Part shown: in pieces, positions 1 through 64,000 of the stretch
How the letters are laid out: every line of letters starts with the position of its first letter
How positions within the stretch are numbered: the stretch's first letter is position 1
Source: Eledone cirrhosa
Taxonomy: Eukaryota
Assembly (NCBI GenBank): GCA_964016885.1
Contig: OZ024744.1
Location: 123,442,001-123,506,000 of the forward strand
Reading direction: 5' to 3'
DNA length: 64,000 bases
The notes under the pieces: model-generated
The model's input: the letters and a program-made list of their open reading frames with translations, nothing else
What the model was told of the DNA's origin: nothing
Database searches by the model: none
Position numbers and translations under genes: made by a program

Positions 1-1420
1 TCTAATTTCACCAAGTCCCTAATCAACTGTGCTATAATTCTATAACAAAACACTGGTGCGTATGAATATAACAAAAGACTCAGTTGGTGTGTATAAAGTT
101 TAATTAACAAGTTGAAGTTATGTAGAACAGATTGGTTGACAAGTCAAAAGTAGATGAAAGAATGATGTAAAGTTATTTGTTACCGTTTTGAAGTGAGTAG
201 AGCCTTGGCGAACGCGCTTGGCCGAAGGGCCAGGCTAGTTAGAAGAGAGTGAGATCGCCCTGAGCTATCCCTTTTATAGGGTCCCAGAACGGAAGTGACA
301 AAAAGGGTTCTGCCACCCCAACGGGAAGTAACTCCAGCTACTTCCTGTCTAGAAAGCGGTGATGTGATTGTCATAACAAGGGAGGCAACTCTTGCTACAA
401 CTCTTTCTGTTACTTTCATTACCTACTCCATCTACTTTATATCTCTATAGTTTCCTCTATCTAGTGCATCACCTTTGCCCTTGTAGCAGTTGACAATGAT
501 GCTGCTGCACCAATCCTTTGGTATGATACCCTCTAGTATTACCTGGTTAACAATACGTGTGGTTATGGTGTGACCTACCAACCCAGATGCCTTCAGCATC
601 TCGGCAGCTATACCTGATGGACCGGTTGCCTTCCCTGTCTTCATATCTTTGATTGCCTTACTTACTATGCTGCTGCTGGCCCCTCTATAGGGTCCACTTG
701 GGGTAGGGTCTCTTTTTTCCATGCATTCTCCTTATTTAGTAATCTTTCATAATGGCTCTTCCACGCATCTTTCTTCTCCAGGTTGCCTTCTGTTTCCAAG
801 TTCGTCTAGTTCTGACAATGAGGTCGCTGACAACTAAGTTATATTGAGAGGTACATTCCTTACTAGGGAAGGCTTTTATGTTTACGAAGTCCATATATCA
901 CGTCCTCTGATAAGGATAAAATCTATCTGACTAAAATGCTCCCCTGATCTGTAGGTGATCAGATGGTTGTGCATTAGGGACTCATAAAACCTATCCTTAA
1001 GTTCGTCTGGCAACCCCGATTCAGGACTAGTCTGAGTTTAATGATTCTTGTGTTCATCCTGTTCACTGAGATTACCTTATCTACCCATTTGTCAGCTAAT
1101 AGTATACCTATACTTCCCATCCCGTTGTCACCCCCCCCCCCCCCCGAAAAATTTGTAGCACTGACTTTTGCTTACAAGGACTCTAGCGGACTCTCCTCTC
1201 CACCTAGTCTCTTGCACACAGCATACGTTAATTTCCTTTCACTCTAGCATCTCTATAATTTCTCCTGCTCTTCCTTTCATTGTGCTTATGTTAATGGTTC
1301 AAACTCAGAGTTTTGGGCATTTGCCAACATTCGTGGGAAAGGGTAAATTTTTGCGGGGGAGTGTGTATGCTTCCTGTCTCTGAATTAAAGCTTCGCATGG
1401 GTGCTTGGTAACTTGCGGAT
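1..1420 (-). mobile_element. Decayed, internally deleted RTE-clade LINE (APE endonuclease N-terminus ~960-1310; RT N-terminal part 1-780), interrupted by a solo LTR
   Basis: Minus-strand translation near 1180-1300 gives INISTMKGRAGEIIEMLE..INVCCVQETRWRGES (APE endonuclease). ORF 432-722 has KAIKDMKTGKATGPSGI..PKDW..YKGKGD..NYRDIK (LINE RT upstream motif). It matches the RTE copy at 22.4-23.7 kb. Confidence 0.85.
41..399 (-). mobile_element. Solo Gypsy LTR (TGTAGCAAGAGTTGCCTCCC family)
   Basis: Minus strand starts TGTAGCAAGAG and ends GTTATA. Flanks ATTC/ACTC form an imperfect 4-bp TSD that restores the RTE sequence. Homologous to the LTRs at 14836 and 21221. Confidence 0.85.
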
Positions 1421-1435
1421 TCATATTCATTTATA

Positions 1436-1606
1436 TATCATCATCATTTTACGTCCGCTTTTCCCTGCTTGCAAGGGTGGGACGGGAACTGATTCTGGCT
1501 TGATTTCTACAGCTGGATGCCATTTACAGTGTGGGCTGGGTGCTTTTTTTGCCGTGGCACCTCCACGACCACTTTGCAGTGGAATGATAGGGACCCCAGT
1601 CCCTAT
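1436..1606 (-). mobile_element. 3' half of a tRNA-derived SINE with (ATG)n tail, split by the LTR element 1607-4548
   Basis: Continuous with 4549-4699 across the CTAT duplication. An uninterrupted homologue lies at 24463-24770. Confidence 0.8.
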
Positions 1607-4548
1607 TATAACAGGGTGACTGAGGTTGTATGTACAATATTTATTTACGAAGATTGAGCTGAGTAGAGCTGAATAGCTGACATGCCAAGAGAGATGAAAC
1701 AATGAATTAAGGCTTTCAGAAGACACGGTCCACTGGCTGAAGTGTTGCCAGGCCGTGGTTAAGTTGTTGTGTTACATGTTGGCTAGTGATTTCACGGCGA
1801 AAGAATGTTAGGTGTTTACCTTTTCACAGACAGGAAGCGAGAAGTTGATTCTTCAAATTAACGCGGGAACTTTTCCCTCAGGGCGCGTAGAGATACATTC
1901 TCTTCTACTGCCGCTGATTGGCTGAGCTGAGCCAAATCACGCACAGAGAATGTATGTGAGCCCGCAGAATTTAGGTCACTACAATACCCCCCCCCCCCCC
2001 TCCCTCTAGACGATACAGATTATTGAATCAGCAGGAAAAAATGGTGAAAGAGCACATCAGTGGAAAAATAATTGACCAGAAGGATGCATGCAAGAAGAAA
2101 AATGAGGCGCTAAGGGCCGTGTTTAGCCGCTGTGTCAAATGACTAGCTGTTTTGTAGTTTATACGTGACCACGGAGGGTCTAACAGAAAACGGATAAAGT
2201 CTGACATGGGCGAAGTTGCTGTTCTTGCATTTGGCAGTCGGACGCCATGCTTTGCAGCACAGTTACGTCCCTTTACGGACTGAGTTCAAATCTCGTCGAG
2301 GTTAACTTTGCCTTTCATCCTTACGGGGTCGATAAAATAAAGTACCAGTAATACACTGGGATAATTGCTGGCCTTGTGCCAAAAGTAGAAACAATTAAAT
2401 GTTAATGGTAAGTGTTGTACCAGTATCTGTGGATGAAGCTATTATGGTAGTTTACCAGTGCTGGCAAGAAGATGATGGGTAGGCGAGAAAATGTCGGCCT
2501 CCCAGATGTATTGCCGAAAGTGCTAGGCAGCTAGGAAAAAATGGTTGGTTGCTTTGAAAAGAAAAAAGCAAGTTGAATCTGTAGGTGGGTAGTAGTTGCA
2601 GTGTAAATTCCATAATTCCGGCGAATCCACAGAAATGGTGGAAATGCTGACAAGTCCAGTTCCATTTGTTGTTTTCCCAGCGAGTCGGGTAAGGTAACAA
2701 GATGGAGGTTGTTATGGACGATGAGTGTGCAACGAGATGCGAAGCTGTTTGAATCCAACTGCAATTAGCAGTTCTCGTGTTGCGGTGCCTGTTTTAATCC
2801 AGGTGAATTAAGCTCTATGAGTCGCTAGCATGTTTTGGTACCTCCACCAGGTGAAAAGGGATCTCGCAGAACTTTACGACGTTTGAATATCATACACTAA
2901 GAACAACATGTTGGTGTGTGTCAAAGAAATATGTGTGCATGTGCAGGCATGTAATACAGCAAAGAATTGTGGGTGCAGTCATATATACAATGATAAAGAA
3001 AATGATACAGTCATATATACAATGTAATCAACTTAAAAGAAGAGGTCAAAGGAGCAAAGAAACGTGCTCGAACATAGTTATTAAAAAAAAGGTTCAAATG
3101 TTCAAAAATAAAGTTAACATGTATGTAAGCATATGACAGCAGGAAAGAAAGTGTGTCCTCCAGAGAATGTATGCAGGTGGTTTCTGGACTGTGGTACAAC
3201 GTGAAATTCCCAACCTCCGAAGGCGGTGGGATTTTCTCACAGGAAGAGTGTTGCAAAAATAAATTCTCTGTTTTGTTCTGATGGTTTTGGTTGTTGATAA
3301 AGCAAAGATGAATGAAGCTGTGTTGTTGTTGTCTCGAAGTTTTTTTCCATTCCCAGAAAAAATGAGTTGCGCAAAGTGCTAGAAATAACAGCCAAAGTTG
3401 ATGGGTCAAGAAGCCAGCGACCATAGAAATAAGCATTCTGAATAAATGCGCAGTTTTCAACGGCAAATTTACGTGGTAAATTTTTAAACCGGCAAATAGG
3501 AGAATATAGCTTAAGGCTGGAGAATCCTTGTCAAGAAACATTATCTATGGCGTGTGTTATCTCAGTGAGTCGAGATGTGTGCTCCCACACATGCCGAAAC
3601 AAGGTTAAAGTCAAGTTGAATAAAAAAAATATTTCTTTTGCGCGAGAAAATGATAGTGCAACAGGTCGTTGGTAGCCATTGTGAAAAATTTGTGTGTGAA
3701 CGTGATAATATGATGAAAAAGAAGGAAAGGCTATATTCACTTTGTATAACAAATATGGCGAGAGTTCGATTTTTTTTTTTTTGTGAAAGTGATGAAAAAG
3801 TAGCGAAAAAGGCTTAGTTGAATGAGTAAGCGAGCTGTGATGTTTATCAAAATTGACATGTTGAATATAAGACTACAGGAGTCCAAGTCTTTTTTTGAAT
3901 GTTTGTTGTGAGAAGAACGACGGATATATCCAGTGAGTGAAACTCATTTAAACGATGTAAACACGTGAGGTGAAGAACAACATGTTTTCTTGTTTGTTTG
4001 CTGCTGAGAAAAAGATTACTTATATTTTTCGTTGTAGACAGTTTCTGAGAAAAAAATTCATGTGGAATTTTGTTAGAGGAATTTTTTTCTTTTTTGAAAT
4101 ACTGCTAATTAATTTTCTTTTTTCCATATTCACACAACACCAGATACTATTTTTTTTTCTTGGGGTCACCAATTATAACAGGAGACTGGGTTGTATGTAC
4201 AATATTTATTTACGAAGATTGAGCTGAGTAGAGCTGAATAGCTGACATGCCAAGAGAGATGAAACAATGAATTAAGGCTTTCAGAAGACACGGTCCACTG
4301 GCTGAAGTGTTGCCAGGCCATGGTTAAGTTGTTGTGTTACATGTTGGCTAGTGATTTCACGACGAAAGAAAGTTAGGTGTTTACTTTTTCACAGACAGGA
4401 AGCGAGAGGCTGATTCTTCAAATCAACGCGGGAACTTTTCCCTCAGGGCGTGTAGCGATACATTCTCTTCTACTGGCGCTGATTGGCTGAGCTGAGCCAA
4501 ATCACGCACAGAGAATGTATGTGAGCTCGCGGAATGTAGGTCACTACA
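1607..4548 (-). mobile_element. Non-autonomous LTR retrotransposon N1 (LTRs 4174-4548 and 1607-1983, non-coding interior)
   Basis: Two ~375-bp direct repeats. TSD CTAT (1603-1606 / 4549-4552). PBS TGGTGACCCC at 4162-4171, G-rich PPT at ~1986-2005. No gag/pol motifs in the interior. Confidence 0.92.
2232..2400 (+). mobile_element. tRNA-derived SINE carrying the Nin/Deu conserved domain, inside N1
   Basis: B-box-like GAGTTCAAATCTC followed by CTTTGCCTTTCATCCTTACGGGGTCGATAAAATAAAGTACCAG, which resembles the Nin-domain consensus as recalled. Confidence 0.75.
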
Positions 4549-4699
4549 CTATCATCTCATTTCTACAGCTGAGTAAACTGGAGCAATGTGAAATAAAGTG
4601 TCTTGCTCAAAGAAACAACACATCACCTGCTCTGAGAATTGAATTCACAACCTTTCGATTGCAAGGCCAATGCTCTAACCACTAAGCCATGTGCCTCCA
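4549..4699 (-). mobile_element. 5' half (tRNA-like head and core) of the SINE split by N1
   Basis: Minus strand reads TGGCTTAGTGGTTAGAGCA (A box) ... GTGAATTCAATTC (B-box-like), then TTGAGCAAGACACTTTATTTCAC. Confidence 0.8.
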
Positions 4700-4705
4700 T
4701 ATAAA

Positions 4706-4707
<2 letters not shown>

Positions 4708-4737
<30 letters not shown>

Positions 4738-4762
4738 CATATATATATACATATATATATAT
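4708..4762. repeat. (TA)n/(TATACA) microsatellite
   Basis: Direct inspection. Confidence 0.95.
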
Positions 4763-6912
4763 GAATCATCATGGCCTGCAGACACTAACGTAAATGCACG
4801 CTCTCCGCTTTAGTGATACCGGATGGGTCTACCTAAGGCGCTACCGCCAACACAATATCAGGTGGGGCGCATGTAGTGGACCACAATATATAACACAGCA
4901 TACCTATGAATGCATGTCGGAACAAGCTGATATCAACGAGAGATCCAGCGATGCCTACCTCATAACGAACCTTGGACAGCACCACCACACCAATTTGCGG
5001 ACGCCGACTCAATATAAGTCTGATTTGGTCTACAACCCTATGTGTTTTAAATTCCCAAATTTTTTAATTTCCAATCTTTGATTTTCTATCTTCGATTCGT
5101 GGTGTTTAATTTGCTATTTAGATGCTGGATTTGATGCTGGTCTGAAGGTAATGTCACAGTTAATTTTAACTTTGCCTGCGGTTGATATATATACGCTTAC
5201 AATACAAGCCGCTGGAACATTCCAATCATGCATACACTCCACGTACATTTCATGTTATGAAACACACACCCTATATATTCCATGTATACATCCACTCCAT
5301 GTTACATCTCATATAAACTATTATGAAATGGATGTTATATACATCCACAATATATATAACTTGTTTGTGTATGCACGCAAAGTCCCCATGTGTTCACCAG
5401 CCATGAGACCTGCATCATGTGCAGACTCTTACTCAGTACCTTAGATCACCAGTCCCCATGTATATTATATAACCATATGTATAACGTGGATTATGTGTCG
5501 CTGGAGATATTAATATAGTTATCAATTCAGAAGGCAATGACGAAAACGACATAATCCATTATAACAAAAATTCCCTTTTATTTGTTGTACAAATATGGAA
5601 TCGAAATAACAAGAGAAGGTTGAGCAAGTCTTCACATTGTGTTGGCTGCATATTCCAGTGGAGATGTGAAAGAATGTGTCATATCAAATGTCGGACGTCT
5701 TGATGCTACCAGGTCATTCAGCGAACTATGTCTCTCTTCCCTGTCAGCCAACTCTGTGTCTCTGGTCCAAGTAGTCCAGCAACTTGTCTCGATCCGCTGA
5801 GCGCCTTGATTGGCTCACACATCAGCCAATTCACCTCTGTGACACCATTCTTCCGCCAAAGGAAAATACATTTAATCACAAAGGAAAATACATTTAATTC
5901 TGTTCACTACAGTACCCTCCGTTTAGATCGAAGATCGATATCAAAACATGAGTAGTGCTAAATATGCAATATGTCTACATGACATCAAACAATAAAAAAT
6001 CATCGGGTACACCGAGAAAAGATACATGCATGAATACAACCAAGAAAAATGAAACATAACATAATTGAACAAGCAAAAGTAATTGTTTAAGAGTCAAAAG
6101 TTTGAACAATATCAGTTCATATATAGATTGTTTTACTCAATCTCAGACCAATGTACTTGTAGAAGATCACGCCATCTAGCGTCGACTGTGAAGCCAGTCG
6201 ATTAACTGCCCTTAGTTCTGACGTCAGTTGTTGAGACAAGACACTTGGACCATGGCAGCTCGGAGACAACAGACGTGCTAATCCCGTGCAGTTTTCCACG
6301 CAGCGACATCACACCATGCGGTCGTGGCATAATACGATAATGAACCACTACCCAACCTTGGAGCACTGATGTGTTAACCGTATTATGATTTGCTTTAAAT
6401 AAAATGTTCGCGTAACATAATCTGGAGGTATGTTCTCTTTTTTGTTTGATGATGTGCCAGCCAGTAAACAATAACCAATTAGACTGGATGACCGACGATG
6501 ACCTTCCCCGTCTAAAGTGGTGACCCTCGACGTTTAAATATGAAAGCGAAGCCTGTTTAACTTCGCCATTCGTTTTTAAATTGAAAATTGTGCGTCTTAC
6601 ACGAAAAAAAACAAAAACATGGTTGACTGGCCAGCTAACATTCCTGCACATTGTCTTTCTTCTTCAAATGCGGCCATCTGATTGGCTTAGCCTCGTCACG
6701 CGACCATATTCTCGTTTTGGAGAAGAAATGCGACGCCATCTTGTTTGATATTTGCTAGCTTGTTCCACAGATTCTGCCTTTTGGGTTTTCGCTGCTATTT
6801 CTTGTAGTGTGACTGAACTTCTTTTGCTTGCTGCAACTAAATGGATATTTCGGGAGAGTTGTGCTGTTTTCCCGTCGTTACTTTTATTCGTCCATGTGGT
6901 ATTAGATTGACG

Positions 6913-7678
6913 ATGAGTGGTTCTGGTTTGCCTGCATTCGCAGGTGATACTAAGCTCTGGTTTGCGCAGCTCGACGCTTATTTTGCTGCCAACGAAGTAA
7001 AAACCGAGAAAAAGCTCAACTTTTTGATAAGTGGTATTCCTTCTTCACTCGCTGTAACAGTGAAGGATTTGATAGTCGGCCACTATTTCTTATGATTCGT
7101 TGCGGGAAGAAATTCTTCGAAAGAACAGTCGTTCTGCTGAGAGCAGATTTCGTTCATTGTTGGAGGATGAGTGTCTAGGCGATAGGTGGCCCTCCGAATT
7201 TTTGCGCCACATTAGGGACCTCAGCCTGAACAGGATCATTCCTTTATTAAAAAATTATTTTTCTCTCGCTTGCCAAACAACGTCCAAATTATTTTGGCAA
7301 ATATAGTGGACACCAGCTCTTGGAGCAAATTGCTGCCTCCGCGGATCGAATCGTGGAGTTTTCTAAAAAGGCTACCGCCTCGGACTCGCGTATCGCTTCC
7401 TCTCATTTGAACCAACCCGTCTAGACACGCGAGGATACTGTGTTGAGGCTATTGACGCTTTGACGCAGCAAGTCGCTCGTTTGTGCAGAGAGAATAGGCC
7501 GTATTCCTGGCGGCCTAGGAGTCGTTCGCGTTCTTTCGCGACTCCACATCGGCGTACTACTTCGCCCGCCAGCAACCAATCATTGTGCTGGTATCATGCA
7601 ACCTATGCGGATAAGGCAGATCATTGCCGGCCTCCGTGTAATTATTTGGTCGCGGGAAATATGGACCAGAGTCACTAA
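6913..7678 (+). pseudogene. gag: Element B gag (frameshifted) with CHCC zinc knuckle
   Basis: LPAFAGDTKLWFAQLDAYF at the N-terminus. CWYHATYADKADHCRPPC fits C-X2-H-X9-C-X3-C, typical of the CsRn1 clade. Confidence 0.88.
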
Positions 7679-7697
7679 AGGCGGCTAGTGAACTCTG
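7654..7697 (+). promoter_or_regulatory. Putative -1 ribosomal frameshift signal (element B)
   Basis: G GGA AAT in the gag frame, 6-nt spacer, then hairpin CAGAGTCACTA/TAGTG(A)ACTCTG. The -1 frame leads to LVDTGASCS. Confidence 0.75.
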
Positions 7698-10489
7698 TGA
7701 TACAAAACGGAACCGCCATTTCTTCATTGAGGACCTCCTGTCTGGAAGAGCCTTCTTAGTGGACACAGGAGCTTCGTGCAGTATTTGGCCTGTTACTACT
7801 ATGACAGTAACTCCTCCTGAGTCGTTGATCGAATTGCAAGCTGTCAACCAGTCAGCAATCAGAACTTCTGGACAGATCTCGCTTCCTCTTAAGTTCCGAA
7901 ATCTTCGTCGGGATTTCAAATGAGTATTCACTGTTGCTAATCTGCCATACCCGATTTTGGGCGCGGACTTCCTGCATCATTTTTCTTTGACGGTGGACGT
8001 TCGTCACCAACGCCTGATTGACGATATTACTGGTTTTTCTCTTTGTGGCAGGACGGCAGAAGTTTCTACAGTTAGCCCGTCATTCTTCATTGCTAACTCC
8101 GGAAACCCATACCATGGACTGTTGAAATCGTTCCCGAAACCGACTCATGGAAATTTTAGAGTCACTGATCCAGGCCACGCTACGGAACATTTTATTACTA
8201 CAACTGGCGCTCCGATTTTTTCGCGTCCCCGCCGATTGCCAGCGGACAAATTGAAAGCAGCACGGTCTGAGTTCGATCATATGCTACAGCTCGGAATTAT
8301 TCGTCCTTCCACGAGCCCGTGGGCATCTCCATTACATATGGGGCCAAAATCTTCTGGCGATTGGAGACCCACTGGAGATTATAGAAGATTGAACTCGATG
8401 ACGGTACCGGATCGGTATCCTATCCCTCATCTGCAGGATTTTGCATCCTCGTTGCAAGGTTGCAACATTTTTTTGAAGCTCGATTTGATACGAGCCTATA
8501 ACCAAATTCCTGTCAATAGAGACGACATCCCGAAAACGGCTATAACTACGCCATTTGGATATTTCGAATTTCTCACCATGCCTTTCGTGTTAAGGAATGC
8601 TGCTAGCACCTTCCAGCGTTTTATGGATGAGGTCACTCGCGGCCTCGATTTTGTATACACCTACATTGATGACCTTCTTGTTGCTAGCTCTTCTCCAGAG
8701 CAGCATTTGAGCCATCTGGAACTTCTATTTTGTCGTTTGAAGGATTACAATGTTCGGATTAATCCGTCAAAATGTGTTTTTGGTTCCGAATCTTTGAATT
8801 TTTGGGGCCACGTCATTGACGCTGACGGTATTCGACCTATTCCTGAGAGAGTTAAAGCTATAGAGGATTTTCCTCCACCAACCTCACTTCGTCAGTTGCG
8901 CCAATTCTTGGGGCTGATTAATTTTTATAGGCGGTTTGTTCCTAATTGTGCTAAGCTACTCTTCTCCTTGACGGAAATTTTGAAAAATTGTCGAAAGAAA
9001 AATAAAGACATTTCTTTGAATGAAACTCAGCTCCAGGATTTTGAGAGCCAATGCATATTTGCTGGCTCACCCAGTGTCCAACGCTAAGCTTTCGCTTTGT
9101 GTTGACGCGTCGGATACTGCCGTGGGCGCGGTTTTGCAGCAAAGTAGAAACGATCAACAGCAACCGTTGGAATTTTTCTCCAGGAAGCTGAAACCTGCCG
9201 AAACCCGTCCGATGACATAGATTTGAATCGCTTGGCAGCCGATCAGCCTACTCTCGAATCGTTGGATATTACATCACCTGAATTTGTGAATTGCAGGATG
9301 AAATACATACCTTTACCGACCGCAGACGGACGGATCCTCTGCGACGTTCTTTGGATACGCCATCGTCGAACTGTGTTTCTTGTTTTACACGGCATTTCAC
9401 ATCCAGGATCTTCTGCCACAGTAAAACTCATAACGGCTAGATTCTTCTGGCCAAATATGAGACGTGATATTACTGTCTGGTGCCGTTCCTGTGTTGCTTG
9501 CCAGAAATCGAAAGTTCATAGACATATTAAGACTCCCCTTGGTACTTTTAGTAACCCGGACGCCCGGTTTCGCCACATTCATGTAGACATCGTGGGACCT
9601 TGGCCCATCAGCGGTGGTTACAATTACTTATTGACTGTAATCGATCGTTTTTCGCGATGGCCTGAAGCCATCCCTTTGAGGGATATCACTGCTGAGACCA
9701 CAGCGCGTGCCCTTGTGTCTGGATGGATCGCTCGATATGGAGTACCAACTACGATTACAACGGACCGTGGAAGACAGTTTGAATCGAACCTCTTCCATGA
9801 ATTGACGAAGATCATCGGCGCTAAACGCATCCGAACGACAGCATATCATCCTGCCTCTAATGGAATGGTAGAGCGCTTCCACCAACAACTGAAAGCCGCT
9901 ATACGGACTTCTCCTGACTCTACGCGCTGGAGCGAGTACCTCCCTATTGTGTTGTTGGGGATTCGGTCAACAATAAAGGAGGACCTTGGGTTCTTCCCGG
10001 TCGAATTGTTATATGGTGCTCCTCTAGCTTGCCCCTGTCGATTTTGCTGAACAAGATCCGCTTTCCTACGTATCCCGTCTGCGTTCTTATTTTCAGGACC
10101 TGCCGCCGATGGATACGAGGAAGCAAACTGTACAATTTGCAGTCCCGAGGGATATTGCCTCGTGGACCCATGTGTTTGTGAGAAACGATGTTGTGAAACC
10201 ACCTCTCACGCAACCATACTCTGGACCCTACCGTGTATTAGCTCGTTCAGAGAAACATTTCACTGTAGACATTAAGGGTTCCAGAGAGACGGTTTCGATT
10301 GATAGACTCAAACGAGCACATTTGGATACAGATGCTATCGCACCTGAACCACAAACGCCTCCGTCTTTTTCTTTAGCACACACACCTGCTCCCCCCCCCC
10401 CCCCCCCATCACCAAGATATAAGACTACGACCCGTTCCGGTCGGAGGGTTCATTGGCCCCAAAAACTGTGTAGCACGGTATATTTTTAA
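7655..10489 (+). pseudogene. pol: Element B pol (PR-RT-RH-IN) with a stop, frameshifts and an RNase H deletion
   Basis: DTGA protease. RT motifs SPWASP, DYRRLN and YIDD. RNase H DAS motif. Integrase H-X6-H...Cxx[21 protein letters not shown] and PYSGPY. Confidence 0.93.
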
Positions 10490-11134
10490 ACTGCTATTGT
10501 GCGGTGCTTTAATCCTGTAGTGACTTTTGGAACTTTTAGGAAATTGTATTTACATCTCATTACATTGTTGTTGTTGTTTTTTTTTTTTTCCTTTTTTTTT
10601 TTTTCCTTTCACGTTCTTGCATGTATTTTTGAAATTTGTTGTGCCCTTCATGCTCGGTTGGGCTGATTGCTCCTTGGTTTGGGATTTTTGCTGGTTTCTA
10701 ATCGGTTTTTCTACATACATGATACGATGAACCGATTTTTATTTAATTTTCTAAAACTCTGGTGGGAAGCCATGTAGAAGATCACGCCATCGAGCGTCGA
10801 CTGTGAAGCCAGTCGATTAACTGCCCTTAGTTCTGACGTCAGTTGTTGAGACAAGACACTTGGACCATGGCAGCTCGGAGACAACAGACGTGCTAATCCC
10901 CGTGCAGTTTTCCACGCAGCGACATCACACCATGCGGTCGTGGCATAATACGATAATGAACCACTACCCAACCTTGGAGCACTGATGTGTTAACCGTATT
11001 ATGATTTGCTTTAAATAAAATGTTCGCGTAACATAATCTGAGGTATGTTCTCTTTTTTGTTTGATGATGTTCCAGCCAGTAAACAATAACCAATTAGACG
11101 GGATGATCGACGACAACCATCCCTCCCGCCTAAA

Positions 11135-11259
11135 TACTCTACGACCACTACGAGTCGTCGTAACACATGTTGTTGAAGGTAATGAAGGTGTGTGTGATGT
11201 TGTGGGTGAGTATGCTTGTGAAGGTTCAACATGCAATGTATTGTATGTGGGGGTGTATG
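11135..11259 (-). pseudogene. pol: Element A integrase C-terminal tail
   Basis: Translates to TTTRSGRRV, matching the integrase ends of B and E. Confidence 0.75.
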
Positions 11260-13900
11260 CAGTGGCGTAACTAGCTTTTAAAGCCGGGGGGGGGGGATTC
11301 AATCTAAAAGGGGCCCACCAATTCCATACGCTCATTTCCATCGGCTGCAAGGAAATATATTCATACACGCATATAGAATAGATAATAATTTATAATAGAG
11401 TAGACAGCATCATAGATTATAGAGTTAGCATGTTCCGTGAAAACTTTATTAACTGCGAAGACGGTGGTCTATCTTCAGAAAAAAAAAACATACAATAAAA
11501 CTAGTTTTGCAATCGATTATTCACCAACAAAAATTCGTATGTACAACAAATCGTCCATCTAAAACTTTACTTTCACATTCGAGCACATCACTTGTTCTAC
11601 AGTTCTAATTTGCGATGTTTTACTTTAGAAAATTTTTCAATCACGTTGCTGAAGTCAATTTTTTCAGCCAGTTCTCGCTCTATGTACATCATTACCAGAG
11701 CATTCAACCGCTCTTCACTCATGGTACTACGTAAATAATTATTTATCAGTTTGAGCCTGCTGAAGGTTCGCTCAGCCTGCGCCGAACTAACCGGAATAGT
11801 TATGAACATTTTGTATAAGGCAAACACGTTCGGATAGGCTCTATCTAAGTCATTAGAAATCATAAACGGAACGATCTCAGAACTCGATATGGATTTATCT
11901 AAACACACTTCCTTGTAAAAATCTTTGAATGATAAATACTCGTCGAAGATAGTGTCATTTTCGATGTCACCCTCGTAGAATTTCACAAGATTATCGATTC
12001 TCTCTCTATTGTATGTGTCGTCGTCGTCGAAGTGCGCCGGTATCAAGCACGAACAATCCTTCACTAGATCGTGCAAGTCGGCAAAGCGTTCGTTAAAGCT
12101 ACTAATGATTCTATCTAAGATAGTGAAATAAACGTCCCGTTTAAAAGGCTGACTCATCGTCTCATGAGGTTCGTCACTGGCATTTTCGACATGAAAACGC
12201 TTCTTTTTTCTTTTCCGTTTTTCTGTTGTAAACTCTGGTTCAACTTGACATTGATCGGCGAGATTTTTAGCGTCTGATGATATTTGGTCAAAATATTCAT
12301 TTGAGCGGATTTCTTCAATTTCTTTTACTACATTTTTAATCATGACGTCCGCGGAATATAAGTCGATAGCCTCCTTCTGCAAATATTGTGAAACAGAATG
12401 CAGCTTTTTAAATTCTGAAAAAACTTCAACATGAAAATGAATTCAAACTTGCTCACATTTAGTAGCAAACCTCTGACCTCGGCTAATACTTTCGGAGCAG
12501 TGTTGTGAACATCCTCACTTATTATCCTCTCTATTGCACTTATTACTGCCGGTAAGTTGTTAATGGTAGCCTCTACAGCCTGAATGTGACTAAACCAGCG
12601 GGTATCTGAGAGTCTTTTTAATGTTAATACCGTTGAAGTCAATAGTTTTTCTTGTTCTTCTTTGAGGATTTTCAGCCTTGGCAAGCTTGATGTTAAGAAA
12701 ACATACAGGCTCTCCAATATACCAAAAAATAATTTACCATCCACTGACGATTGGTCATCATCGATTAACACCAGGTTCAGGTTATGAGCGCAACAATGGA
12801 CGTAAACAGCTTTCGAAGAACATTCCTCTTTAACTCTAGCCTGAAGCCCAGATATATGGCCGGACATATTCGACGCTTGTCCCCTAATATATTGAGCATC
12901 CAAGGATAGATCCTGGAAAAGAACTTTCACAAGCGTATCGTAAAATGATTCAGTGGCTGCTGATTCTAGTTCACAAAACGACAGGAAATGCTCCTGTGCG
13001 TGGCCACTTTTCGATACATATCGCAGTGACACAGAGCATTGATCCTGATGCGAAATGTCTATTGTGGAATCGACGATGACTGAATAGTATTTTGCCGCTT
13101 TCACTTCCGTGATTATTTGTTGAGTACATTCGTTTGCCAGGCATTCTATGAATTCGTTTTGTAATTTTGGACTTAAGTACATAGGCTGTCTTTTAGTGCG
13201 CCCAGGCGAGAATAAATGGCTTTCCAAGATCGTATCATACTTGGCCATCAATTTCAACAATTCAATAAAGTTTCCTTCATTTTCTGATTTGGCGCCAAGT
13301 CCAGCATATTCCCTGTGACCTCTGAAGGCCAGGCCTTGTTTTGCGAGAAATAACGTACAATCAAGCAATCACCTCAATATCTGGTGATTTCGTTCAATTC
13401 GCTTCTTCTCTTCATGGATGAGGTTATCGATAACTGTTTTATCTGCGTCCAAACGATATTTTGTCATGAAGTATTGCTTTTGTGCATTGATGTGAATGGC
13501 ACTTTTCTCATGCTTGGCAATTTTTTCGATTCCCTTTTTGAAGTTTGCCATCCCACACTCTGGATTACCCCAAGTCTTCGAGTAAGATTCGGCATTTTTA
13601 TCAGCAAACAGCCAACAACAAAAGCAATATAGTCTGTTGGATTCAGGAGAGTATACTAACCAGTGTCGGTCAACTTTATGGATTCCAGCACACTTTCTCT
13701 TGTACCAACTGATGTTGAATTTTCTGTGGTTCGAGTCGAGAGGGAAATCAGCAAAATTATCTTTCAATCCTGGCTGACAAGGACCAAAGGCCATGAGAGC
13801 GTGAATTAGAGGTGTCGTCAATGGTCTGTCCTCTAAAAACAAAACAGAGCAAAAGTCCAGGAAATGTCGCAAATACCAAATTGTTCTAAAATGTGACTAA
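11260..13900 (-). mobile_element. hAT DNA transposon (Tip100/ZMYM1-like); only one terminus found
   Basis: Terminus CAGTGGCGTAACTAG at 11260 with GGGGCCC subterminal motif. No matching second TIR seen. Confidence 0.8.
11597..13872 (-). pseudogene. hAT transposase (TTF-type zinc finger, DUF4371-like region, dimerisation domain) with one in-frame stop and one frameshift
   Basis: Motifs WLVYS..LYCFCCWLF, GLAFRGHRE, YYSVIVDSTIDISHQDQ, HCCAHNLNL, LSDTRW and SSAQAERTFSRLK..LRSTM. TGA at 13369-13371 joins two in-frame ORFs. Confidence 0.92.
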
Positions 13901-14134
13901 TGATAAAAAGTAACAACATAAATAAAAATATTATATATATTTTTTCTATATACACACAATATATAGATATATATATATTTGTGTGTATATACTCATGCAT
14001 AATTATACTTTTAATTAAATATTAGGTTTAAAACCTGAGTATCGAGAATAACATAAGCATGCATTACAACATTTCAAACAAATAGAATAATATAGAATTT
14101 AGATATCAAATCATTTATTTATATTTATTTATAT

Positions 14135-14420
14135 TTACAAATCAAAGAATATAATAATCGGTTTTGAATGAGATCCCTGTGATTGATGCAATGCTACTAA
14201 TTTGTCAATGTTTGGTGTGAAAGCCGTTAGAGAGAGTCGTAAATCACCTCTTCTTTCTATATCAAGGCGATTTTGACTTTTTGAAAGCAGGTGCATCATC
14301 TGACTGAAACCTGACTCAACTAAATAAGATTTGGGCAAAGCAAGTAAAAAATATTAACGTTTTTATTCGACGGAATATTGTCTACACTTTTTTTTAGATG
14401 CAGTTGCCATTTTATCCGAA
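14135..14420 (-). mobile_element. C-terminal fragment of a Buster/Charlie-type hAT transposase
   Basis: SYLVESGFS..LLSK..NRLDIERRGDLRLSLT..PNIDKL..HQSQGSH matches the recalled Buster/SCAND3-like C-terminus. Confidence 0.75.
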
Positions 14421-14835
14421 ATATTATATTTTTTAAATAAACAAGAGATTGGTCTTAACTTCTAGTCTTATTAGAGATTAAGCGTTTTCTTTACGTTGTT
14501 GTAGTTAAGGATTCGTAATTACATGTGTAATAAGTTATGTGTTTAGAATTATAGCCTAGGGGGCCCACCTAGACCGACAGGAAAGCCAGGAAAAGTTCAT
14601 GGAAGAGATGTGATTCAAATTCTCCTCCACGGTTAGTGGTGATCGTGGAAGGGACACCGTATCGCGAAATCCAGCCAGACATCAGAGCTCGTGTTACGAT
14701 TCTGCTGAAATCTCTTCGAGAGGAATGGCTTACGGTCGATACACGTAAGAAGGTATGTATATCCATGACTGACCGGCCAAGGTCCAACTAGGTCGATATG
14801 AATATAGTCAAAGCGAGCATCAGGAGCGTTGAATG

Positions 14836-15252
14836 TATAACAGGGTTACTGGGTTGTATGAATATAACAGGACACTAGGTTGTATGTACAATGTTTATTT
14901 AACAAGGTTGAGCTATGTAGTGCAGAATAGTTGACATGCCAAGAGTTGATGAAAGGATGAATTAAAGTTAGTTGTGTTACCGTTTTGAAGTCATCTCGCA
15001 AGAGAGCAAGTGGTCTTTACATTACCATGTTCAGGTTGCCAGAGAGTAGAGCCTCGGCGAATGCGCCTGGCCGAAGGGCCAGGCAGGTTAGAAGAGAGGG
15101 AGATAGCTCTGAGCTCTCTCCTTTATAGGGGTCCCTGGACGGAAGTGACGAAGAAGGCTCTGCCACCTCAACGGGAAGTAACTCCGGCTACTTCCTGACT
15201 AGAGAGCGCTACTGATGTGATCGTCACAACAAGGGAGGCAACTCTTGCTACA
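14836..15252 (-). mobile_element. Solo LTR inserted in the integrase of A
   Basis: TGTAGCAAG...GTTATA with perfect TSD AATG (14832-14835 / 15253-15256). Confidence 0.92.
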
Positions 15253-16591
15253 AATGTACCCAGAGGTGCTCGAATGTGTTTGTGCACCTTAGACTCCTGG
15301 CAAGGTATGCAGGAACGAGACCATGCAGTGATATCTCGTCTCATATTTGGCCAAAAGAATCTAGCTATAATGAGTTTCACTGATGAATGGATTCCAGGGT
15401 GTGAGAGGTTGTGTAACGTGTCGAAAACTGTTCGCCGATGAAGTTCCGGAACGAAGGGTCGAGGTGAATCAGTCGATACGTCACACAGGATGCTTGTGTC
15501 AGAATTGTGTAAAGGTAATTGTTTGAATTTGCACGTCGCAAATTCGGTTGCAGATAAATCCAAATCGTCCAAAGCAGGCTGGTCAGCAGCGAGCAAACGT
15601 AGATCAATATCAGTTTTTGTCGATAATGAGTTGATAGGTAAACGAGATAATGCATCTGCCGCTAAATTCTGTGATCCAGGAATATGGTGTATATCACTAG
15701 TGAATTGTGATACATAATCTAAATGTCGAGTATCTTTCGGGTTTCGCTTTGAGAGAAAATGTCAACGAATGCTGGAAGTGTTTGATTGCCAAGTACATCG
15801 CTAACAGTTCTCTGCCGAAAGTACTGTATCGGGTTTCAGCGGGTTTAAGCTGTTTTGAGAAATATGCAAATGGTTGCATCTTCTGGTTGTGGTACTGTTG
15901 CAAAACTGCACCTACTGCTGTGCCTGATGCATCAACGACCAGTGAAAACTGGGCATCAGGCACAGGATGTGCAAGCAGGGTGACATCAGCTAATTCCTGT
16001 TTCACTCTGGAATAAGTTGAGCAGGGTCTAAAGAAATAGACTCGTTTTTCCTTCTTCGGTTCCGCAACAGTTCAGAAAGAGGTGCTATGCGCTCAGCACA
16101 GTGTGGAATAAAACGACGGTAATAATATAGCAGTCCCAAGAACTGACGTAATTGACGTAATGATGTAGGAGGAGGTAATTCTTGAAGAGCTTTCACTTTA
16201 TCCGGTGGAGGTGATATGCCTGTAGGACTAATGATATGTCCTAGAAAAACTAGCGAAGACGCACCAAATATACACTTCGCGGGGTTAATGCGAACTTGGT
16301 ACTTCTCAAACGTTGAAATAACAAACGAAGGTGTTTAACATGTTCCTCTGGAGGTGTGCTAGCAACGAGTACGTCGTCTATATAGCAGTAAACAAAATCC
16401 AGGTCTTTGGTGATTTCGTCCATGAAGCGTTGAAAGGTACTAGCGGTGTTGCGTAGACCAAAGGGCATCGTTAGGAACTCAAAATCACCAAAGGGTATAG
16501 TGATAGCAGTCTTCGGAATATCAGCTGGATTAAGTGGCATCTGATGATACGCTCTGACTAAATCCAGTTTAGAAAAAACTGTGCATCCATG

Positions 16592-16830
16592 TTTAGGAGA
16601 TTAGTATCGGTGTACATATATGTATTATCAGAAATGACAATAAATGCCGGTGTGTGTTGTGACAGAAGTCAAATGAATTAATATAAATAAATGGTTACCC
16701 GTTGGTCACAACTCCTAGGCTGGAATGTGTAGAGAAGAACAGAAATCTTTTCTTGGAGGTGTTAGCATTTTCTTAGGCTGCCGGTGGCATTCTTCTTGAG
16801 TGGCGAAGGAAATGCGGCAGGAATTCTTCT
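16592..16830 (-). mobile_element. Truncated LTR of the element-E type inside the RT of A
   Basis: TTTAGGAGATTAGTATCGGTGTACATATA... matches 50281 and 56127. The other half is missing, along with adjacent RT sequence. Confidence 0.85.
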
Positions 16831-19305
16831 TCTTGCCAATCGCCGGAACGCTTTGGAACCAAACGCAAAGGAGAGGCCCACGGACTGGATGATCCCCAGC
16901 TGTAGCATGTGGTTAAATTCAACCTTCGCCGCTTTCAATTTCTCCGCAGAGAGGCGGCGAGGGCGTGAAAATACAGGAGCGCCAGAAGTTTCGATATAAT
17001 GTTTTGTGGAGGGAGTTGGCTTGCTCACCACAAAATTCAAATTTGTCAATTTCGAGAAGGAATTTAGAAGCGACTAGAAAGGGTCCTCGGAAGCGGCGAT
17101 GAAGAATACCAGGCTGATAGATGAGACAGTAGATCTCAAACCCGGCGTCTGCGCATATCCACTAAGAGGTTATAGTGGTGCAGGACATCTGAGCCTAGAA
17201 CAGGGTAAGGTAAATCAGCGACCGTGAAAATCCACATGAAGTCTCTTCGCAATTCCAGGTTCAAAGAACGAGAAATTTGACCATAAGTGGAAATAGGAGA
17301 ATGATTTACGGCTTGCAGAGAAATGGATGAAACTGGCGGCTTCTCTTTGAGAAGTTTTAGCAGCCATATGCTGCAAGCAGCGCCTGTATCCACCAGACAT
17401 CGTGCTTGGGAAAAAGTGTCAGTTATGAAGAATGCACGATTATTTGGGAGTGTCAGAGGAGACAGTGCTGTGCTCAGGTCTCCTGAAATTCGTTTCCCTG
17501 GTTGGAAAAGGAACAGGGCGCCAAAACGGCTGTGATAGTAGCACAGTCCTGGTTTGTTTGTGTGGCGGCGGCGTAGCGAGGGCGAACGGCTCTGTAAACG
17601 ACGTCTGGGCGATTGAGCCCTGGAGAAACTCAATCTTCTCACCTCTTTGGTGAGTTGTGCTATGGCTTGAAGAATTGCCGTAGACGTGAACGACTGATCG
17701 GTGGGAACGGCAGCCGCTAGAGAGAACGAAGAGACCTCAGCCGGCGGCTGAGGTGTAGCGAAGGAGGCAGGCTTTCCTGTGAAACTCATTATTTTGTCCG
17801 CCGAAGACGCCAGTTGCTCGACTGAGCTAGTCTCCATCATAGGTGACAATATCACCTGGACATTGGGCGGCAGCCTCGAAAAGATAAGCTGTCTCATGAG
17901 GGCGCTGTCAGCTGGAGGGTCCTCCGCCAGTTATTTCATTCGATGCAGGAACTGGCTCGGCGTCCGATCACCCAAAGCGGGAAAGCACTCAAAATAATAT
18001 GTAGTTGTCTGTCTTCGGACGTTATGCCATTCGTAGCAAAATGCGATTCAATCTGTGCGAACCAGACACGGACGTCGCCTGCAAACGCTGGCAATGAAGT
18101 GCTACCCATCGTGAATTAAGGTATGCCAGTAAGCAATAGAGAACAACAGGGAAAATGCAGGCCAAAAAGAATCCAAGGGAAAAGAAAAATATAAAATAAA
18201 AACAATGATATTTTCTTTCGTTGTTGAAGAGACAAATGTTAAGAATAAAAAAAAAATTTCTTTTCTTTTATATTTTTCAAAATGGCGTTACCCTAAAGTC
18301 AATTTGATGGGAAAACAAACGAAGAAGCCGGCCATTATGAGCTCTCCGGAAATGAAGGCAAAAATCTTTTTTTAATATGGCGTCACCCAATCAGAATTTG
18401 GGCGGGAAACATGAATTTTGAAGACGGCCGGCGCCATGATGGATTTCCCGTGCAATATTTTGATTTCGAGACAGTAAAAAAAATAAATACCATAACTCAC
18501 GCTGTCGCGTACATTTCCCGACAAATCCATATGAATTTTGATTTTCTTTTTTTTAATCATATATTTCGATCGAGCTGCTGCTATGGTATGTGCCCATCAG
18601 AGAGAGAAAACATTTTTTTTGTTGTCCATAATTTTCATGTTATCGGTTCCAAATTTGTTTTGTATAAAGTAAATCCGTATCACCATTTATTGTGGTGAGT
18701 GGCATGTTCATCACGTCGGGAGGTCACCATTTATAACGTGGATTACGTGTCGCTGGAGATATTAATATAGTTATCGATTCAGAAGGCAATGACGAAAACG
18801 ACATCATCCATTATAACAAAAATTCCCTTTTATTTGTTGTACAAATATGGAATCGAAATAACAAGAGAAGGTTGAGCAAGTCTTCACATCGTGTTGGCTG
18901 CATATTCCAGATGTGAAAGAATCTGGCATATCAAATGTCGGACGTCCTGATGCTACCAGGTCGTTCAGCGAACTCTGTGTCTCTGGTCCAAGTAGTCCAG
19001 CAACTTGTCTCGATTCGTTGAGGGCTTTGATTGGCTCACACTTCAGCCAATTTACCTCTGTAACACCATTCTTCCGCCAAAGGAAAATACATTTAATTCT
19101 GTTCACTACATATGCAGCACAGCCCTCAAGTATTTTATGCAACTTTACGCACACCCCAATAATGTCCGGTCCCCCTCTGCATCCTTGTCATGTATACATT
19201 CCTTTTTCCAGCATTTTATTTTATATTATATTATTTTATTTTATGTACATACAGGCATTTTTTAAATATATATGTGCCACCCAAGTTATATGTGATTAGT
19301 GCAAG

Positions 19306-21816
19306 GATACTATGCGGCTATAACATTTATGCATATTGTGCAAGGCTTATATCGACACATGATCAGGTTGGGTCCAAGTCTCTAGAACATTGTCCCATAT
19401 AATACTATGTGCACAGCTGCACATGTGTGTACGGATGGGAGGGTATTCATCAAGTATGCGCCCTCGATATGAACGTGCGCGGGTACATGTATGTATGTGC
19501 GTCCACGCAGATATGGGTGGATGTGTATAACGTTTAATTAATTATTTGCCGTTATGTAGGAATAGAATGGTTGACAAGTCAATGAAAGTAGATGAAATAG
19601 GAAGTAAAGTGATTTGTTACCGTTTCGAAGTTAGCTCGCAAGAGACCATGTTAGGGTTGCCAGGCGGACGCGCCTGGCCGAAAGGGCAAATGAGAGACAG
19701 AGAGCTGAAAGTTATTCCCTTGATAGGTGCTGGGACGGAAGTGACAAAAAGGGCTCTGCCACCCCAACGGGAAGCAACTCCAGCTACTTCCTTTTTAGAG
19801 AGCGTTACTCTATTGGTGATGTGCTCGTCACAACAAGGGAGGCAACTCTTGCTACATTATCTCCCGCCAGATTTTTAAAATATAAAAATCAAATGAAACA
19901 TGTATGGAGTAAGATGGCGAGCATGTAACAGGCATGAAAATTACGAAAAAAATAATGTTTGCAATAAAAGGAAAACAGCAAAAAATATGCATGCAAAAGT
20001 CAATGATAGATATCAAGGTAGCCAACCGCTCTTGGCCAGAGAACGACTGGACATCTATCTATCCGTCACTCAAAGATACAATGTAATCAAAGTAAAAGAA
20101 GAGGTCAAAGTTCAAATGTTCAAAATACAGTTCACGTGTGTGCAATCACATGACAGCAGGAAAGAAAGTGTGTTCCAGAGAATGTATGCAGGTGGTTTCT
20201 GGTCTGTGGTATAACGTGAAATTTCCAACCTCCGAAGGGAATTTCTCACAGGAAGAGTGCTGCAAAAATAAATTCTCTGGCTTGTTCTGCTGGTTTTGGT
20301 TGTTGATGAAGCTGTGTTGTTGTTGTCTCGCGGGAAATTTTCCTAGAAAAATTGGGTTGCGCAAAGTGCTAGAAATAACAGCCAAAGTTGATGGTCCATG
20401 TTGAGAATGCGTTGGCCTGGAAGGGTCAAGAGGCCAGCGACCAAAGAAATAAGCATTCTGAATAAATGCGCAGTTTTCAGCGGCAAATTTACGTGGTAAA
20501 TTTTTAAACCGGCAAATAGGAGAATATAGCTTAAGGCTGGAGAATCCTTGGCGAGAAACATTATCCCTGGCGTGTGGTTATCCCAGTGAGTCGAGATGTG
20601 TGCTGCCTACACGTGCCGAAACAAGGTTAAGTTGAGAAAAAAAAAAATTTCTATTCCGCGAGAAAATGGCGCGAAAATGATAGTGCAACAGGTCGTTGGC
20701 AGCCATTTTGAAAAATGTGTGTGTGAACGTGACAATATGATGAAAAGGAAAGAAAGACTTCACTTAGTATAACAAATATGGCGAGTTCAATTTTTTTTGT
20801 GAACGATGAAAAAAAAAAAAACTTGGTGGAAAGAATAAGCAATAGTTGAGATTCATCGAAAATGTTCAAGTTGAAATGTGTAAATTAAAAAAAAATCAAA
20901 TTTCTTTTCTTTTTTTTTTAAAGTATTCGTTGTAAGAAGAAACGAAAAACATATATATACATCCAGTGAAATGCGACACTTAGTTGATGTACGACACGTG
21001 CGTGAGAGAAAAAGAGTCTGTCTGAACGAGAATTTCACATGTGCGTGTGTTCGTTTCTGTGTCTGCGTATTTTACTAGTTTGTTAATAAAGTTTGCTGCG
21101 TATTCGAAATGTTGGTCGACACATTCCAACGAAAATGGGGTACTGCCAATTAATTTTCTTTTTTCCATACTCACACAACACCAGATTCTGCTATTTTTTT
21201 CTTTTTTCGGGGTCACCACTTATAACAAAATACTGGTGTGTATGAATATAACAAGAGACGTGGTTTGTGTATAACGTTTAATTAATTATTTGCCGTTATG
21301 TAGGAATAGAATGGTTGACAAGTCAATGAAAGTAGATGAAATAGGAAGTAAAGTGATTTGTTACCGTTTCGAAGTTAGCTCGCAAGAGACCATGTTAGGG
21401 TTGCCAGGCGGACGCGCCTGGCCGAAGGCCAGGAGCCGAAAGGGCAAATGAGAGATAGAGAGCTGAAAGTTATTCCCTTTAGATGTGCTGGGACGGAGGT
21501 GACAAAAAGGGCTCTGCCACCCCAACGGGAAGCAACTCCAGCTACTTCCTGTCTAGAGAGCGTTACTCTATTGGTGATGTGCTCGTCACAACAAGGGAGG
21601 AAACTCTTGCTACACATGTATCCGCGCACGCTCATATCGAGGGCACATACTTGATGAATACCCTCCCATCCGTACACACATGTGCAAGTGTGCACATGGT
21701 GCACATAGTATTATATGGGACAATGTTCTAGAGGCTTGGACCCAACCCGATCATGTGGCGATATAAGCCTGAAAGTGCATGCACAATATGCATAAATGTT
21801 ATAGCCGCATGGTATC
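19306..21816. repeat. ~190-bp inverted repeat arms (19306-19489 and 21615-21816) enclosing element N2
   Basis: GATACTATGCGGCTATAACATTTATGC...GCGCGGGTACATG is mirrored as CATGTATCCGCGC...GCATAAATGTTATAGCCGCATGGTATC. Confidence 0.9.
19522..21614 (-). mobile_element. Non-autonomous LTR retrotransposon N2
   Basis: LTRs 21221-21614 and ~19522-19856 (outer ~45 bp missing). PBS TGGTGACCCCG at 21208-21218, PPT CTGGCGGGAGATAA. The ~1.36-kb interior is homologous to N1 and N3. Confidence 0.9.
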
Positions 21817-21968
21817 AACTATACACACTTTCCTGAGTACAGTGTGTGAGTGTAGATATGTGTATATCAACTATACACACTTCCCTGAGCTCAGTGTGTG
21901 AGTAGATATGTGTATATCAACTGTACACACTTCCCTGAGTACAGTGTGTGAGTGTAGATATGTGTATA
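21813..21968. repeat. Minisatellite, ~52-bp unit x3
   Basis: TATCAACTATACACACTTCCCTGAGTACAGTGTGTGAGTGTAGATATGTGTA repeated. Confidence 0.9.
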
Positions 21969-22412
21969 TTTACCAAAAATACCTTCGAAATAAATTTTTT
22001 TGAAAGGCTGTTCCAAGCATGAATTTAAAAACGTTCCTTGTACAGAGTTTTTTCTTTTTCCTTTTGAAATATGTATGTTTTCAGGTATTCTGCTGTGTTC
22101 TTGAAACGTTATGCTAAATATTTTTCTAATTTGATTTAAACATTCCCTCCAAACATTATTTACGGTGATCATAGCATACAATACAGTTGCGGGTGTGTAC
22201 GCCATCGGTGTAGAAGAGGGCGCCTAAAGACAGTGAAGACGTCGAAGTGCCGCCAGCAGTTCAAGCATACAGCCCTTTACCTACTACAGTAGTAATTCCA
22301 ACCTAAGAAACAAGTTTGATTGACAGGTGGAGAATAAAAAGAACCAAATAGTGGACAACCATGAGTGGCTAGAAATACCAATGACGTGTACAATTCTTGA
22401 CCACTCATAGAA

Positions 22413-23680
22413 TGACAATTTGACTCTTTCTCTAATTAATTGTGCTAGTACTCTTTCTGCCACTTTCATAACCTGATCCATCAGTTTTATACCCCTATAA
22501 TTGTTCCTCTCCAGAGCATCCCATTTACTTTTGTGGCTATTTATAAGAATACTGCTGCACCAGTCTTTGGGTATGACTCCGCCATATATAGCTTGATTGA
22601 TGATGCGTGCAACCAGTTTAGTTCCTACTTCTCCTGATGCCTTCAGCATCTCAGCAGCTATCCCCAAAGGTCCAGCAGCCTTACCACTTTTTATTTCTTT
22701 AATTGCCTCTTTGACCCTATAGTTGTCAACCTCAATAGCTGGTCCCTCTGTCGGATAGTTTCTCTCTCTCCCATTCATTCTCAACATTCATCAGTCTCTC
22801 ATAATAACATTTCCAGGCCTCCTTTTTCTCATCATTCGTGACACTAATTACACACTTATCTCCAACAACATCCTGATTTACACTGACACACTGCCTTGCA
22901 ATATGGAACACTTCACGTCTCTTGTCGCAGAACATTGGCAAACCTCCTACTCTCAGCTTCTCTGCGTGCTAAGTACACCTGATGTCTAGCTTCTCTTTTA
23001 GCGGCTGTATATCCTATTCTACTCCCACCCTTTTTCCAAGCCTTCCATGCTAGTCTTTTGTCTCTAATGGCTCTATCTACTGTGCTGTTCCACCACCAGG
23101 TCACTCTCTGTCTGGTTGGAGCTCTGCTCTAGCCACAGGTTTCTTCAGTAGCCTGCAGTAAGTTGTCTCACCAGAACTTCCAATTATCTTCTATACTATA
23201 CAATTCTAAATCATCTTCTTTTTTGTCATACACATCTTGAAGGGCTTTCCTAAATTTGTATTTTAGTGAAAGGTCTTTTAACTTCCAGACCTTTCTTCTC
23301 CACACCTTCCTGTATGTCTCATTCCATCTCTTGCTTACTGAGATATCACTAATGACTAACCTATGCTGTGGGGTACATTCTTCCCCGGAGTATGCCTTAG
23401 TATTTGACACCATCTGTCTGTTCTGCTGCCTAGGTAGCAAGAAGTCATTCTAGCTTATGTGCTCGCCTGATTTGTAGGTTATTAGGTGGTTGGTAGGTTT
23501 CTTGAAGTGTTGCAAATGGTTAGTTCACTTGCATCACAAAATTCAAGAAGGAAGTCTCACTCCTTCTTCATTTCTTGAGCCGTAACCGTGCCCACCATGT
23601 ACGCCAGTGTAACCATCCTGGAACTGACCAACATGACCATTGAAGTTCCCTGCTAGCATAACGATGTCTCTGTCCTCTGT
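22413..23680 (-). mobile_element. RTE-clade LINE fragment (end of endonuclease to RT N-terminus)
   Basis: AGNFNGHVG, QHRLVISD, TWWWNSTV and KAAGPLGI..PKDW..NYRGIKLM. Confidence 0.88.
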
Positions 23681-24462
23681 CATTATATATATATTTAACG
23701 GCTCCAATCCTCTTGACTTGTTGAGCTCAGTGGCTATAATCCCTGCTCCTATTTCTAGTGGAGTTAATATCCACCTTGTGGATATCTATTGCCTGGGGTT
23801 TAACATTATTACACCGTGTCCTTCTCAGAACAACGGTCAAGTTGGTCTTAGCTGTGATATTCCCAGATATATTGATTTATTTACCATCTTCATTCTATAT
23901 TTGCCTTAGAATGGTGATACTAAACTTCTGAAGAGTACCTCAGACTCATCTGGTTTAATCATAATCTATAGTTTGTCTGCAATGATCAATTATATTGATG
24001 ATTTTTTTTATGATTGATTACATAGATTGATTTTTAGCTCCACTCTCAAGGTATGAAATAGCACTATAAGGTTTCTCTTATGATTCCACCTGAGTACATA
24101 TTCTTCTATAGAATATATATTTGGTATATATACAATATACTGTGTTTCTTGTACAATATATGGCTCTTTCTCTCTATATATATATATATCTATATATTAT
24201 GGCTCTAGATAAAGTCTATTGAGTTTACTTATTGAGAAACATAATAATCTAACATATTTGATATGTTTTGATTTATCATTTGTATGTATATATATATGTA
24301 TATATATATTTGTATGTATATATATATATTTGTATGTATATATATACAGATGTCCTGTAATTCAGCGCCGAAACATCTAAATCGTGGATTTTTTACAGCT
24401 GACGAAGGATTCTTTCTCCTTTCTTCTTTTCTCCTTTTGTTCAATCCTAACCACCATCCTAA

Positions 24463-24770
24463 ACCCTATCATCATTCATCATCATTTCATTTTACGTCTG
24501 CTTTTCCCTGCTTGCAAGAGTGGGATGGGAACTGATTCTGGCTTGATTTCTACAGCTGGATGCCCTTCCTAACACTAACCTCATTTACAGTGAGTGCTGG
24601 GTGCTTTTTTGCCGTGGCACCTCCACGACCACTTTGCAGTGGAATGATAGGGACCCCAGTGCTATCATTTCATTTCTACAGCTGAGTAAACTGGAGCAAT
24701 GCGAAATAAAGTGTCTTGCTCAAGGAAACAACACATCACCCGGTCGGAGAATTGAACTCACAACCTTTTA
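24463..24770 (-). mobile_element. Copy of the same tRNA-derived SINE with the head truncated
   Basis: Colinear with 1436-1606 plus 4549-4650. Confidence 0.85.
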
Positions 24771-25089
24771 TGGACGAGTTCGCTGCAACGGTCTCTGTCC
24801 CTCATTATCGCTGCCATGTCCTGTGTCTCCAAAAGACCAGTGTCTGTCCTTAGGGCGTCAACATACGTTGACCTTAGTCTTCCTCTTCCAGTGTGTCCAT
24901 GTAGGGGCTCACACAGGAGCACTGAGTGCAATGTCAACTCTGGATGTCGGTGAGCATGTCCAGCTAACCTCAGTCTCCTCTGTGTCAATTTTGAACTGAC
25001 TTTTGGGAGGCTCCTTCACTGTATTTGTCACCAAAACTATGTCGTCGGCAAATTCAGCATCCGATATCTTGTTTGCCTTAACTCTCCTC

Positions 25090-25094
<5 letters not shown>
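24770..25094 (-). mobile_element. 3' LINE fragment (RTE-like RT end), internally deleted; inverted relative of 26180-26961
   Basis: RRLRLAGHAHRH..GRGRLRSTYVD. Nucleotide match to 26180-26260 and 26690-26935. Confidence 0.85.
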
Positions 25095-25122
<28 letters not shown>

Positions 25123-25235
25123 GACTCCAGTTCCCCAGTGAATTAACAACCCAACAAGGAACTGGGCATATCAGAGTATTGGCAATATCATACACCTAAA
25201 CAACATATGCACTTGTCTATACCATACTAATTCAA

Positions 25236-25290
25236 ACTGCCTGAAGAGGTCACAGCCAAAGATGGCTGTCACTGAAATATATATAGCAGT
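25236..25290 (+). ncRNA. Type I hammerhead ribozyme (Penelope-like, short palindromic stem III)
   Basis: ACTGC-CTGAAGA-GGTCACAGCCA(aaga)TGGCTGTCACT-GAAA-T(ATAT)A-TA-GCAGT. All core residues present, 5-bp stem I, AATAAA immediately downstream. Confidence 0.8.
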
Positions 25291-25334
25291 AATAAATGAA
25301 GCTAAATTTTAATCATTTGACTTTTATTTAACTT

Positions 25335-25339
<5 letters not shown>

Positions 25340-25422
<83 letters not shown>
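25340..25422. repeat. (TA)n microsatellite (others at ~24170-24348, 25095-25121 and 26085-26165)
   Basis: Direct inspection. Confidence 0.95.
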
Positions 25423-25424
<2 letters not shown>

Positions 25425-25699
25425 TAAATCATGTCCTTAGAATCACTAGATAAAATATATACCATTTCCTATCCCAATTAGCATAATTAACCATATAAAA
25501 ATCAATTAGACCAAGCTATAAGAATAAAGGCTCCTATGAAGAAATTTTCGACAAATAACCGAAAGCGGCCTCTTCGCGGTGGCCACGATAGAGTATTTAT
25601 CCAACATTTCAACAGCATGTAGAAACTGACCAAATATACCGTCAACCATACACAATTAGGTGTAAATTCCAACTTAGAAGAAATGTGTACATACCGTAA

Positions 25700-25780
25700 T
25701 TATCTCTACCATGGTTTCGTCCGTATTTTAAGACATCCAATAACAGGAAATGTCCAGAGTTTCGGACTCATCAGGAGCAA
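25700..25780 (-). ncRNA. Type I hammerhead ribozyme with extended stem II
   Basis: Minus strand reads TTGCTC-CTGATGA-GTCCG...CGGAC-GAAA-C(CATG)G-TA-GAGATAA. Stem III is the palindrome ACCATGGT. Confidence 0.78.
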
Positions 25781-26100
25781 ACTCAAAATTAGACATTTAA
25801 TTTTCCAAAGTGATCGCGCCAAAAATAGATTAAAAAATGGCTAAGAATCGTGACGTGGCAATGGTCAAGTTAGAAAGAATGTGATTAGTTGCTTACGGTG
25901 GGTAGGCTTGTTGCTAGAAAGCGCAGCCCAATATCGCCCAATTGTATCTCAACCTAACGAGAGATTATTAAATATAAAGGTTTACATATACATAAAGTCA
26001 TAGATATATATGTTTTGCAACCGGTCACGTTGTGGCTCAATGAAGAATTAATAAATTAAGTAATCAGAGCAATATATCATAAATCATATATATATAGTAT

Positions 26101-26168
<68 letters not shown>

Positions 26169-26179
26169 TAGTATCCGGC

Positions 26180-26961
26180 TCAGAGCAGGAGAGTTAAGGC
26201 AAACAAGATATCGGATGCTGAATTTGCCGCCGACATAGTTTTGGTGACAAATACAGTGAAGTAGGCAGAGGATTTGATGCAGGAGGTTGAGACTGTGTCG
26301 ATGAGTGTGGAGCTGAGAATGAATGAGACTAAAACAAAATATCTGGTAGAGAATGTTGAGAAGCCAGAGGGGATTACTAATGTAGGCGGGAAGCCGCTGG
26401 AATTGGTTGAGGACTTCCTGTATTTGGGAGCAAAGATTGGGAATACGGAAGATGATGTGGTCGAGAGGAAGAGCAAAGCCTGGGCGGTGTGCCACAGATT
26501 AAGATCGGTGTGGAAGTCGGACCTTCGTAAAGACCTGAAAATCCGCCTCTTCATTGCTGTACGGGTCTGAGACTTGGACACTGACCAAGAAACTCACTCA
26601 GATGGTGGATGGGTGCTACACGAGAATGTTGAGGATCGCTCTGAAGATTAATCAGTATACACTGAGGATGAAAAACTCAGAGCTGTATGGGAGCCTCCCA
26701 AAAGTCAGCTCAAAAGTGACACAGAGGAGACTGAGGTTAGCTGGAGATGCTCACCGACATCCAGAGTTGACATTGCACTCAGTGCTCCTGTGTGAGCCCC
26801 TGCATGGACAAACTGGAAGAGGAAGACCAAGGTTAACGTATGTTGATGCCCTAAGGACAGACACTGGTCTGTTGGAGACACAGGACATGGCAGCGATAAT
26901 GAGGGACAAAGACCGCTGGAGAGAACTCGTTCATGGATCTGGGGAAATTTACCCGCCCTAG
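26180..26961 (+). mobile_element. 5'-truncated LINE (RTE-like RT C-terminal region)
   Basis: EFAADIVL (FADD-like), LRMNETKTK, VEDFLYLG, YGSETWTLT and RRLRLAG..GRGRPR. Confidence 0.87.
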
Positions 26962-26970
26962 AATAGTTAA

Positions 26971-27248
26971 TACAAAATATTGTGAAATATGTAATAAAAT
27001 ACTGATAAATATTTCAGAAAGCCAGTATAAGGGTAAAGTATGACAAATAAAACAAAGTAATGTTTTAGCCAGTATATTTCAACATATTTCAGGGTAATTA
27101 CTCCCTTTTCAAACGTGGAGCTGAAAAGGAATAATTACCCTGAAATATGTTGAAATATACTGGCTAAAATATTACTTTATTTCTACCACATTATACTGGC
27201 TTTCTGAAATATTTATCAGTATTTTATTACATATTTCTATATTTTGTA
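26971..27248. repeat. ~280-bp imperfect AT-rich palindrome
   Basis: Arms such as TAATAAAATACTGATAAATATTTCAGAAAGCCAGTATAA and TTTTAGCCAGTATATTTCAACATATTTCAGGGTAATTA are mirrored around ~27115. Confidence 0.9.
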
Positions 27249-27305
27249 TATTTATTATTAAATTATAATTAATATTTAATTACTTTATATTGTGTATTTA
27301 ATTAA

Positions 27306-27507
27306 ATCATCATCATCATCACCGTTTTACGCTAGCATGGGTTAGACGGGTTGTCCTGTTGTGGGCAGTGTCCAGTTGGCTGACCTTGTCTTGCTCATAC
27401 AGGAACTGATTCTGGTTTGATTTCTACAGCTGGATGCCCTTCCTAACACCAACCTCATTTACAGTGAGTGCTGGGTGCTTTTTGTTATGACACCTACATG
27501 ACCACAT
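27306..27507 (-). mobile_element. 3' part of a related SINE ending in a satellite-like monomer
   Basis: (CAT)n tail, TTCTACAGCTGGATGCCCTTCCTAAC, then TTACAGTGAGTGCTGGGTGCTTTTTGTTATGACACCTACATGACCAC. Confidence 0.75.
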
Positions 27508-27624
27508 TTTTATATATTATATATTATTATTGTTATTGTTGATTATTAGAATCTCCATAAACAACCTTTCCCTAAATGTTTAAGGAGTCGTTTCCTCTCC
27601 TTCCTTTATTTGGTAATAAAAATT

Positions 27625-27760
27625 CATTCTGGACCCCATACAGTGGAGCTCCTCCACAAGATTGGAACACCGGTGGCCTCTCTGAGAAGGGAACCCCGCA
27701 AGGTTAGGTGGTTGTTGCAGCAGGTGTCACTGCCCATTGTCCACAGGGTTCAGCCCCTTT
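27625..27760 (+). mobile_element. CRE-like non-LTR element, C-terminal fragment
   Basis: GPHTVELLHKIG..REPRKVRWLLQQVSLPIVHR resembles the recalled CRE motif G..A..L..LG....GDPRE..WL.QRLS.A.QRGN. Confidence 0.5.
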
Positions 27761-27989
27761 ACTGCCACACCCTAGGCCCAGAGCCAATCATCTCCCCCTT
27801 CCCATTCTTCTGTGACACTAGAGTCCTTGCCATTCCCTCCCTTTCCTGTCTTTTCTCTTTTTCTCTTTATAATTTCTTATTCTACATTCCATTCTTCTCA
27901 ATCTAAATTTTCTTTATTTCTTTTTCTATTAAACTCTATTTATTTGATATATTCCAGAAATAAAATTACAGATTATTTTTTCTAGTCTC

Positions 27990-28130
27990 TGGTGTTCGAG
28001 ACGTTTGGCGGAATTGGGCGACTGACAGTGAAGTTTTTGTCTTCACTGGCGACTCACCTTACTGAGGTGTCAAGTGATGCCCGTGAGGGTGGGTGGTTAT
28101 TTCAGTGTCTTAGCCTCACCTTACAGAGGT
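27990..28130 (+). mobile_element. Second CRE-like restriction-like-endonuclease C-terminal fragment
   Basis: FETFGGIGRLTVKFLSSLATHLTEVSSDAREGGWLFQCLSLTLQR. Confidence 0.6.
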
Positions 28131-31100
28131 GTCAAGTGATTCCTGTGAGGGCGCTTGGTTATTTCAGTGCCTTACCCTCGCCATCACCCGTGGTAATGCT
28201 GTGAGTGTGTAGGCTTGCCTGAAAGGGTGTAGTTAACCCCCCAAGGTGTGAGATGTGACAGATTAAAACACCTGGTGGTGAATTGTTCCCCCACTCTTTT
28301 TTATTTTTATTTCCTTTATCATTTTTGTTCATCAATCTATATTATTGTGTCATTATACATGGTTTAGACATATTTGTCCTTCTGAATGAATTGCGAGCAA
28401 TTTTTGGTGTTATTTACGCATTTGTTCTGTTATTTAAAACATATTTGCCACGTTATTCTACTGTAAATCTTAATAAAATGATTAAAATTTTAATAATAAG
28501 AATAGCTTTACCTGTCATCCCTACAGAGCTTCAATAAACAAAATTGTCAATTCTCCCTGTCTAACAGGGAGATCTCCCACCCACCTCAAAGTGTGATAAT
28601 GGGTCTAGCTTTCATTATGTAAAATCTCCCCATTTTGCCTCATTTCTCCCTGTTTTGGTGCACTTTTTTCATGGTACTCTCAGTTTGGGTATTTAGAGGT
28701 TAACAGGTTTGAATAAAACAAAGTACCAGTTACTTACTAGGGTTGACTTAATCAACTTTTTGATGTGACACCTATATGACCACTTTACAGTGTGTAATGG
28801 GTATTTTTGTTGTGACACTTACATGACCACTTTACAATGTGTACTGCGTAATTGTTGTCATGACACCTACATGACCACTTTAGAGTGTGTACTGGGCCCT
28901 TTTTGTCATGACACCTGCATGACCACTTTACAATGTGTACTTGGTAATTTTTGTTGTGACACCTACATGACCACTTTATGGTGTTCAATGTAGGCTTTTT
29001 GTTGTGACACCTACATCACCACTTTACAGTGCGTACTGGGTACTTTTTGTTGTGACACCTACATGACCACTTTACAGTGAGTACTGGGTGCTTTTTGTTG
29101 TGACACCTACATGACGACTTTACAGTGTGTACTGGGACCTTTTTGTCATGACACCTGCATGACCACTTTATAGTGTGCAATGTAGGCTTTTTGTTGTGAC
29201 ACCTACATGACCATTTTTTCAGTGTGTACTGGATACTTTTAGTTGTGACACCTACATGGCCACTTTACAGTGTGTACTGAGTACTTTTTCTCATTACACC
29301 TATATGATGACTTTACAGTGTGTATTGGGTACTTTATGTCGTGACACTTACATTACCATTTTACAGTGTGTACTGAGTACGATATGTCATAGAACCTACA
29401 TGACCACTTTACAGTGTGTACTGGGTACATGTTGTTGTGATACACCAACATGACCTCTCTATAGTGTGGGGTGGGTGATTTTGGTGGTAACACCTACATA
29501 ATCAGTTTACAGTGTGTACTGTGTACTTTTTGTTGTGACACCTACATGACCACTTTACAGTGTGTACTGTGTACTTTTTGTTGTGACACCTACATGACTA
29601 CAGTGTGGGCTGGGTACTTTTTGTCATGACACCTACACAACCCCTTTACAATGTGGATTGGGTGCTTTTTGTCATGACACCCATGTGAACACTTTACTGT
29701 GAGGAATGGGTGATTTTTGTTGTGACGCCTACATGAACATTTTATAGTGTCGGCTGGGTGCTTTTTGTTATGACACCTACATCACCACTTCACAGTGTGT
29801 ACTGCGCCCTTTTTGTCATGACACTTGCATGACTACTTTATAGTGTGCAATTTGGGCTTTTTGTTGTGACACCTACATGACCACTTTACAGTGAGTACTG
29901 CGTGCTTTTTGTCATAACACCTACATGACAACTTTACTGTGTATACTGGGTACTTTGTATTGTGACACCTACATGACTACAGTGTGGACTGGGTACTTTA
30001 TGTCATTACACCTACACAACCCCTTTAAAATGTGGACTGGGTGCTTTTTGTCATGACACCCTTGTGAACAATTTACTGTGAGCACTGGATGCTTTTTGTT
30101 GTGACGCCTACATGAGCACTATATATTATCGGCTGGGTACTTTTTGTTGCGCCACCTGCATGACCTCTTCACAATGTGGACTGGGCCCTTTTTGTCATGA
30201 CACCTGCATGACCACATTATAGTGTGCAATCTGGGCTTTTTGTTGTGACACCTATATGACCACTTTACAGTGTGCACTGAGTACTTTTTGTCATGATACC
30301 TATATGACAACTTTACAGTGTGGATTGGGTACTTTATGTTGTGACACCTACATGTCTACAGTGTGAACTGGGTGCCTTTTGTCATGACACCTACACAACC
30401 CCTTTACAATTTGGACTGGGTGCTTTTTGTCATGACACCCATATGAACACTTTACTGTGAGAACTGGGTGCTTTTTATTGTGACGCCTACATGAAAACCT
30501 TATAGTGTCGGCTGGGTGCTTTTTGTTGTGACACCTAGATGACTACTTTACAGTATGTACTGGGTACTTTTTGTTGTGTGGACTGGGTCCTTTTTGTCAT
30601 GACAACTGCATGACCACTTTATAGTGTGCAATGTAGGCTTTCTTTGTGACAACTACATGACCACTTTACAGTGAGTACTGGGTGCTTTTTGTTGTGACAT
30701 CTACATGACGACTTTACAGTGTATACTGGGTATTTTTGTCATGATACCTACATGACCCTTTTACAGAGTGTACTGAGTACTTTTTCTCATGACACGTATA
30801 TGACCACTTTACAGTGTGGATTGTGTACTTCATGTCGTGACACCTACATGACCATTTTACGGTGTGTACTGAGTACTTTATGTCGACACCTACATGACCA
30901 CTTTACAGTGTATAATGGGTACTTTTAGTTGTGACATCTACATGACCATTTTACAGTGTGTACTGGGTACTTTTTGTTGTAGCACACCAACATGACCACT
31001 TTAGAGTGTAGGGTGGGTGATTTTTGTAGTGACACTAACATCACCAGTTTACAGTGTGTACTGTGTACTTTTTGTTGTGACACATCAATAACCACTTTAC

Positions 31101-32239
31101 AGCGTGTACTAGGTACTTTTTGTTGTGACGCATACATGATCACTTTACAGGATATACTGGGTACTTTGTATTATGCCACCTACATGACTACAGTGTTTGA
31201 CAGGTTACTTTTTGTCATGGCACCTACACAACGCCTTTACAATGTGGACTGGGTGCTTTTTGTCATGACACCCATGTGAACAATTTACTGTGAGCACTGG
31301 GTGCTTTTTGTTGTGATGCTACATGAACACTCCATAGTGTGGGCTGGGTGCTTTTTGTTGTGACACCTACATGACGACTTTACAGTGTGGACTGGGTCCT
31401 TTTTGTCATGACACATGCATGACCACTTTATAGTGTGCAATCTGGGCTTTTTGTTGTGACACCTCCATGACAACTTTACAGTGTGGACAGGATCCCTTTT
31501 GTTGTAACACCTACATGACGACTTTACAGTGTGTACTGGGTACTTTAATTATGACACCTACATAACCACTTTACGGTGTGTGCTGAGTACTTTATGTCAT
31601 GACACCGACAAGACCACTTTACAGTGTGGATTGGGTAATTTATGTCGTGACACCTACATGACCATTATACAGTGTGTACTGAGTACTTTATGTCATGGTA
31701 CCTACATGACCGCTTTACAGTGTGTGATGGGTACTTTTTGTGGTGACACCTACATGACCACTTTACAGTGTGTACTCTGTACTTTTTGTCATGACACCTA
31801 CATGACCACTTTACAGTGTGTACTGAGTACCTTTTGTCATGACACCTATATGACGACCTTACAGTGTGGATTGTGTACTTTTGTTGTGACACCTACATGA
31901 CCAATTTACAGTGTGTACTGAGTACTTTATGTCATGACACCTACATGACCAGACCACTTTACAATGTGTACTGGGTACTTTTAGTTGTGACACCTACATG
32001 ACCACTTTACAGTGTGTACTGGGTGCTTTTTATGTGACACCTACGTGACCACTTTAGAGTCTGTACCGAGTACTTTTTGTCATGACACCTATATGACGAT
32101 TTTAAGGTGTGGATTGGGTACTTTTATTGTGACATCTACATGACCACTTTACAGTGTGTACTCGGTACTTTTTGTTGTGTCACACCAACATGACCACTTT
32201 ATATTGTGGGGTGGGTGACTTTTGTGGTGTCATCTACAT

Positions 32240-33083
32240 CAGTGGTCGCCAACCTTTCTAAAGCCGAGGAACCCTCTAAATATTTTGAATTCTTCACGGA
32301 ACCTATACAATACAAAACTTTTCAAAAAAAAATAATAAAGTATTTATTTATTTTAGTGAACTTACGTTGTGAGAACAGCGAACTGACCCAGTCCCTCGGC
32401 TGAGAGACCTCGCTGAACTGAAGTTTTCAGTTTAAAGTTATGCTGTCACCGACCAACATTTACTTGTTTGTGATTGGTCAATTTCTAAGTTCAATTAGTG
32501 TATTATCAGTAGTAGTCAAATTCTCGGAATTCAGAAAACTATGTCTTTCCAAGAAGAAATTATTGTGTAAAGTGCTCAGGTGCACTACAACACGTCTAAG
32601 GTGTATGTATAGTACATAAAATAATACACAAATGTCAGGGAAGTGAATAGTGTATGAGTCATGGTATACATGTGTGTATGTGTATGGAGGGGGAACATTA
32701 CGTGTAGTGTTGGCGGATCTTGGGAAGCATGGAGGCCTTAAAGGACGCAGTGTCTCGACAGCTAACAATCGATGCAGGCAGTTTGTTCCATGCTTCAACA
32801 ACTCTGAGCGTGAAAAAATGTTTCCGAAAGTCATGGGAACTGTGCTGTTTTCTGATTTGTGGGCATGTCCACGTGTGTTAGACACATGGAAATCAAAAAA
32901 TTGATGCAAATTGATGTGGAATTGAAAGTATTCAATTTCCACGAATCTCAGAAGAGTGTTTTTCTGCTAATTCAAGTGAGAAACTGAAAGTAGTGTTTTC
33001 CACGAATTGGAGTGGTGAACCTGTCTACACTACAATAGAACTCGTTCATTTATACATTGCACCTTTGTCATTTTCTTTGCACC
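32240..33083. mobile_element. hAT (Buster-type) non-autonomous element, right end lost, carrying a LINE 3' fragment
   Basis: Starts CAGTGGTCGCCAA and is near-identical to 40499-41248. Confidence 0.85.
32550..33030 (-). mobile_element. CR1/L2-like LINE 3' end nested in the hAT element
   Basis: With one frameshift it reads NTRGHAHK..RKHFFTLRVVEAWNKLP..V..TASFK, typical of the CR1-group ORF2 end. Confidence 0.75.
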
Positions 33084-36000
33084 TAAATGACCACTTTACA
33101 GTGTGTACTGAGTACTTTTTGTAATGAAACCTATATGACCACTTTACAGTGTGGATTGGGTAATTTATGTCGTTACACATACATGACCATTTTACAGTGT
33201 GTACCGCGTACTTTAAGACATGACACCTACATGACCACTTTACAATGCATACTGAGTACTTTTAGTTGTGACACCTACATGACCACTTTACAGTATGTAC
33301 AGGCTACCTTTTGTTGTGACTCACCAACATGACCACTTTATAGTGTGGGTTGGGTGATTTTTGTGGTGACACCTACATGACCGCTTTACAGCGTGTGCTG
33401 GGTACTTTTTGTGGTGACACCTACATGACCACTTTACAGTGTGGATTGGGTACTTTTTGTCGCGACACCTGCATGACCACTTTACAGTGTGTTATGTGTA
33501 CTTTTTGTCATGACACCTATATGACGACTTTACAGTGTGGATTGCGTACTTTTTGTTATGACACCTACTTGACCATTTCACGGTGTGTACTGAGTACTTT
33601 ATGTCATGACAACTGCATGACCACTTTACAGTGAGTACTGGGTGCTTTTCTTTGTGACACCTACATGACGACGTTACAGTAAGTAGTGATTGCTTTTTGT
33701 AGTGACACCTACATGACGACGTTACAGTGGGGATAGGACGCCTTTTGTTGTGACACATACATGACGACTTTATAGTGTTTACTCTGTACTTTTTGTCATG
33801 ACACCTACATGACTACCTTACAGTGTGTACTGAGTAATGTTTGTCATGACACCTATATGACGAAATTACAGTGTGGATTGGGTACTTTTTATTATGACAT
33901 CTACATGACCACTTTACAGTGTGTACTTGGTACTTTTTGTTGTGACACACCAACATAACCACTTTATAGTGTGGGGTGGGTGATTTTTGTGGAGACACCT
34001 ACATGACTACTTTATAGTGTGGGGTGGGTGCTTTTTGTTGTGACACCTACATGACCACTTTACAGTGTGTACTGGGTACTTTTTGCATGACACCAACATG
34101 ACCACTTTACAGTGTGTACCAAGTACTTTTTGTCATGACACCTATATGACGACTTTACAGTGTGGATTGGGCACTTTTTGTTGTGACACCTACATGACCA
34201 TTTTACAGTGTGTACTGAGTACTTTATGTCATGACACCTACATGACCACTTTACAGTGTGTACTGGGTACTTTTAGTTGTGACACCTACGTGACCACTTT
34301 AGAGTGTGTTAAGAGTACCTTTTGTCATGACACCTATATGACGACTTTATGGTGTGGATTGGGTAATTTTAGTTGTGACATCTACATGACCACGTGTACT
34401 GGGTACTTTTTGCTGTGACACACCAACATGACCACTTTATAGTGTGCGGTGGGTGATTTTTGTGGTGACACCTACATGACCAGTTTACAGTGTGTACTGT
34501 GTACTTTTTGTTGTGACACCTACATGACCAATTTACAGTGTGTACTGGGAACTTTTTGTTGTGACACCTACATGACCACTTTGCAGTGTGTACTGGGTAC
34601 TTTTTGTTGTAACACCTACATACCACTTTAGAGTGTATACTTGGTACTTTGTATTGTGTCACCTATATGACTACAGAGTGGACTGGGTACATTTTGCATG
34701 ACACCCTCACAACCCCTTGACAATGTGGACTGGGTATTTTTTGTCATGACACGCATGTGAACACTTTACTGTGAGGACTGGCTGCTTTTTATTGTGGCGC
34801 ATACATGAACACTTTATAGTGTAGGCTGGGTGATTTTTGTTGTGACACCTACATGACGTCGTTACAGTGAGTAGTGATTGCTTTTTGTAGTGACACCTAC
34901 ATGACGACGTTACAGTATGTACAGGCTACCTTTTGTTGTGACTCACCAACATGACCACTTTATAGTGTGGGTTGGGTGATTTTTGTGGTGACACCTACAT
35001 GACCGCTTTACAGCGTGTGCTGGGTACTTTTTGTGGTGACACCTACATGACCACTTTACAGTGTGGATTGGGTACTTTTTGTCGCGACACCTGCATGACC
35101 ACTTTACAGTATGTTATGTGTACTTTTTGTCATGACACCTATATGACGACTTTACAGTGTGGATTGCGTACTTTATGTCATGACACCAACATGACACTTT
35201 ACAGTGTGTATCGAGTACTTTTTGTCATGATACCTATATGACGATTTTACAGTATGGATTGGGTACTTTTTGTTGTGACACCTACATGACCAGTTTAGAG
35301 TGTGTACTGGGAACTTTTTGTTGTGACACCTACATGACCACTTTGCAGTGTGTACTGGGTACTTTGTATTGTGACACCTACATGACTACAGCGTGGACTG
35401 GGTACTTTTTGTCATGACAACCTCACAACCCCTTTACAATGTGGACTGGGTGTTTTTTGTTATGACACCCATGTGAACACTTTACTGTGAGGACTGGGTG
35501 CTTTTTATTGTGACGCATACATGAACACTTTATAGTGTCGGCTGGGTGCTTTTTGTTGTGACACCTACATGACCATTTCACATTGTGGACTGGGCGCTTT
35601 TTGCATGACACCTACATGACGACGTTACAGTGAGTACTGAGTGCTTTTTGTCATGACACCTACATGACCACATTACAGTGTGTACTGAGTACTTTTTGTC
35701 ATGAAACCTATATGACAAAATCAGAGTGTGGATTGGGTACTTTTTTTTGTTACACCTACATGACGTTTTTTCAGTGTGTACTGAGTACTTTATGTCATGA
35801 CACCTATATGACAAGTTTACAGTGTATAGTGGATAAATTTAGTTGTGACACCTACATGACCATTTTACAGTGAGTACTGGGTACTTTTTATTGTGACACC
35901 TACATGACTACTTTACAGTGTGTACTTGGCACTTTTTCTTGTGACATCTACATGACCACTTTAAAGTCTGGACTCTGTAATTATTGTTGTGATATCTACA

Positions 36001-37642
36001 TTTCCGCTTTACAGTGTAGACTGGGTACTTTTTGTTGTGACATCTACATGACAACTTTACAGTGTGTACTGTGTTCTTTTTGTTGTGATACCTACATGTC
36101 AACTTTACAGTGTGGACTGTGTACTTTTTATGTGACACCTGCATGGCTACTTTACAGTGGGTATTGAGTATTTTTGTTGTGACTCTTACAAGACCACTTT
36201 AATTGTGTACTGGGTACTTTTTATTGTGATACCTACATGACCACCTTACAGTGTGTACTAGGTAATTTTTGTTGTCACTCCGACAGGATCACCTTACAGT
36301 GTTTACAGGGTCTTTTTGTCATGACACCTACATGACTGCTTTACAGTGTGTACTGGGCACTTTTTATAACCACCTTACAATGTGTACTGGGTAATTTTTG
36401 TTGTGACACCTACATGACCAATTTACAGTGTTGACAGGATGCCGTTTGTTGTGCCACCTACATGACGATTTTACAGGGTGTACTGTGTACTTTTTGTCAT
36501 TTCACCTATATGACGACTCTACAGTGTGGATTGTGTACTTTTTGTCATGACACCTACATGACCACTTTACAGTGTGTACTGTGTACTTTTTGTCATTTCA
36601 CCTATATGACGACTGTACAGTGTGTACTGGGTACTTTTAGTTGTGACACCTATATAACAACTTTACAGGGTGTACTGAGTACTTTTTGTCTTGACACTTA
36701 TATGACGACTTTACAGTGTGGATTGGGTATATTTAGTTGTGACACCTACATGACCACTTTAGAGTGTGTACTGGGTACTTTTTGTTGTGACACATACATC
36801 ACCAGTTTACATTGTGGACTGGATAATTTTGTTGCTACAGCTACATGACCACCTTACAGTGTGGACGGGGTACATTTAGTTGTGACACCTATATGACCAT
36901 TTTACCGTGTGTACTGGGTACTTTTTGTTGTGACACCTACTTGACCAGCTTACAGTGTAGACTGGGTAATTTTTGTTTTACACCTACATGACCACCTTAC
37001 ACTGTGTACTGGGTACTTTTTGTTTTGACACCTACATTACGACTTTACAGTGTGTACTGGGTACTTTTTGTAATGACACCTATATGACCACTTTACAGTG
37101 TGTACTGAGTACCTTTTGTCATGACCCTTGTAATGACGACTTTACAGTGTGTACTGAGTACTTTTTGTCATGACACCTACATGACCACTTTACAGTGTGG
37201 ACAGGGTATTTTAGTTGTGACAACTATATACTACTTTACAGTGTGTACTGAGTACTTTTTGTCATGACACCTATATGACGACTTTACAGTGTTGATTGGG
37301 TACTTTATATTGTGACACCTACATGACTACATTGTGAACCGGGTACTTTAGGTCATGACACCTACGCAAATCATTTACAATGTGGACTGGGTGCTTTTTG
37401 TCATGTCACACATGTGAACACTTTAATGTGAGGACTGGTTGCTTTTTGTTGTGACGCCTACATGAACAATTTATAGTGCCGGCTGGGTGCTTTTTGTTGT
37501 GACACCTAAATGACCACTTTACAGTATGTACTGGGTACTTTTTGTTGCGACACCTACATGACCACTTCACAGTGTGGACTGGGCCCTTTTTATCATGACA
37601 CCTGCATGACCACTTTATAGTGTGTACTGGGTGCTTTTCGTT

Positions 37643-39295
37643 GTGACACCTACATAACCACTTTACAGGGTGTACGGAGTACTTTTTGTCATGACACTTA
37701 TAAGACGACTTTACAGTGTGGATTAGGTATATTTAGTTGTAACACCTACATGACTACTTTACAGTGTGTACTGGGTACCTTTTGTTGTGACAACTACATA
37801 GCAACTTTACATTGTGTACTGGATACTTTTTGTTGTAACACCTACATCACTATTTTACAGTGTGTACTGGGTAATTTTTGTCGTGACACCTACATGACAA
37901 CCTTACAGTGTGTACTGGGTGCTTTCTGTTGTCACACCTACAAGACCACCTTACAGTGTGTAGTGGGCACTTTTTGTTGTGACACCTACATGACTTCTTT
38001 ACAGTGTGTACTGGGTACCCTTTGTTGCGACGCCTACATGAACACTTTATAGTGTCGGCTGGGTACTTTTTGTTGTCACACCTACATGACCATTTTATAG
38101 TGTGTACTGAGTACTTTATGTCATGACACCTACAAGACCTCTTTACAGTTTGTACTGGGTACGTTTAGTTGTGACACCAACATGACCAATTTACACTGTG
38201 TACTGGGTACTGTTTCAGGTGACACACCTACATGAACTCTTTACAGTGTGTGCTGGGTACTTTTTGTGGTGACACCTACATGACCACTTTACAGTGTGAA
38301 CCGGGTACTTCTTGACATGACACCTGCATGAATACTTTACAGTGTGTATTGGGCACTTTTTTCTGTGACATCTACATGACCACTTTACAGTGTTTTCTGT
38401 GTACTTTTTTTGTTGTGACACCTACATGACCACCTTACAGTGTAGACTGGGTACTTTTTGTGGTGACACCTACATAACCACTTTACAGGGTGTACGGAGT
38501 ACTTTTTGTCATGACACTTATAAGACGACTTTACAGTGTGGATTAGGTATATTTAGTTGTAACACCTACATGACTACTTTACAGTGTGTACTGGGTACCT
38601 TTTGTTGTGACAACTACATAGCAACTTTACATTGTGTACTGGATACTTTTTGTTGTAACACCTACATCACTATTTTACAGTGTGTACTGGGTAATTTTTG
38701 TCGTGACACCTACATGACAACCTTACAGTGTGTACTGGGTGCTTTCTGTTGTCACACCTACAAGACCACCTTACAGTGTGTAGTGGGCACTTTTTGTTGT
38801 GACACCTACATGACTTCTTTACAGTGTGTACTGGGTACCCTTTGTTGCGACGCCTACATGAACACTTTATAGTGTCGGCTGGGTACTTTTTGTTGTCACA
38901 CCTACATGACCATTTTATAGTGTGTACTGAGTACTTTATGTCATGACACCTACAAGACCTCTTTACAGTTTGTACTGGGTACGTTTAGTTGTGACACCAA
39001 CATGACCAATTTACACTGTGTACTGGGTACTGTTTCAGGTGACACACCTACATGAACTCTTTACAGTGTGTGCTGGGTACTTTTTGTGGTGACACCTACA
39101 TGACCACTTTACAGTGTGAACCGGGTACTTCTTGACATGACACCTGCATGAATACTTTACAGTGTGTATTGGGCACTTTTTTCTGTGACATCTACATGAC
39201 CACTTTACAGTGTTTTCTGTGTACTTTTTTTGTTGTGACACCTACATGACCACCTTACAGTGTAGACTGGGTACTTTTTGTGGTGACACCTACAT
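37643..39295. repeat. Apparently perfect 820-bp tandem duplication within the satellite
   Basis: Identical ORFs at 38215 and 39035. No difference seen by eye at offset 820. Confidence 0.9.
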
Positions 39296-40498
39296 GACCA
39301 CTTTACAGTCTGGACTGGGTACTTCTTGTTGAGACACCTGACTGACCACTTTAAAGTGTGTACTGGGTACTTTTTTGTGACACCTACACAACCCTTTACA
39401 ATGTGGAGGGGGTAATTTTTGTCATGACACCCATGTGAACACTTTACTGTGAAGACTGGGTGCTTTTTGTGGTGACACCTACATGACCACTGCACAGTGT
39501 GTACTGGGGCCATTTTGTCATGACTTCTGCATGACCACTTCATATTGTACAATGTGGGCTTTTTGTTGTGACACCTACATGAACACTTTACAGTGAGTAC
39601 TGGGTGCTTTTTGTTTTGACATCTACATGACCACTTTACAGTGAGTACTGGGTGCGTTTTGTTGTGACACATACATGATGACGTTAGAGTGTGGACAGGA
39701 TGTCTTTTTTGTTACACCTACATGACGACTTTATAGTGTGTACTAGGTACTTTTTGTTGTGACACCTACATGACCACTTTACAGTGTGAACTGAGTATTT
39801 TATGTCATGACACCTACATGACCACTTTACAGTGTGTTCTGGGTACTTTTAGTTGTGACACCTATATGACCACTTCACAGAGTGTACTTGGTACCTTTTG
39901 TTGTGATACACCATAAAGTACACTTTATAGTGTGGGGTGGGTGATTTTTGTGGTGACACTTACATGACCAATTTATAGTGTGTACTGGGTGCTTTTTTTT
40001 TTGTCACTCCGACAGGATCACTTTTCAGCGTGTACTGGGTACTTTTTGTCATAAAAACTACATGACTACTTTACTTGGTGTGTACTTGGCACTTTTTCTT
40101 GTGACATCTACATGACCACTTTAAAGTCTGGACTCGGTAATTATTGTTGTGACCCCTACATTTCTACTTTAGAGTGTATACTGGGTACTTTTTGTTGTGA
40201 CACCTACATGACCACTTTACAGTGTGTACTGTGTACTTTTTGTTGTGACACCTACATGTCAACTTTACAGTGTGTACTGTGTACTTTTTATGTGACACCT
40301 GCATGTCTACTTTACAGTGGGTACTGGGTACTTTTTGTTGTGATACCTACATGACCACTTTACAGTTTGTACTGGGTACGTTTTTTGTATGACACCCAAC
40401 CTGACTACTTTAGAGTGGATACTGGGTACTTTTTGTTGTGACACCTACATGGCCACTTTACAGTATGTACTGGGTACTTTTTATTGTGTCACCTACAT

Positions 40499-41248
40499 CA
40501 CTGGTCGCCAACCTTTCTAAAACCGAGGAACCCTCTAAATATTTTGAATTCTTCACGGAACCTATACAATACAAAACTTTTCAAAAAAAAATAATAAAGT
40601 ATTTATTCATTTTAGTGAACTTACGTTGTGAGAACAGCGAACTGACCCAGTCCCTCGGCTGAGAGACCTCGCTGAACTGAAGTTTTCAGTTTAAAGTTAT
40701 GCTGTCACCGACCAACATTTACTTGTTTGTGATTGGTCAATTTCTAAGTTCAATTAGTGTATTATCAGTAGTAGTCAAATTCTCGGAATTCAGAAAACTA
40801 TGTCTTTCCAAGAAAGAAATTATTGTGTAAAGTGCTCAGGTGCACTACAACTCGTCAAAGGTGTATGTATAGTACATAAAATAATACACAAATGTCAGGG
40901 AAGTGAATAGTGTATGAGTCATGGTATATATGTGTGTATGTGTATGGAGGGGGAACATTAGGTGTAGTGTTTGCGGATCTTGGGAAGCATGGAGTCCTTA
41001 AAGGATGCAGTGTCTCGACAGCTAACAACCGATACAGGCAGTTTGTTCCATGCTTCAGCAACTCTGAGCGTGGAAAAATGTTTCAGAAAGTCATGGGAAC
41101 TGTGCTGTTTTTTGATTTGTGGGCATTTTCATTTATACATTGCACCTTTGTCATTTTCTTTGCACCTTTTTCAGAAAACCCAAAATATTAATGGCAATGT
41201 AAATATTTTTTTTTAAGGGTTTCGCGGAACCCATTTTGGCGACCACTG
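40499..41248. mobile_element. Complete hAT (Buster-type) MITE-like element
   Basis: TIRs CA(C)TGGTCGCCAA / TTGGCGACCACTG. 8-bp TSD ACCTACAT/ACCTACTT with central TA (nnnTAnnn). Confidence 0.9.
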
Positions 41249-44200
41249 ACCTACTTGACCACCTTACAGTGTGTATTAGGTACTTTTTGTTGTGACACAT
41301 AGATGATCACTTTACAGTGTGTACTGGGTTCTTTTTGTTGTGATACGTTCAGGACCACTTTACAATGTGTACTGGGTAGTTTGTGACACCTACATGAGCA
41401 CCTCACAGTGTGTACTAGGTACTTTTTGTTATCACTCCGACAGGATCACTTTACAGTGTGTACTGGGTACTTTTTGTCATTTCACCTATATGACGACTGT
41501 ACAGTGTGTACTGTGTACTTTATGTCATGACACCTACATGACCACTTTACAATGTGTACTTGGTAATTTTAGTTGTGACACCTACATAACCACTTTACAG
41601 GTTGTACTGAGTACTTTTTGTCATGACACTTATATGACGAATTTACAGTGTGTACTGGGTACTTTTTGTTGTGACACACCAACACTATCACTTTATAGTG
41701 TGGGGTGGGTGATTTTTGTGGTGACAACTACATGACCACTTTACAGTGTGTACTGGGTACTTTTTGTTGTGACAGCTACATCACCAGTTTACATTGTGGA
41801 CTGGGTAATTTTGTAGCGACAGCTACATTACCACCTTACAGTGTGGACAGGATGCCTTTTGTTGTGACACCTACATGACGACTTTACAGTGTGTGCTGGG
41901 TACTTTTTGTCATGAACACTTTACAGTGTGGACAGGGTACATTTAGTTGTGACACCTATATGACCATTTTACAGTGTAGACTGGGTAATTTTTGTTGTGA
42001 CACCCACATGACCAGTTTACAGTGTAGACTGGGTAATTTTTGTTTGACACCTACATGACGACTTTACAGTGTGGTCTGGGTACTTTTTGTTGTGACACCT
42101 ACATGACCACCTTACAGTGTGTACTGAGTACTTTTTCTTGTGACACCTACATGACCACTTCACAGTGTTGACAGGGTACTTTTAGTTGTGACAACATACC
42201 ACTTTACAGTGTGTACTGAGTACTTTTTGTCATGACACCAATATGACCACTTTACAGTGTGGATTGGGTTTTTTATGTTGTGACACCTACATGACCATTT
42301 TATAGTGTGTATTGGGTACTTTTAGTTGTGACACCTACATGACTACTTTACAGTGTGTACTGGGTACTTTTAGTTGTGACACCTATATGACCACTTTACA
42401 GTGTGTACTGGGTACTTTTTGTCATGACACCTACATGACCACTTTATAGTGTGGACTGAGCACTTTTTGTTGTGACAACTTCATGACTACTTTACAGTGT
42501 GTACTGGATACATTTTGTTTTGACACCTACATGACTACTTTAAAGTAAGCACTGGGTACGCTTTGTTGCGACGCCTACATGAACACTTTATAGTGTCGGC
42601 TGGGTGCTTTTTGTTGTGATACCTACATGTCCACTGCACAGTGTGTATTGGGGCCTTTTTGTCATGACTCCTGCATGACCACTTCATAGTGTACAATCAG
42701 GGCTTTTTGTTGTGACACCTACATGACCACTTTACAGTGTGTACTGGGTACTTTTTGTTGTGACACCTACATGACCACTTTACAGTGTGTACTGAGTATT
42801 TTGTGTCATGACACCTACATGACCACTTTACAGTGTGTACTAGGTACTTTTTGTTGTGACACCTACATGAACACTTTACAGTGTGGATTAGGTACTTTAT
42901 GTTGTGACACCTACATGACCATTTTAGTGTATAGACTGGATACTTTTTGTTGTGACACCTACATGACCATTTTACATTGTGTACTGGGTACTTTTTGTTG
43001 TGACACTCACATGACCACCTTACAGTGTAGACTGGGTACTTTTTGTTGTGACACCTACATGAACACTTTAGAGTTTGAACTGGGTGCTTTTTGTCATTAC
43101 ACCCATATGAACACTTTACTGTGAGGACTGGGTGCTTTTTGTTGTGACACCTACATGTCCACTGCACAGTGTGTACTGTGGCCTTTTTGTCATGACTCCT
43201 GCATGACCACTTCATAGTGCACAATGTGGGCTTTTTGTTGTGAAACCTACATGACCAGTTTACAGTGAGTACTGGGTGCGTTTTGTTGTGACACATACAT
43301 GATGATGTTACAGCGTGGACAGGATGCCTTTCTTTTGTTACACCTACATGATGAATTTACAGTGTGTACTGGGTACTTTTTGTTGTGACACCTACATGAC
43401 CACTTTACAGTGTGTACTGGGTACTTTTTGTTGAGACACCTACATGACCACTTTACAGTGTGTACTGGGTACTTTTTGTTGTGACACCTACATGACCACT
43501 TTACAGTGTGTACTGGGTACTTTTTGTAATGACACCTGCATGCCCACTTTACAGTGTGTACTGGGTACTTTTTGTTGTGACACCTACTTGACCACTTTAC
43601 AGTGTGTTCTGGTTACTTATTGTTGCGACACGTACATGACGACTTTACAGTGTGGATTGGGTACTTTTTGTTGTTACACCTACACGACCACCTTACAGTG
43701 GGTACTGGGTTGCTTTTGTTGTTACACCTACATGGCCACTTTACATTATGTACTGGTTAATTTGTGTGTGACACCTATATGACTACTTTACAGTGGGTAC
43801 TGGTTACTTTTTCTTGTCATACCTGCATGACCACTTTACAGTGTGTACTGGGTATGTTCAGTTGTGACAGCTACATGGCCACTTTATTGTGTGTACTGGG
43901 TACTTTTTTGTTACACCTACATGACCACTTTACAGTGTGTACTGGACAATTTTTGTTGTGACATCTACTTGACAACTTTACAGTCTCGACTGCGTACTTT
44001 TTGTTGCGACACATACATAACCACTTTAGAGTGTAGACTGGGTACTTTTTGTTGTGACACCTACATGACCACCTTACAGTGTGGACTGGGCCCTTTTTGT
44101 CATAACACCTGCATAATCACTTTATAGTGTGCAATGTGGGCTTTTTGTTGTGACACCTACGTGACTACTTTACAGTTTATACTGGGTACGTGTAGTTGTG

Positions 44201-44643
44201 ACACCTACATAACCTCTTTACAGTGTGTACTGGGTACATTTTGTCGTGACACACCTAAATGACCAGTTTTTAGTGTGTACTAGGTACTTTTTGTCATGAC
44301 TCCTACATGACTACTTTACAGTGTGTACTGGGTACTTTTTGTTGTGACACTTACATTACCACTTTACAGTGTAGAATGGGTACTTTTTGTTTTCGCACCT
44401 ACAGGACCACCTTACCATGGGTACGGGGTACTTTTTGTTGTTACACCTACATGATAACTTTAGAGTGTGTACTGTGTAATTTGTGTCATGACAACTACAT
44501 GACCACTTTACAGTGTGTACTGTGTACATGTTGTTGTGCCACAGCTACATGTCCACTTTATAGTGTGTGCTGGGTACTTTTTGTCATGAAACACACATGA
44601 GCGCTTTACAGTCTGTACTGGGTACTTTTTCTCATGACACCTA

Positions 44644-46831
44644 TGTAGCAGGAGTTGCCTCCCTTGTTGTGACACTCACATCCCTAATAGATTAACGCTC
44701 TCTAGACAGGAAGTAGAACCCTTTCTCTAACTTCCTGTCAGAACCCTATAAAACTAACAACGTTAAGCTATCTCGCTCTCATTCGCCTTTTCGGTCAGGC
44801 GCCTCCTGGCCTTCGCCAGGAGTCTTCACTCAGGTGTGTGTAACCCTGGCAACCAAGCGGTAACTAACAACTTTGTTTCATTCTTTCATCTATTCTTTGA
44901 CATGTCAACTATACTGTTCTATATATATCCACAAATTGTTTATTAAAAATTATACACACAAACCACTTCTCCTTGTTACATTCATACAACCCAGTATTTC
45001 GCTATAATTGGTGAACCCGACGTGATACGAACACGCAGCCGTTCATTGTTCTAAGTGGTGACCCCGAAAAAAGAAAAAAATAGCAGAATCTGGTGTTGTG
45101 TGAGTAACATTACGAATACACAGCAAAATTTTATTGACAAACTATGAAAATACACAACCAAGAAACGAACACACCACGCACATGTGAAATTCGCGTTCAG
45201 ACAGACTTTTTCTCTCACGCATCAACTAACTGTCGCATTTCACGATATATATATATATATGTTTCTCGTTTCTTACAACGAACACTTTAAAAACAAACAA
45301 ACAAACAAAAATAAATTTGATTTTTTTTTTTTTAAACATTACAACAGGAACATTTATTTTCGATGAACCTCAACCATTGCCTTTTTTTCATCGTTTTCTT
45401 CATCGTTCAAGTTTTTTTTCAAAGTTCACACCAGATATTAAAAAAAAAAATTGAACTCGCCATATTTGTTATGCTAAGTGAAGCCTTTCTTTCTTTTTCA
45501 TCATTGTCACTTTCACACACATTTTTTCAAAATGGCTGCCAACGACCTGTTGCACTATCATTTTCTCGCGCATTAGAAATATTATTTTTTCAACTTAACC
45601 TTGTTTTGGAACGTGTAGGATTCTCGATTCACTGAGATAGCCGCACGCCAGGGATAATGTTTCTCGCCAAGGATTCTCCAGCCTTAAGCTATATTCTCCT
45701 ATTTGCCGGTTTAAAAATTTACCACGTAAATTTGCCGCTGAAAACTGCGCATTTATTCAGAATGCTTATTTCTTTGGTCGCTGGCCTCTTGACCCTTCCA
45801 GGTCAACGCATTCTCAACATCGACCATCAACTTCGGCTGTTATTTCTAGCACTTTGCGCAACTCATTTTTTCTGAAAAAAATATTTTTACTGTGAACATC
45901 GAATACGCTCACTCCGCGAGACAACAACATCAACAGCAACACAGCTTCGTCAACAACCAAAACCAGCAGAACAAGCAAGAGAATTTATTTTTGCAGCACT
46001 CTTCCTGTGAGAAAATCCATTCGGAGGTTGGAAATTTCACGATATACCACAGAACAGAAACCACCTGCATACATTCTCTGGAACACACTTTCTTTCCTGC
46101 TGTCATGTGATTGCACACCTGTGAAATATATTTTGTACATTTGAACTTTGATCTCTTCTCTTACTTTCATGACATTGTATCTTTGGGTGATGGATAGATA
46201 GATGTCCAGTCGTTCTCTGGCCAAGAGCGGTTGGCTACCTTGATATCCATCATTGATTTTTGCAAACATTATTATATTTTTTCATAATTTTCATGCCTGT
46301 TACAACATTCTCGCCAACTTGCTACATACATATTTCATGCGATTTTTATATTTTAAAAATCTGGCGGGAAGTAATGTAGCAGGAGTTGCCTCCCTTGTTG
46401 TGACACTCACATCCCCAATAGATTAACGCTCTCTAGACAGGAAGTAGAACCCTTTCTGTAACTTTGGTCAGAACCCTATAAAACTAACAACGTTAAGCTA
46501 TCTCGCTCTCATTCGCCTTTTCGGTCAGGCGCGTCCTGGCCTTCGCCAGGAGTTTTCACTCAGGTGTGTGTAACCCTGGCAACCAAGCGGTAACTAATAA
46601 CTTTGTTTCATTCTTTCATCTATTCTTTGACATGTCAACTATACTGTTCTATATATATCCACAAATTGTTTATTAAAAATTATACACACAAACCACTTCT
46701 CCTTGTTACATTCATACAACCCAGTATTTCGCTATAATTGGTGAACCCGACGTGATACGAACACGCAGCCGTTCATTGTTATAAGTGGTGACCCCAAAAA
46801 AAGAAAAAACACACAAGCGTATTTTGCTATA
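44644..46831 (+). mobile_element. Non-autonomous LTR retrotransposon N3 in the satellite, with tRNA-extended LTRs
   Basis: Core LTRs 44644-45006 and 46375-46736. TSD CCTA (44640-44643 / 46832-46835). PPT at 46361-46374. Interior homologous to N2. Confidence 0.92.
45009..45040 (-). other. 32-nt copy of the tRNA-Trp 3' end including CCA (second copy at 46739-46770)
   Basis: Minus strand GGCTGCGTGTTCGTATCACGTCGGGTTCACCA versus recalled metazoan tRNA-Trp GGCTGCGTGTTCGAATCACGTCGGGGTCACCA. Confidence 0.85.
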
Positions 46832-49800
46832 CCTACATGACTACTTTACAGTGTGTACTGCGCAATTTTGTTGTGACATCTACCTGACCACTTTACAGTG
46901 TGTACTGGGTAATTTTTGTGTGACGCCTACATGACTACTTTACAGTGGGTACTGGGTACTTTTTGTTGTGACACCTACATGACCATTTTAGTGTGTAGAC
47001 TGGGTACTTTTTGTTGTGACACCTACATAGCCACCTTATATTGAGTACTGGGTACTTTTTGTTGTGACACCTACATGACTACATTACAGTGTGTACTGGG
47101 TAACTTTTGTTGTGACACCGACATGACCACTTACAGTGTGTACTGTGTACGTTTAGTTGTGACACCAACATGACCACTTTACAGTGTGTACTGGATTCTT
47201 ATTGTTGTGACACCTACATGACCACTTTACAGTATGTACTGGGTACTTTTTGTGGTGACACCTACATGAGCACTTTACAGTGTGTACTGGGTACTTTTTA
47301 TTGTGACACCTACATGACCACTTTACAATGTGTACTGGGTACTTTTTATTGTGACACCTACATGATCACTTTACAATGTCTACTGGGTTCTTTTTGTTGT
47401 GACACCTACATGACCATTTTACAGTGCGTACTGAGTACTTTATGTCATGACACATACATGACCATTTTACAGTGTGTACTGGGTACTATTTGTTGTGACA
47501 CACCAACATGACTACTTTATAGTGTGTGGTGGGTGATTTTTGTGGTGACACCTACATGACCACTTTACAGTGTTTACTGGGTACTTTTTGTGGTGACACC
47601 TACATGACAACTTTACAGTGTGTACTGGGTACTTTTTGTTGTGACACCTACATGACCACTTTACAGTGTGTACTGGGTACTTTTTGTGATGACACCTACA
47701 TGACCACTTTACAGTGTGTACTGGGTACTTTTTGTTGTGACACCTACATGACCACTTTACAGTGTGTACTGGGTACTTTTTGTGATGACACCTACATGAC
47801 CACTTTACAGTGTGTACTGGGTACTTTTTGTCATGACACCTACATGACTACTTTACAGTGTGGATGGGTACTTTTTGTTGTCACACCTACAGGACCACTT
47901 TAAAGTATGTACTGGGAACTTTTCGTCATGACTCCTACATGACTACTTTACAGTGTGTACTGGGCACTTTTTGTTGTGACATCTACTTGACCACTTTACA
48001 GTCTGGATAGCATAATTTTTATGCGACACCTCCATGACCACCTTACAGTGGGTACTGGGTAGTTTTTGTTGTTAGACCTATATGACTACTTTACAGTGTG
48101 TACTTGGTACTTATTGTTGTGACACCCACATGATCATTTTACAGTGTGTACTGGGTACATTTTGTTGTGACACACCTACATGACCATTTTATAGTGTCTA
48201 CTGGGTACTTTTTGTCATGACACCCCCATGGGCGCTTTAGAGTGTGTACTGGGTACTTTTTGTTGTCACACCTACAGGTGTACTTTACAGTATGTACTGT
48301 GTACTTTTTGTGTGACACCTACATGACTACTTTACAGGGTGAACAGGGTACTTTTTCTTGTGTCAACAACATGACCACTTTACAGTGTGTACTGGGCTCT
48401 TTTTGTTGTGACACGTACATGACCACTTTACAGTGTGTGCTGGGTACCTCTTGTTGTGACACCTACATGGCCACTTTACAGTGTGTACTAGGTACTTTTT
48501 GTTATGACACCTATCTGACCACCTTAAAGTGTGTACTGGGTACCTTTTGTTGTGACACCTACATGATAACTTTACAGTGGGCCACGCATACTTATTGTTG
48601 TGACACCTACATGACCAATTTACAGTGTGGACTGGGTACGTTTTGCTATGACACCTACACTACAACTTTACAGTGTGTACTGAGGGCGCTTTACAGTGTG
48701 TACTGGGAACTTTTTGTTGTCACACCTAGATGACCACTTTACAGTGTGTTCTGACTATATTTAGTTGTGACACCTACATGACCACTTTACAGTGTGTACT
48801 GGCTACTTTTTATTGTGACACTCTTACATGACCACTTTATAGTGTGGGTGGGGGATTTTTGTGGTGTCACCTACATCACCAGTTTACAGTGTGTACAGGG
48901 TGCTGTTTGTTGGGACGCCTACATGACCACTTTTTTCAGTGTGTGCTGGGTACATTTTGTGTTGACACCTACATGACCACTTTACAGTGTGTACTGGGTG
49001 TTTTTTGTCATGACACCTACATGACCATATTACATTGTGTACTGGTTACTTTTTGTTTTCACACCTACAGGACTACTTTACAGTGTGTACTGGGTACATT
49101 TTGTCATGATACCGACATGACTACTTTACAGTGTGTACTGGGCACTTTTTGTTGCGACACCTACATGACCACCTTACAGTCTGGACTGGGTCCTTTTTGT
49201 TGTGACACCTACATGACCACTTTACAGTATGTTGTGCGTAATTTTTGTTGTGACACCTACATTACCACCATACTGAGTGTACTGGGTACTTTTTGTTGTG
49301 ACACCTACATGACCACTTTACAGTGTGGACAAGGTACTTTTTACTGTGTCATCTACACTACCATATTACAGTGTGTACTGGGTACTTTTTATTGTGACTC
49401 CTACATGATCACTTTACAGTATGTACTAGGTACTTTTTGTGTGACACCTACATGATTACTTTACATTGTGTACTGGGTACTTTTTGTTGTGACACCTACA
49501 TAACCACTTTAAAGCGTCTACTGGGTACGTTGTATTGTGACACCTACATGACCAGTGTACAGTGTGTACTGGGTACTTTTTGTCATGACACCTACACAAC
49601 CCCTTTACAATGTGGACTGGGTGTCTTTTGTCATGACACCCATGTGATCACTTTACTGTGAGGTCTGGGTGCTTTTTGTTGTGACACCTACATGACCACT
49701 TTACAGTGTGTACTGGGTACTTTTTGTTGTGACAACTACTTGACTACTTTACAATGTGTGCTGAGCACTTTTTGTTGTGACATCTACATGAACAACTTAC

Positions 49801-51341
49801 AGTCGGTACTGGGTACTTTTTGTCGTGACACCTACATGACCATTTTACAGTGTGTAGTAAGGACTTTATGTCATGGCACCTACATGATCTGTTTTCAGTG
49901 TGTACTGGGTACGTTTACTTGTGACATGTACATGACCACTTTACAGTGTGTACTGGGTACCTTTTGTTGTGACATACCTACATGACCACTTTATAGTATG
50001 GGTGTGTGATTTTTTGGTGACACCTACATGACCAATTGATAGTGTGTACTGGGTACTTTTTGTTGTGTCACCTACATGACCACTTTACAGTATGTACTGT
50101 GTGCTTTTTGTATGACACCTACATGACCACTTTACAGTATGTACTGGGTACTTTTTGTGTGACACCTACATGATTACTTTACAGTGTGTACTGGGTACTT
50201 TTTGTTGTGACACCTACATGACCACTTTACAGTGTGGACTGGGTACTTTTAGTTGTGATACCTGCATGCCCACTTTACAGTTTAGGAGATTAGTATCGGT
50301 GTACATATAAATTTATTACAAAAGAAAATAAATGCCCGTGTGTGTTGTGATAATGTTTTTACTTCATAGAAGTCAAAGGTATTAATATAAATGAATCCTT
50401 ACCCGTGGATCACAACTCCAGGCTGAAGTGTGTAGAGAAAAGGAGAGATCTTTTCTAGCTGGTGTTACCATCTTCATAGTCTCTTAGGCTGCCGGTTGCA
50501 TTCTTCTTGGAGGCGAAGGATTATGAGAAAGGAATCATCTCATGCTAAGGTCGCAGGTGTTACTACTTTGGATTTCAGCAGGCGAGAGAGAAAGATTGTC
50601 CTGACCTGTTCCTTTTATAGGGTCTGACCGGAAGTGACCAACAGGGAGTCTGTCAACCCCAAAGGGAAGCAACTCCAACTACTTCCTGTCTAGAGAGCGG
50701 TGATGAAATTGTCATGACAAGGGAGGAATCTCTTGCTACATTTCCCCCCGCCAGATTTTAAAAACATAAAAATCGAATGAAGCATGCATGGAGTAAGATG
50801 GCGAGCATGTAAGAGGCATGAAAATTATGATACAATGTAATAAAAGTAAGAGAATAGGTCAAAGTTCAAAATACAGTTAACATGTGTGCAATCACATGAC
50901 AGCAGGAAAGAATGTGTTCCAGAGAATGAATGTATGTGGTTTCTGGTCTGTAGTATAACGTGAAATTTCCAACTTCCGAAGGGAATTTCTCACAGGAAGA
51001 GTGCTGCAGAAATAAATTCACTTGCTTGTTCTGCTGGTTTTGGTTGTTGATGAAGCTGTGTTGTTGTTGTTGATGTTGTGAATGCGTTGACCTGGAAGGG
51101 TCAAGAGGCCAGTGACCAGAGAAATAAGCATTCTGAATAAATGCGCAGTTTTCAACGGCAAATTTACGTGGTAAATTTATAAACCGGCAAATAGAAGAAT
51201 ATAGCTTAAAATGTTCGTTGTAAAAGGAAACGAAAAACATATATATACATCCAGTGAAATGGTAATGATAGGTACATTGTAATACAATAAATCAATAAAT
51301 AACAAGAACAGCAAAAAAAATATAAGGCTCCAGTGGCCAGT

Positions 51342-54300
51342 TCACATAAAAATAGTTTGGCAGAATAGTTTGGGCCAGTGGACTCTCCGACCGGAACGGG
51401 TCGTAGTCTTGTATGTAGGTGAAGGTGGGGCAGAAGGAGCAGGTGTATGCACAAGAGAGAAAGATTGGGGTATTTGTGGCTCGGGTGTATGAGCGTCATT
51501 GTGTGCCCTTTTCAGTCTATCCATTGAAATTGTCTCTCTGGACCCTTAACGTCTACAGTGAAATGTTTGTCAGTACGTGATAACACACGGTAGGGTCCAG
51601 AGTATGGTTATGTGAGGGGTGGTCTCACAGCATCGTTCCTTACGAGCACATGGGTCCACGAGGCAATATCCCTCGGTACCGCAGGTTTTACAGTTTGTTT
51701 CCTCGTATTCATCGGCGGCAGGTCCTGAAAATAAGAACGCAGACGGGATACGTAGGAAAGCGGATCTTGGAAAGCAAGATCAACAGGAGCAAGCATTTGC
51801 CCAGGCAACGCTAGAGGAGCACCGTAAAGTAATTCGGCCGGTGAGAACCCAAGGTCGTCCTTTATTGATGAACGAATTCCTAATAACACAATAGGAAGGT
51901 ACTCGCTCCAACGTTGAGAGTCTGGATAGGCGCGAAGAGCGGCCTTTATTTGGCGGTGGAATCGTTCCACCATTCCATTTGAAGCAGGATGATAGGCTGT
52001 GGTCCGAATCCGTTGAGCTCCAATTATTTTTGTGAGCTCAGAGAAGAGATGGGACTCGAATTGTCTACCACGGTCTGTGGTGAGTGTAGTTGGTACCCCA
52101 AAGCGGGTAATCCACCCTGATACCAGGGCACGTGCTACAGTCCCAACAGTCATATCTTGTAAAGGGTTGGCTTCAGGCCATCGCGAAAAACGATCGACAC
52201 AGGTCAATATGTATGAATATCCATTGCTGAATGGCCAAGGTCCAACAATGTCAATGTGGATGTGTTGAAACCGAGCATCTAGAGTACTGAAAGTACCAAG
52301 TGGAGTCCGGATGTGTCTATGGATCTTCGATTTCTGGCAAGCGATGCAGGAACGGCACCAAGCAACAATGTCGCGCCTCATATTAGGCCAGAAGAATCTG
52401 GCTGTTATGAGCTTTACTGTGGCAGCAGATCCTGGGTGAGAAATGTTGTGCAAAGCCAGGAACACAATTCGACGGTGAGTCTCAGGAACAAGTGGTCGTG
52501 GTGCATCAGTAGATACATCACATAGAATCTGCCTGTCGGTAGTGGATACGGGCAGATATTTGAAAATGCAAGTCGCAAATTCAGCAGAAAGAGTGTCCAA
52601 CGATTGGAGTGCAGGTTGGTCTGCAGCTAAACGACCTAAGTCGATCTCCTGGGATGACGAGATGGAGCTAATTGGCAAACGTGACAATGCGTCTGCAACT
52701 ATGTTGTGCGAGCCGGCAATGTGCTGGATATCGTTTGTAAATTGTGAAACGTAGTCCAGGTGCCTTGTCTCTCTGGGCGAATATCTGTCGGCTTTGGCCC
52801 TCAAAGCGAAGGTCAACGGTTTGTGGTCGGTAAAAACTGTAAAATTTCTCCCCTCAAGAATATGAGAGAAATGTTTCACCGACAGATATATGGCTAATAA
52901 TTCCCGCCCAAACGCGTTTCTGCTGGTTTCAGCTTCCTCGAGAAAAATGCCAAAGGTGGTTGGTTTTCAGCGTAGGACTGGTGTAAAACTGCTCCCACAG
53001 CGGTATCAGATGCATCAACACAAAGCGAAAGCTTGGCCTCTGGTACCGGGTGGGCTAGCAAAGATGAACTAGCGAGTGCTGTCTTGGCAGACTGGAAGTC
53101 TTGAAGCTGTCCTTGTGTCAAGGAAATGTCTTCATTCTTGTTACGACGATTTTTTAAAATGTCAGTAAGAGAAGATAGCAAATTAGCACAATGAGGAACG
53201 AAACGCCTATAGATATTGATTAGGCCTAAGAAGTGACGCAACTGGTGGAGTGTAGTAGGCGGAGGTAACTCCTGTATGGTTTGAACTCGCTGAGGGAGCG
53301 GCCTAATACCTTCGGCGTCGATGAGGTGGCCTAAAAAATTTAGGGAAGTGGAACCGAAAACACACTTTGCAGGATTCACGCGAACGCGGTAATCCTGAAG
53401 TCGCCGATATAAGAGAAGCATGTGGCGCATATGCTCTTCCGGAGAGGAACTAACGACGAGAATATCGTCTATGTAAGCATAAACGAGGTCCAGACCACGC
53501 GTGACCTCGTCTATGAACCGCTGAAAAGTGCTAGCGGCGTTCCTGAGTCCGAAAGGCATGGTCAAAAATTCGAAGCATCCGAAAGGGGTTGTAATCGCCG
53601 TTTTCGGAATATCCTCCTTCCTGACCGGAATTTGGTGGTAGGCTCGCACTAAATCTAACTTAGAAAAAATCTTTCACCCCTGCAGTGAAGATGCAAAATC
53701 GTGGAGATGGGGAATGGGATACCTATCCGGGACGGTCATGGCATTTAACCTCCTATAATCCCCAGTGGGTCTCCAGTCGCCGCAAGTCTTGGGCACCATG
53801 TGTAACGGGGAAGCCCAAGGACTCGTAGATGGGCGAATAATTCCCAGCTGCAGCATATGGTCGAACTCGGACCGTGCTGCCTTTAATTTTTCCGTCGGTG
53901 AGCGGCGTGGACGCGAAAACACTGGAGCACCGGTGGTGGAAACGAAATGTTCGGTCGAGTGTGTTGGGGCAGTGACTCGAAAATTTCCATCCGTGAGCTC
54001 CGGGAAAGAACCCAGCAACGAATGGTAGACGTCTCCAGCGGCAGCGATGAAGAATATGGGGATGACTGTTGGAGAATTGGCTTCCTGGCAATGAATTGAA
54101 AAGCCGGTGATGTTATCCACCAGGCGTTGGCCACGGACGTCCACAGTTAAAGAGAAGTTGTGGAGGAAATCCGCTCCTAAGATGGGATATGGCAAATCGG
54201 CAACCGTAAAAATCCACTTAAAATCCCTTCGAAGATTTAGGAATTTGAGAGGAAGCGAGATTTGCCCGTACGTCTTTATAGACGAGTGGTTAACTGCCTG

Positions 54301-54858
54301 CAGCATAACAGATGACTCTGTAGCAGTTGCCTCCCTTGTTGTGACGCACAACCCCAATAGATTAACACCATCTAGACAGGAAGTAGAACCCTTTCTGTAA
54401 CTTCCGGTCAGAACCCTATAAAACTAACAACTTTAAGTTCTCACTCTCTCATTCGCCTTTTCGGTCAGGCGCCTCCTGGCTTTCGCCAGGAGTCTTTATC
54501 CAGGCGCCTTCTGCCAGCCACGTTCGTTTGGCAATCAAACGGTAACTAATAACTTTGCTTCATTCTTTCATTTATTTCTTTGACATGTTAACTATACTGT
54601 TCTATATATATCCATGATTGTTAATTAAATATTATACACACAAACAATGTCTATTTTGTTACATTCATACAACCCAGTTTTCCGCTATAACTCTATGGGG
54701 GTATCTTTCACGCAATAGACTGGCCAAATACTACAGGAGGCTCCTGTATCCACGAGGAAACCCCTTCCGGACATTAGGTCCTTAATGAAGAAATGGCGGT
54801 TTGGTGGCTTTATGTTGAGGTCAGCTGTCCCCATCAGCGGACCTCTTAGGCGTTTCCC
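51342..54858 (-). pseudogene. pol: Element E pol (PR-RT-RH-IN), frameshifted and split by a solo LTR
   Basis: [51 protein letters not shown] and TRSGRRVHWP. Confidence 0.93.
54319..54689 (+). mobile_element. Solo LTR (N3 type) inserted in the protease of E
   Basis: TGTAGCAG...GCTATA with TSD ACTC (54315-54318 / 54690-54693). Similar to 44644-45006. Confidence 0.92.
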
Positions 54859-55640
54859 GCCTTATGAAAGGAGCAAGGTTGCACGCAGTGATTCGCGTTC
54901 TCAGCAAATCGCTCGTGGTACCAGCATAAAGATGAAGCTGGTGATTTAGAACGACGTCTAAAACTTTACGATCTCCCGCGACTGCGGGGGTGCGAACGGG
55001 CACCACACAAGGCCTTCATCTTGTGGAGCTCTATGGTGAGTTCCTGAATGGACCTTTGCATCGCCATAATGGTTGCGCTGTCTATTGGCGCTGCCGCGTA
55101 GATCGCATGGCCGTGTGTGGCCCGAGCTGGGTGGTGAACAGCGGCAAGGGGGTCGCTGCCTCCGACATTTGTCACCTCCAAAACTTTGTCCGCAGAGGCG
55201 GCAAGCTGATCCACCGTGCTTGTATCCCTCATGGGGGCTAAAATTGCCTGTACTTTGGTCTGCAGGCGCAAGAAGAACAACTGCTTCAGCAGGGCAGTTT
55301 CCGCTACCGACCCCTCCGTTAGGTCCTTCTTTCGCCTTAGGAGGTTCGATGGGGTGTCATCCCCTATATGCTCCAGATGGACCAAGGCCCTAAATCTTTT
55401 TTCTGAAGACTGTTCTGTCCGGCTGAGTATTTTAGCCTTCAGAGACGTGTACGTCGAGTCTGTGGGTGTCTCTAACACCAGGTCCTTAATCGCTAGGAGA
55501 AATGCCGGCGGAATTGCGCTAAGGACCACAGGACGTTGTAGTTCCTCGTCAATTCTGTTCGCCTTGAAAAATGCTTCGAGTTGGGCGAACCATAGCCTTA
55601 CGTCGCCCGTGTACGTTGGCAGAACAGAGTGAGAAGCCAT
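54846..55640 (-). pseudogene. gag: Element E gag
   Basis: LPTYTGDVRLWFAQLEAFF, and knuckle CWYHERFAENANHCVQPC at ~54878-54931. Confidence 0.9.
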
Positions 55641-57448
55641 TGGTATACCGTAGGTAATTTACCGTTTGGAAAAATGTCTCTAACGCAACAGAAAAGGAAA
55701 ACAAAATCGCTTATTTTTCCCTGTCAAACCACTGGACCGGAAAAATAATGCATCCAGGATAATATGCAAAAAAGCGATTAAGTGAATGCTGCTATTACTA
55801 AGGTAAGGGCAAGGAACTTTAAAAAAAAAATCCAACATGGCGGACTATTTTGCGCCAAAAACACTAATGATGGACAAGAGAGACTCCATCTTGTCATCCT
55901 CAAAAATGTTTAGCCAGAGAAGGGTAGGGCAGAAAAGGAGAGAAAAAAAAGGCAAAAACATTCATACAATTGCTGTTTGTTTGTGTGTCAATAATTGTAG
56001 GTGTTCGTTTTGTATTAAATTGTTATTTTTTTTAATTTTTCTTCTGTTATTTTTTTCTCTATATACACCGTATACCATTTCCCATTTTTAAAAATTTTTT
56101 TTTAAAATCACGTCGGGGGTCACCACTTTAGGAGATTAGTATCGGTGTACATATAAAATTATTACAAAAGACAATAAATGCCGGTGTGTGTTGTGATAAT
56201 ATTTTTATTTCACAGAAGTCAAAGGGATTAATATAAATGAATCGTTACCCGTGGATCACAACTCCAGGCTGAAGTGTGTAGAGAAAAGGAGAGATCTTTT
56301 CTAGCTGGTGTTAACATCTTCTAAGGTTCTTTGGCTGCTGGTGGCATCCTTCTTGGTGGCGAAGGATTATGAGAAAGGAATCATCTCATGCTAAAGTCGC
56401 GGGTGTAACCACTTTGGATTTCAGGAAGCGAGAGAGAAAGATTGTCCTGACCTGTTCCTTTTATAGGGTCTGACCGGAAGTGACCAACAGGGCGTCTGTC
56501 AACCCCAAAGGGAAGCAACTCCAGCTACTTCCTGTCTAGAGAGCGGTGATGAGATTGTCATGACAAGGGAGGCAACTCTTGCTACGACAGTGTGGACTGG
56601 GTATCTTTTGTTGTGACACCTACATGATCACTTTACAGTGTGTACTGAGTAATTTTTGCTTGACACCTGCATGACCAATTTATAGTGTGCAATGTGGGCT
56701 TTTTGTTGTGACACCTACATGACCACTTTACTGTGAGTACTGGGTAATTTTGTTGTGACAACTACATGACCATGTTACAGTGTGGACAGGATGCCTTTTG
56801 TTGAGACACCTATATGACGACTCTACAGTGTGTACTGTGTACTTTTTGTCATGAGACCTACATGACCACTTTACAGTGTGTACTGGGTACTTTTTGTTGT
56901 GACACCTACATGACCACTTTATAGTGTAGGGTGGGTGATTTTTTTTGGTGACACCTTCATGATCAGTTAACAATGTGTATTGGGTGCTTTTTGTTGTGAC
57001 ACCTACATGACCACTTTAGTGTCTACTGGGTACTTTTTGTCATGACACCTACATAACCACCTTACAGTGGTATCATTATAAGAAGTGATTGCGACTCTTA
57101 GGCGCTAAAACAGCCAAGTAACCTCACAAGTATCACCTAACAGCTCTGTAGACAAATTGCTACCAATGACAAAATATACAAGTTAACAAATAGGTTAAGA
57201 AGACCTAAATTATTCGCAAATTACACTCACATTTTATGACATATCAAAGTCATCACAGTATAACGAACATTTTACTACACTAGCACGGGTTGGACAGATT
57301 GTACTATTTGAGGCAAGTCAGGTCAGATGACCGTGTCTTACTCATATAGATGTTTCTCGCTTGGTTTCTACAAATAAATGCCCATCCTAACGCCAACTAT
57401 ATTTACAGTATGTACAGCGTACTTTTTGCAATGACACCTTCATGACCA

Positions 57449-57811
57449 TGTAGATGATCACGCCACCTAGCGTCGACTTTGGAGGCAGTCGAATAACTGC
57501 CCTTAGTTCTAACGTCATGTTCTGACGCCAGTAGCTGAAATAATAGGCTCTTGAATGGTAATACCTCGGAGTTAATAGACGTGTTTCATGCAGTGACCCA
57601 AACAGCGATATCACAACATGCGGTCGCGGTATAATACAATTATTGACAATTACCCAACCTAGGAGCACTGATGTATTTAACTATATTATTTAATTGCTCT
57701 AATTAAAATGTTAACATAACATAATTTTGAGGTATGTTCCTTCTTCCTTGGTTGACCATGTGCCAGTATATTATATCCAATTAGACGGGATGTCTGAACA
57801 CGCCGGCTAAA
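57449..57811 (+). mobile_element. Solo LTR related to the element-B LTR
   Basis: TGTAGATGATCACGCC...GCTAAA with TSD ACCA/ACCA. Confidence 0.9.
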
Positions 57812-59389
57812 ACCACTTTGCAGTGTGTACTGAGTACTTTTTGTCATGACACCTATATGACGACTACAGTGTGGATTGGGTACTTTTTGTTGTGACACCT
57901 ACATGACCATTTTACAGTGTGTACTGGGTACTTTTTGTTGTGACACCTACATGACTACTTTACAGTGTAGACTGGGTACTTTTTTGTTGTGACACCTACA
58001 TCACCACCATACTGAGTGTAATGGGTACTTTTTGTTGTGACACCTACACTAAAATATTACAGTGTGTACTGGGTACTTTTTATTGGGACTCCTACATGAC
58101 CAGTTTACAGTATGTACTAGATACTTTTTGTGTGACACCTACATGATTACTTTACATTGTGTACTGAGTACTTTTTGTTGTGACACCTACATAACCACTT
58201 TAAAGCGTCTACTGGGTACGTTGTATTGTGACACTTACATGACCAGTTTACAGTGTGTACTGGGTACTTTTTGTCATGACACCTACACAACCCCTTTACA
58301 ATGTGAACTGGGTGTCTTTTGTCATGACACCCATGTGATCACTTTACTGTGAGGTCTGGGTGCTTTTTGTTGTGACACCTACATGACCACTTTACAGTGT
58401 GTGCTGAGCACTTTTTGTTAGGAGATCTACATGAATACATTACAGTCGGTACTGGGTACTTTTTGTTGTGACACCTACATGACCATTTTACAGTGTGTAA
58501 TAAGGACTTTATGTCATGGCACCTACATGATCTGTTTTCAGTGTGTACTGGGTACGTTTACTTGTGACATGTACATGACCACTTTACAGTGTGTACTGGG
58601 TACTTTTTGTTATGACATACCTACATGACCACTTTATAGTATGGGGTGTGTGATTTTTTGGTGACACCTACATGACCAATTTATAGTGTGTACTGGGTGC
58701 TTTTTGTTGTGACACCTACATGACCACTGCACAGTGTGTACTGAGTACATTTTGCATGACAGTTGCATGACCAATTTATAGTGTGCAATGTGGGCTTTTT
58801 GTTGTGACACCTACATGACCACTTTACAGTGTGTATTTGTTGTTGTGACACCTACATAACCACTTTATAGTGTGGGGTGGGTGATTTTTTTGGTGACACC
58901 TAGATGACCACTTTACATTGTGGACTGCATACTTTTTGTTGTGACACCTACATGACTACAATGTGTACTGGGTACTTTTTGTCATGACAGCTACATAACA
59001 ACCTTACAGTGGAATGATTATAAGAAGTGATTGCGACTCTTAGGCGCTAAAATAGCCAAGTACCCTCACAAGTATCACCTAACAGCTCTGTAGACAAGTT
59101 GCTACCAATGACAAAATATACAAGTTAATAAATAGGTTAAGAAGACCTAAATTATTCGCAAATTACGTTCACATTTTATGACATATCATCAAAGTCATCA
59201 CAGTATAACGGCCATTTTACTACACTAGCATGGGTTGGACAGATTGTACTATTTGAGGCAAGTCAGGTCAGATGACCGTGTCTTACTCATATAGATATGT
59301 TTCTCGCTTGGTTTCTACAAATAAATGCCCATCCTAACCATATTTACAGTGTGTACTGGGTACTTTTTGTCATGACACATACATGACAA

Positions 59390-59752
59390 TGTAGAAGATC
59401 ACGCCACATAGCGTAGAGTTTGGAGACAGTCGAATAACTGCCCTTAGTTCTAACGTCATGTTCTGACGTCAGTAGCTGAAACAATAGGCTTTTGAATGGT
59501 AATACCTCGGAGTTAATAGACGTGTTTCATGCAGTGACCCAAACAGCGATATCACAACATGTGGTCACGGTATAATACAATTATTGACAATTACCCAACC
59601 TAGGAGCACTGATGTATTTAACTATATTATTTAATTGCTCTAATTAAAATGTTAACATAACATAATTTTGAGGTATGTTCCTTCTTCCTTGGTTGACCAT
59701 GTGCCAGTATATTATATCCAATTAGACGGGATGTCTGAACACACCGCCTAAA
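59390..59752 (+). mobile_element. Second copy of the same solo LTR insertion
   Basis: Same sequence and flanks (ACAA/ACCA). Confidence 0.9.
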
Positions 59753-62700
59753 ACCACCTTGCAGTGTGTACTGAGTACTTTTTGTCATGACACCTATATG
59801 ACGACTACAGTGTGGATGGGTACTTTTTGTTGTGACACCTACATGACCATTTTACAGTGTGTACTGGATACTTTTTGTTGTGACACACCTACATGGCCAC
59901 TTTATATTGTGTGGTGGGTGACTTTTGTGGAGACACCTACATGACCAGTTTACAGTGAGTACTGGGTGCTTTTTATTGTAACACCTACATGACCACTTTA
60001 GAGTGTGTGCTGGGTACTTTTTGTGGTGACTCCTACATGATCGGTTTACAGTTTGTACTGGGTACTTTTTTCCATGACACCTACATGACTACTTTACAGT
60101 TTTTACTGGGCACATTTTGATGTGATATCTACATGACCCCTTTAGAATCTGGACTGGGTACTTTTTGCTGTTACACCTACATGTCCACTTTACAATGTGT
60201 ACTGGGTACTTTTTGTTGTGACAAATACATGACCACCTTAAAGTGTGTACTGGGTACCTTTTGTTGTGACACCTACATGATAACTTTACAGTGGGCCACG
60301 CATACTTATTGTTGTGACACCTACATGACCAATTTATAGTGTGAACTGGGTACGTTTTGAAATGACACCTACACTACCACTTTACAGTGTGTACTGAGTA
60401 CTTTATGTCATGACATCTACATGGCCACTTTACAGTGTGTACTGGGTACGTTTAGTTGTGACATCTACATGACCAGTTTACAGTGTGTACTGGGTGCTTT
60501 TTATTGTGACACACCTACATGACCACTTTATAGTGTGGGGTGGGTGCTTTTGGTTGTGACACCTACATGACCACTTTTTTCAGTGTGTGCTGGGTACTTT
60601 TTGTGGTGACACCTACATGACCACTTTAGAGTGTGTACTGGGTATTTTTTGTCATGACACCTACATGACCATATTACAATGTGCACTGAGTACTTTTTTT
60701 GTTTTCACACCTACATGATTACTTCACAGTCTGTACTGGGTACTTTTTGTCATGACACCTACATGACCACTTTACAGTGTGTACTGGGTACTTTTTGTTG
60801 TGACACCTACATGACTACTTAACAGTGTGTACTGGGCACTTTTTGTTGTGACACCTACATAACCACTTTACAGTCTGGACAGGGTCCTTTTTGTTGTTAC
60901 ACCTACATGACCACTTTACGGTATTTACTGGGTAGGTTTTGTGTGACACCTACATGATTACTTTACAGTCTGTACTGGGTACTTTTTGTTGTGACACATA
61001 CATGACTACTTTACAGTGTGTACTGAGTACTTTTTGTTGTGACACCTACATGACCACTTTACGGTATGTACTGGGTACATTTTGTGAGACACCTACATGA
61101 TTACTTTACAGTGTGACTGGGCCCTTTTTGTCATGATACCTGCATGACCAATTTATAGTGTGAAATGTGGCCTTTTTGTTGTGACACCTACATGACCACT
61201 TTACAGTGTGTACTGGGTACTTTTTGTCATGACACCTACATGACCACTTTACAGTGTGTACTGGGTACTTTTTGTTGTGACACCTACATGACTACTTTAC
61301 AGTGTGTACTGGGTACTTTTTGTTGTGACCACTACATGACCACTTTACTGTGTAGACTGGGTACATTTTGTTGTCGCACCTACTGGACCACTTTACAGTG
61401 TTTTCTGGGTACTTTTTGTTGTGATACCTACATGATCACTTTACAGTCAGTACTGGGTACTTTTTGTCGTGACACCTATATGACCATTTTACGGTGTGTA
61501 GTGAGGACTTTATGTCATGGCACCTACATGATCACTTTACGGTGTGTACTGGGTACGTTTAGTTGTGACACCTACATGACCACTTTACAGTGTGTACTGA
61601 GTACTTTTTGTTGTGACATACCTACATGACCACTTTATAGTGTGCGGTGGGTGATTTTTGTTTTAATACCTACATGACCACTTTACAGTGTGTACCGAGT
61701 ACGTTTTGTGTGACACCTACATGACCAGGTTACAGTGTAGACTGGGTACTTTTTATTGTGACACCTACACTGCCACTTTACAGTGTGTAGTGGGTACTTT
61801 TTGTTGTGACACCTACATGACCACTTTAGTGTATGTACTGCGTACGTTTTTGTGACACCTACATGATTACTTTACAGTGTGTACTGGGTACTTTGTGTTG
61901 TGCCACCTACATGACCACTTTACAGTGTGGACTGGGTACTTTGTGTTGTGCCACCTACATGACCACTTCACAGTGTGACTTGGCCTTTTTTGTCATGATA
62001 CCTGCCTGACCAATTTATAGTGTGAGATGTGGCCTTTTTGTTGTGACACCTACATGACCACTTTACAGTGAGTACTGGGTACTTTTTGTCATGACACCCA
62101 AATAACTACTGTACCGTGTGTACTGGGTACTTTATGTTGTGACACATACATGACCACTTTATAGTGTGGGGTGGGTGATTTTTTGGTGACACCTACATGA
62201 TCAGTTTACAGTGTGTATTGGGTACCTTTTGTTGTGACACCTACATGACCACTTTTCAGTGTGGACTGGATTCTTTTTGTCATGACTTCTACATGACCAC
62301 TGTACAGTGTGTACTGGGTACTTTTTGGTGTGACATCTACATGACCACTTTATAGTGTGGGGTGGGTGATTTTTTTGGTGACACCTACATGACAACTTTA
62401 CAGTGTGGACTGGGTTCTTTTTGTTGTGACACCTACATGTCTACAATGTGTACTGGGTACTTTTTGTCATGACAGCTACATAACAACCTTACAGTGGAGA
62501 GATTATAAGAAGTGATTAGGACTCTTAGGCGCTAAAACAGCCAAGTACCCTCACAAGTATCACCTAACAGCTCTGTAGACAAATTGCTACCAATGACAAA
62601 ACATACAAGTTAAAAAATAGGTTAAGAAGACCTAAATTATTCGCAAATTACACTCACATTTTATGACATATCATCAAAGTCATCACAGTATAACGGCCAT

Positions 62701-62878
62701 TTTACTACACTAGCATGGGTTGGACAGATTGTACTATTTGAGGCAAGTCAGGTCAGATGACCGTGTCTTACTCATATAGATGTTTCTCGCTTGGTTTCTA
62801 CAAATAAATGCCCATCCTAACGCCAACTATATTTACAGTCTGTACTGCGTACTTTTTGCAATGACACCTTCATGACCA

Positions 62879-63241
62879 TGTAGATGATCACACCACCTAT
62901 CGTCGACTTTGGAGGCAGTCGAATAACTGCCCTTAGTTCTAACGTCATGTTCTGACGCCAGTAGCTGAAATAATAGGCTCTTGAATGGTAATACCTCGGA
63001 GTTAATAGACGTGTTTCATGCAGTGACCCAAACAGCGATATCACAACATGCGGTCGCGGTATAATACAATTATTGACAATTACCCAACCTAGGAGCACTG
63101 ATGTATTTAACTATATTATTTAATTGCTCTAATTAAAATGTTAACATAACATAATTTTGAGGTATGTTCCTTCTTCCTTGGTTGACCATGTGCCAGTATA
63201 TTATATCCAATTAGACGGGATGTCTGAACACGCCGGCTAAA
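62879..63241 (+). mobile_element. Third copy of the same solo LTR insertion
   Basis: Same sequence and flanks (ACCA/ACCA). Confidence 0.9.
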
Positions 63242-63829
63242 ACCACCTTGCAGTGTGTACTGAGTACTTTTTGTCATGACACCTATATGACGACTACAGT
63301 GTGGATTGGGTACTTTTTGTTGTGACACCTACATGACCATTTTACAGTGTGTACTGGATACTTTTTGTTGTGACACACCTACATGGCCACTTTATATTGT
63401 GTGGTGGATGACTTTTGTGGAGACATCTACATGACCAGTTTACAGTGTGTACTGGATACTTTTTGTTGTGACACACCTACATGGCCACTTTATATTGTGT
63501 GGTGGATGACTTTTGTGGAGACACCTACATGACCAGTTTACAGTGAGTACTGGGTGCTTTTTATTGTAACACCTACATGACCACTTTAGAGTGTGTGCTG
63601 GGTACTTTTTGTGGTGACTCCTACATGATCAGTTTACAGTGTATTCGGGGTACTTTTTTTCATGATACCTACATGAACACTTTACAGTGTTTACTGGGTA
63701 CGTTTTGTTGTGATATCTACATGAACCCTTTAGAATCTGGACTGGGTACTTTTTGTTGTGACACCTACATGACCAGCTTACAGTCTGTACTGGGTTCTTT
63801 TTGTCATGACACCTACATGACCAGTTTAC

Positions 63830-63962
63830 AGGGTCTGACCGGAAGTGACCAACAGGGTGTCTGTCAATCACAAAGGGAATCAACTCCAGCTACTTCCTGT
63901 CTAGAGAGCGTTACTCTATTTGTGATGTGCTCATCACAACAAGGGAGTCAACTCTTGCTACA
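63830..63962 (-). mobile_element. Truncated mosaic LTR 5' end in the satellite
   Basis: Ends CTCTTGCTACA. Combines E-type GGTCTGACCGGAAGTGACCAACAGGG with N2-type AGCGTTACTCTATT..GATGTGCTC. Confidence 0.85.
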
Positions 63963-64000
63963 CACCTACATGAGTACAATGTGTACTTTTTGTCATGACA

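What the first reader, a model, noticed from the sequence alone, without database searches (positions are those of the whole stretch)
1520..1590. The 48-bp satellite monomer matches an internal segment of the local SINE
Seen: SINE copies at 1524-1581, 24585-24641 and 27459-27503 contain TTACAGTG(tggg/agtg)CTGGGTGCTTTTT(T)GCCGTGGCACCTCCACGACCACTTTGCAGTG. This aligns end to end with one satellite monomer and is bounded by the micro-repeat TTACAGTG...TTGCAGTG. The 27.5-kb copy is intermediate, reading GTTATGACACCTACATGACCAC like the satellite. Inside the array, SINE flank sequence runs directly into monomers (ATGCCCATCCTAACGCCAAC-TATATTTACAG at ~57378) and monomers exit into SINE sequence (TTACAGTGGAATGAT at ~59004). 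Inference: the satellite arose by tandem amplification of this SINE segment, and source, intermediate and product all sit in one window.
Basis: partly seen in the sequence, partly recalled or inferred. Interest (0 to 1): 0.72.

Follow-up and report, generated by a model that had tools for sequence, protein, structure and literature searches.

The report
LINE tail, not SINE, seeds satellite
The 48-base satellite here matches a short repeat in the tail of a jumping gene (a LINE) that the local SINE also carries, so SINE and satellite are likely cousins rather than parent and child, and finished arrays likely also get copied into other, unrelated copies of that tail nearby.

Summary
The match is real: the SINE unit is 80-82% identical to the satellite consensus, against at most 66% in 2000 shuffles. 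But the segment is not SINE-specific. It is a variable tandem unit (1, 2, 3 up to hundreds) just past the stop codon of an RTE-like LINE. The SINE shares that tail with the youngest LINE subfamily (49-bp, CpG-rich unit). The satellite matches older subfamilies (48 bp, about 90%), and a SINE-plus-satellite clade is rejected (p-AU 0.0002). The 'SINE flank' inside the array is an old LINE tail. The 'SINE exit' occurs in 2 of 7 block copies and does not run on into SINE. The 27.5-kb 'intermediate' is a young tail with a satellite-type half unit. Genome-wide, 18 of 30 sampled arrays start at their own LINE tail. One three-base variant sits in arrays whose host tails are unrelated (p-AU 2e-10) and crowds into 2 Mb of one chromosome, which suggests arrays also move between copies; evidence for this in the window's own array is weak. 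The scan noted the LINE-tail origin before elsewhere in this genome, and copy-to-copy spread once in another genome.

The parts
1437..1606 (-). 3' half of a young SINE copy: (ATG)n end, LINE-shared tail (18-bp deletion), one 50-bp unit at 1524-1573 plus the 9-bp terminal repeat to 1581
1607..4548 (.). LTR-type element that splits this SINE (repeats 1607-1983 and 4174-4548, 95% alike; CTAT duplicated at 1603-1606 and 4549-4552); described only
4549..4690 (-). 5' half (tRNA-like head and body) of the same SINE copy
24478..24768 (-). second young SINE copy, 5' end cut off; one 49-bp unit at 24585-24633
27308..27508 (-). young-type long LINE tail (27310-27456) plus one hybrid unit (young first half, satellite-type second half), cut after one unit; chimera 1.25 kb from the array start
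27509..28754 (.). spacer of decayed dispersed repeats between the chimera and the array; not one clean insertion
28757..63831 (-). 48-bp satellite: 8 blocks, 22.7 kb, about 473 units in the window, interrupted by other elements; runs on to about 81.1 kb past the window start, with an inverted block at 81.9-83.0 kb. LINE sense is the minus strand
57072..57811 (-). duplicated block 1: locus-specific 189-bp spacer, old-subfamily LINE tail (57255-57391), one unit, 350-bp inserted repeat
62501..63241 (-). duplicated block 3 (old LINE tail 62685-62821); four more copies lie beyond the window at 74.1, 75.7, 80.0 and 80.5 kb

Best explanation
The 48-bp monomer matches a variable tandem unit in the 3' end of an RTE-like LINE family; this array likely grew from an inserted copy of an older subfamily, the SINE likely took its related 49-bp unit from a younger subfamily's tail, and arrays likely also pass between LINE copies by DNA-level recombination. 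Steps: (1) shown: units lie between the LINE's ORF end and its (ATG)n tail, usually two per copy. (2) Shown: dispersed copies hold 1 to more than 100 units between these ends. (3) Inferred: retrotransposition scatters the seeds, and unequal exchange or slippage lengthens some. (4) Inferred: here tail, spacer and units were then duplicated as blocks, seven times. (5) Inferred: the one or two units in any LINE or SINE copy give homology through which a nearby array is copied in by gene conversion or break repair. This would make chimeras such as the 27.5-kb copy and regional variant sharing. No function is shown; the simplest view is neutral turnover.
For: LINE identity: RVT_1 100 bits (cut-off 29.6), an endonuclease hit at E 3e-5 below its cut-off, and a PHD finger in linked copies; in L285 the stop codon comes before the unit. 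Of 30 loci found with the 27.5-kb copy, 14 exit into LINE sequence (1-21 units), 11 into the SINE head (1-2 units) and 5 are cut. Of 25 copies picked by ORF alone, 14 carry two units, 4 one, and 7 could not be scored. Old-tail copies carry satellite-type units, and L117, L127, L134, L135 and L138 exit into the ORF end. Window monomers average 84% identity to the old-LINE consensus and 75% to the SINE consensus. In the unit tree SINE and young LINE form one side (93/76, not starred) and SINE plus satellite is rejected, p-AU 0.0002. CpG per unit is 1.5-1.9 in SINE and young LINE, and 0.07-0.40 in six large arrays; one site splits TG 66, CA 35, CG 4, TA 3 among 108 scored of 325 monomers. Of 30 loci taken from an exact 35-mer list, 18 arrays start at a LINE tail, 10 do not, 2 ran off the stretch; 8 exit into an ORF end. 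Array-heading tails are scattered over the tail tree, at least 5 origins forced. For transfer: the variant TGTTG has 703 exact matches, only 44 of them on C1-C24 (7 loci), against 12 loci in the first 2.06 Mb of C25; it is in 0 of 95 short copies and 0 of 11 sampled C28 arrays. Its 10 host tails are not a clade (p-AU 2.5e-10, at least 6 forced changes). Array divergence follows chromosome (Mantel r 0.31, 0 of 5000) and not tail distance (r 0.09, 1269 of 5000). L229 is a one-unit LINE with about 32 satellite units set into it and a scar at one end.
Against: Old-LINE copies were found with a query that held one satellite monomer, which favours satellite-like units. The unit tree has 49 columns and an unsettled bootstrap. 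The chromosome effect among pattern-picked arrays rests on C25: 7 of 5000 with it, 1584 of 5000 without; C28 arrays were picked for likeness to the window. For this array, transfer is weakly supported: 199 of 263 recurrent variant 20-mers occur in no other fetched locus, one tested 24-mer occurs at no other C28 locus, and no donor for the spacer-plus-tail block exists elsewhere. 603 of the 703 TGTTG matches were not listed. TGTTG also occurs on six other chromosomes and could recur by slippage on the neighbouring GTTGT. 10 of 30 arrays have no tail. No intact LINE and no outgroup genome were examined, so direction rests on internal evidence. Contigs confirm 27479-27640 but do not bridge the chimeric joint.
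Confidence: 0.72

Rival explanations
1. Growth in place only: each array expanded independently from its own LINE copy, with no exchange between loci, and shared variants are recurrent mutations.
For: Some arrays keep locus-specific or subfamily-type units (L039, L040, L136, L156). The window array is rich in private variants. The size continuum needs nothing more.
Against: Satellite-type interiors lie between subfamily-type first or last units and ends (L229, L223, L240, L243, L226/7). The three-base variant crosses unrelated tails and clusters on C25.
Confidence: 0.15
2. One reading: the satellite arose by tandem amplification of the SINE's internal segment, with the 27.5-kb copy as intermediate.
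For: 80-82% end-to-end match. SINE copies with two units exist. Two loci have a SINE head joined to 9-11 satellite-type units (L156, L226/7), and one has a SINE tail heading an array (L243).
Against: SINE plus satellite rejected. The SINE is young (96-97%) while window monomers are 88% identical to their own consensus. Of 20 fetched loci with a satellite-like unit end before the SINE body (24 in the genome), 19 are one-unit young copies with point changes. L156 has an old LINE tail at its other end. The in-array flank is a LINE tail and the exit is inconsistent.
Confidence: 0.05
3. Reverse direction: a pre-existing satellite was captured into the LINE 3' end and then spread by it.
For: Satellite-type arrays do appear to enter LINE copies, and 10 of 30 arrays lack a tail.
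Against: Each LINE subfamily has its own unit type. Arrays are CpG-poor relative to element units. In another organism's run, contigs with the shared tail core run on into a related half unit.
Confidence: 0.05
4. The chimeras form at the RNA stage: reverse transcriptase starts on a LINE or SINE tail and switches to a satellite transcript.
For: It explains a young tail followed by satellite-type units, as at 27.5 kb.
Against: It does not predict clustering of a variant within 2 Mb of one chromosome, or variant arrays with no tail (4 of 16).
Confidence: 0.03

Closest known systems
Satellites from tandem repeats inside Ogre LTR retrotransposons: PisTR-A of pea (passage in review PMC9659126) and nine Lathyrus sativus satellites (PMC7004042, abstract only)
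   Same: A short tandem array carried inside a dispersed retrotransposon (the 3'UTR for PisTR-A) occasionally expands into long arrays.
   Different: Here the carrier is a non-LTR LINE, a SINE shares the unit, and arrays appear to move between copies of different subfamilies.
SINE-derived satellites (sSat1-3) of squamates, PMC10702118 (parts 1, 3 and 4 of 5 read)
   Same: Arrays of a few to hundreds of units with an extended terminal unit that runs to the element's end; many loci; long arrays converge on one variant.
   Different: There the unit (70-290 nt) is a duplicated piece of the SINE. Here the unit is 48 bp, is already tandem in the LINE, and the arrays carry LINE rather than SINE ends.
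[quoted passage not shown]
   Same: A satellite enters pre-existing homologous sites along one chromosome, with one homologous and one variable junction; interlocus conversion or circular DNA is proposed.
   Different: There the landing sites are clusters of an unrelated satellite, and synteny across species shows the empty state. Here the sites are retrotransposon tails related to the satellite, and no empty allele was seen.
Common cetacean satellite (L1 3' end), chicken HinfI (CR1), Drosophila 18HT (HeT-A/TART 3'UTR), from passages and table in PMC9659126
   Same: Satellite related to the 3' end of a non-LTR element.
   Different: As listed in the review these are sequence resemblances; here a size series inside dispersed copies is seen.

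Membership tests
tRNA-derived SINE | Short, dispersed, multi-copy | tested here: met
   About 330 bp; 40 scored of 2727 candidates, on many contigs
tRNA-derived SINE | tRNA-related head with A and B boxes | tested here: inconclusive
   Box-like motifs seen by eye against recalled consensus; Rfam tRNA 23.8 bits, E 0.75, below the 29-bit cut-off; ARAGORN none
tRNA-derived SINE | 3' end shared with a partner LINE | tested here: met
   Same tail and unit in LINE-exit and SINE-exit copies
tRNA-derived SINE | Target-site duplications | tested here: inconclusive
   3 of 25 full copies give a candidate; many sit in (AT)n runs
tRNA-derived SINE | Pol III transcription | not testable with these tools
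   No stranded RNA reads of this organism were listed
RTE-clade LINE | AP-type endonuclease plus reverse transcriptase | tested here: met
   Exo_endo_phos_2 (E 3e-5, below cut-off) and RVT_1 in one open frame of L296; RVT_1 100 bits in L287; homologues with the same domains
RTE-clade LINE | Microsatellite 3' end | tested here: met
   (ATG)n end; called common in RTE by PMC9115989 (passage)
RTE-clade LINE | Placement with named RTE elements in an RT tree; single intact ORF | not tested
   No reference set was used; longest open frame 543 aa. The clade name rests on recalled motifs, hence 'RTE-like'
SINE-derived satellite (sSat) | Unit derives from the SINE, terminal unit extends to a SINE end | tested here: not met
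   SINE plus satellite rejected; in-array flank is an old LINE tail
Ogre-type retrotransposon-borne satellite | Tandem array in the non-coding 3' part of dispersed copies, occasionally expanded | tested here: met
Ogre-type retrotransposon-borne satellite | Carrier is an LTR element | tested here: not met
   The carrier is a non-LTR LINE; works like it, not a member
Rsp-like interlocus spread | Same variant in unrelated hosts on one chromosome, with scarred junctions | tested here: met
   (C25; weak for the window's own array)
Rsp-like interlocus spread | Empty orthologous site in a relative | not testable with these tools
   No related genome is held

The most novel reading that the evidence does not exclude
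Retrotransposon tails act as both seed and landing pad. A LINE scatters one- or two-unit seeds across the genome, and mature satellite arrays then colonise those seeds, of any subfamily and even SINEs, by short-range DNA exchange. This makes regional satellite dialects that track chromosome position instead of element ancestry.
Probability: 0.55. Interest if true: 0.62.

Novelty: new variant of a known kind. Interest (0 to 1): 0.45.

Why it matters
How a satellite reaches many loci is usually inferred after the traces are gone. Here each array keeps a subfamily-diagnostic LINE tail, which labels the host site apart from the array. That makes 'grew in place' versus 'copied in' testable locus by locus with a second genome. 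It also warns that a satellite matching a SINE may only share a LINE-derived tail with it.

Tried and rejected
Hairpin or special fold as the cause of slippage: z-scores -0.96 to +0.12 for units and dimers as RNA or DNA, none beyond shuffles. tRNA gene or Rfam family: nothing at gathering score. 27509-28754 as one clean insertion that would rejoin the 27.5-kb copy to the array: only partial matches of 74-87%, and the phase is off by about 19 bp. A donor locus for the spacer block: none. Shared multi-unit haplotypes between arrays: 4 of 119 same-chromosome and 2 of 661 other pairs, mostly runs of the TGTTG unit, so not independent evidence. The GTGTAC variant as a C28 marker: set aside, as those arrays were picked for it and a related half unit with it occurs in another run. 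A first tail regex was too strict and was replaced. Rows dropped before trees: one search kept 109 rows (tails under 115 bp, duplicate block copies and surplus young copies removed); one search used 45 chosen rows; one search used 48 sampled units. Runs X7, X8 and X13 had 1-11 contigs laid and were not used. Literature: eight searches listed no paper on this satellite; PMC13282606 has 0 hits for 'satellite'. Subscription papers, Repbase/Dfam entries and supplements were not seen.

Full report
Observation. The units at 1.5 and 24.6 kb align end to end with the consensus of 325 cut monomers at 80.0% and 81.6%; none of 2000 shuffles comes near (max 66%). The window is G000:C28:123,442,001-123,506,000 of a 3.0-Gb animal genome. 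Its repeats look cephalopod-like to me; that is recalled and was not tested.

The SINE. It is about 330 bp on the minus strand, with a tRNA-like head, a body, one 49-bp unit and a tail ending in (ATG)n; the 39 other places among the 40 scored are 96-97% identical. The 1.5-kb copy is split by an LTR-type element with a 4-bp duplication, and its head lies at 4549-4690.

The unit belongs to a LINE. Searching with the 27.5-kb copy gave 30 loci: 14 run from the units into LINE sequence, 11 into the SINE head, and 5 are cut. Linked copies encode an endonuclease-like domain, reverse transcriptase and a PHD finger, and in L285 the stop codon precedes the unit. Of 25 copies picked by ORF only, 14 carry a dimer, 4 one unit, and 7 were not scored (read from segment lengths, since the printed count overcounts). 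The SINE's unit joins the first half of one dimer unit to the second half of the other, which suggests collapse of the dimer (inference). Copies with 14 and 21 young-type units between tail and ORF end exist (L040, L039).

Which lineage made the array. The tail inside the array finds older LINE copies, about 80% identical, whose units already read like the satellite and number 1 to about 30. Window monomers are on average 84% like the old-LINE consensus and 75% like the SINE consensus. In a 48-unit tree SINE groups with young LINE, satellite mixes with old LINE, and SINE plus satellite is rejected (p-AU 0.0002). Caveats: 49 columns, and the old copies were found with a query holding one monomer. 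CpG loss points the same way.

The entry at 57.4 kb is an old LINE tail inside a block of spacer, tail and units that occurs seven times, only in this array. The exit GGAATGAT is in 2 of 7 copies and is followed by spacer, not SINE. The 27.5-kb copy has a tail nested among young copies and a unit that is young in its first half and satellite-type in its second (92% to old LINE, 84% to SINE). It is best read as a chimera at the array's edge. Such a pairing is not unique: L032 and some of 20 fetched loci, out of 81 matches to the young-tail pattern, also show it or belong to intermediate subfamilies. An intermediate-subfamily origin is less likely given the tail, but is not excluded.

Genome-wide. 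One exact 35-mer has 942 matches, control 0. Of 30 loci taken from the first 100 listed, 18 arrays begin at a LINE tail, 10 do not, 2 could not be judged, and 8 exit into an ORF end. Other arrays that start at their own tail run 4 to about 84 kb on C28, the longest inferred from their two ends only. These tails are spread over the subfamily tree, so many separate insertions host arrays.

Exchange between loci. The variant TGTTG (three changes) is in no short copy of 95 and no C28 array of 11, but in 7 of 10 sampled C25 arrays and one C1 array. Genome-wide it has 703 matches, 44 on C1-C24 at 7 loci and 56 at 12 loci within the first 2.06 Mb of C25; 603 were not listed. Of 16 further carrier loci, 11 have a tail, 4 none and 1 ran off. 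Ten carrier tails are not a clade (p-AU 2.5e-10), and the flanks of eight carrier arrays share only common repeats and, for one pair, another tandem repeat. L229 reads as a one-unit LINE with about 32 satellite units set into it; L223, L240, L243, L156 and L226/7 are similar mosaics. Against: without C25 the chromosome effect disappears, and the window's array is mostly private in its variants, so for this array growth and block duplication in place dominate.

Known cases. It works like the Ogre-borne satellites (PMC7004042, abstract; PMC9659126, passages) with a LINE as carrier, resembles squamate sSats in anatomy (PMC10702118, parts 1, 3, 4) but fails their defining SINE origin, and its spread resembles Rsp-like entering 1.688 clusters (PMC7403614, passages). 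Eight searches listed no paper on this satellite; repeat databases and supplements were not seen. Earlier scan notes report the LINE-tail origin at other arrays of this genome and read it as growth in place; one reports copy-to-copy spread of a different unit in another genome. I saw these after forming my reading; they are not independent support.

Verdict. Real homology, wrong parent. A new variant of a known route, made more interesting by evidence that arrays colonise unrelated retrotransposon tails regionally. Interest 0.45.

Noticed in passing
G000:C28:123,626,000-123,662,800 (L073, L074, L230, L231), about 120 kb past the window end: A second satellite, about 36.8 kb with periods 83 and 90 bp, whose unit is 73-85% like a piece of the same LINE family's ORF end.
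   Followed up: partly
window 1607-4548: LTR-type element with 95%-identical ends and a 4-bp duplication, inserted in the middle of a young SINE copy.
   Followed up: partly
L061, about 71.9-72.5 kb from the window start: A young LINE copy inserted into the array in the opposite orientation.
   Followed up: no
window 32240-33079 and 40502-41248: Two related insertions at the same monomer position; the second has inverted ends like a DNA transposon and the first is cut, implying a multi-kb duplication within the array.
   Followed up: no
window 57449-57792, 59390-59733, 62879-63222; also 6158-6508 and 10773-11123: A 350-bp repeat sits in the first monomer of four of the seven block copies and has 73% relatives at 6.2 and 10.8 kb.
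   Followed up: no
L001-L030: The SINE very often lies in (AT)n runs, as do LINE tails, hinting at a target preference.
   Followed up: partly
L285, L287, L301: The LINE protein has a PHD finger after the reverse transcriptase; many homologues share it.
   Followed up: no
window 28053-28179 and 59012-59200; G000:C25:19.4-23.8 Mb: The spacer in the duplicated block and the 62-bp tandem at 28.05 kb are pieces of one old dispersed repeat; related pieces and one satellite variant cluster in C25:19-24 Mb, possibly a large repeated unit.
   Followed up: partly
L222 and L224 upstream flanks (C25:1.08 and 1.61 Mb): Both lie beside another tandem repeat of 61-bp period, 95% alike between the loci.
   Followed up: no

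What the first reader, a model, noticed from the sequence alone, without database searches (positions are those of the whole stretch)
25236..25296. Hammerhead ribozyme 1 between (TA)n tracts
Seen: complete core CUGAAGA...GAAA...UA, perfect stem I (ACUGC/GCAGU), an 11-position stem II with one C-C mismatch and a G-U closing pair, and a minimal stem III inside the self-complementary AUAUAUAU, followed by AAUAAA. Established: type I hammerheads with short palindromic stem III mark Penelope-like element pseudo-LTRs and metazoan non-LTR retrozymes, and can cleave as dimers. Predicted cleavage is after 25285. The host segment (~25122-25340) is only ~220 bp and non-coding, so it may be a solo pLTR or a small ribozyme-bearing mobile unit.
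Basis: partly seen in the sequence, partly recalled or inferred. Interest (0 to 1): 0.7.

Follow-up and report, generated by a model that had tools for sequence, protein, structure and literature searches.

The report
Hammerhead stub of Hydra-Penelope retrotransposon
The hammerhead ribozyme fold is real and sits in a 220-base end piece of a protein-coding Penelope-like jumping gene with thousands of copies in TA repeats; the piece is likely a DNA copy that ran off the start of the element's uncut RNA, so it is a new member of a known kind.

Summary
The type I hammerhead at 25236-25290 is present as described (0 of 100 shuffles give such a motif), though Rfam misses it. Its 37-nt core has 4,238 exact genomic matches. 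The 217-nt host segment is the terminal repeat (pLTR) of a ~4.1-kb Penelope-like element whose ORF has the published marks of the Hydra clade (RWK, DKT, CxCx5C, CxxC/CxH, (TA)n target). It is not an independent retrozyme. Copies end at two 3' sites ~103 nt apart, and 22 of 22 resolved head-to-head pairs have one of each. 5' ends pile up exactly at this copy's start (313 TA-joined and 586 palindromic arms, against 6 at a control site), 52-56 nt behind a CCAAT box kept in four sister families. I read that point as the likely transcription start, with uncut RNA as template. Cleavage and the start site are untested; no RNA run was listed. The scan reached the Hydra and start-site readings before on other DNA of this and other genomes.

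The parts
25095..25122 (.). (TA)n target tract on the left; its last four bases (ATAT, 25119-25122) are also the element's own sequence and mark the 5' hot spot (likely transcription start)
25119..25341 (+). Solo pLTR piece of a Hydra-clade Penelope-like element, from the 5' hot spot to the first (short) 3' end
25126..25165 (+). Predicted hairpin at the 5' end of the piece
25236..25290 (+). Type I hammerhead fold: stem I 25236-25240/25286-25290, core 25241-25247, stem II 25248-25273, GAAA 25274-25277, palindromic stem III 25277-25284, predicted cut after 25285
25291..25296 (+). AATAAA hexamer; the motif stands shortly behind the ribozyme in 6 of 7 aligned family representatives; role unknown
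25340..25422 (.). (TA)n target tract on the right, shared with the 3' end of a second hammerhead element on the opposite strand
25423..26071 (-). Neighbouring, unrelated ~655-nt repeat unit with its own hammerhead (25704-25777); partial tandems and a ~103-nt tail; retrozyme-like, not part of the finding

Best explanation
The segment is the hammerhead-bearing terminal repeat of a Hydra-clade Penelope-like retrotransposon, inserted in a TA repeat, and this 220-base copy is likely a DNA copy that began at the element's first internal priming site and ran off the start of an uncut transcript. Shown: the fold, the copy number, the parent element with RT and GIY-YIG-like ORF, the (TA)n flanks, two fixed 3' ends, the 5' hot spot. 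Inferred: the element's protein nicks (TA)n, primes reverse transcription inside its RNA at one of two sites ~103 nt apart (one per target strand, hence short/long head-to-head pairs), and, when it uses the sites near the RNA 5' end, reaches the transcription start after ~220 or ~325 nt; the cDNA end ATAT then anneals to the target or to the second cDNA. The ribozyme itself would cut only as a dimer or with protein help, in transcripts that carry two pLTRs, likely to process or circularise unit-length RNA; in this solo copy, which lacks the upstream CCAAT box and a partner, it is likely inert. Odds: pLTR of a Hydra PLE 0.95; run-off at the transcription start 0.65; dimer- or protein-dependent cleavage 0.6.
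For: 4,238 exact core matches, control 0, against 73 for a 26-mer in the ORF. pLTRs in direct repeat 4.1 kb apart around an ORF. Hydra motifs in that ORF match section 11 and the supplement alignment of PMC8557442. The model of the element's C-terminal domain has the GIY-YIG endonuclease I-TevI as top three hits (prob 0.92-0.96); the model of a 55%-identical homologue hits reverse transcriptases and telomerases. 55 of 57 arms end at 213-221 or 314-326, the other 2 run on into the ORF; 22 of 22 resolved head-to-head pairs are short+long. 5' hot spot: 18 of 57 arms; genome-wide 313 + 586 arms stop there, 1,324 run on, 6 stop at an internal CATATG control, at most 18 at the cut site. CCAAT box 52-56 nt upstream of the same ATATG in four families, with 762 arms stopping there in family B. 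Monomer stem III costs 3.4 kcal/mol (P 0.0005 for the exact active fold). Internal initiation, uncut template and protein-assisted cleavage are published for a Poseidon element (PMC11167929).
Against: No RNA evidence for the start site or for cleavage. Rfam does not recognise the motif. Pfam found no RT or GIY-YIG family in four ORF pieces, phmmer against PDB found nothing significant, and the I-TevI match has E = 0.14-0.16. Covariation across 8 family representatives is weak: 1 of 16 pairs with a change on both sides, 32 of 500 shuffles reach the score, and the core was fixed by my search pattern. The hot spot also carries a palindrome and TA microhomology and lies just outside a hairpin, which could favour breaks without a start site. 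All five long copies translated have broken ORFs. The G.U closing pair of stem II departs from the G10.1-C11.1 pair that PMC4209133 calls highly conserved.
Confidence: 0.75

Rival explanations
1. Same parent element, but the 5' hot spot is a sequence or structure effect: reverse transcription from a longer RNA stops after the 5' hairpin, or the TCATATGA palindrome lets the cDNA anneal to the (TA)n target or fold back.
For: The hot spot is an 8-nt palindrome containing ATAT next to a predicted hairpin at 25126-25165; some arms break inside the hairpin (positions 24-39).
Against: An internal CATATG that more copies pass gives 6 TA junctions against 313; the 8-nt AT run in stem III gives at most 18; family B has different sequence downstream yet breaks at the same distance from its CCAAT box.
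Confidence: 0.2
2. Head-to-head copies arise by self-priming on an antisense transcript (the reading of PMC3846280), and solo pieces such as this one are remnants of that route.
For: 586 arms sit in perfect palindromic junctions; the model is published (passages).
Against: Arms often start at different points (24/35, 99/12, -5/39) and always end at different fixed sites, which fits two separate priming events; this copy has no mirror arm.
Confidence: 0.1
3. The 217-nt unit is a non-autonomous element of its own (retrozyme or SINE-like) that spreads through a small circular or linear RNA.
For: Ribozyme end outnumbers ORF about 58 to 1; size fits non-LTR retrozymes (PMC7229834, passages); boundaries are sharp.
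Against: No head-to-tail array of the unit in the 30 best loci or the 40 position-chosen loci; three 5'-end variants occur in both short and long copies, so the short form recurs from each master; unit ends do not coincide with the cut site.
Confidence: 0.07
4. The hammerhead fold is a relic that no longer cleaves and is kept for another role, such as protein binding or splicing.
For: Copies starting at the cut site are rare; in the Poseidon element ribozyme mutants did not affect insertion in vitro; min-HHRs cleave poorly (PMC4209133).
Against: Stem II keeps pairing through C-G to U-A and G.U to G-C changes, and the 5' strand of stem I, not fixed by my pattern, is kept in 8 of 8 representatives.
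Confidence: 0.3

Closest known systems
Hydra clade of C-terminal-endonuclease Penelope-like elements, incl. Hydra-1_Obim of Octopus bimaculoides (Craig et al. 2021, PMC8557442)
   Same: RWK, DKT, CxCx5C linker, CxxC and CxH around E and N, no CCHH, (TA)n insertion, hammerhead present, partial tandems, inverted 5' copies, tail at one end only.
   Different: A different family from Hydra-1_Obim (other N-terminus and other hammerhead row by eye); unit ~4.1 kb with a ~1.1-kb 3' UTR against 'generally <3 kb'; tail ~103 nt against 30-40 bp.
Hammerheads of metazoan PLE pLTRs with small palindromic helix III (Cervera and de la Pena 2014, PMC4209133)
   Same: Type I, short helix I (5 bp), long helix II, palindromic helix III, mostly dispersed single copies from truncated elements.
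   Different: Helix II is longer (11 positions) with a C.C mismatch kept in sister families, no bulged base after A9, and a G.U closing pair in this subfamily.
Poseidon element of Anolis carolinensis (Frangieh et al. 2024, PMC11167929)
   Same: Two fixed 3' ends read as internal initiation sites; AT-rich target; uncut RNA as template.
   Different: Other clade; ribozyme here lies in the 5' UTR about 250 nt before the ATG, not over it; 3' junctions here overlap the target by a few T/A bases.
Metazoan non-LTR retrozymes (PMC7229834; bioRxiv 10.64898/2026.07.22.740005)
   Same: Small non-coding unit with a type I hammerhead, low GC.
   Different: No tandem array of this unit; it is part of a coding element. 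The neighbour at 25423-26071 fits the retrozyme picture better.

Membership tests
Type I hammerhead ribozyme | Core CUGANGA / GAAA / UH with three helices in type I order | tested here: met
Type I hammerhead ribozyme | Match to Rfam Hammerhead_1 at gathering score | tested here: not met
   the model has 45 positions and a short stem II
Type I hammerhead ribozyme | Covariation of helices among relatives | tested here: inconclusive
   92% of cells paired, 1 of 16 pairs compensatory, 32 of 500 shuffles as high; core fixed by the search pattern
Type I hammerhead ribozyme | Site-specific self-cleavage | not testable with these tools
   needs in vitro or RNA-end data
EN+ Penelope-like element | pLTR - ORF (RT, C-terminal GIY-YIG) - pLTR | tested here: met
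   layout, RT motifs; homologue model; I-TevI top hits, weak E-value; Pfam blank
EN+ Penelope-like element | Partial tandems, inverted 5'-truncated copy, tail at one end | tested here: met
   tail is ~103 nt, longer than described
EN+ Penelope-like element | Promoter, start site and intron in the pLTR | tested here: inconclusive
   conserved CCAAT box and 5' hot spot; no RNA data; no GT..AG joint among listed joints in contigs of unknown kind
Hydra clade | RWK motif and DKT in place of DKG | tested here: met
   RMRWK and ADKTN in L051, L055, L057; definition
Hydra clade | CxCx5C linker; CxxC and CxH around E and N; no CCHH | tested here: met
   CNCRNPESC, CKLC, CRH; no cysteine pair inside the VYG..YIG core
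Hydra clade | (TA)n insertion and hammerhead | tested here: met
Hydra clade | Placement in the RT phylogeny | not tested
   no tree built; published Hydra sequences were compared by eye only
Hydra clade | Generally shorter than 3 kb (typical, not strict) | tested here: not met
   unit 4.1 kb, owing to a long 3' UTR and a low-complexity insert in the ORF
Neptune clade | DKG, CX2-5CxxC linker and CCHH | tested here: not met
Non-LTR retrozyme | Head-to-tail tandem repeats of a 150-450-nt unit | tested here: not met
   none in 70 loci; not a whole-genome test
Non-LTR retrozyme | Abundant small circular RNA | not testable with these tools
   no RNA holder listed

The most novel reading that the evidence does not exclude
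The thousands of short copies are a genomic footprint of the whole Penelope priming scheme: a CCAAT-box promoter sets the RNA start, two priming sites ~103 nt apart are used strictly one per target strand, and uncut sense RNA is the template, so the ribozyme is kept off during copying by a stem III that is itself a copy of the (TA)n target. This would map start site and both priming sites of a Hydra element to the base and settle, for this clade, the open question of which RNA strand and form Penelope elements copy.
Probability: 0.55. Interest if true: 0.5.

Novelty: new member of a known kind. Interest (0 to 1): 0.3.

Why it matters
As a ribozyme it is ordinary: one of thousands in a known setting. 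Its use is as a test case. How Penelope-like elements make their pseudo-LTRs, inverted ends and tails, and what the hammerhead does, is still open (PMC8557442, PMC11167929). This young, high-copy family gives exact predictions: start site at 25119, priming at about 25339-25341 and 103 nt further, cut at 25285/25286. The conserved CCAAT box at a fixed distance from the 5' hot spot is support for the start-site reading that does not depend on the junction sequence.

Tried and rejected
Rfam scans did not find the motif. Pfam and phmmer against PDB were blank for the ORF pieces. My first label, Neptune, was dropped after reading the Hydra definition. A tally of hammerhead positions in 97 arms showed only scattered single changes, but those loci were chosen for similarity and overlap, so it is no test of core conservation. 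The first structure job folded the homologue P0001, the first row of alignment A1, not the element's own protein. A search of earlier findings by this sequence returned nothing. Element 2 as part of the same insertion was rejected: no sequence shared, opposite strand, own family. The exact 23-mer of its hammerhead gave only 27 matches because that stretch varies among copies, so it is no copy number.

Full report
Observation. Stems I and II form the minimum-energy fold (z = -2.6). A descriptor with stem I >= 5 and stem II >= 9 pairs hits this site only, and none of 100 shuffled windows. Rfam does not report it.

Copies. The 217-nt segment between the TA tracts has 351 first-look candidates, of which 40 were scored; the best are 96-99% identical. 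The exact 37-nt core occurs 2,134 + 2,104 = 4,238 times, the reversed control 0 times. A pattern with CUGAUGA and the same stem III finds 3,349 more, in at least three sister families. Across 8 representatives, stem II changes C-G to U-A and G.U to G-C and keeps the C.C mismatch, but the statistic is weak (1 of 16 pairs compensatory; 32 of 500 shuffles as high) and the core was fixed by the pattern.

Parent element. Longer copies continue upstream through a ~1.1-kb UTR into an ORF, and L051, L052 and L055 carry the segment twice in direct orientation 4.1 kb apart around that ORF. The ORF has RT motifs (IQLDIASYY, MGSSDS, YRDD), RWK, DKT, a CxCx5C linker, a VYG..YIG core without a cysteine pair, CxxC and CxH. 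These are the features given for the Hydra clade in PMC8557442 (section 11 read whole), which also lists (TA)n targeting, hammerheads and a family in Octopus bimaculoides (supplement rows); by eye that family is related but distinct. Thirteen homologues were found, one named from Argonauta hians, so the host is likely a cephalopod (inference). A model of the element's own C-terminal domain has I-TevI as its top three matches (prob 0.92-0.96, E 0.14-0.16); a model of a homologue matches reverse transcriptases and telomerases. Pfam and PDB sequence searches were blank. A 26-mer of the ORF has 73 exact matches. All five long copies that I translated across the ORF (L051, L052, L055, L056, L058) are broken.

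3' ends. I took 40 loci from the first places listed: 35 consecutive small loci on contig C1 and 5 picked for wide spacing. Of 57 arms with the exact core, 27 end at element position 213-221 (the window's end), 28 at 314-326, and 2 run into the ORF. Of 27 loci with a minus arm followed by a plus arm, 22 have both outer ends resolved, and all 22 pair one short with one long end; 5 were dropped (two arms of ~30 nt, two cut by the locus edge, one running on), and L076 and L079 may be one duplicated insertion. This is the one-sided tail of the literature, here ~103 nt rather than 30-40 bp, and fits two internal initiation sites (PMC11167929, parts 1-2 of 4 read).

5' ends. 18 of 57 arms begin within -6..+2 of the window copy's start. 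Genome-wide exact counts: 313 arms joined to TA there, 586 arms in palindromic junctions there, 1,324 running on upstream (other junction types not counted, patterns differ in length). An internal CATATG gives 6 TA junctions. The stem III / cut-site region gives at most 18; of the 8 loci inspected, 3 were only AT expansions in an intact ribozyme. A CTGACCAATG box lies 52 nt before this ATATG in families A, D and E and 56 nt before it in family B, and 762 arms of family B join TA at its ATATG. That CCAAT is a promoter element is recalled knowledge. The pLTR holds the start site in Penelope and Chlamys-3 (PMC8557442 section 10). I therefore read the hot spot as the likely transcription start. 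The window copy runs from it to the first 3' site, across an intact cut site, which implies an uncut (or re-ligated) template.

Ribozyme function. Forming stem III in the monomer costs 3.4 kcal/mol; the 8-nt palindrome pairs with itself at -3.2 kcal/mol. This fits dimer cleavage as described in PMC4209133 (parts 1-2 of 4 read), where activity was low, and protein-assisted cleavage in PMC11167929. A transcript from a full unit would hold two ribozymes. The window copy has no CCAAT box and no partner of its family nearby, so it is likely inert. None of this is tested; no RNA holder was listed.

What is known. Hammerheads in pLTRs, dispersed truncated copies, inverted ends, tails and Hydra elements in octopus are in print. 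Four library searches listed no paper on cephalopod hammerheads, on a CCAAT box in pLTRs, or on a start-site hot spot of truncation; the library lacks most subscription papers. Also seen: passages of PMC13282606 (Penelope-like families in an octopus, no mention of ribozymes), PMC7229834 and PMC3846280, and part 1 of 5 of bioRxiv 10.64898/2026.07.22.740005. Earlier scan notes reached the Hydra and start-site readings on other DNA; I had written both down before looking, and they are not independent support. No note held the word CCAAT together with my other search words.

Verdict. Real feature, new member of a known kind. Interest 0.3; 0.5 if the start-site and strict two-site scheme is confirmed.

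Noticed in passing
window 25423-26071 (-): A second, unrelated ~655-nt unit with a hammerhead (CUGAUGA..GAAAC, 5-bp stem II with a 40-nt insert) ends in the same TA tract, tail to tail with the finding. 4,715 first-look candidates; partial tandems of the unit, inverted ends and a ~103-nt tail; no own ORF seen in 20 loci. A candidate non-LTR retrozyme, longer than the 150-450 nt described.
   Followed up: partly
window 24770-25094 (-) and 26165-26934 (+): Two LINE-like RT fragments, 89-94% alike, face each other head to head around the TA tracts and both hammerhead elements; the left one lacks a block present in the right one. The RTE-like label is from recall and untested.
   Followed up: no
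window 25291-25326 and sister families (alignment A4): AATAAA and then TTGAC are kept behind the ribozyme across families, followed in the tail by ACTCCGGA and CGTYGAGTG motifs. TTGAC resembles a branch point; an intron or a priming signal is possible. Earlier notes describe a conserved tail hairpin.
   Followed up: no
L055:2762 (window 25273 equivalent): About 39% of contig depth carries C here, giving the canonical G10.1-C11.1 pair; the window's subfamily has G.U.
   Followed up: no
L023, L035, L051, L052: Different TA-targeting elements pile up in one tract: family B ribozyme beside family A in L051, element 2 beside family A in L023, another Hydra-type ORF beside element 2 in L035.
   Followed up: partly
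window 28755-63831: A 48-bp satellite fills much of the second half of the window in several blocks.
   Followed up: no
L025:1285-1500: Four head-to-tail repeats of the first 53 nt of the element in front of a full arm, suggesting repeated template jumps at the 5' end.
   Followed up: no

Follow-up and report, generated by a model that had tools for sequence, protein, structure and literature searches.

The element under study is a 2.19-kb non-coding Gypsy-type retrotransposon at positions 44644-46831 of the window, that is, of the whole 64,000-nucleotide stretch of Eledone cirrhosa DNA that was analysed. It sits in a long array of a 48-bp satellite, which spans window positions 28755-63831 and hosts several LTR insertions. 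The features of the element and of related elements in the window are the following.

21207..21614, minus strand: related LTR followed by a short 11-nt PBS only (non-extended state)
44640..44643, plus strand: left TSD, CCTA, within the 48-bp satellite array
44644..45006, plus strand: 5' core LTR, 363 bp, TGTAG...CTATA
45009..45040, plus strand: 32-nt copy of mature tRNA-Trp positions 76-45 (PBS1 plus a 14-nt overshoot), from comparison with host genes
45041..45053, plus strand: first LTR-end stub, 13 nt, resembling family LTR ends; putative landing site of the founding plus-strand jump
45056..45066, plus strand: second PBS, 11 nt, equal to the short PBS of non-extended relatives, then an A-run
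45067..46361, plus strand: non-coding internal region, parts of which are 87-95% alike to 50829-51209
46362..46374, plus strand: polypurine-tract-like site (PPT) upstream of the 3' LTR, at the same place in relatives
46375..46736, plus strand: 3' core LTR, 362 bp, TGTAG...CTATA, 97.8% identical to the 5' LTR
46739..46770, plus strand: second 32-nt tRNA-Trp copy, with both mismatches as in the first (46745, 46757)
46771..46809, plus strand: stub, second PBS (46786-46795) and A-run, copied from the leader
46810..46831, plus strand: 22-nt terminal LTR end of sister-subfamily type; its junction occurs once in the genome
46832..46835, plus strand: right TSD, CCTA
51608..55658, minus strand: broken coding Gypsy element, a candidate partner lineage, with a DUF7041 gag, CX2HX9CX3C, RT, RNase H and integrase; PBS at 56125 (minus strand)
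54319..54689, plus strand: related solo LTR, TSD ACTC, 85% alike, inserted in the coding element

Each LTR of the element is followed, in the same order, by AT, the 32-nt tRNA-Trp copy, the 13-nt stub, AG and the second PBS. The original prediction, made from the window sequence, had placed AT and a tRNA-Trp complement of this length behind both LTRs, with an LTR-like end and a second PBS behind each, and the coordinates are confirmed (second PBS at 45056 and 46786). The core LTRs agree at 355 of 363 positions, and the whole repeat with its extension at 426 of 437. The internal region includes no stop-to-stop frame longer than 99 aa, and the TSD keeps the register of the 48-bp satellite. Compared with a host tRNA-Trp gene to which CCA is added, both tRNA copies agree at 30 of 32 positions. 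The first mismatch common to them is the predicted A opposite tRNA position 58 (45027, 46757). The second, which the prediction had missed, is an A opposite position 70 (45015, 46745); because this private change is present in both copies in the window, both derive from one leader. Reversed control patterns gave no matches across the genome, so the captured structure is not a product of chance. Neither the window nor any of 30 overshoot loci yielded a tRNA gene with ARAGORN, indicating that the tRNA copies are not genes.

The junction between tRNA copy and stub has 642 matches in the genome (one mismatch allowed), and the short-PBS relatives have 70 (exact); both numbers are lower bounds and are not comparable with each other. 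The proposal that a read-through copy of the primer was fixed and replicated is upheld by these junction matches. They are dispersed and have separate TSDs, so the structure is not a local duplication confined to this locus, the outcome that the prediction had named as counting against it. Of the loci examined, 130 in all with one counted twice (L175, L274), 84 could be resolved and 44 could not, while 2 lacked the junction. In the 84 copies whose LTR start and PPT were resolved, the extension is never found behind the 3' LTR (0/84), and 72 have a matching TSD. Because the extension is absent from the 3' end in all of these copies, the capture is a 5' leader trait of the family and not its standard LTR end. 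The claim that the captured piece became part of an extended LTR therefore applies to the copy in the window and to a few relatives, but not to the family.

The relatives in the window at 21218 and 4171 (both minus strand) have a PBS of only 10-11 nt and a similar leader start, and are thus informative controls. The solo LTR at 54319-54689, to which the original prediction had pointed, does lack the extension, but it is uninformative as a control, because solo LTRs normally occur without a PBS. Short-PBS relatives are older than extended copies: the median identity of their LTR pairs is 94.8% (n=10) and 95.4% (n=7), versus 97.0% for extended copies with the old stub (n=35) and 99.4% for those with the young stub (n=72). 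In a tree of the downstream leader, a branch with support 95/86 splits 9 of 11 short copies from all extended copies, and the two other short copies sit on long branches. This tree is unrooted, comprises 78 rows with 20 of the 76 young copies, and has rough support values from a bootstrap that had not settled. The simplest reading of these sequences would be a single origin from a short-PBS ancestor.

We consider it probable that the family's 32-nt copy was made once, when plus-strand strong-stop synthesis continued past A58 and then jumped to an LTR end. In an ancestor with an 11-nt PBS, the plus strand would have been extended along the primer as far as position 45 before landing 13 nt inside the LTR end, with LTR, tRNA copy, LTR-end stub, old PBS and leader as the resulting order. 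We know of no modification at position 45 that could be pointed to as the cause of this end. The new leader then spread by ordinary insertion, with 4-bp TSDs and 3' LTRs that lack the extension, as seen in the resolved copies. Subsequently, the new 18-nt site would have become the main primer site, with position 58 inherited and not copied again, while the old PBS decayed in younger copies. The second PBS is indeed decayed in young copies, and the youngest copies have a perfect 18-nt PBS1 and retain A58 (36 copies, median 99.85%). This combination is consistent with normal stopping at position 58 in later cycles. Among 100 junction matches listed, position 58 is A in 98, G in 2 and T in none. 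No family copy with T58 was found in the 40 of 41 non-A matches that were read, in a search whose pattern misses copies primed by A57 tRNAs.

Among young copies, the commonest PBS1 allele differs from tRNA-Trp at two positions (41 of 60 copies, L255-L314), which sits oddly with a role as the main primer site. In a search for a host isodecoder matching this allele, one gene (L336) explains the change at position 67, and none was found for the change at position 72. One idea is that the allele escapes silencing by tRNA fragments. Other observations concern the LTRs of the family. The 5-6 nt before the last bases of the LTR vary strongly even between very young copies, and the stub and the LTR end changed together between older and younger copies. 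At L144, the extended leader is behind an LTR of another family, and at L356 sequence resembling gag (read by eye) adjoins a short PBS and an LTR of family type; both are signs of recombination between co-packaged RNAs.

Extended LTRs with independent TSDs, for which the prediction had called, do occur, but as a minority form. The extension is present at both ends, with the TSD directly after the stub, at six two-LTR loci and two solo loci (L127, L315-L319, and the solos L238 and L242), each with its own 4-bp TSD. Searches for junctions lacking the leader's AG returned 16 and 7 matches, and the remaining matches are tandem units or small leader changes, L147 apart. In two extended-LTR copies the repeats are identical at 344 of 345 positions, and at L127 the 5' and 3' tRNA copies differ at two bases. 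Four of the two-LTR copies have a single 5' unit, the outcome that would be expected of priming from the second PBS. The other two have a doubled unit, as would be expected of slippage from the LTR end to the stub. A tRNA-copy-plus-stub module of 46-47 nt is also found in tandem, in 2-4 units, at L127, L129, L149, L169, L171, L173, L181, L319 and L321-L324. Second-PBS priming or minus-strand slippage would account for both the LTRs lengthened by a tRNA copy and the tandem units, and such lengthening could have been repeated because the stub resembles an LTR end.

The copy in the window has 58 further nucleotides before its TSD, unlike the other extended LTRs. Behind the stub of the second repeat there are only 24 nt of leader, comprising the second PBS and the A-run, and the 22-nt LTR end. 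The extra PBS and 21-bp LTR-end stub that had been described within a TSD-bounded right end are borne out in their layout, but the stub is 22 nt long (46810-46831). A third LTR and a second internal region, as in a tandem-array TRIM or a three-LTR complex, are not present at the right end. The last 13 nt are identical to 8 of the 94 distinct LTR ends compared, and every one of the 271 satellite monomers is 4 or more edits away, which identifies the right end as an LTR end and rules out a satellite origin of the stub. The 22-nt terminus is nearest, at 3 edits, to the LTR ends of sister copies and not to the element's own. Its junction is unique in the genome, and a layout of this general kind is also found at L173 (TSD ATCT) and, internally, at L149. 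Four sequencing runs were consulted on the right end: of three contig sets from the same sample, one gave coverage of 46811-46819, and the junction is spanned by no piece among those listed.

We somewhat favour an early minus-strand jump between co-packaged RNAs as the source of this right end. The minus strand would have started on a sister RNA and, after copying 13-22 nt of the sister's LTR end, switched to the A-run that follows the second PBS, thereby bringing leader sequence into the 3' terminal repeat. The original prediction had instead suggested a collapsed tandem unit, in which an LTR-internal-LTR-internal-LTR array lost its second unit from the A-run to the last 22 nt. Such a collapse is a serious but less likely possibility. 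It would explain why the 3' repeat continues through the second PBS and A-run just like the 5' leader, why the private change at position 70 is in both copies, and why the junction is unique; moreover, a single change of CpG type separates the last 13 nt from the LTR end of the element itself. However, the full 22-nt end is closest to the LTR ends of sister copies, and a random deletion would not favour the layout of an A-run start and a 7-13-nt LTR end that recurs at L173 and L149. On balance, the right end is better accounted for by a jump between templates in the course of reverse transcription.

Because A58 in the family reflects one event, a test of its relation to m1A must come from other overshoot events. 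Outside the family, 55 overshoot contexts of 27-52 nt were found behind many LTR types, of which 34 are singles and the rest belong to two more amplified families, with 16 and 5 copies. Several of them likewise end in an LTR-end stub. A position-unbiased set comprises 38 overshoot copies from outside the family, five of which were tallied from the match listing, with the A57/G57 ambiguity allowed for. In this set position 58 is not T in 6 of 38 copies (three A, two G, one C), compared with 13 of 760 at other non-CpG sites (Fisher p=1.3e-4), and the background at other A/T sites is 3 of 418. Position 58 is the most variable of the 35 positions. When one amplified family is collapsed, the count is 5 of 34 (p=1.0e-3) or 4 of 34 (p=6.6e-3, or 0.23 if corrected for 35 positions). 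The premise that read-through at m1A58 causes misincorporation needs correcting: wrong bases are found in 6 of 38 copies, but the other 32 have the correct T, derived either from unmodified primers or from an RT that inserted T opposite m1A, so that misincorporation is not the usual outcome.

A parallel signal is found at G37. Among single overshoot copies of at least 35 nt, 23 of 28 end at 35-42 nt and none at 43-47. Three of the five copies that pass G37 have a wrong base opposite it, and one skips across it. Signatures resembling m1G37 are present at L337, L225, L091, L094, L095 and L056. Errors and stops thus occur at positions that would be modified on the Watson-Crick face (6/38 at position 58 and 3/5 at G37). 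The modification m1G37 is widely occurring, according to passages of PMC10275265, and from this we infer that it is present on the host tRNA-Trp. The genome therefore likely holds a record of both m1A58 and m1G37 of tRNA-Trp, as far as can be judged from genomic sequence.

The two further families differ in their captured copies. The second is coding, with a CX2HX9CX3C gag and TSD GATC, and is represented by L334 (G000:C1:163266000-163274000) and 15 similar loci; its fixed 32-nt tRNA-Trp copy ends at position 45, has T58 and is followed by a different junction. The third (L102, L193, L196, L333, L087) has a 39-40-nt copy and then an LTR-end-like stub. Position 58 is T in three of its copies and A in two, and this family may re-copy the position. 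In two sequencing runs with other organism labels (X5, X6), searches with window positions 45002-45040 found contigs with 29-38-nt matches to the tRNA copy and other flanks. These contigs have no listed difference at 45027, make up a small share, and come from seeding that favours the A form.

With the excess of wrong bases at position 58 in other overshoot copies, the predicted origin of A58 in the family becomes likely: the sequence comparisons suggest that the founder's A was quite probably a misincorporation opposite m1A. It is unlikely, given the same primer capture, that this A arose independently of m1A, as an ordinary founder mutation or from a tRNA gene with T58. An ordinary mutation would suit a single founding event, a window copy that has another ordinary mismatch at position 70, and the T in most overshoot copies. 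However, it would not predict that position 58 is the most variable position with all three wrong bases seen, nor the parallel signal at G37. As for a T58 source, a pattern for tRNA-Trp genes with N at position 58 had 59 matches, of which 41 lie in clusters of genes on a single contig, and ARAGORN called tRNA-Trp in 23 of 30 loci examined. One cluster has 36 matches within 353.39-353.49 Mb of G000:C4, mostly with A57 and one with T58. A host gene with T58, which the prediction had regarded as decisive against it, therefore exists, but this single cluster gene carries A57 where family copies read G57, and 40 of the 41 clustered matches have A58.

A DNA-level origin of the tRNA sequence, by recombination from a tRNA gene or tRNA-derived repeat, is highly improbable, as is a double end produced by local duplication or misassembly, and for the family such readings are largely refuted. 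On the side of an assembly error, no independent reads clearly crossed the junction at the right end. Against these readings, the copies are contiguous with CCA, which does not follow the host tRNA-Trp genes that were read, 27-52-nt copies are found behind many different LTR ends, the 642 junction matches are dispersed with separate TSDs, and in the window the two repeats differ by 2.5% and the TSD keeps the satellite register.

The preferred reading, that plus-strand strong-stop DNA was over-extended on a tRNA-Trp primer, accords with the structures themselves, each of which is a copy of mature primer with CCA that is contiguous with an LTR end and extends beyond position 58. Rearrangement of proviral ends by tRNA insertions or strand-transfer errors was reportedly described by Pulsinelli and Temin in 1991 and by Colicelli and Goff in 1986; those are said to have been single-round laboratory products, unlike the inherited and amplified family trait found here. 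In HIV-1 and HTLV-1, m1A58 is the normal plus-strand stop, and passages of PMC13191261, PMC8599865 and PMC11251516 report minor longer products, one of which stops at modified base 37. Most long copies in this genome similarly end near position 37. The same passages describe the long viral products as unable to complete strand transfer and integrate, whereas long products here were integrated and one founded a family of hundreds. The primer over-extension sequence of lentiviruses and spumaviruses, as presented in passages of PMC13191261, serves products that end around positions 55-54. As in those viruses, element sequence beside the PBS matches the primer past position 58, but here the match is 14 nt long, reaches position 45, has the wrong base at 58, and is followed by a stub and second PBS.

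The CsRn1 clade of Ty3/Gypsy elements, including PwRn1 and AgCR, is characterized in passages of PMC2582038 by a tRNA-Trp PBS, a 4-bp TSD and a CX2HX9CX3C gag. The element, a candidate non-autonomous derivative of this clade, has the tRNA-Trp PBS and a 4-bp TSD (CCTA), is non-coding, and has LTRs that end in TATA. The coding elements in the window and at L334 have the CX2HX9CX3C gag, with RT, RNase H and integrase in Gypsy order (Pfam domains). The passages on CsRn1 mention no extended or doubled PBS in their text, the PBS figure apart (PMC2582038). In RNA-seq with a laboratory enzyme, read-through of m1A leaves mismatches and sometimes the correct T, as passages of PMC4787781 indicate. There, m1A followed by A gave a low C signal, whereas 2 of the 6 wrong bases here correspond to C, in small numbers. 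In a literature search that had most subscription papers and supplements outside its reach, we found neither a fixed primer overshoot in a retrotransposon family nor modification signatures read from genomic overshoot copies. What the analysis brings out is an active non-coding Gypsy family in which an overshoot of the primer became fixed, whose LTRs were extended repeatedly, and which probably preserves a trace of tRNA methylation.

A long overshoot past m1A58, which has been described as a dead end for retroviruses, has here been integrated and inherited and now numbers hundreds of copies; an overshoot of their own is also fixed in two other families of this genome. Elements of this kind have implications for annotation, since programs that call PBSs and LTR ends will misplace their ends. 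Primer overshoot provides a route by which LTR elements gain primer sites and shift their LTR ends, and independent overshoot copies form an in vivo record of how Gypsy RT handles modified tRNA bases. We tentatively suggest that the overshoot may have been a creative step, in which a new primer site arose before the family's largest burst and the stub-plus-PBS module rebuilds LTR ends, and that m1A58 and m1G37 of germ-line tRNAs might be read and dated from genome assemblies alone.
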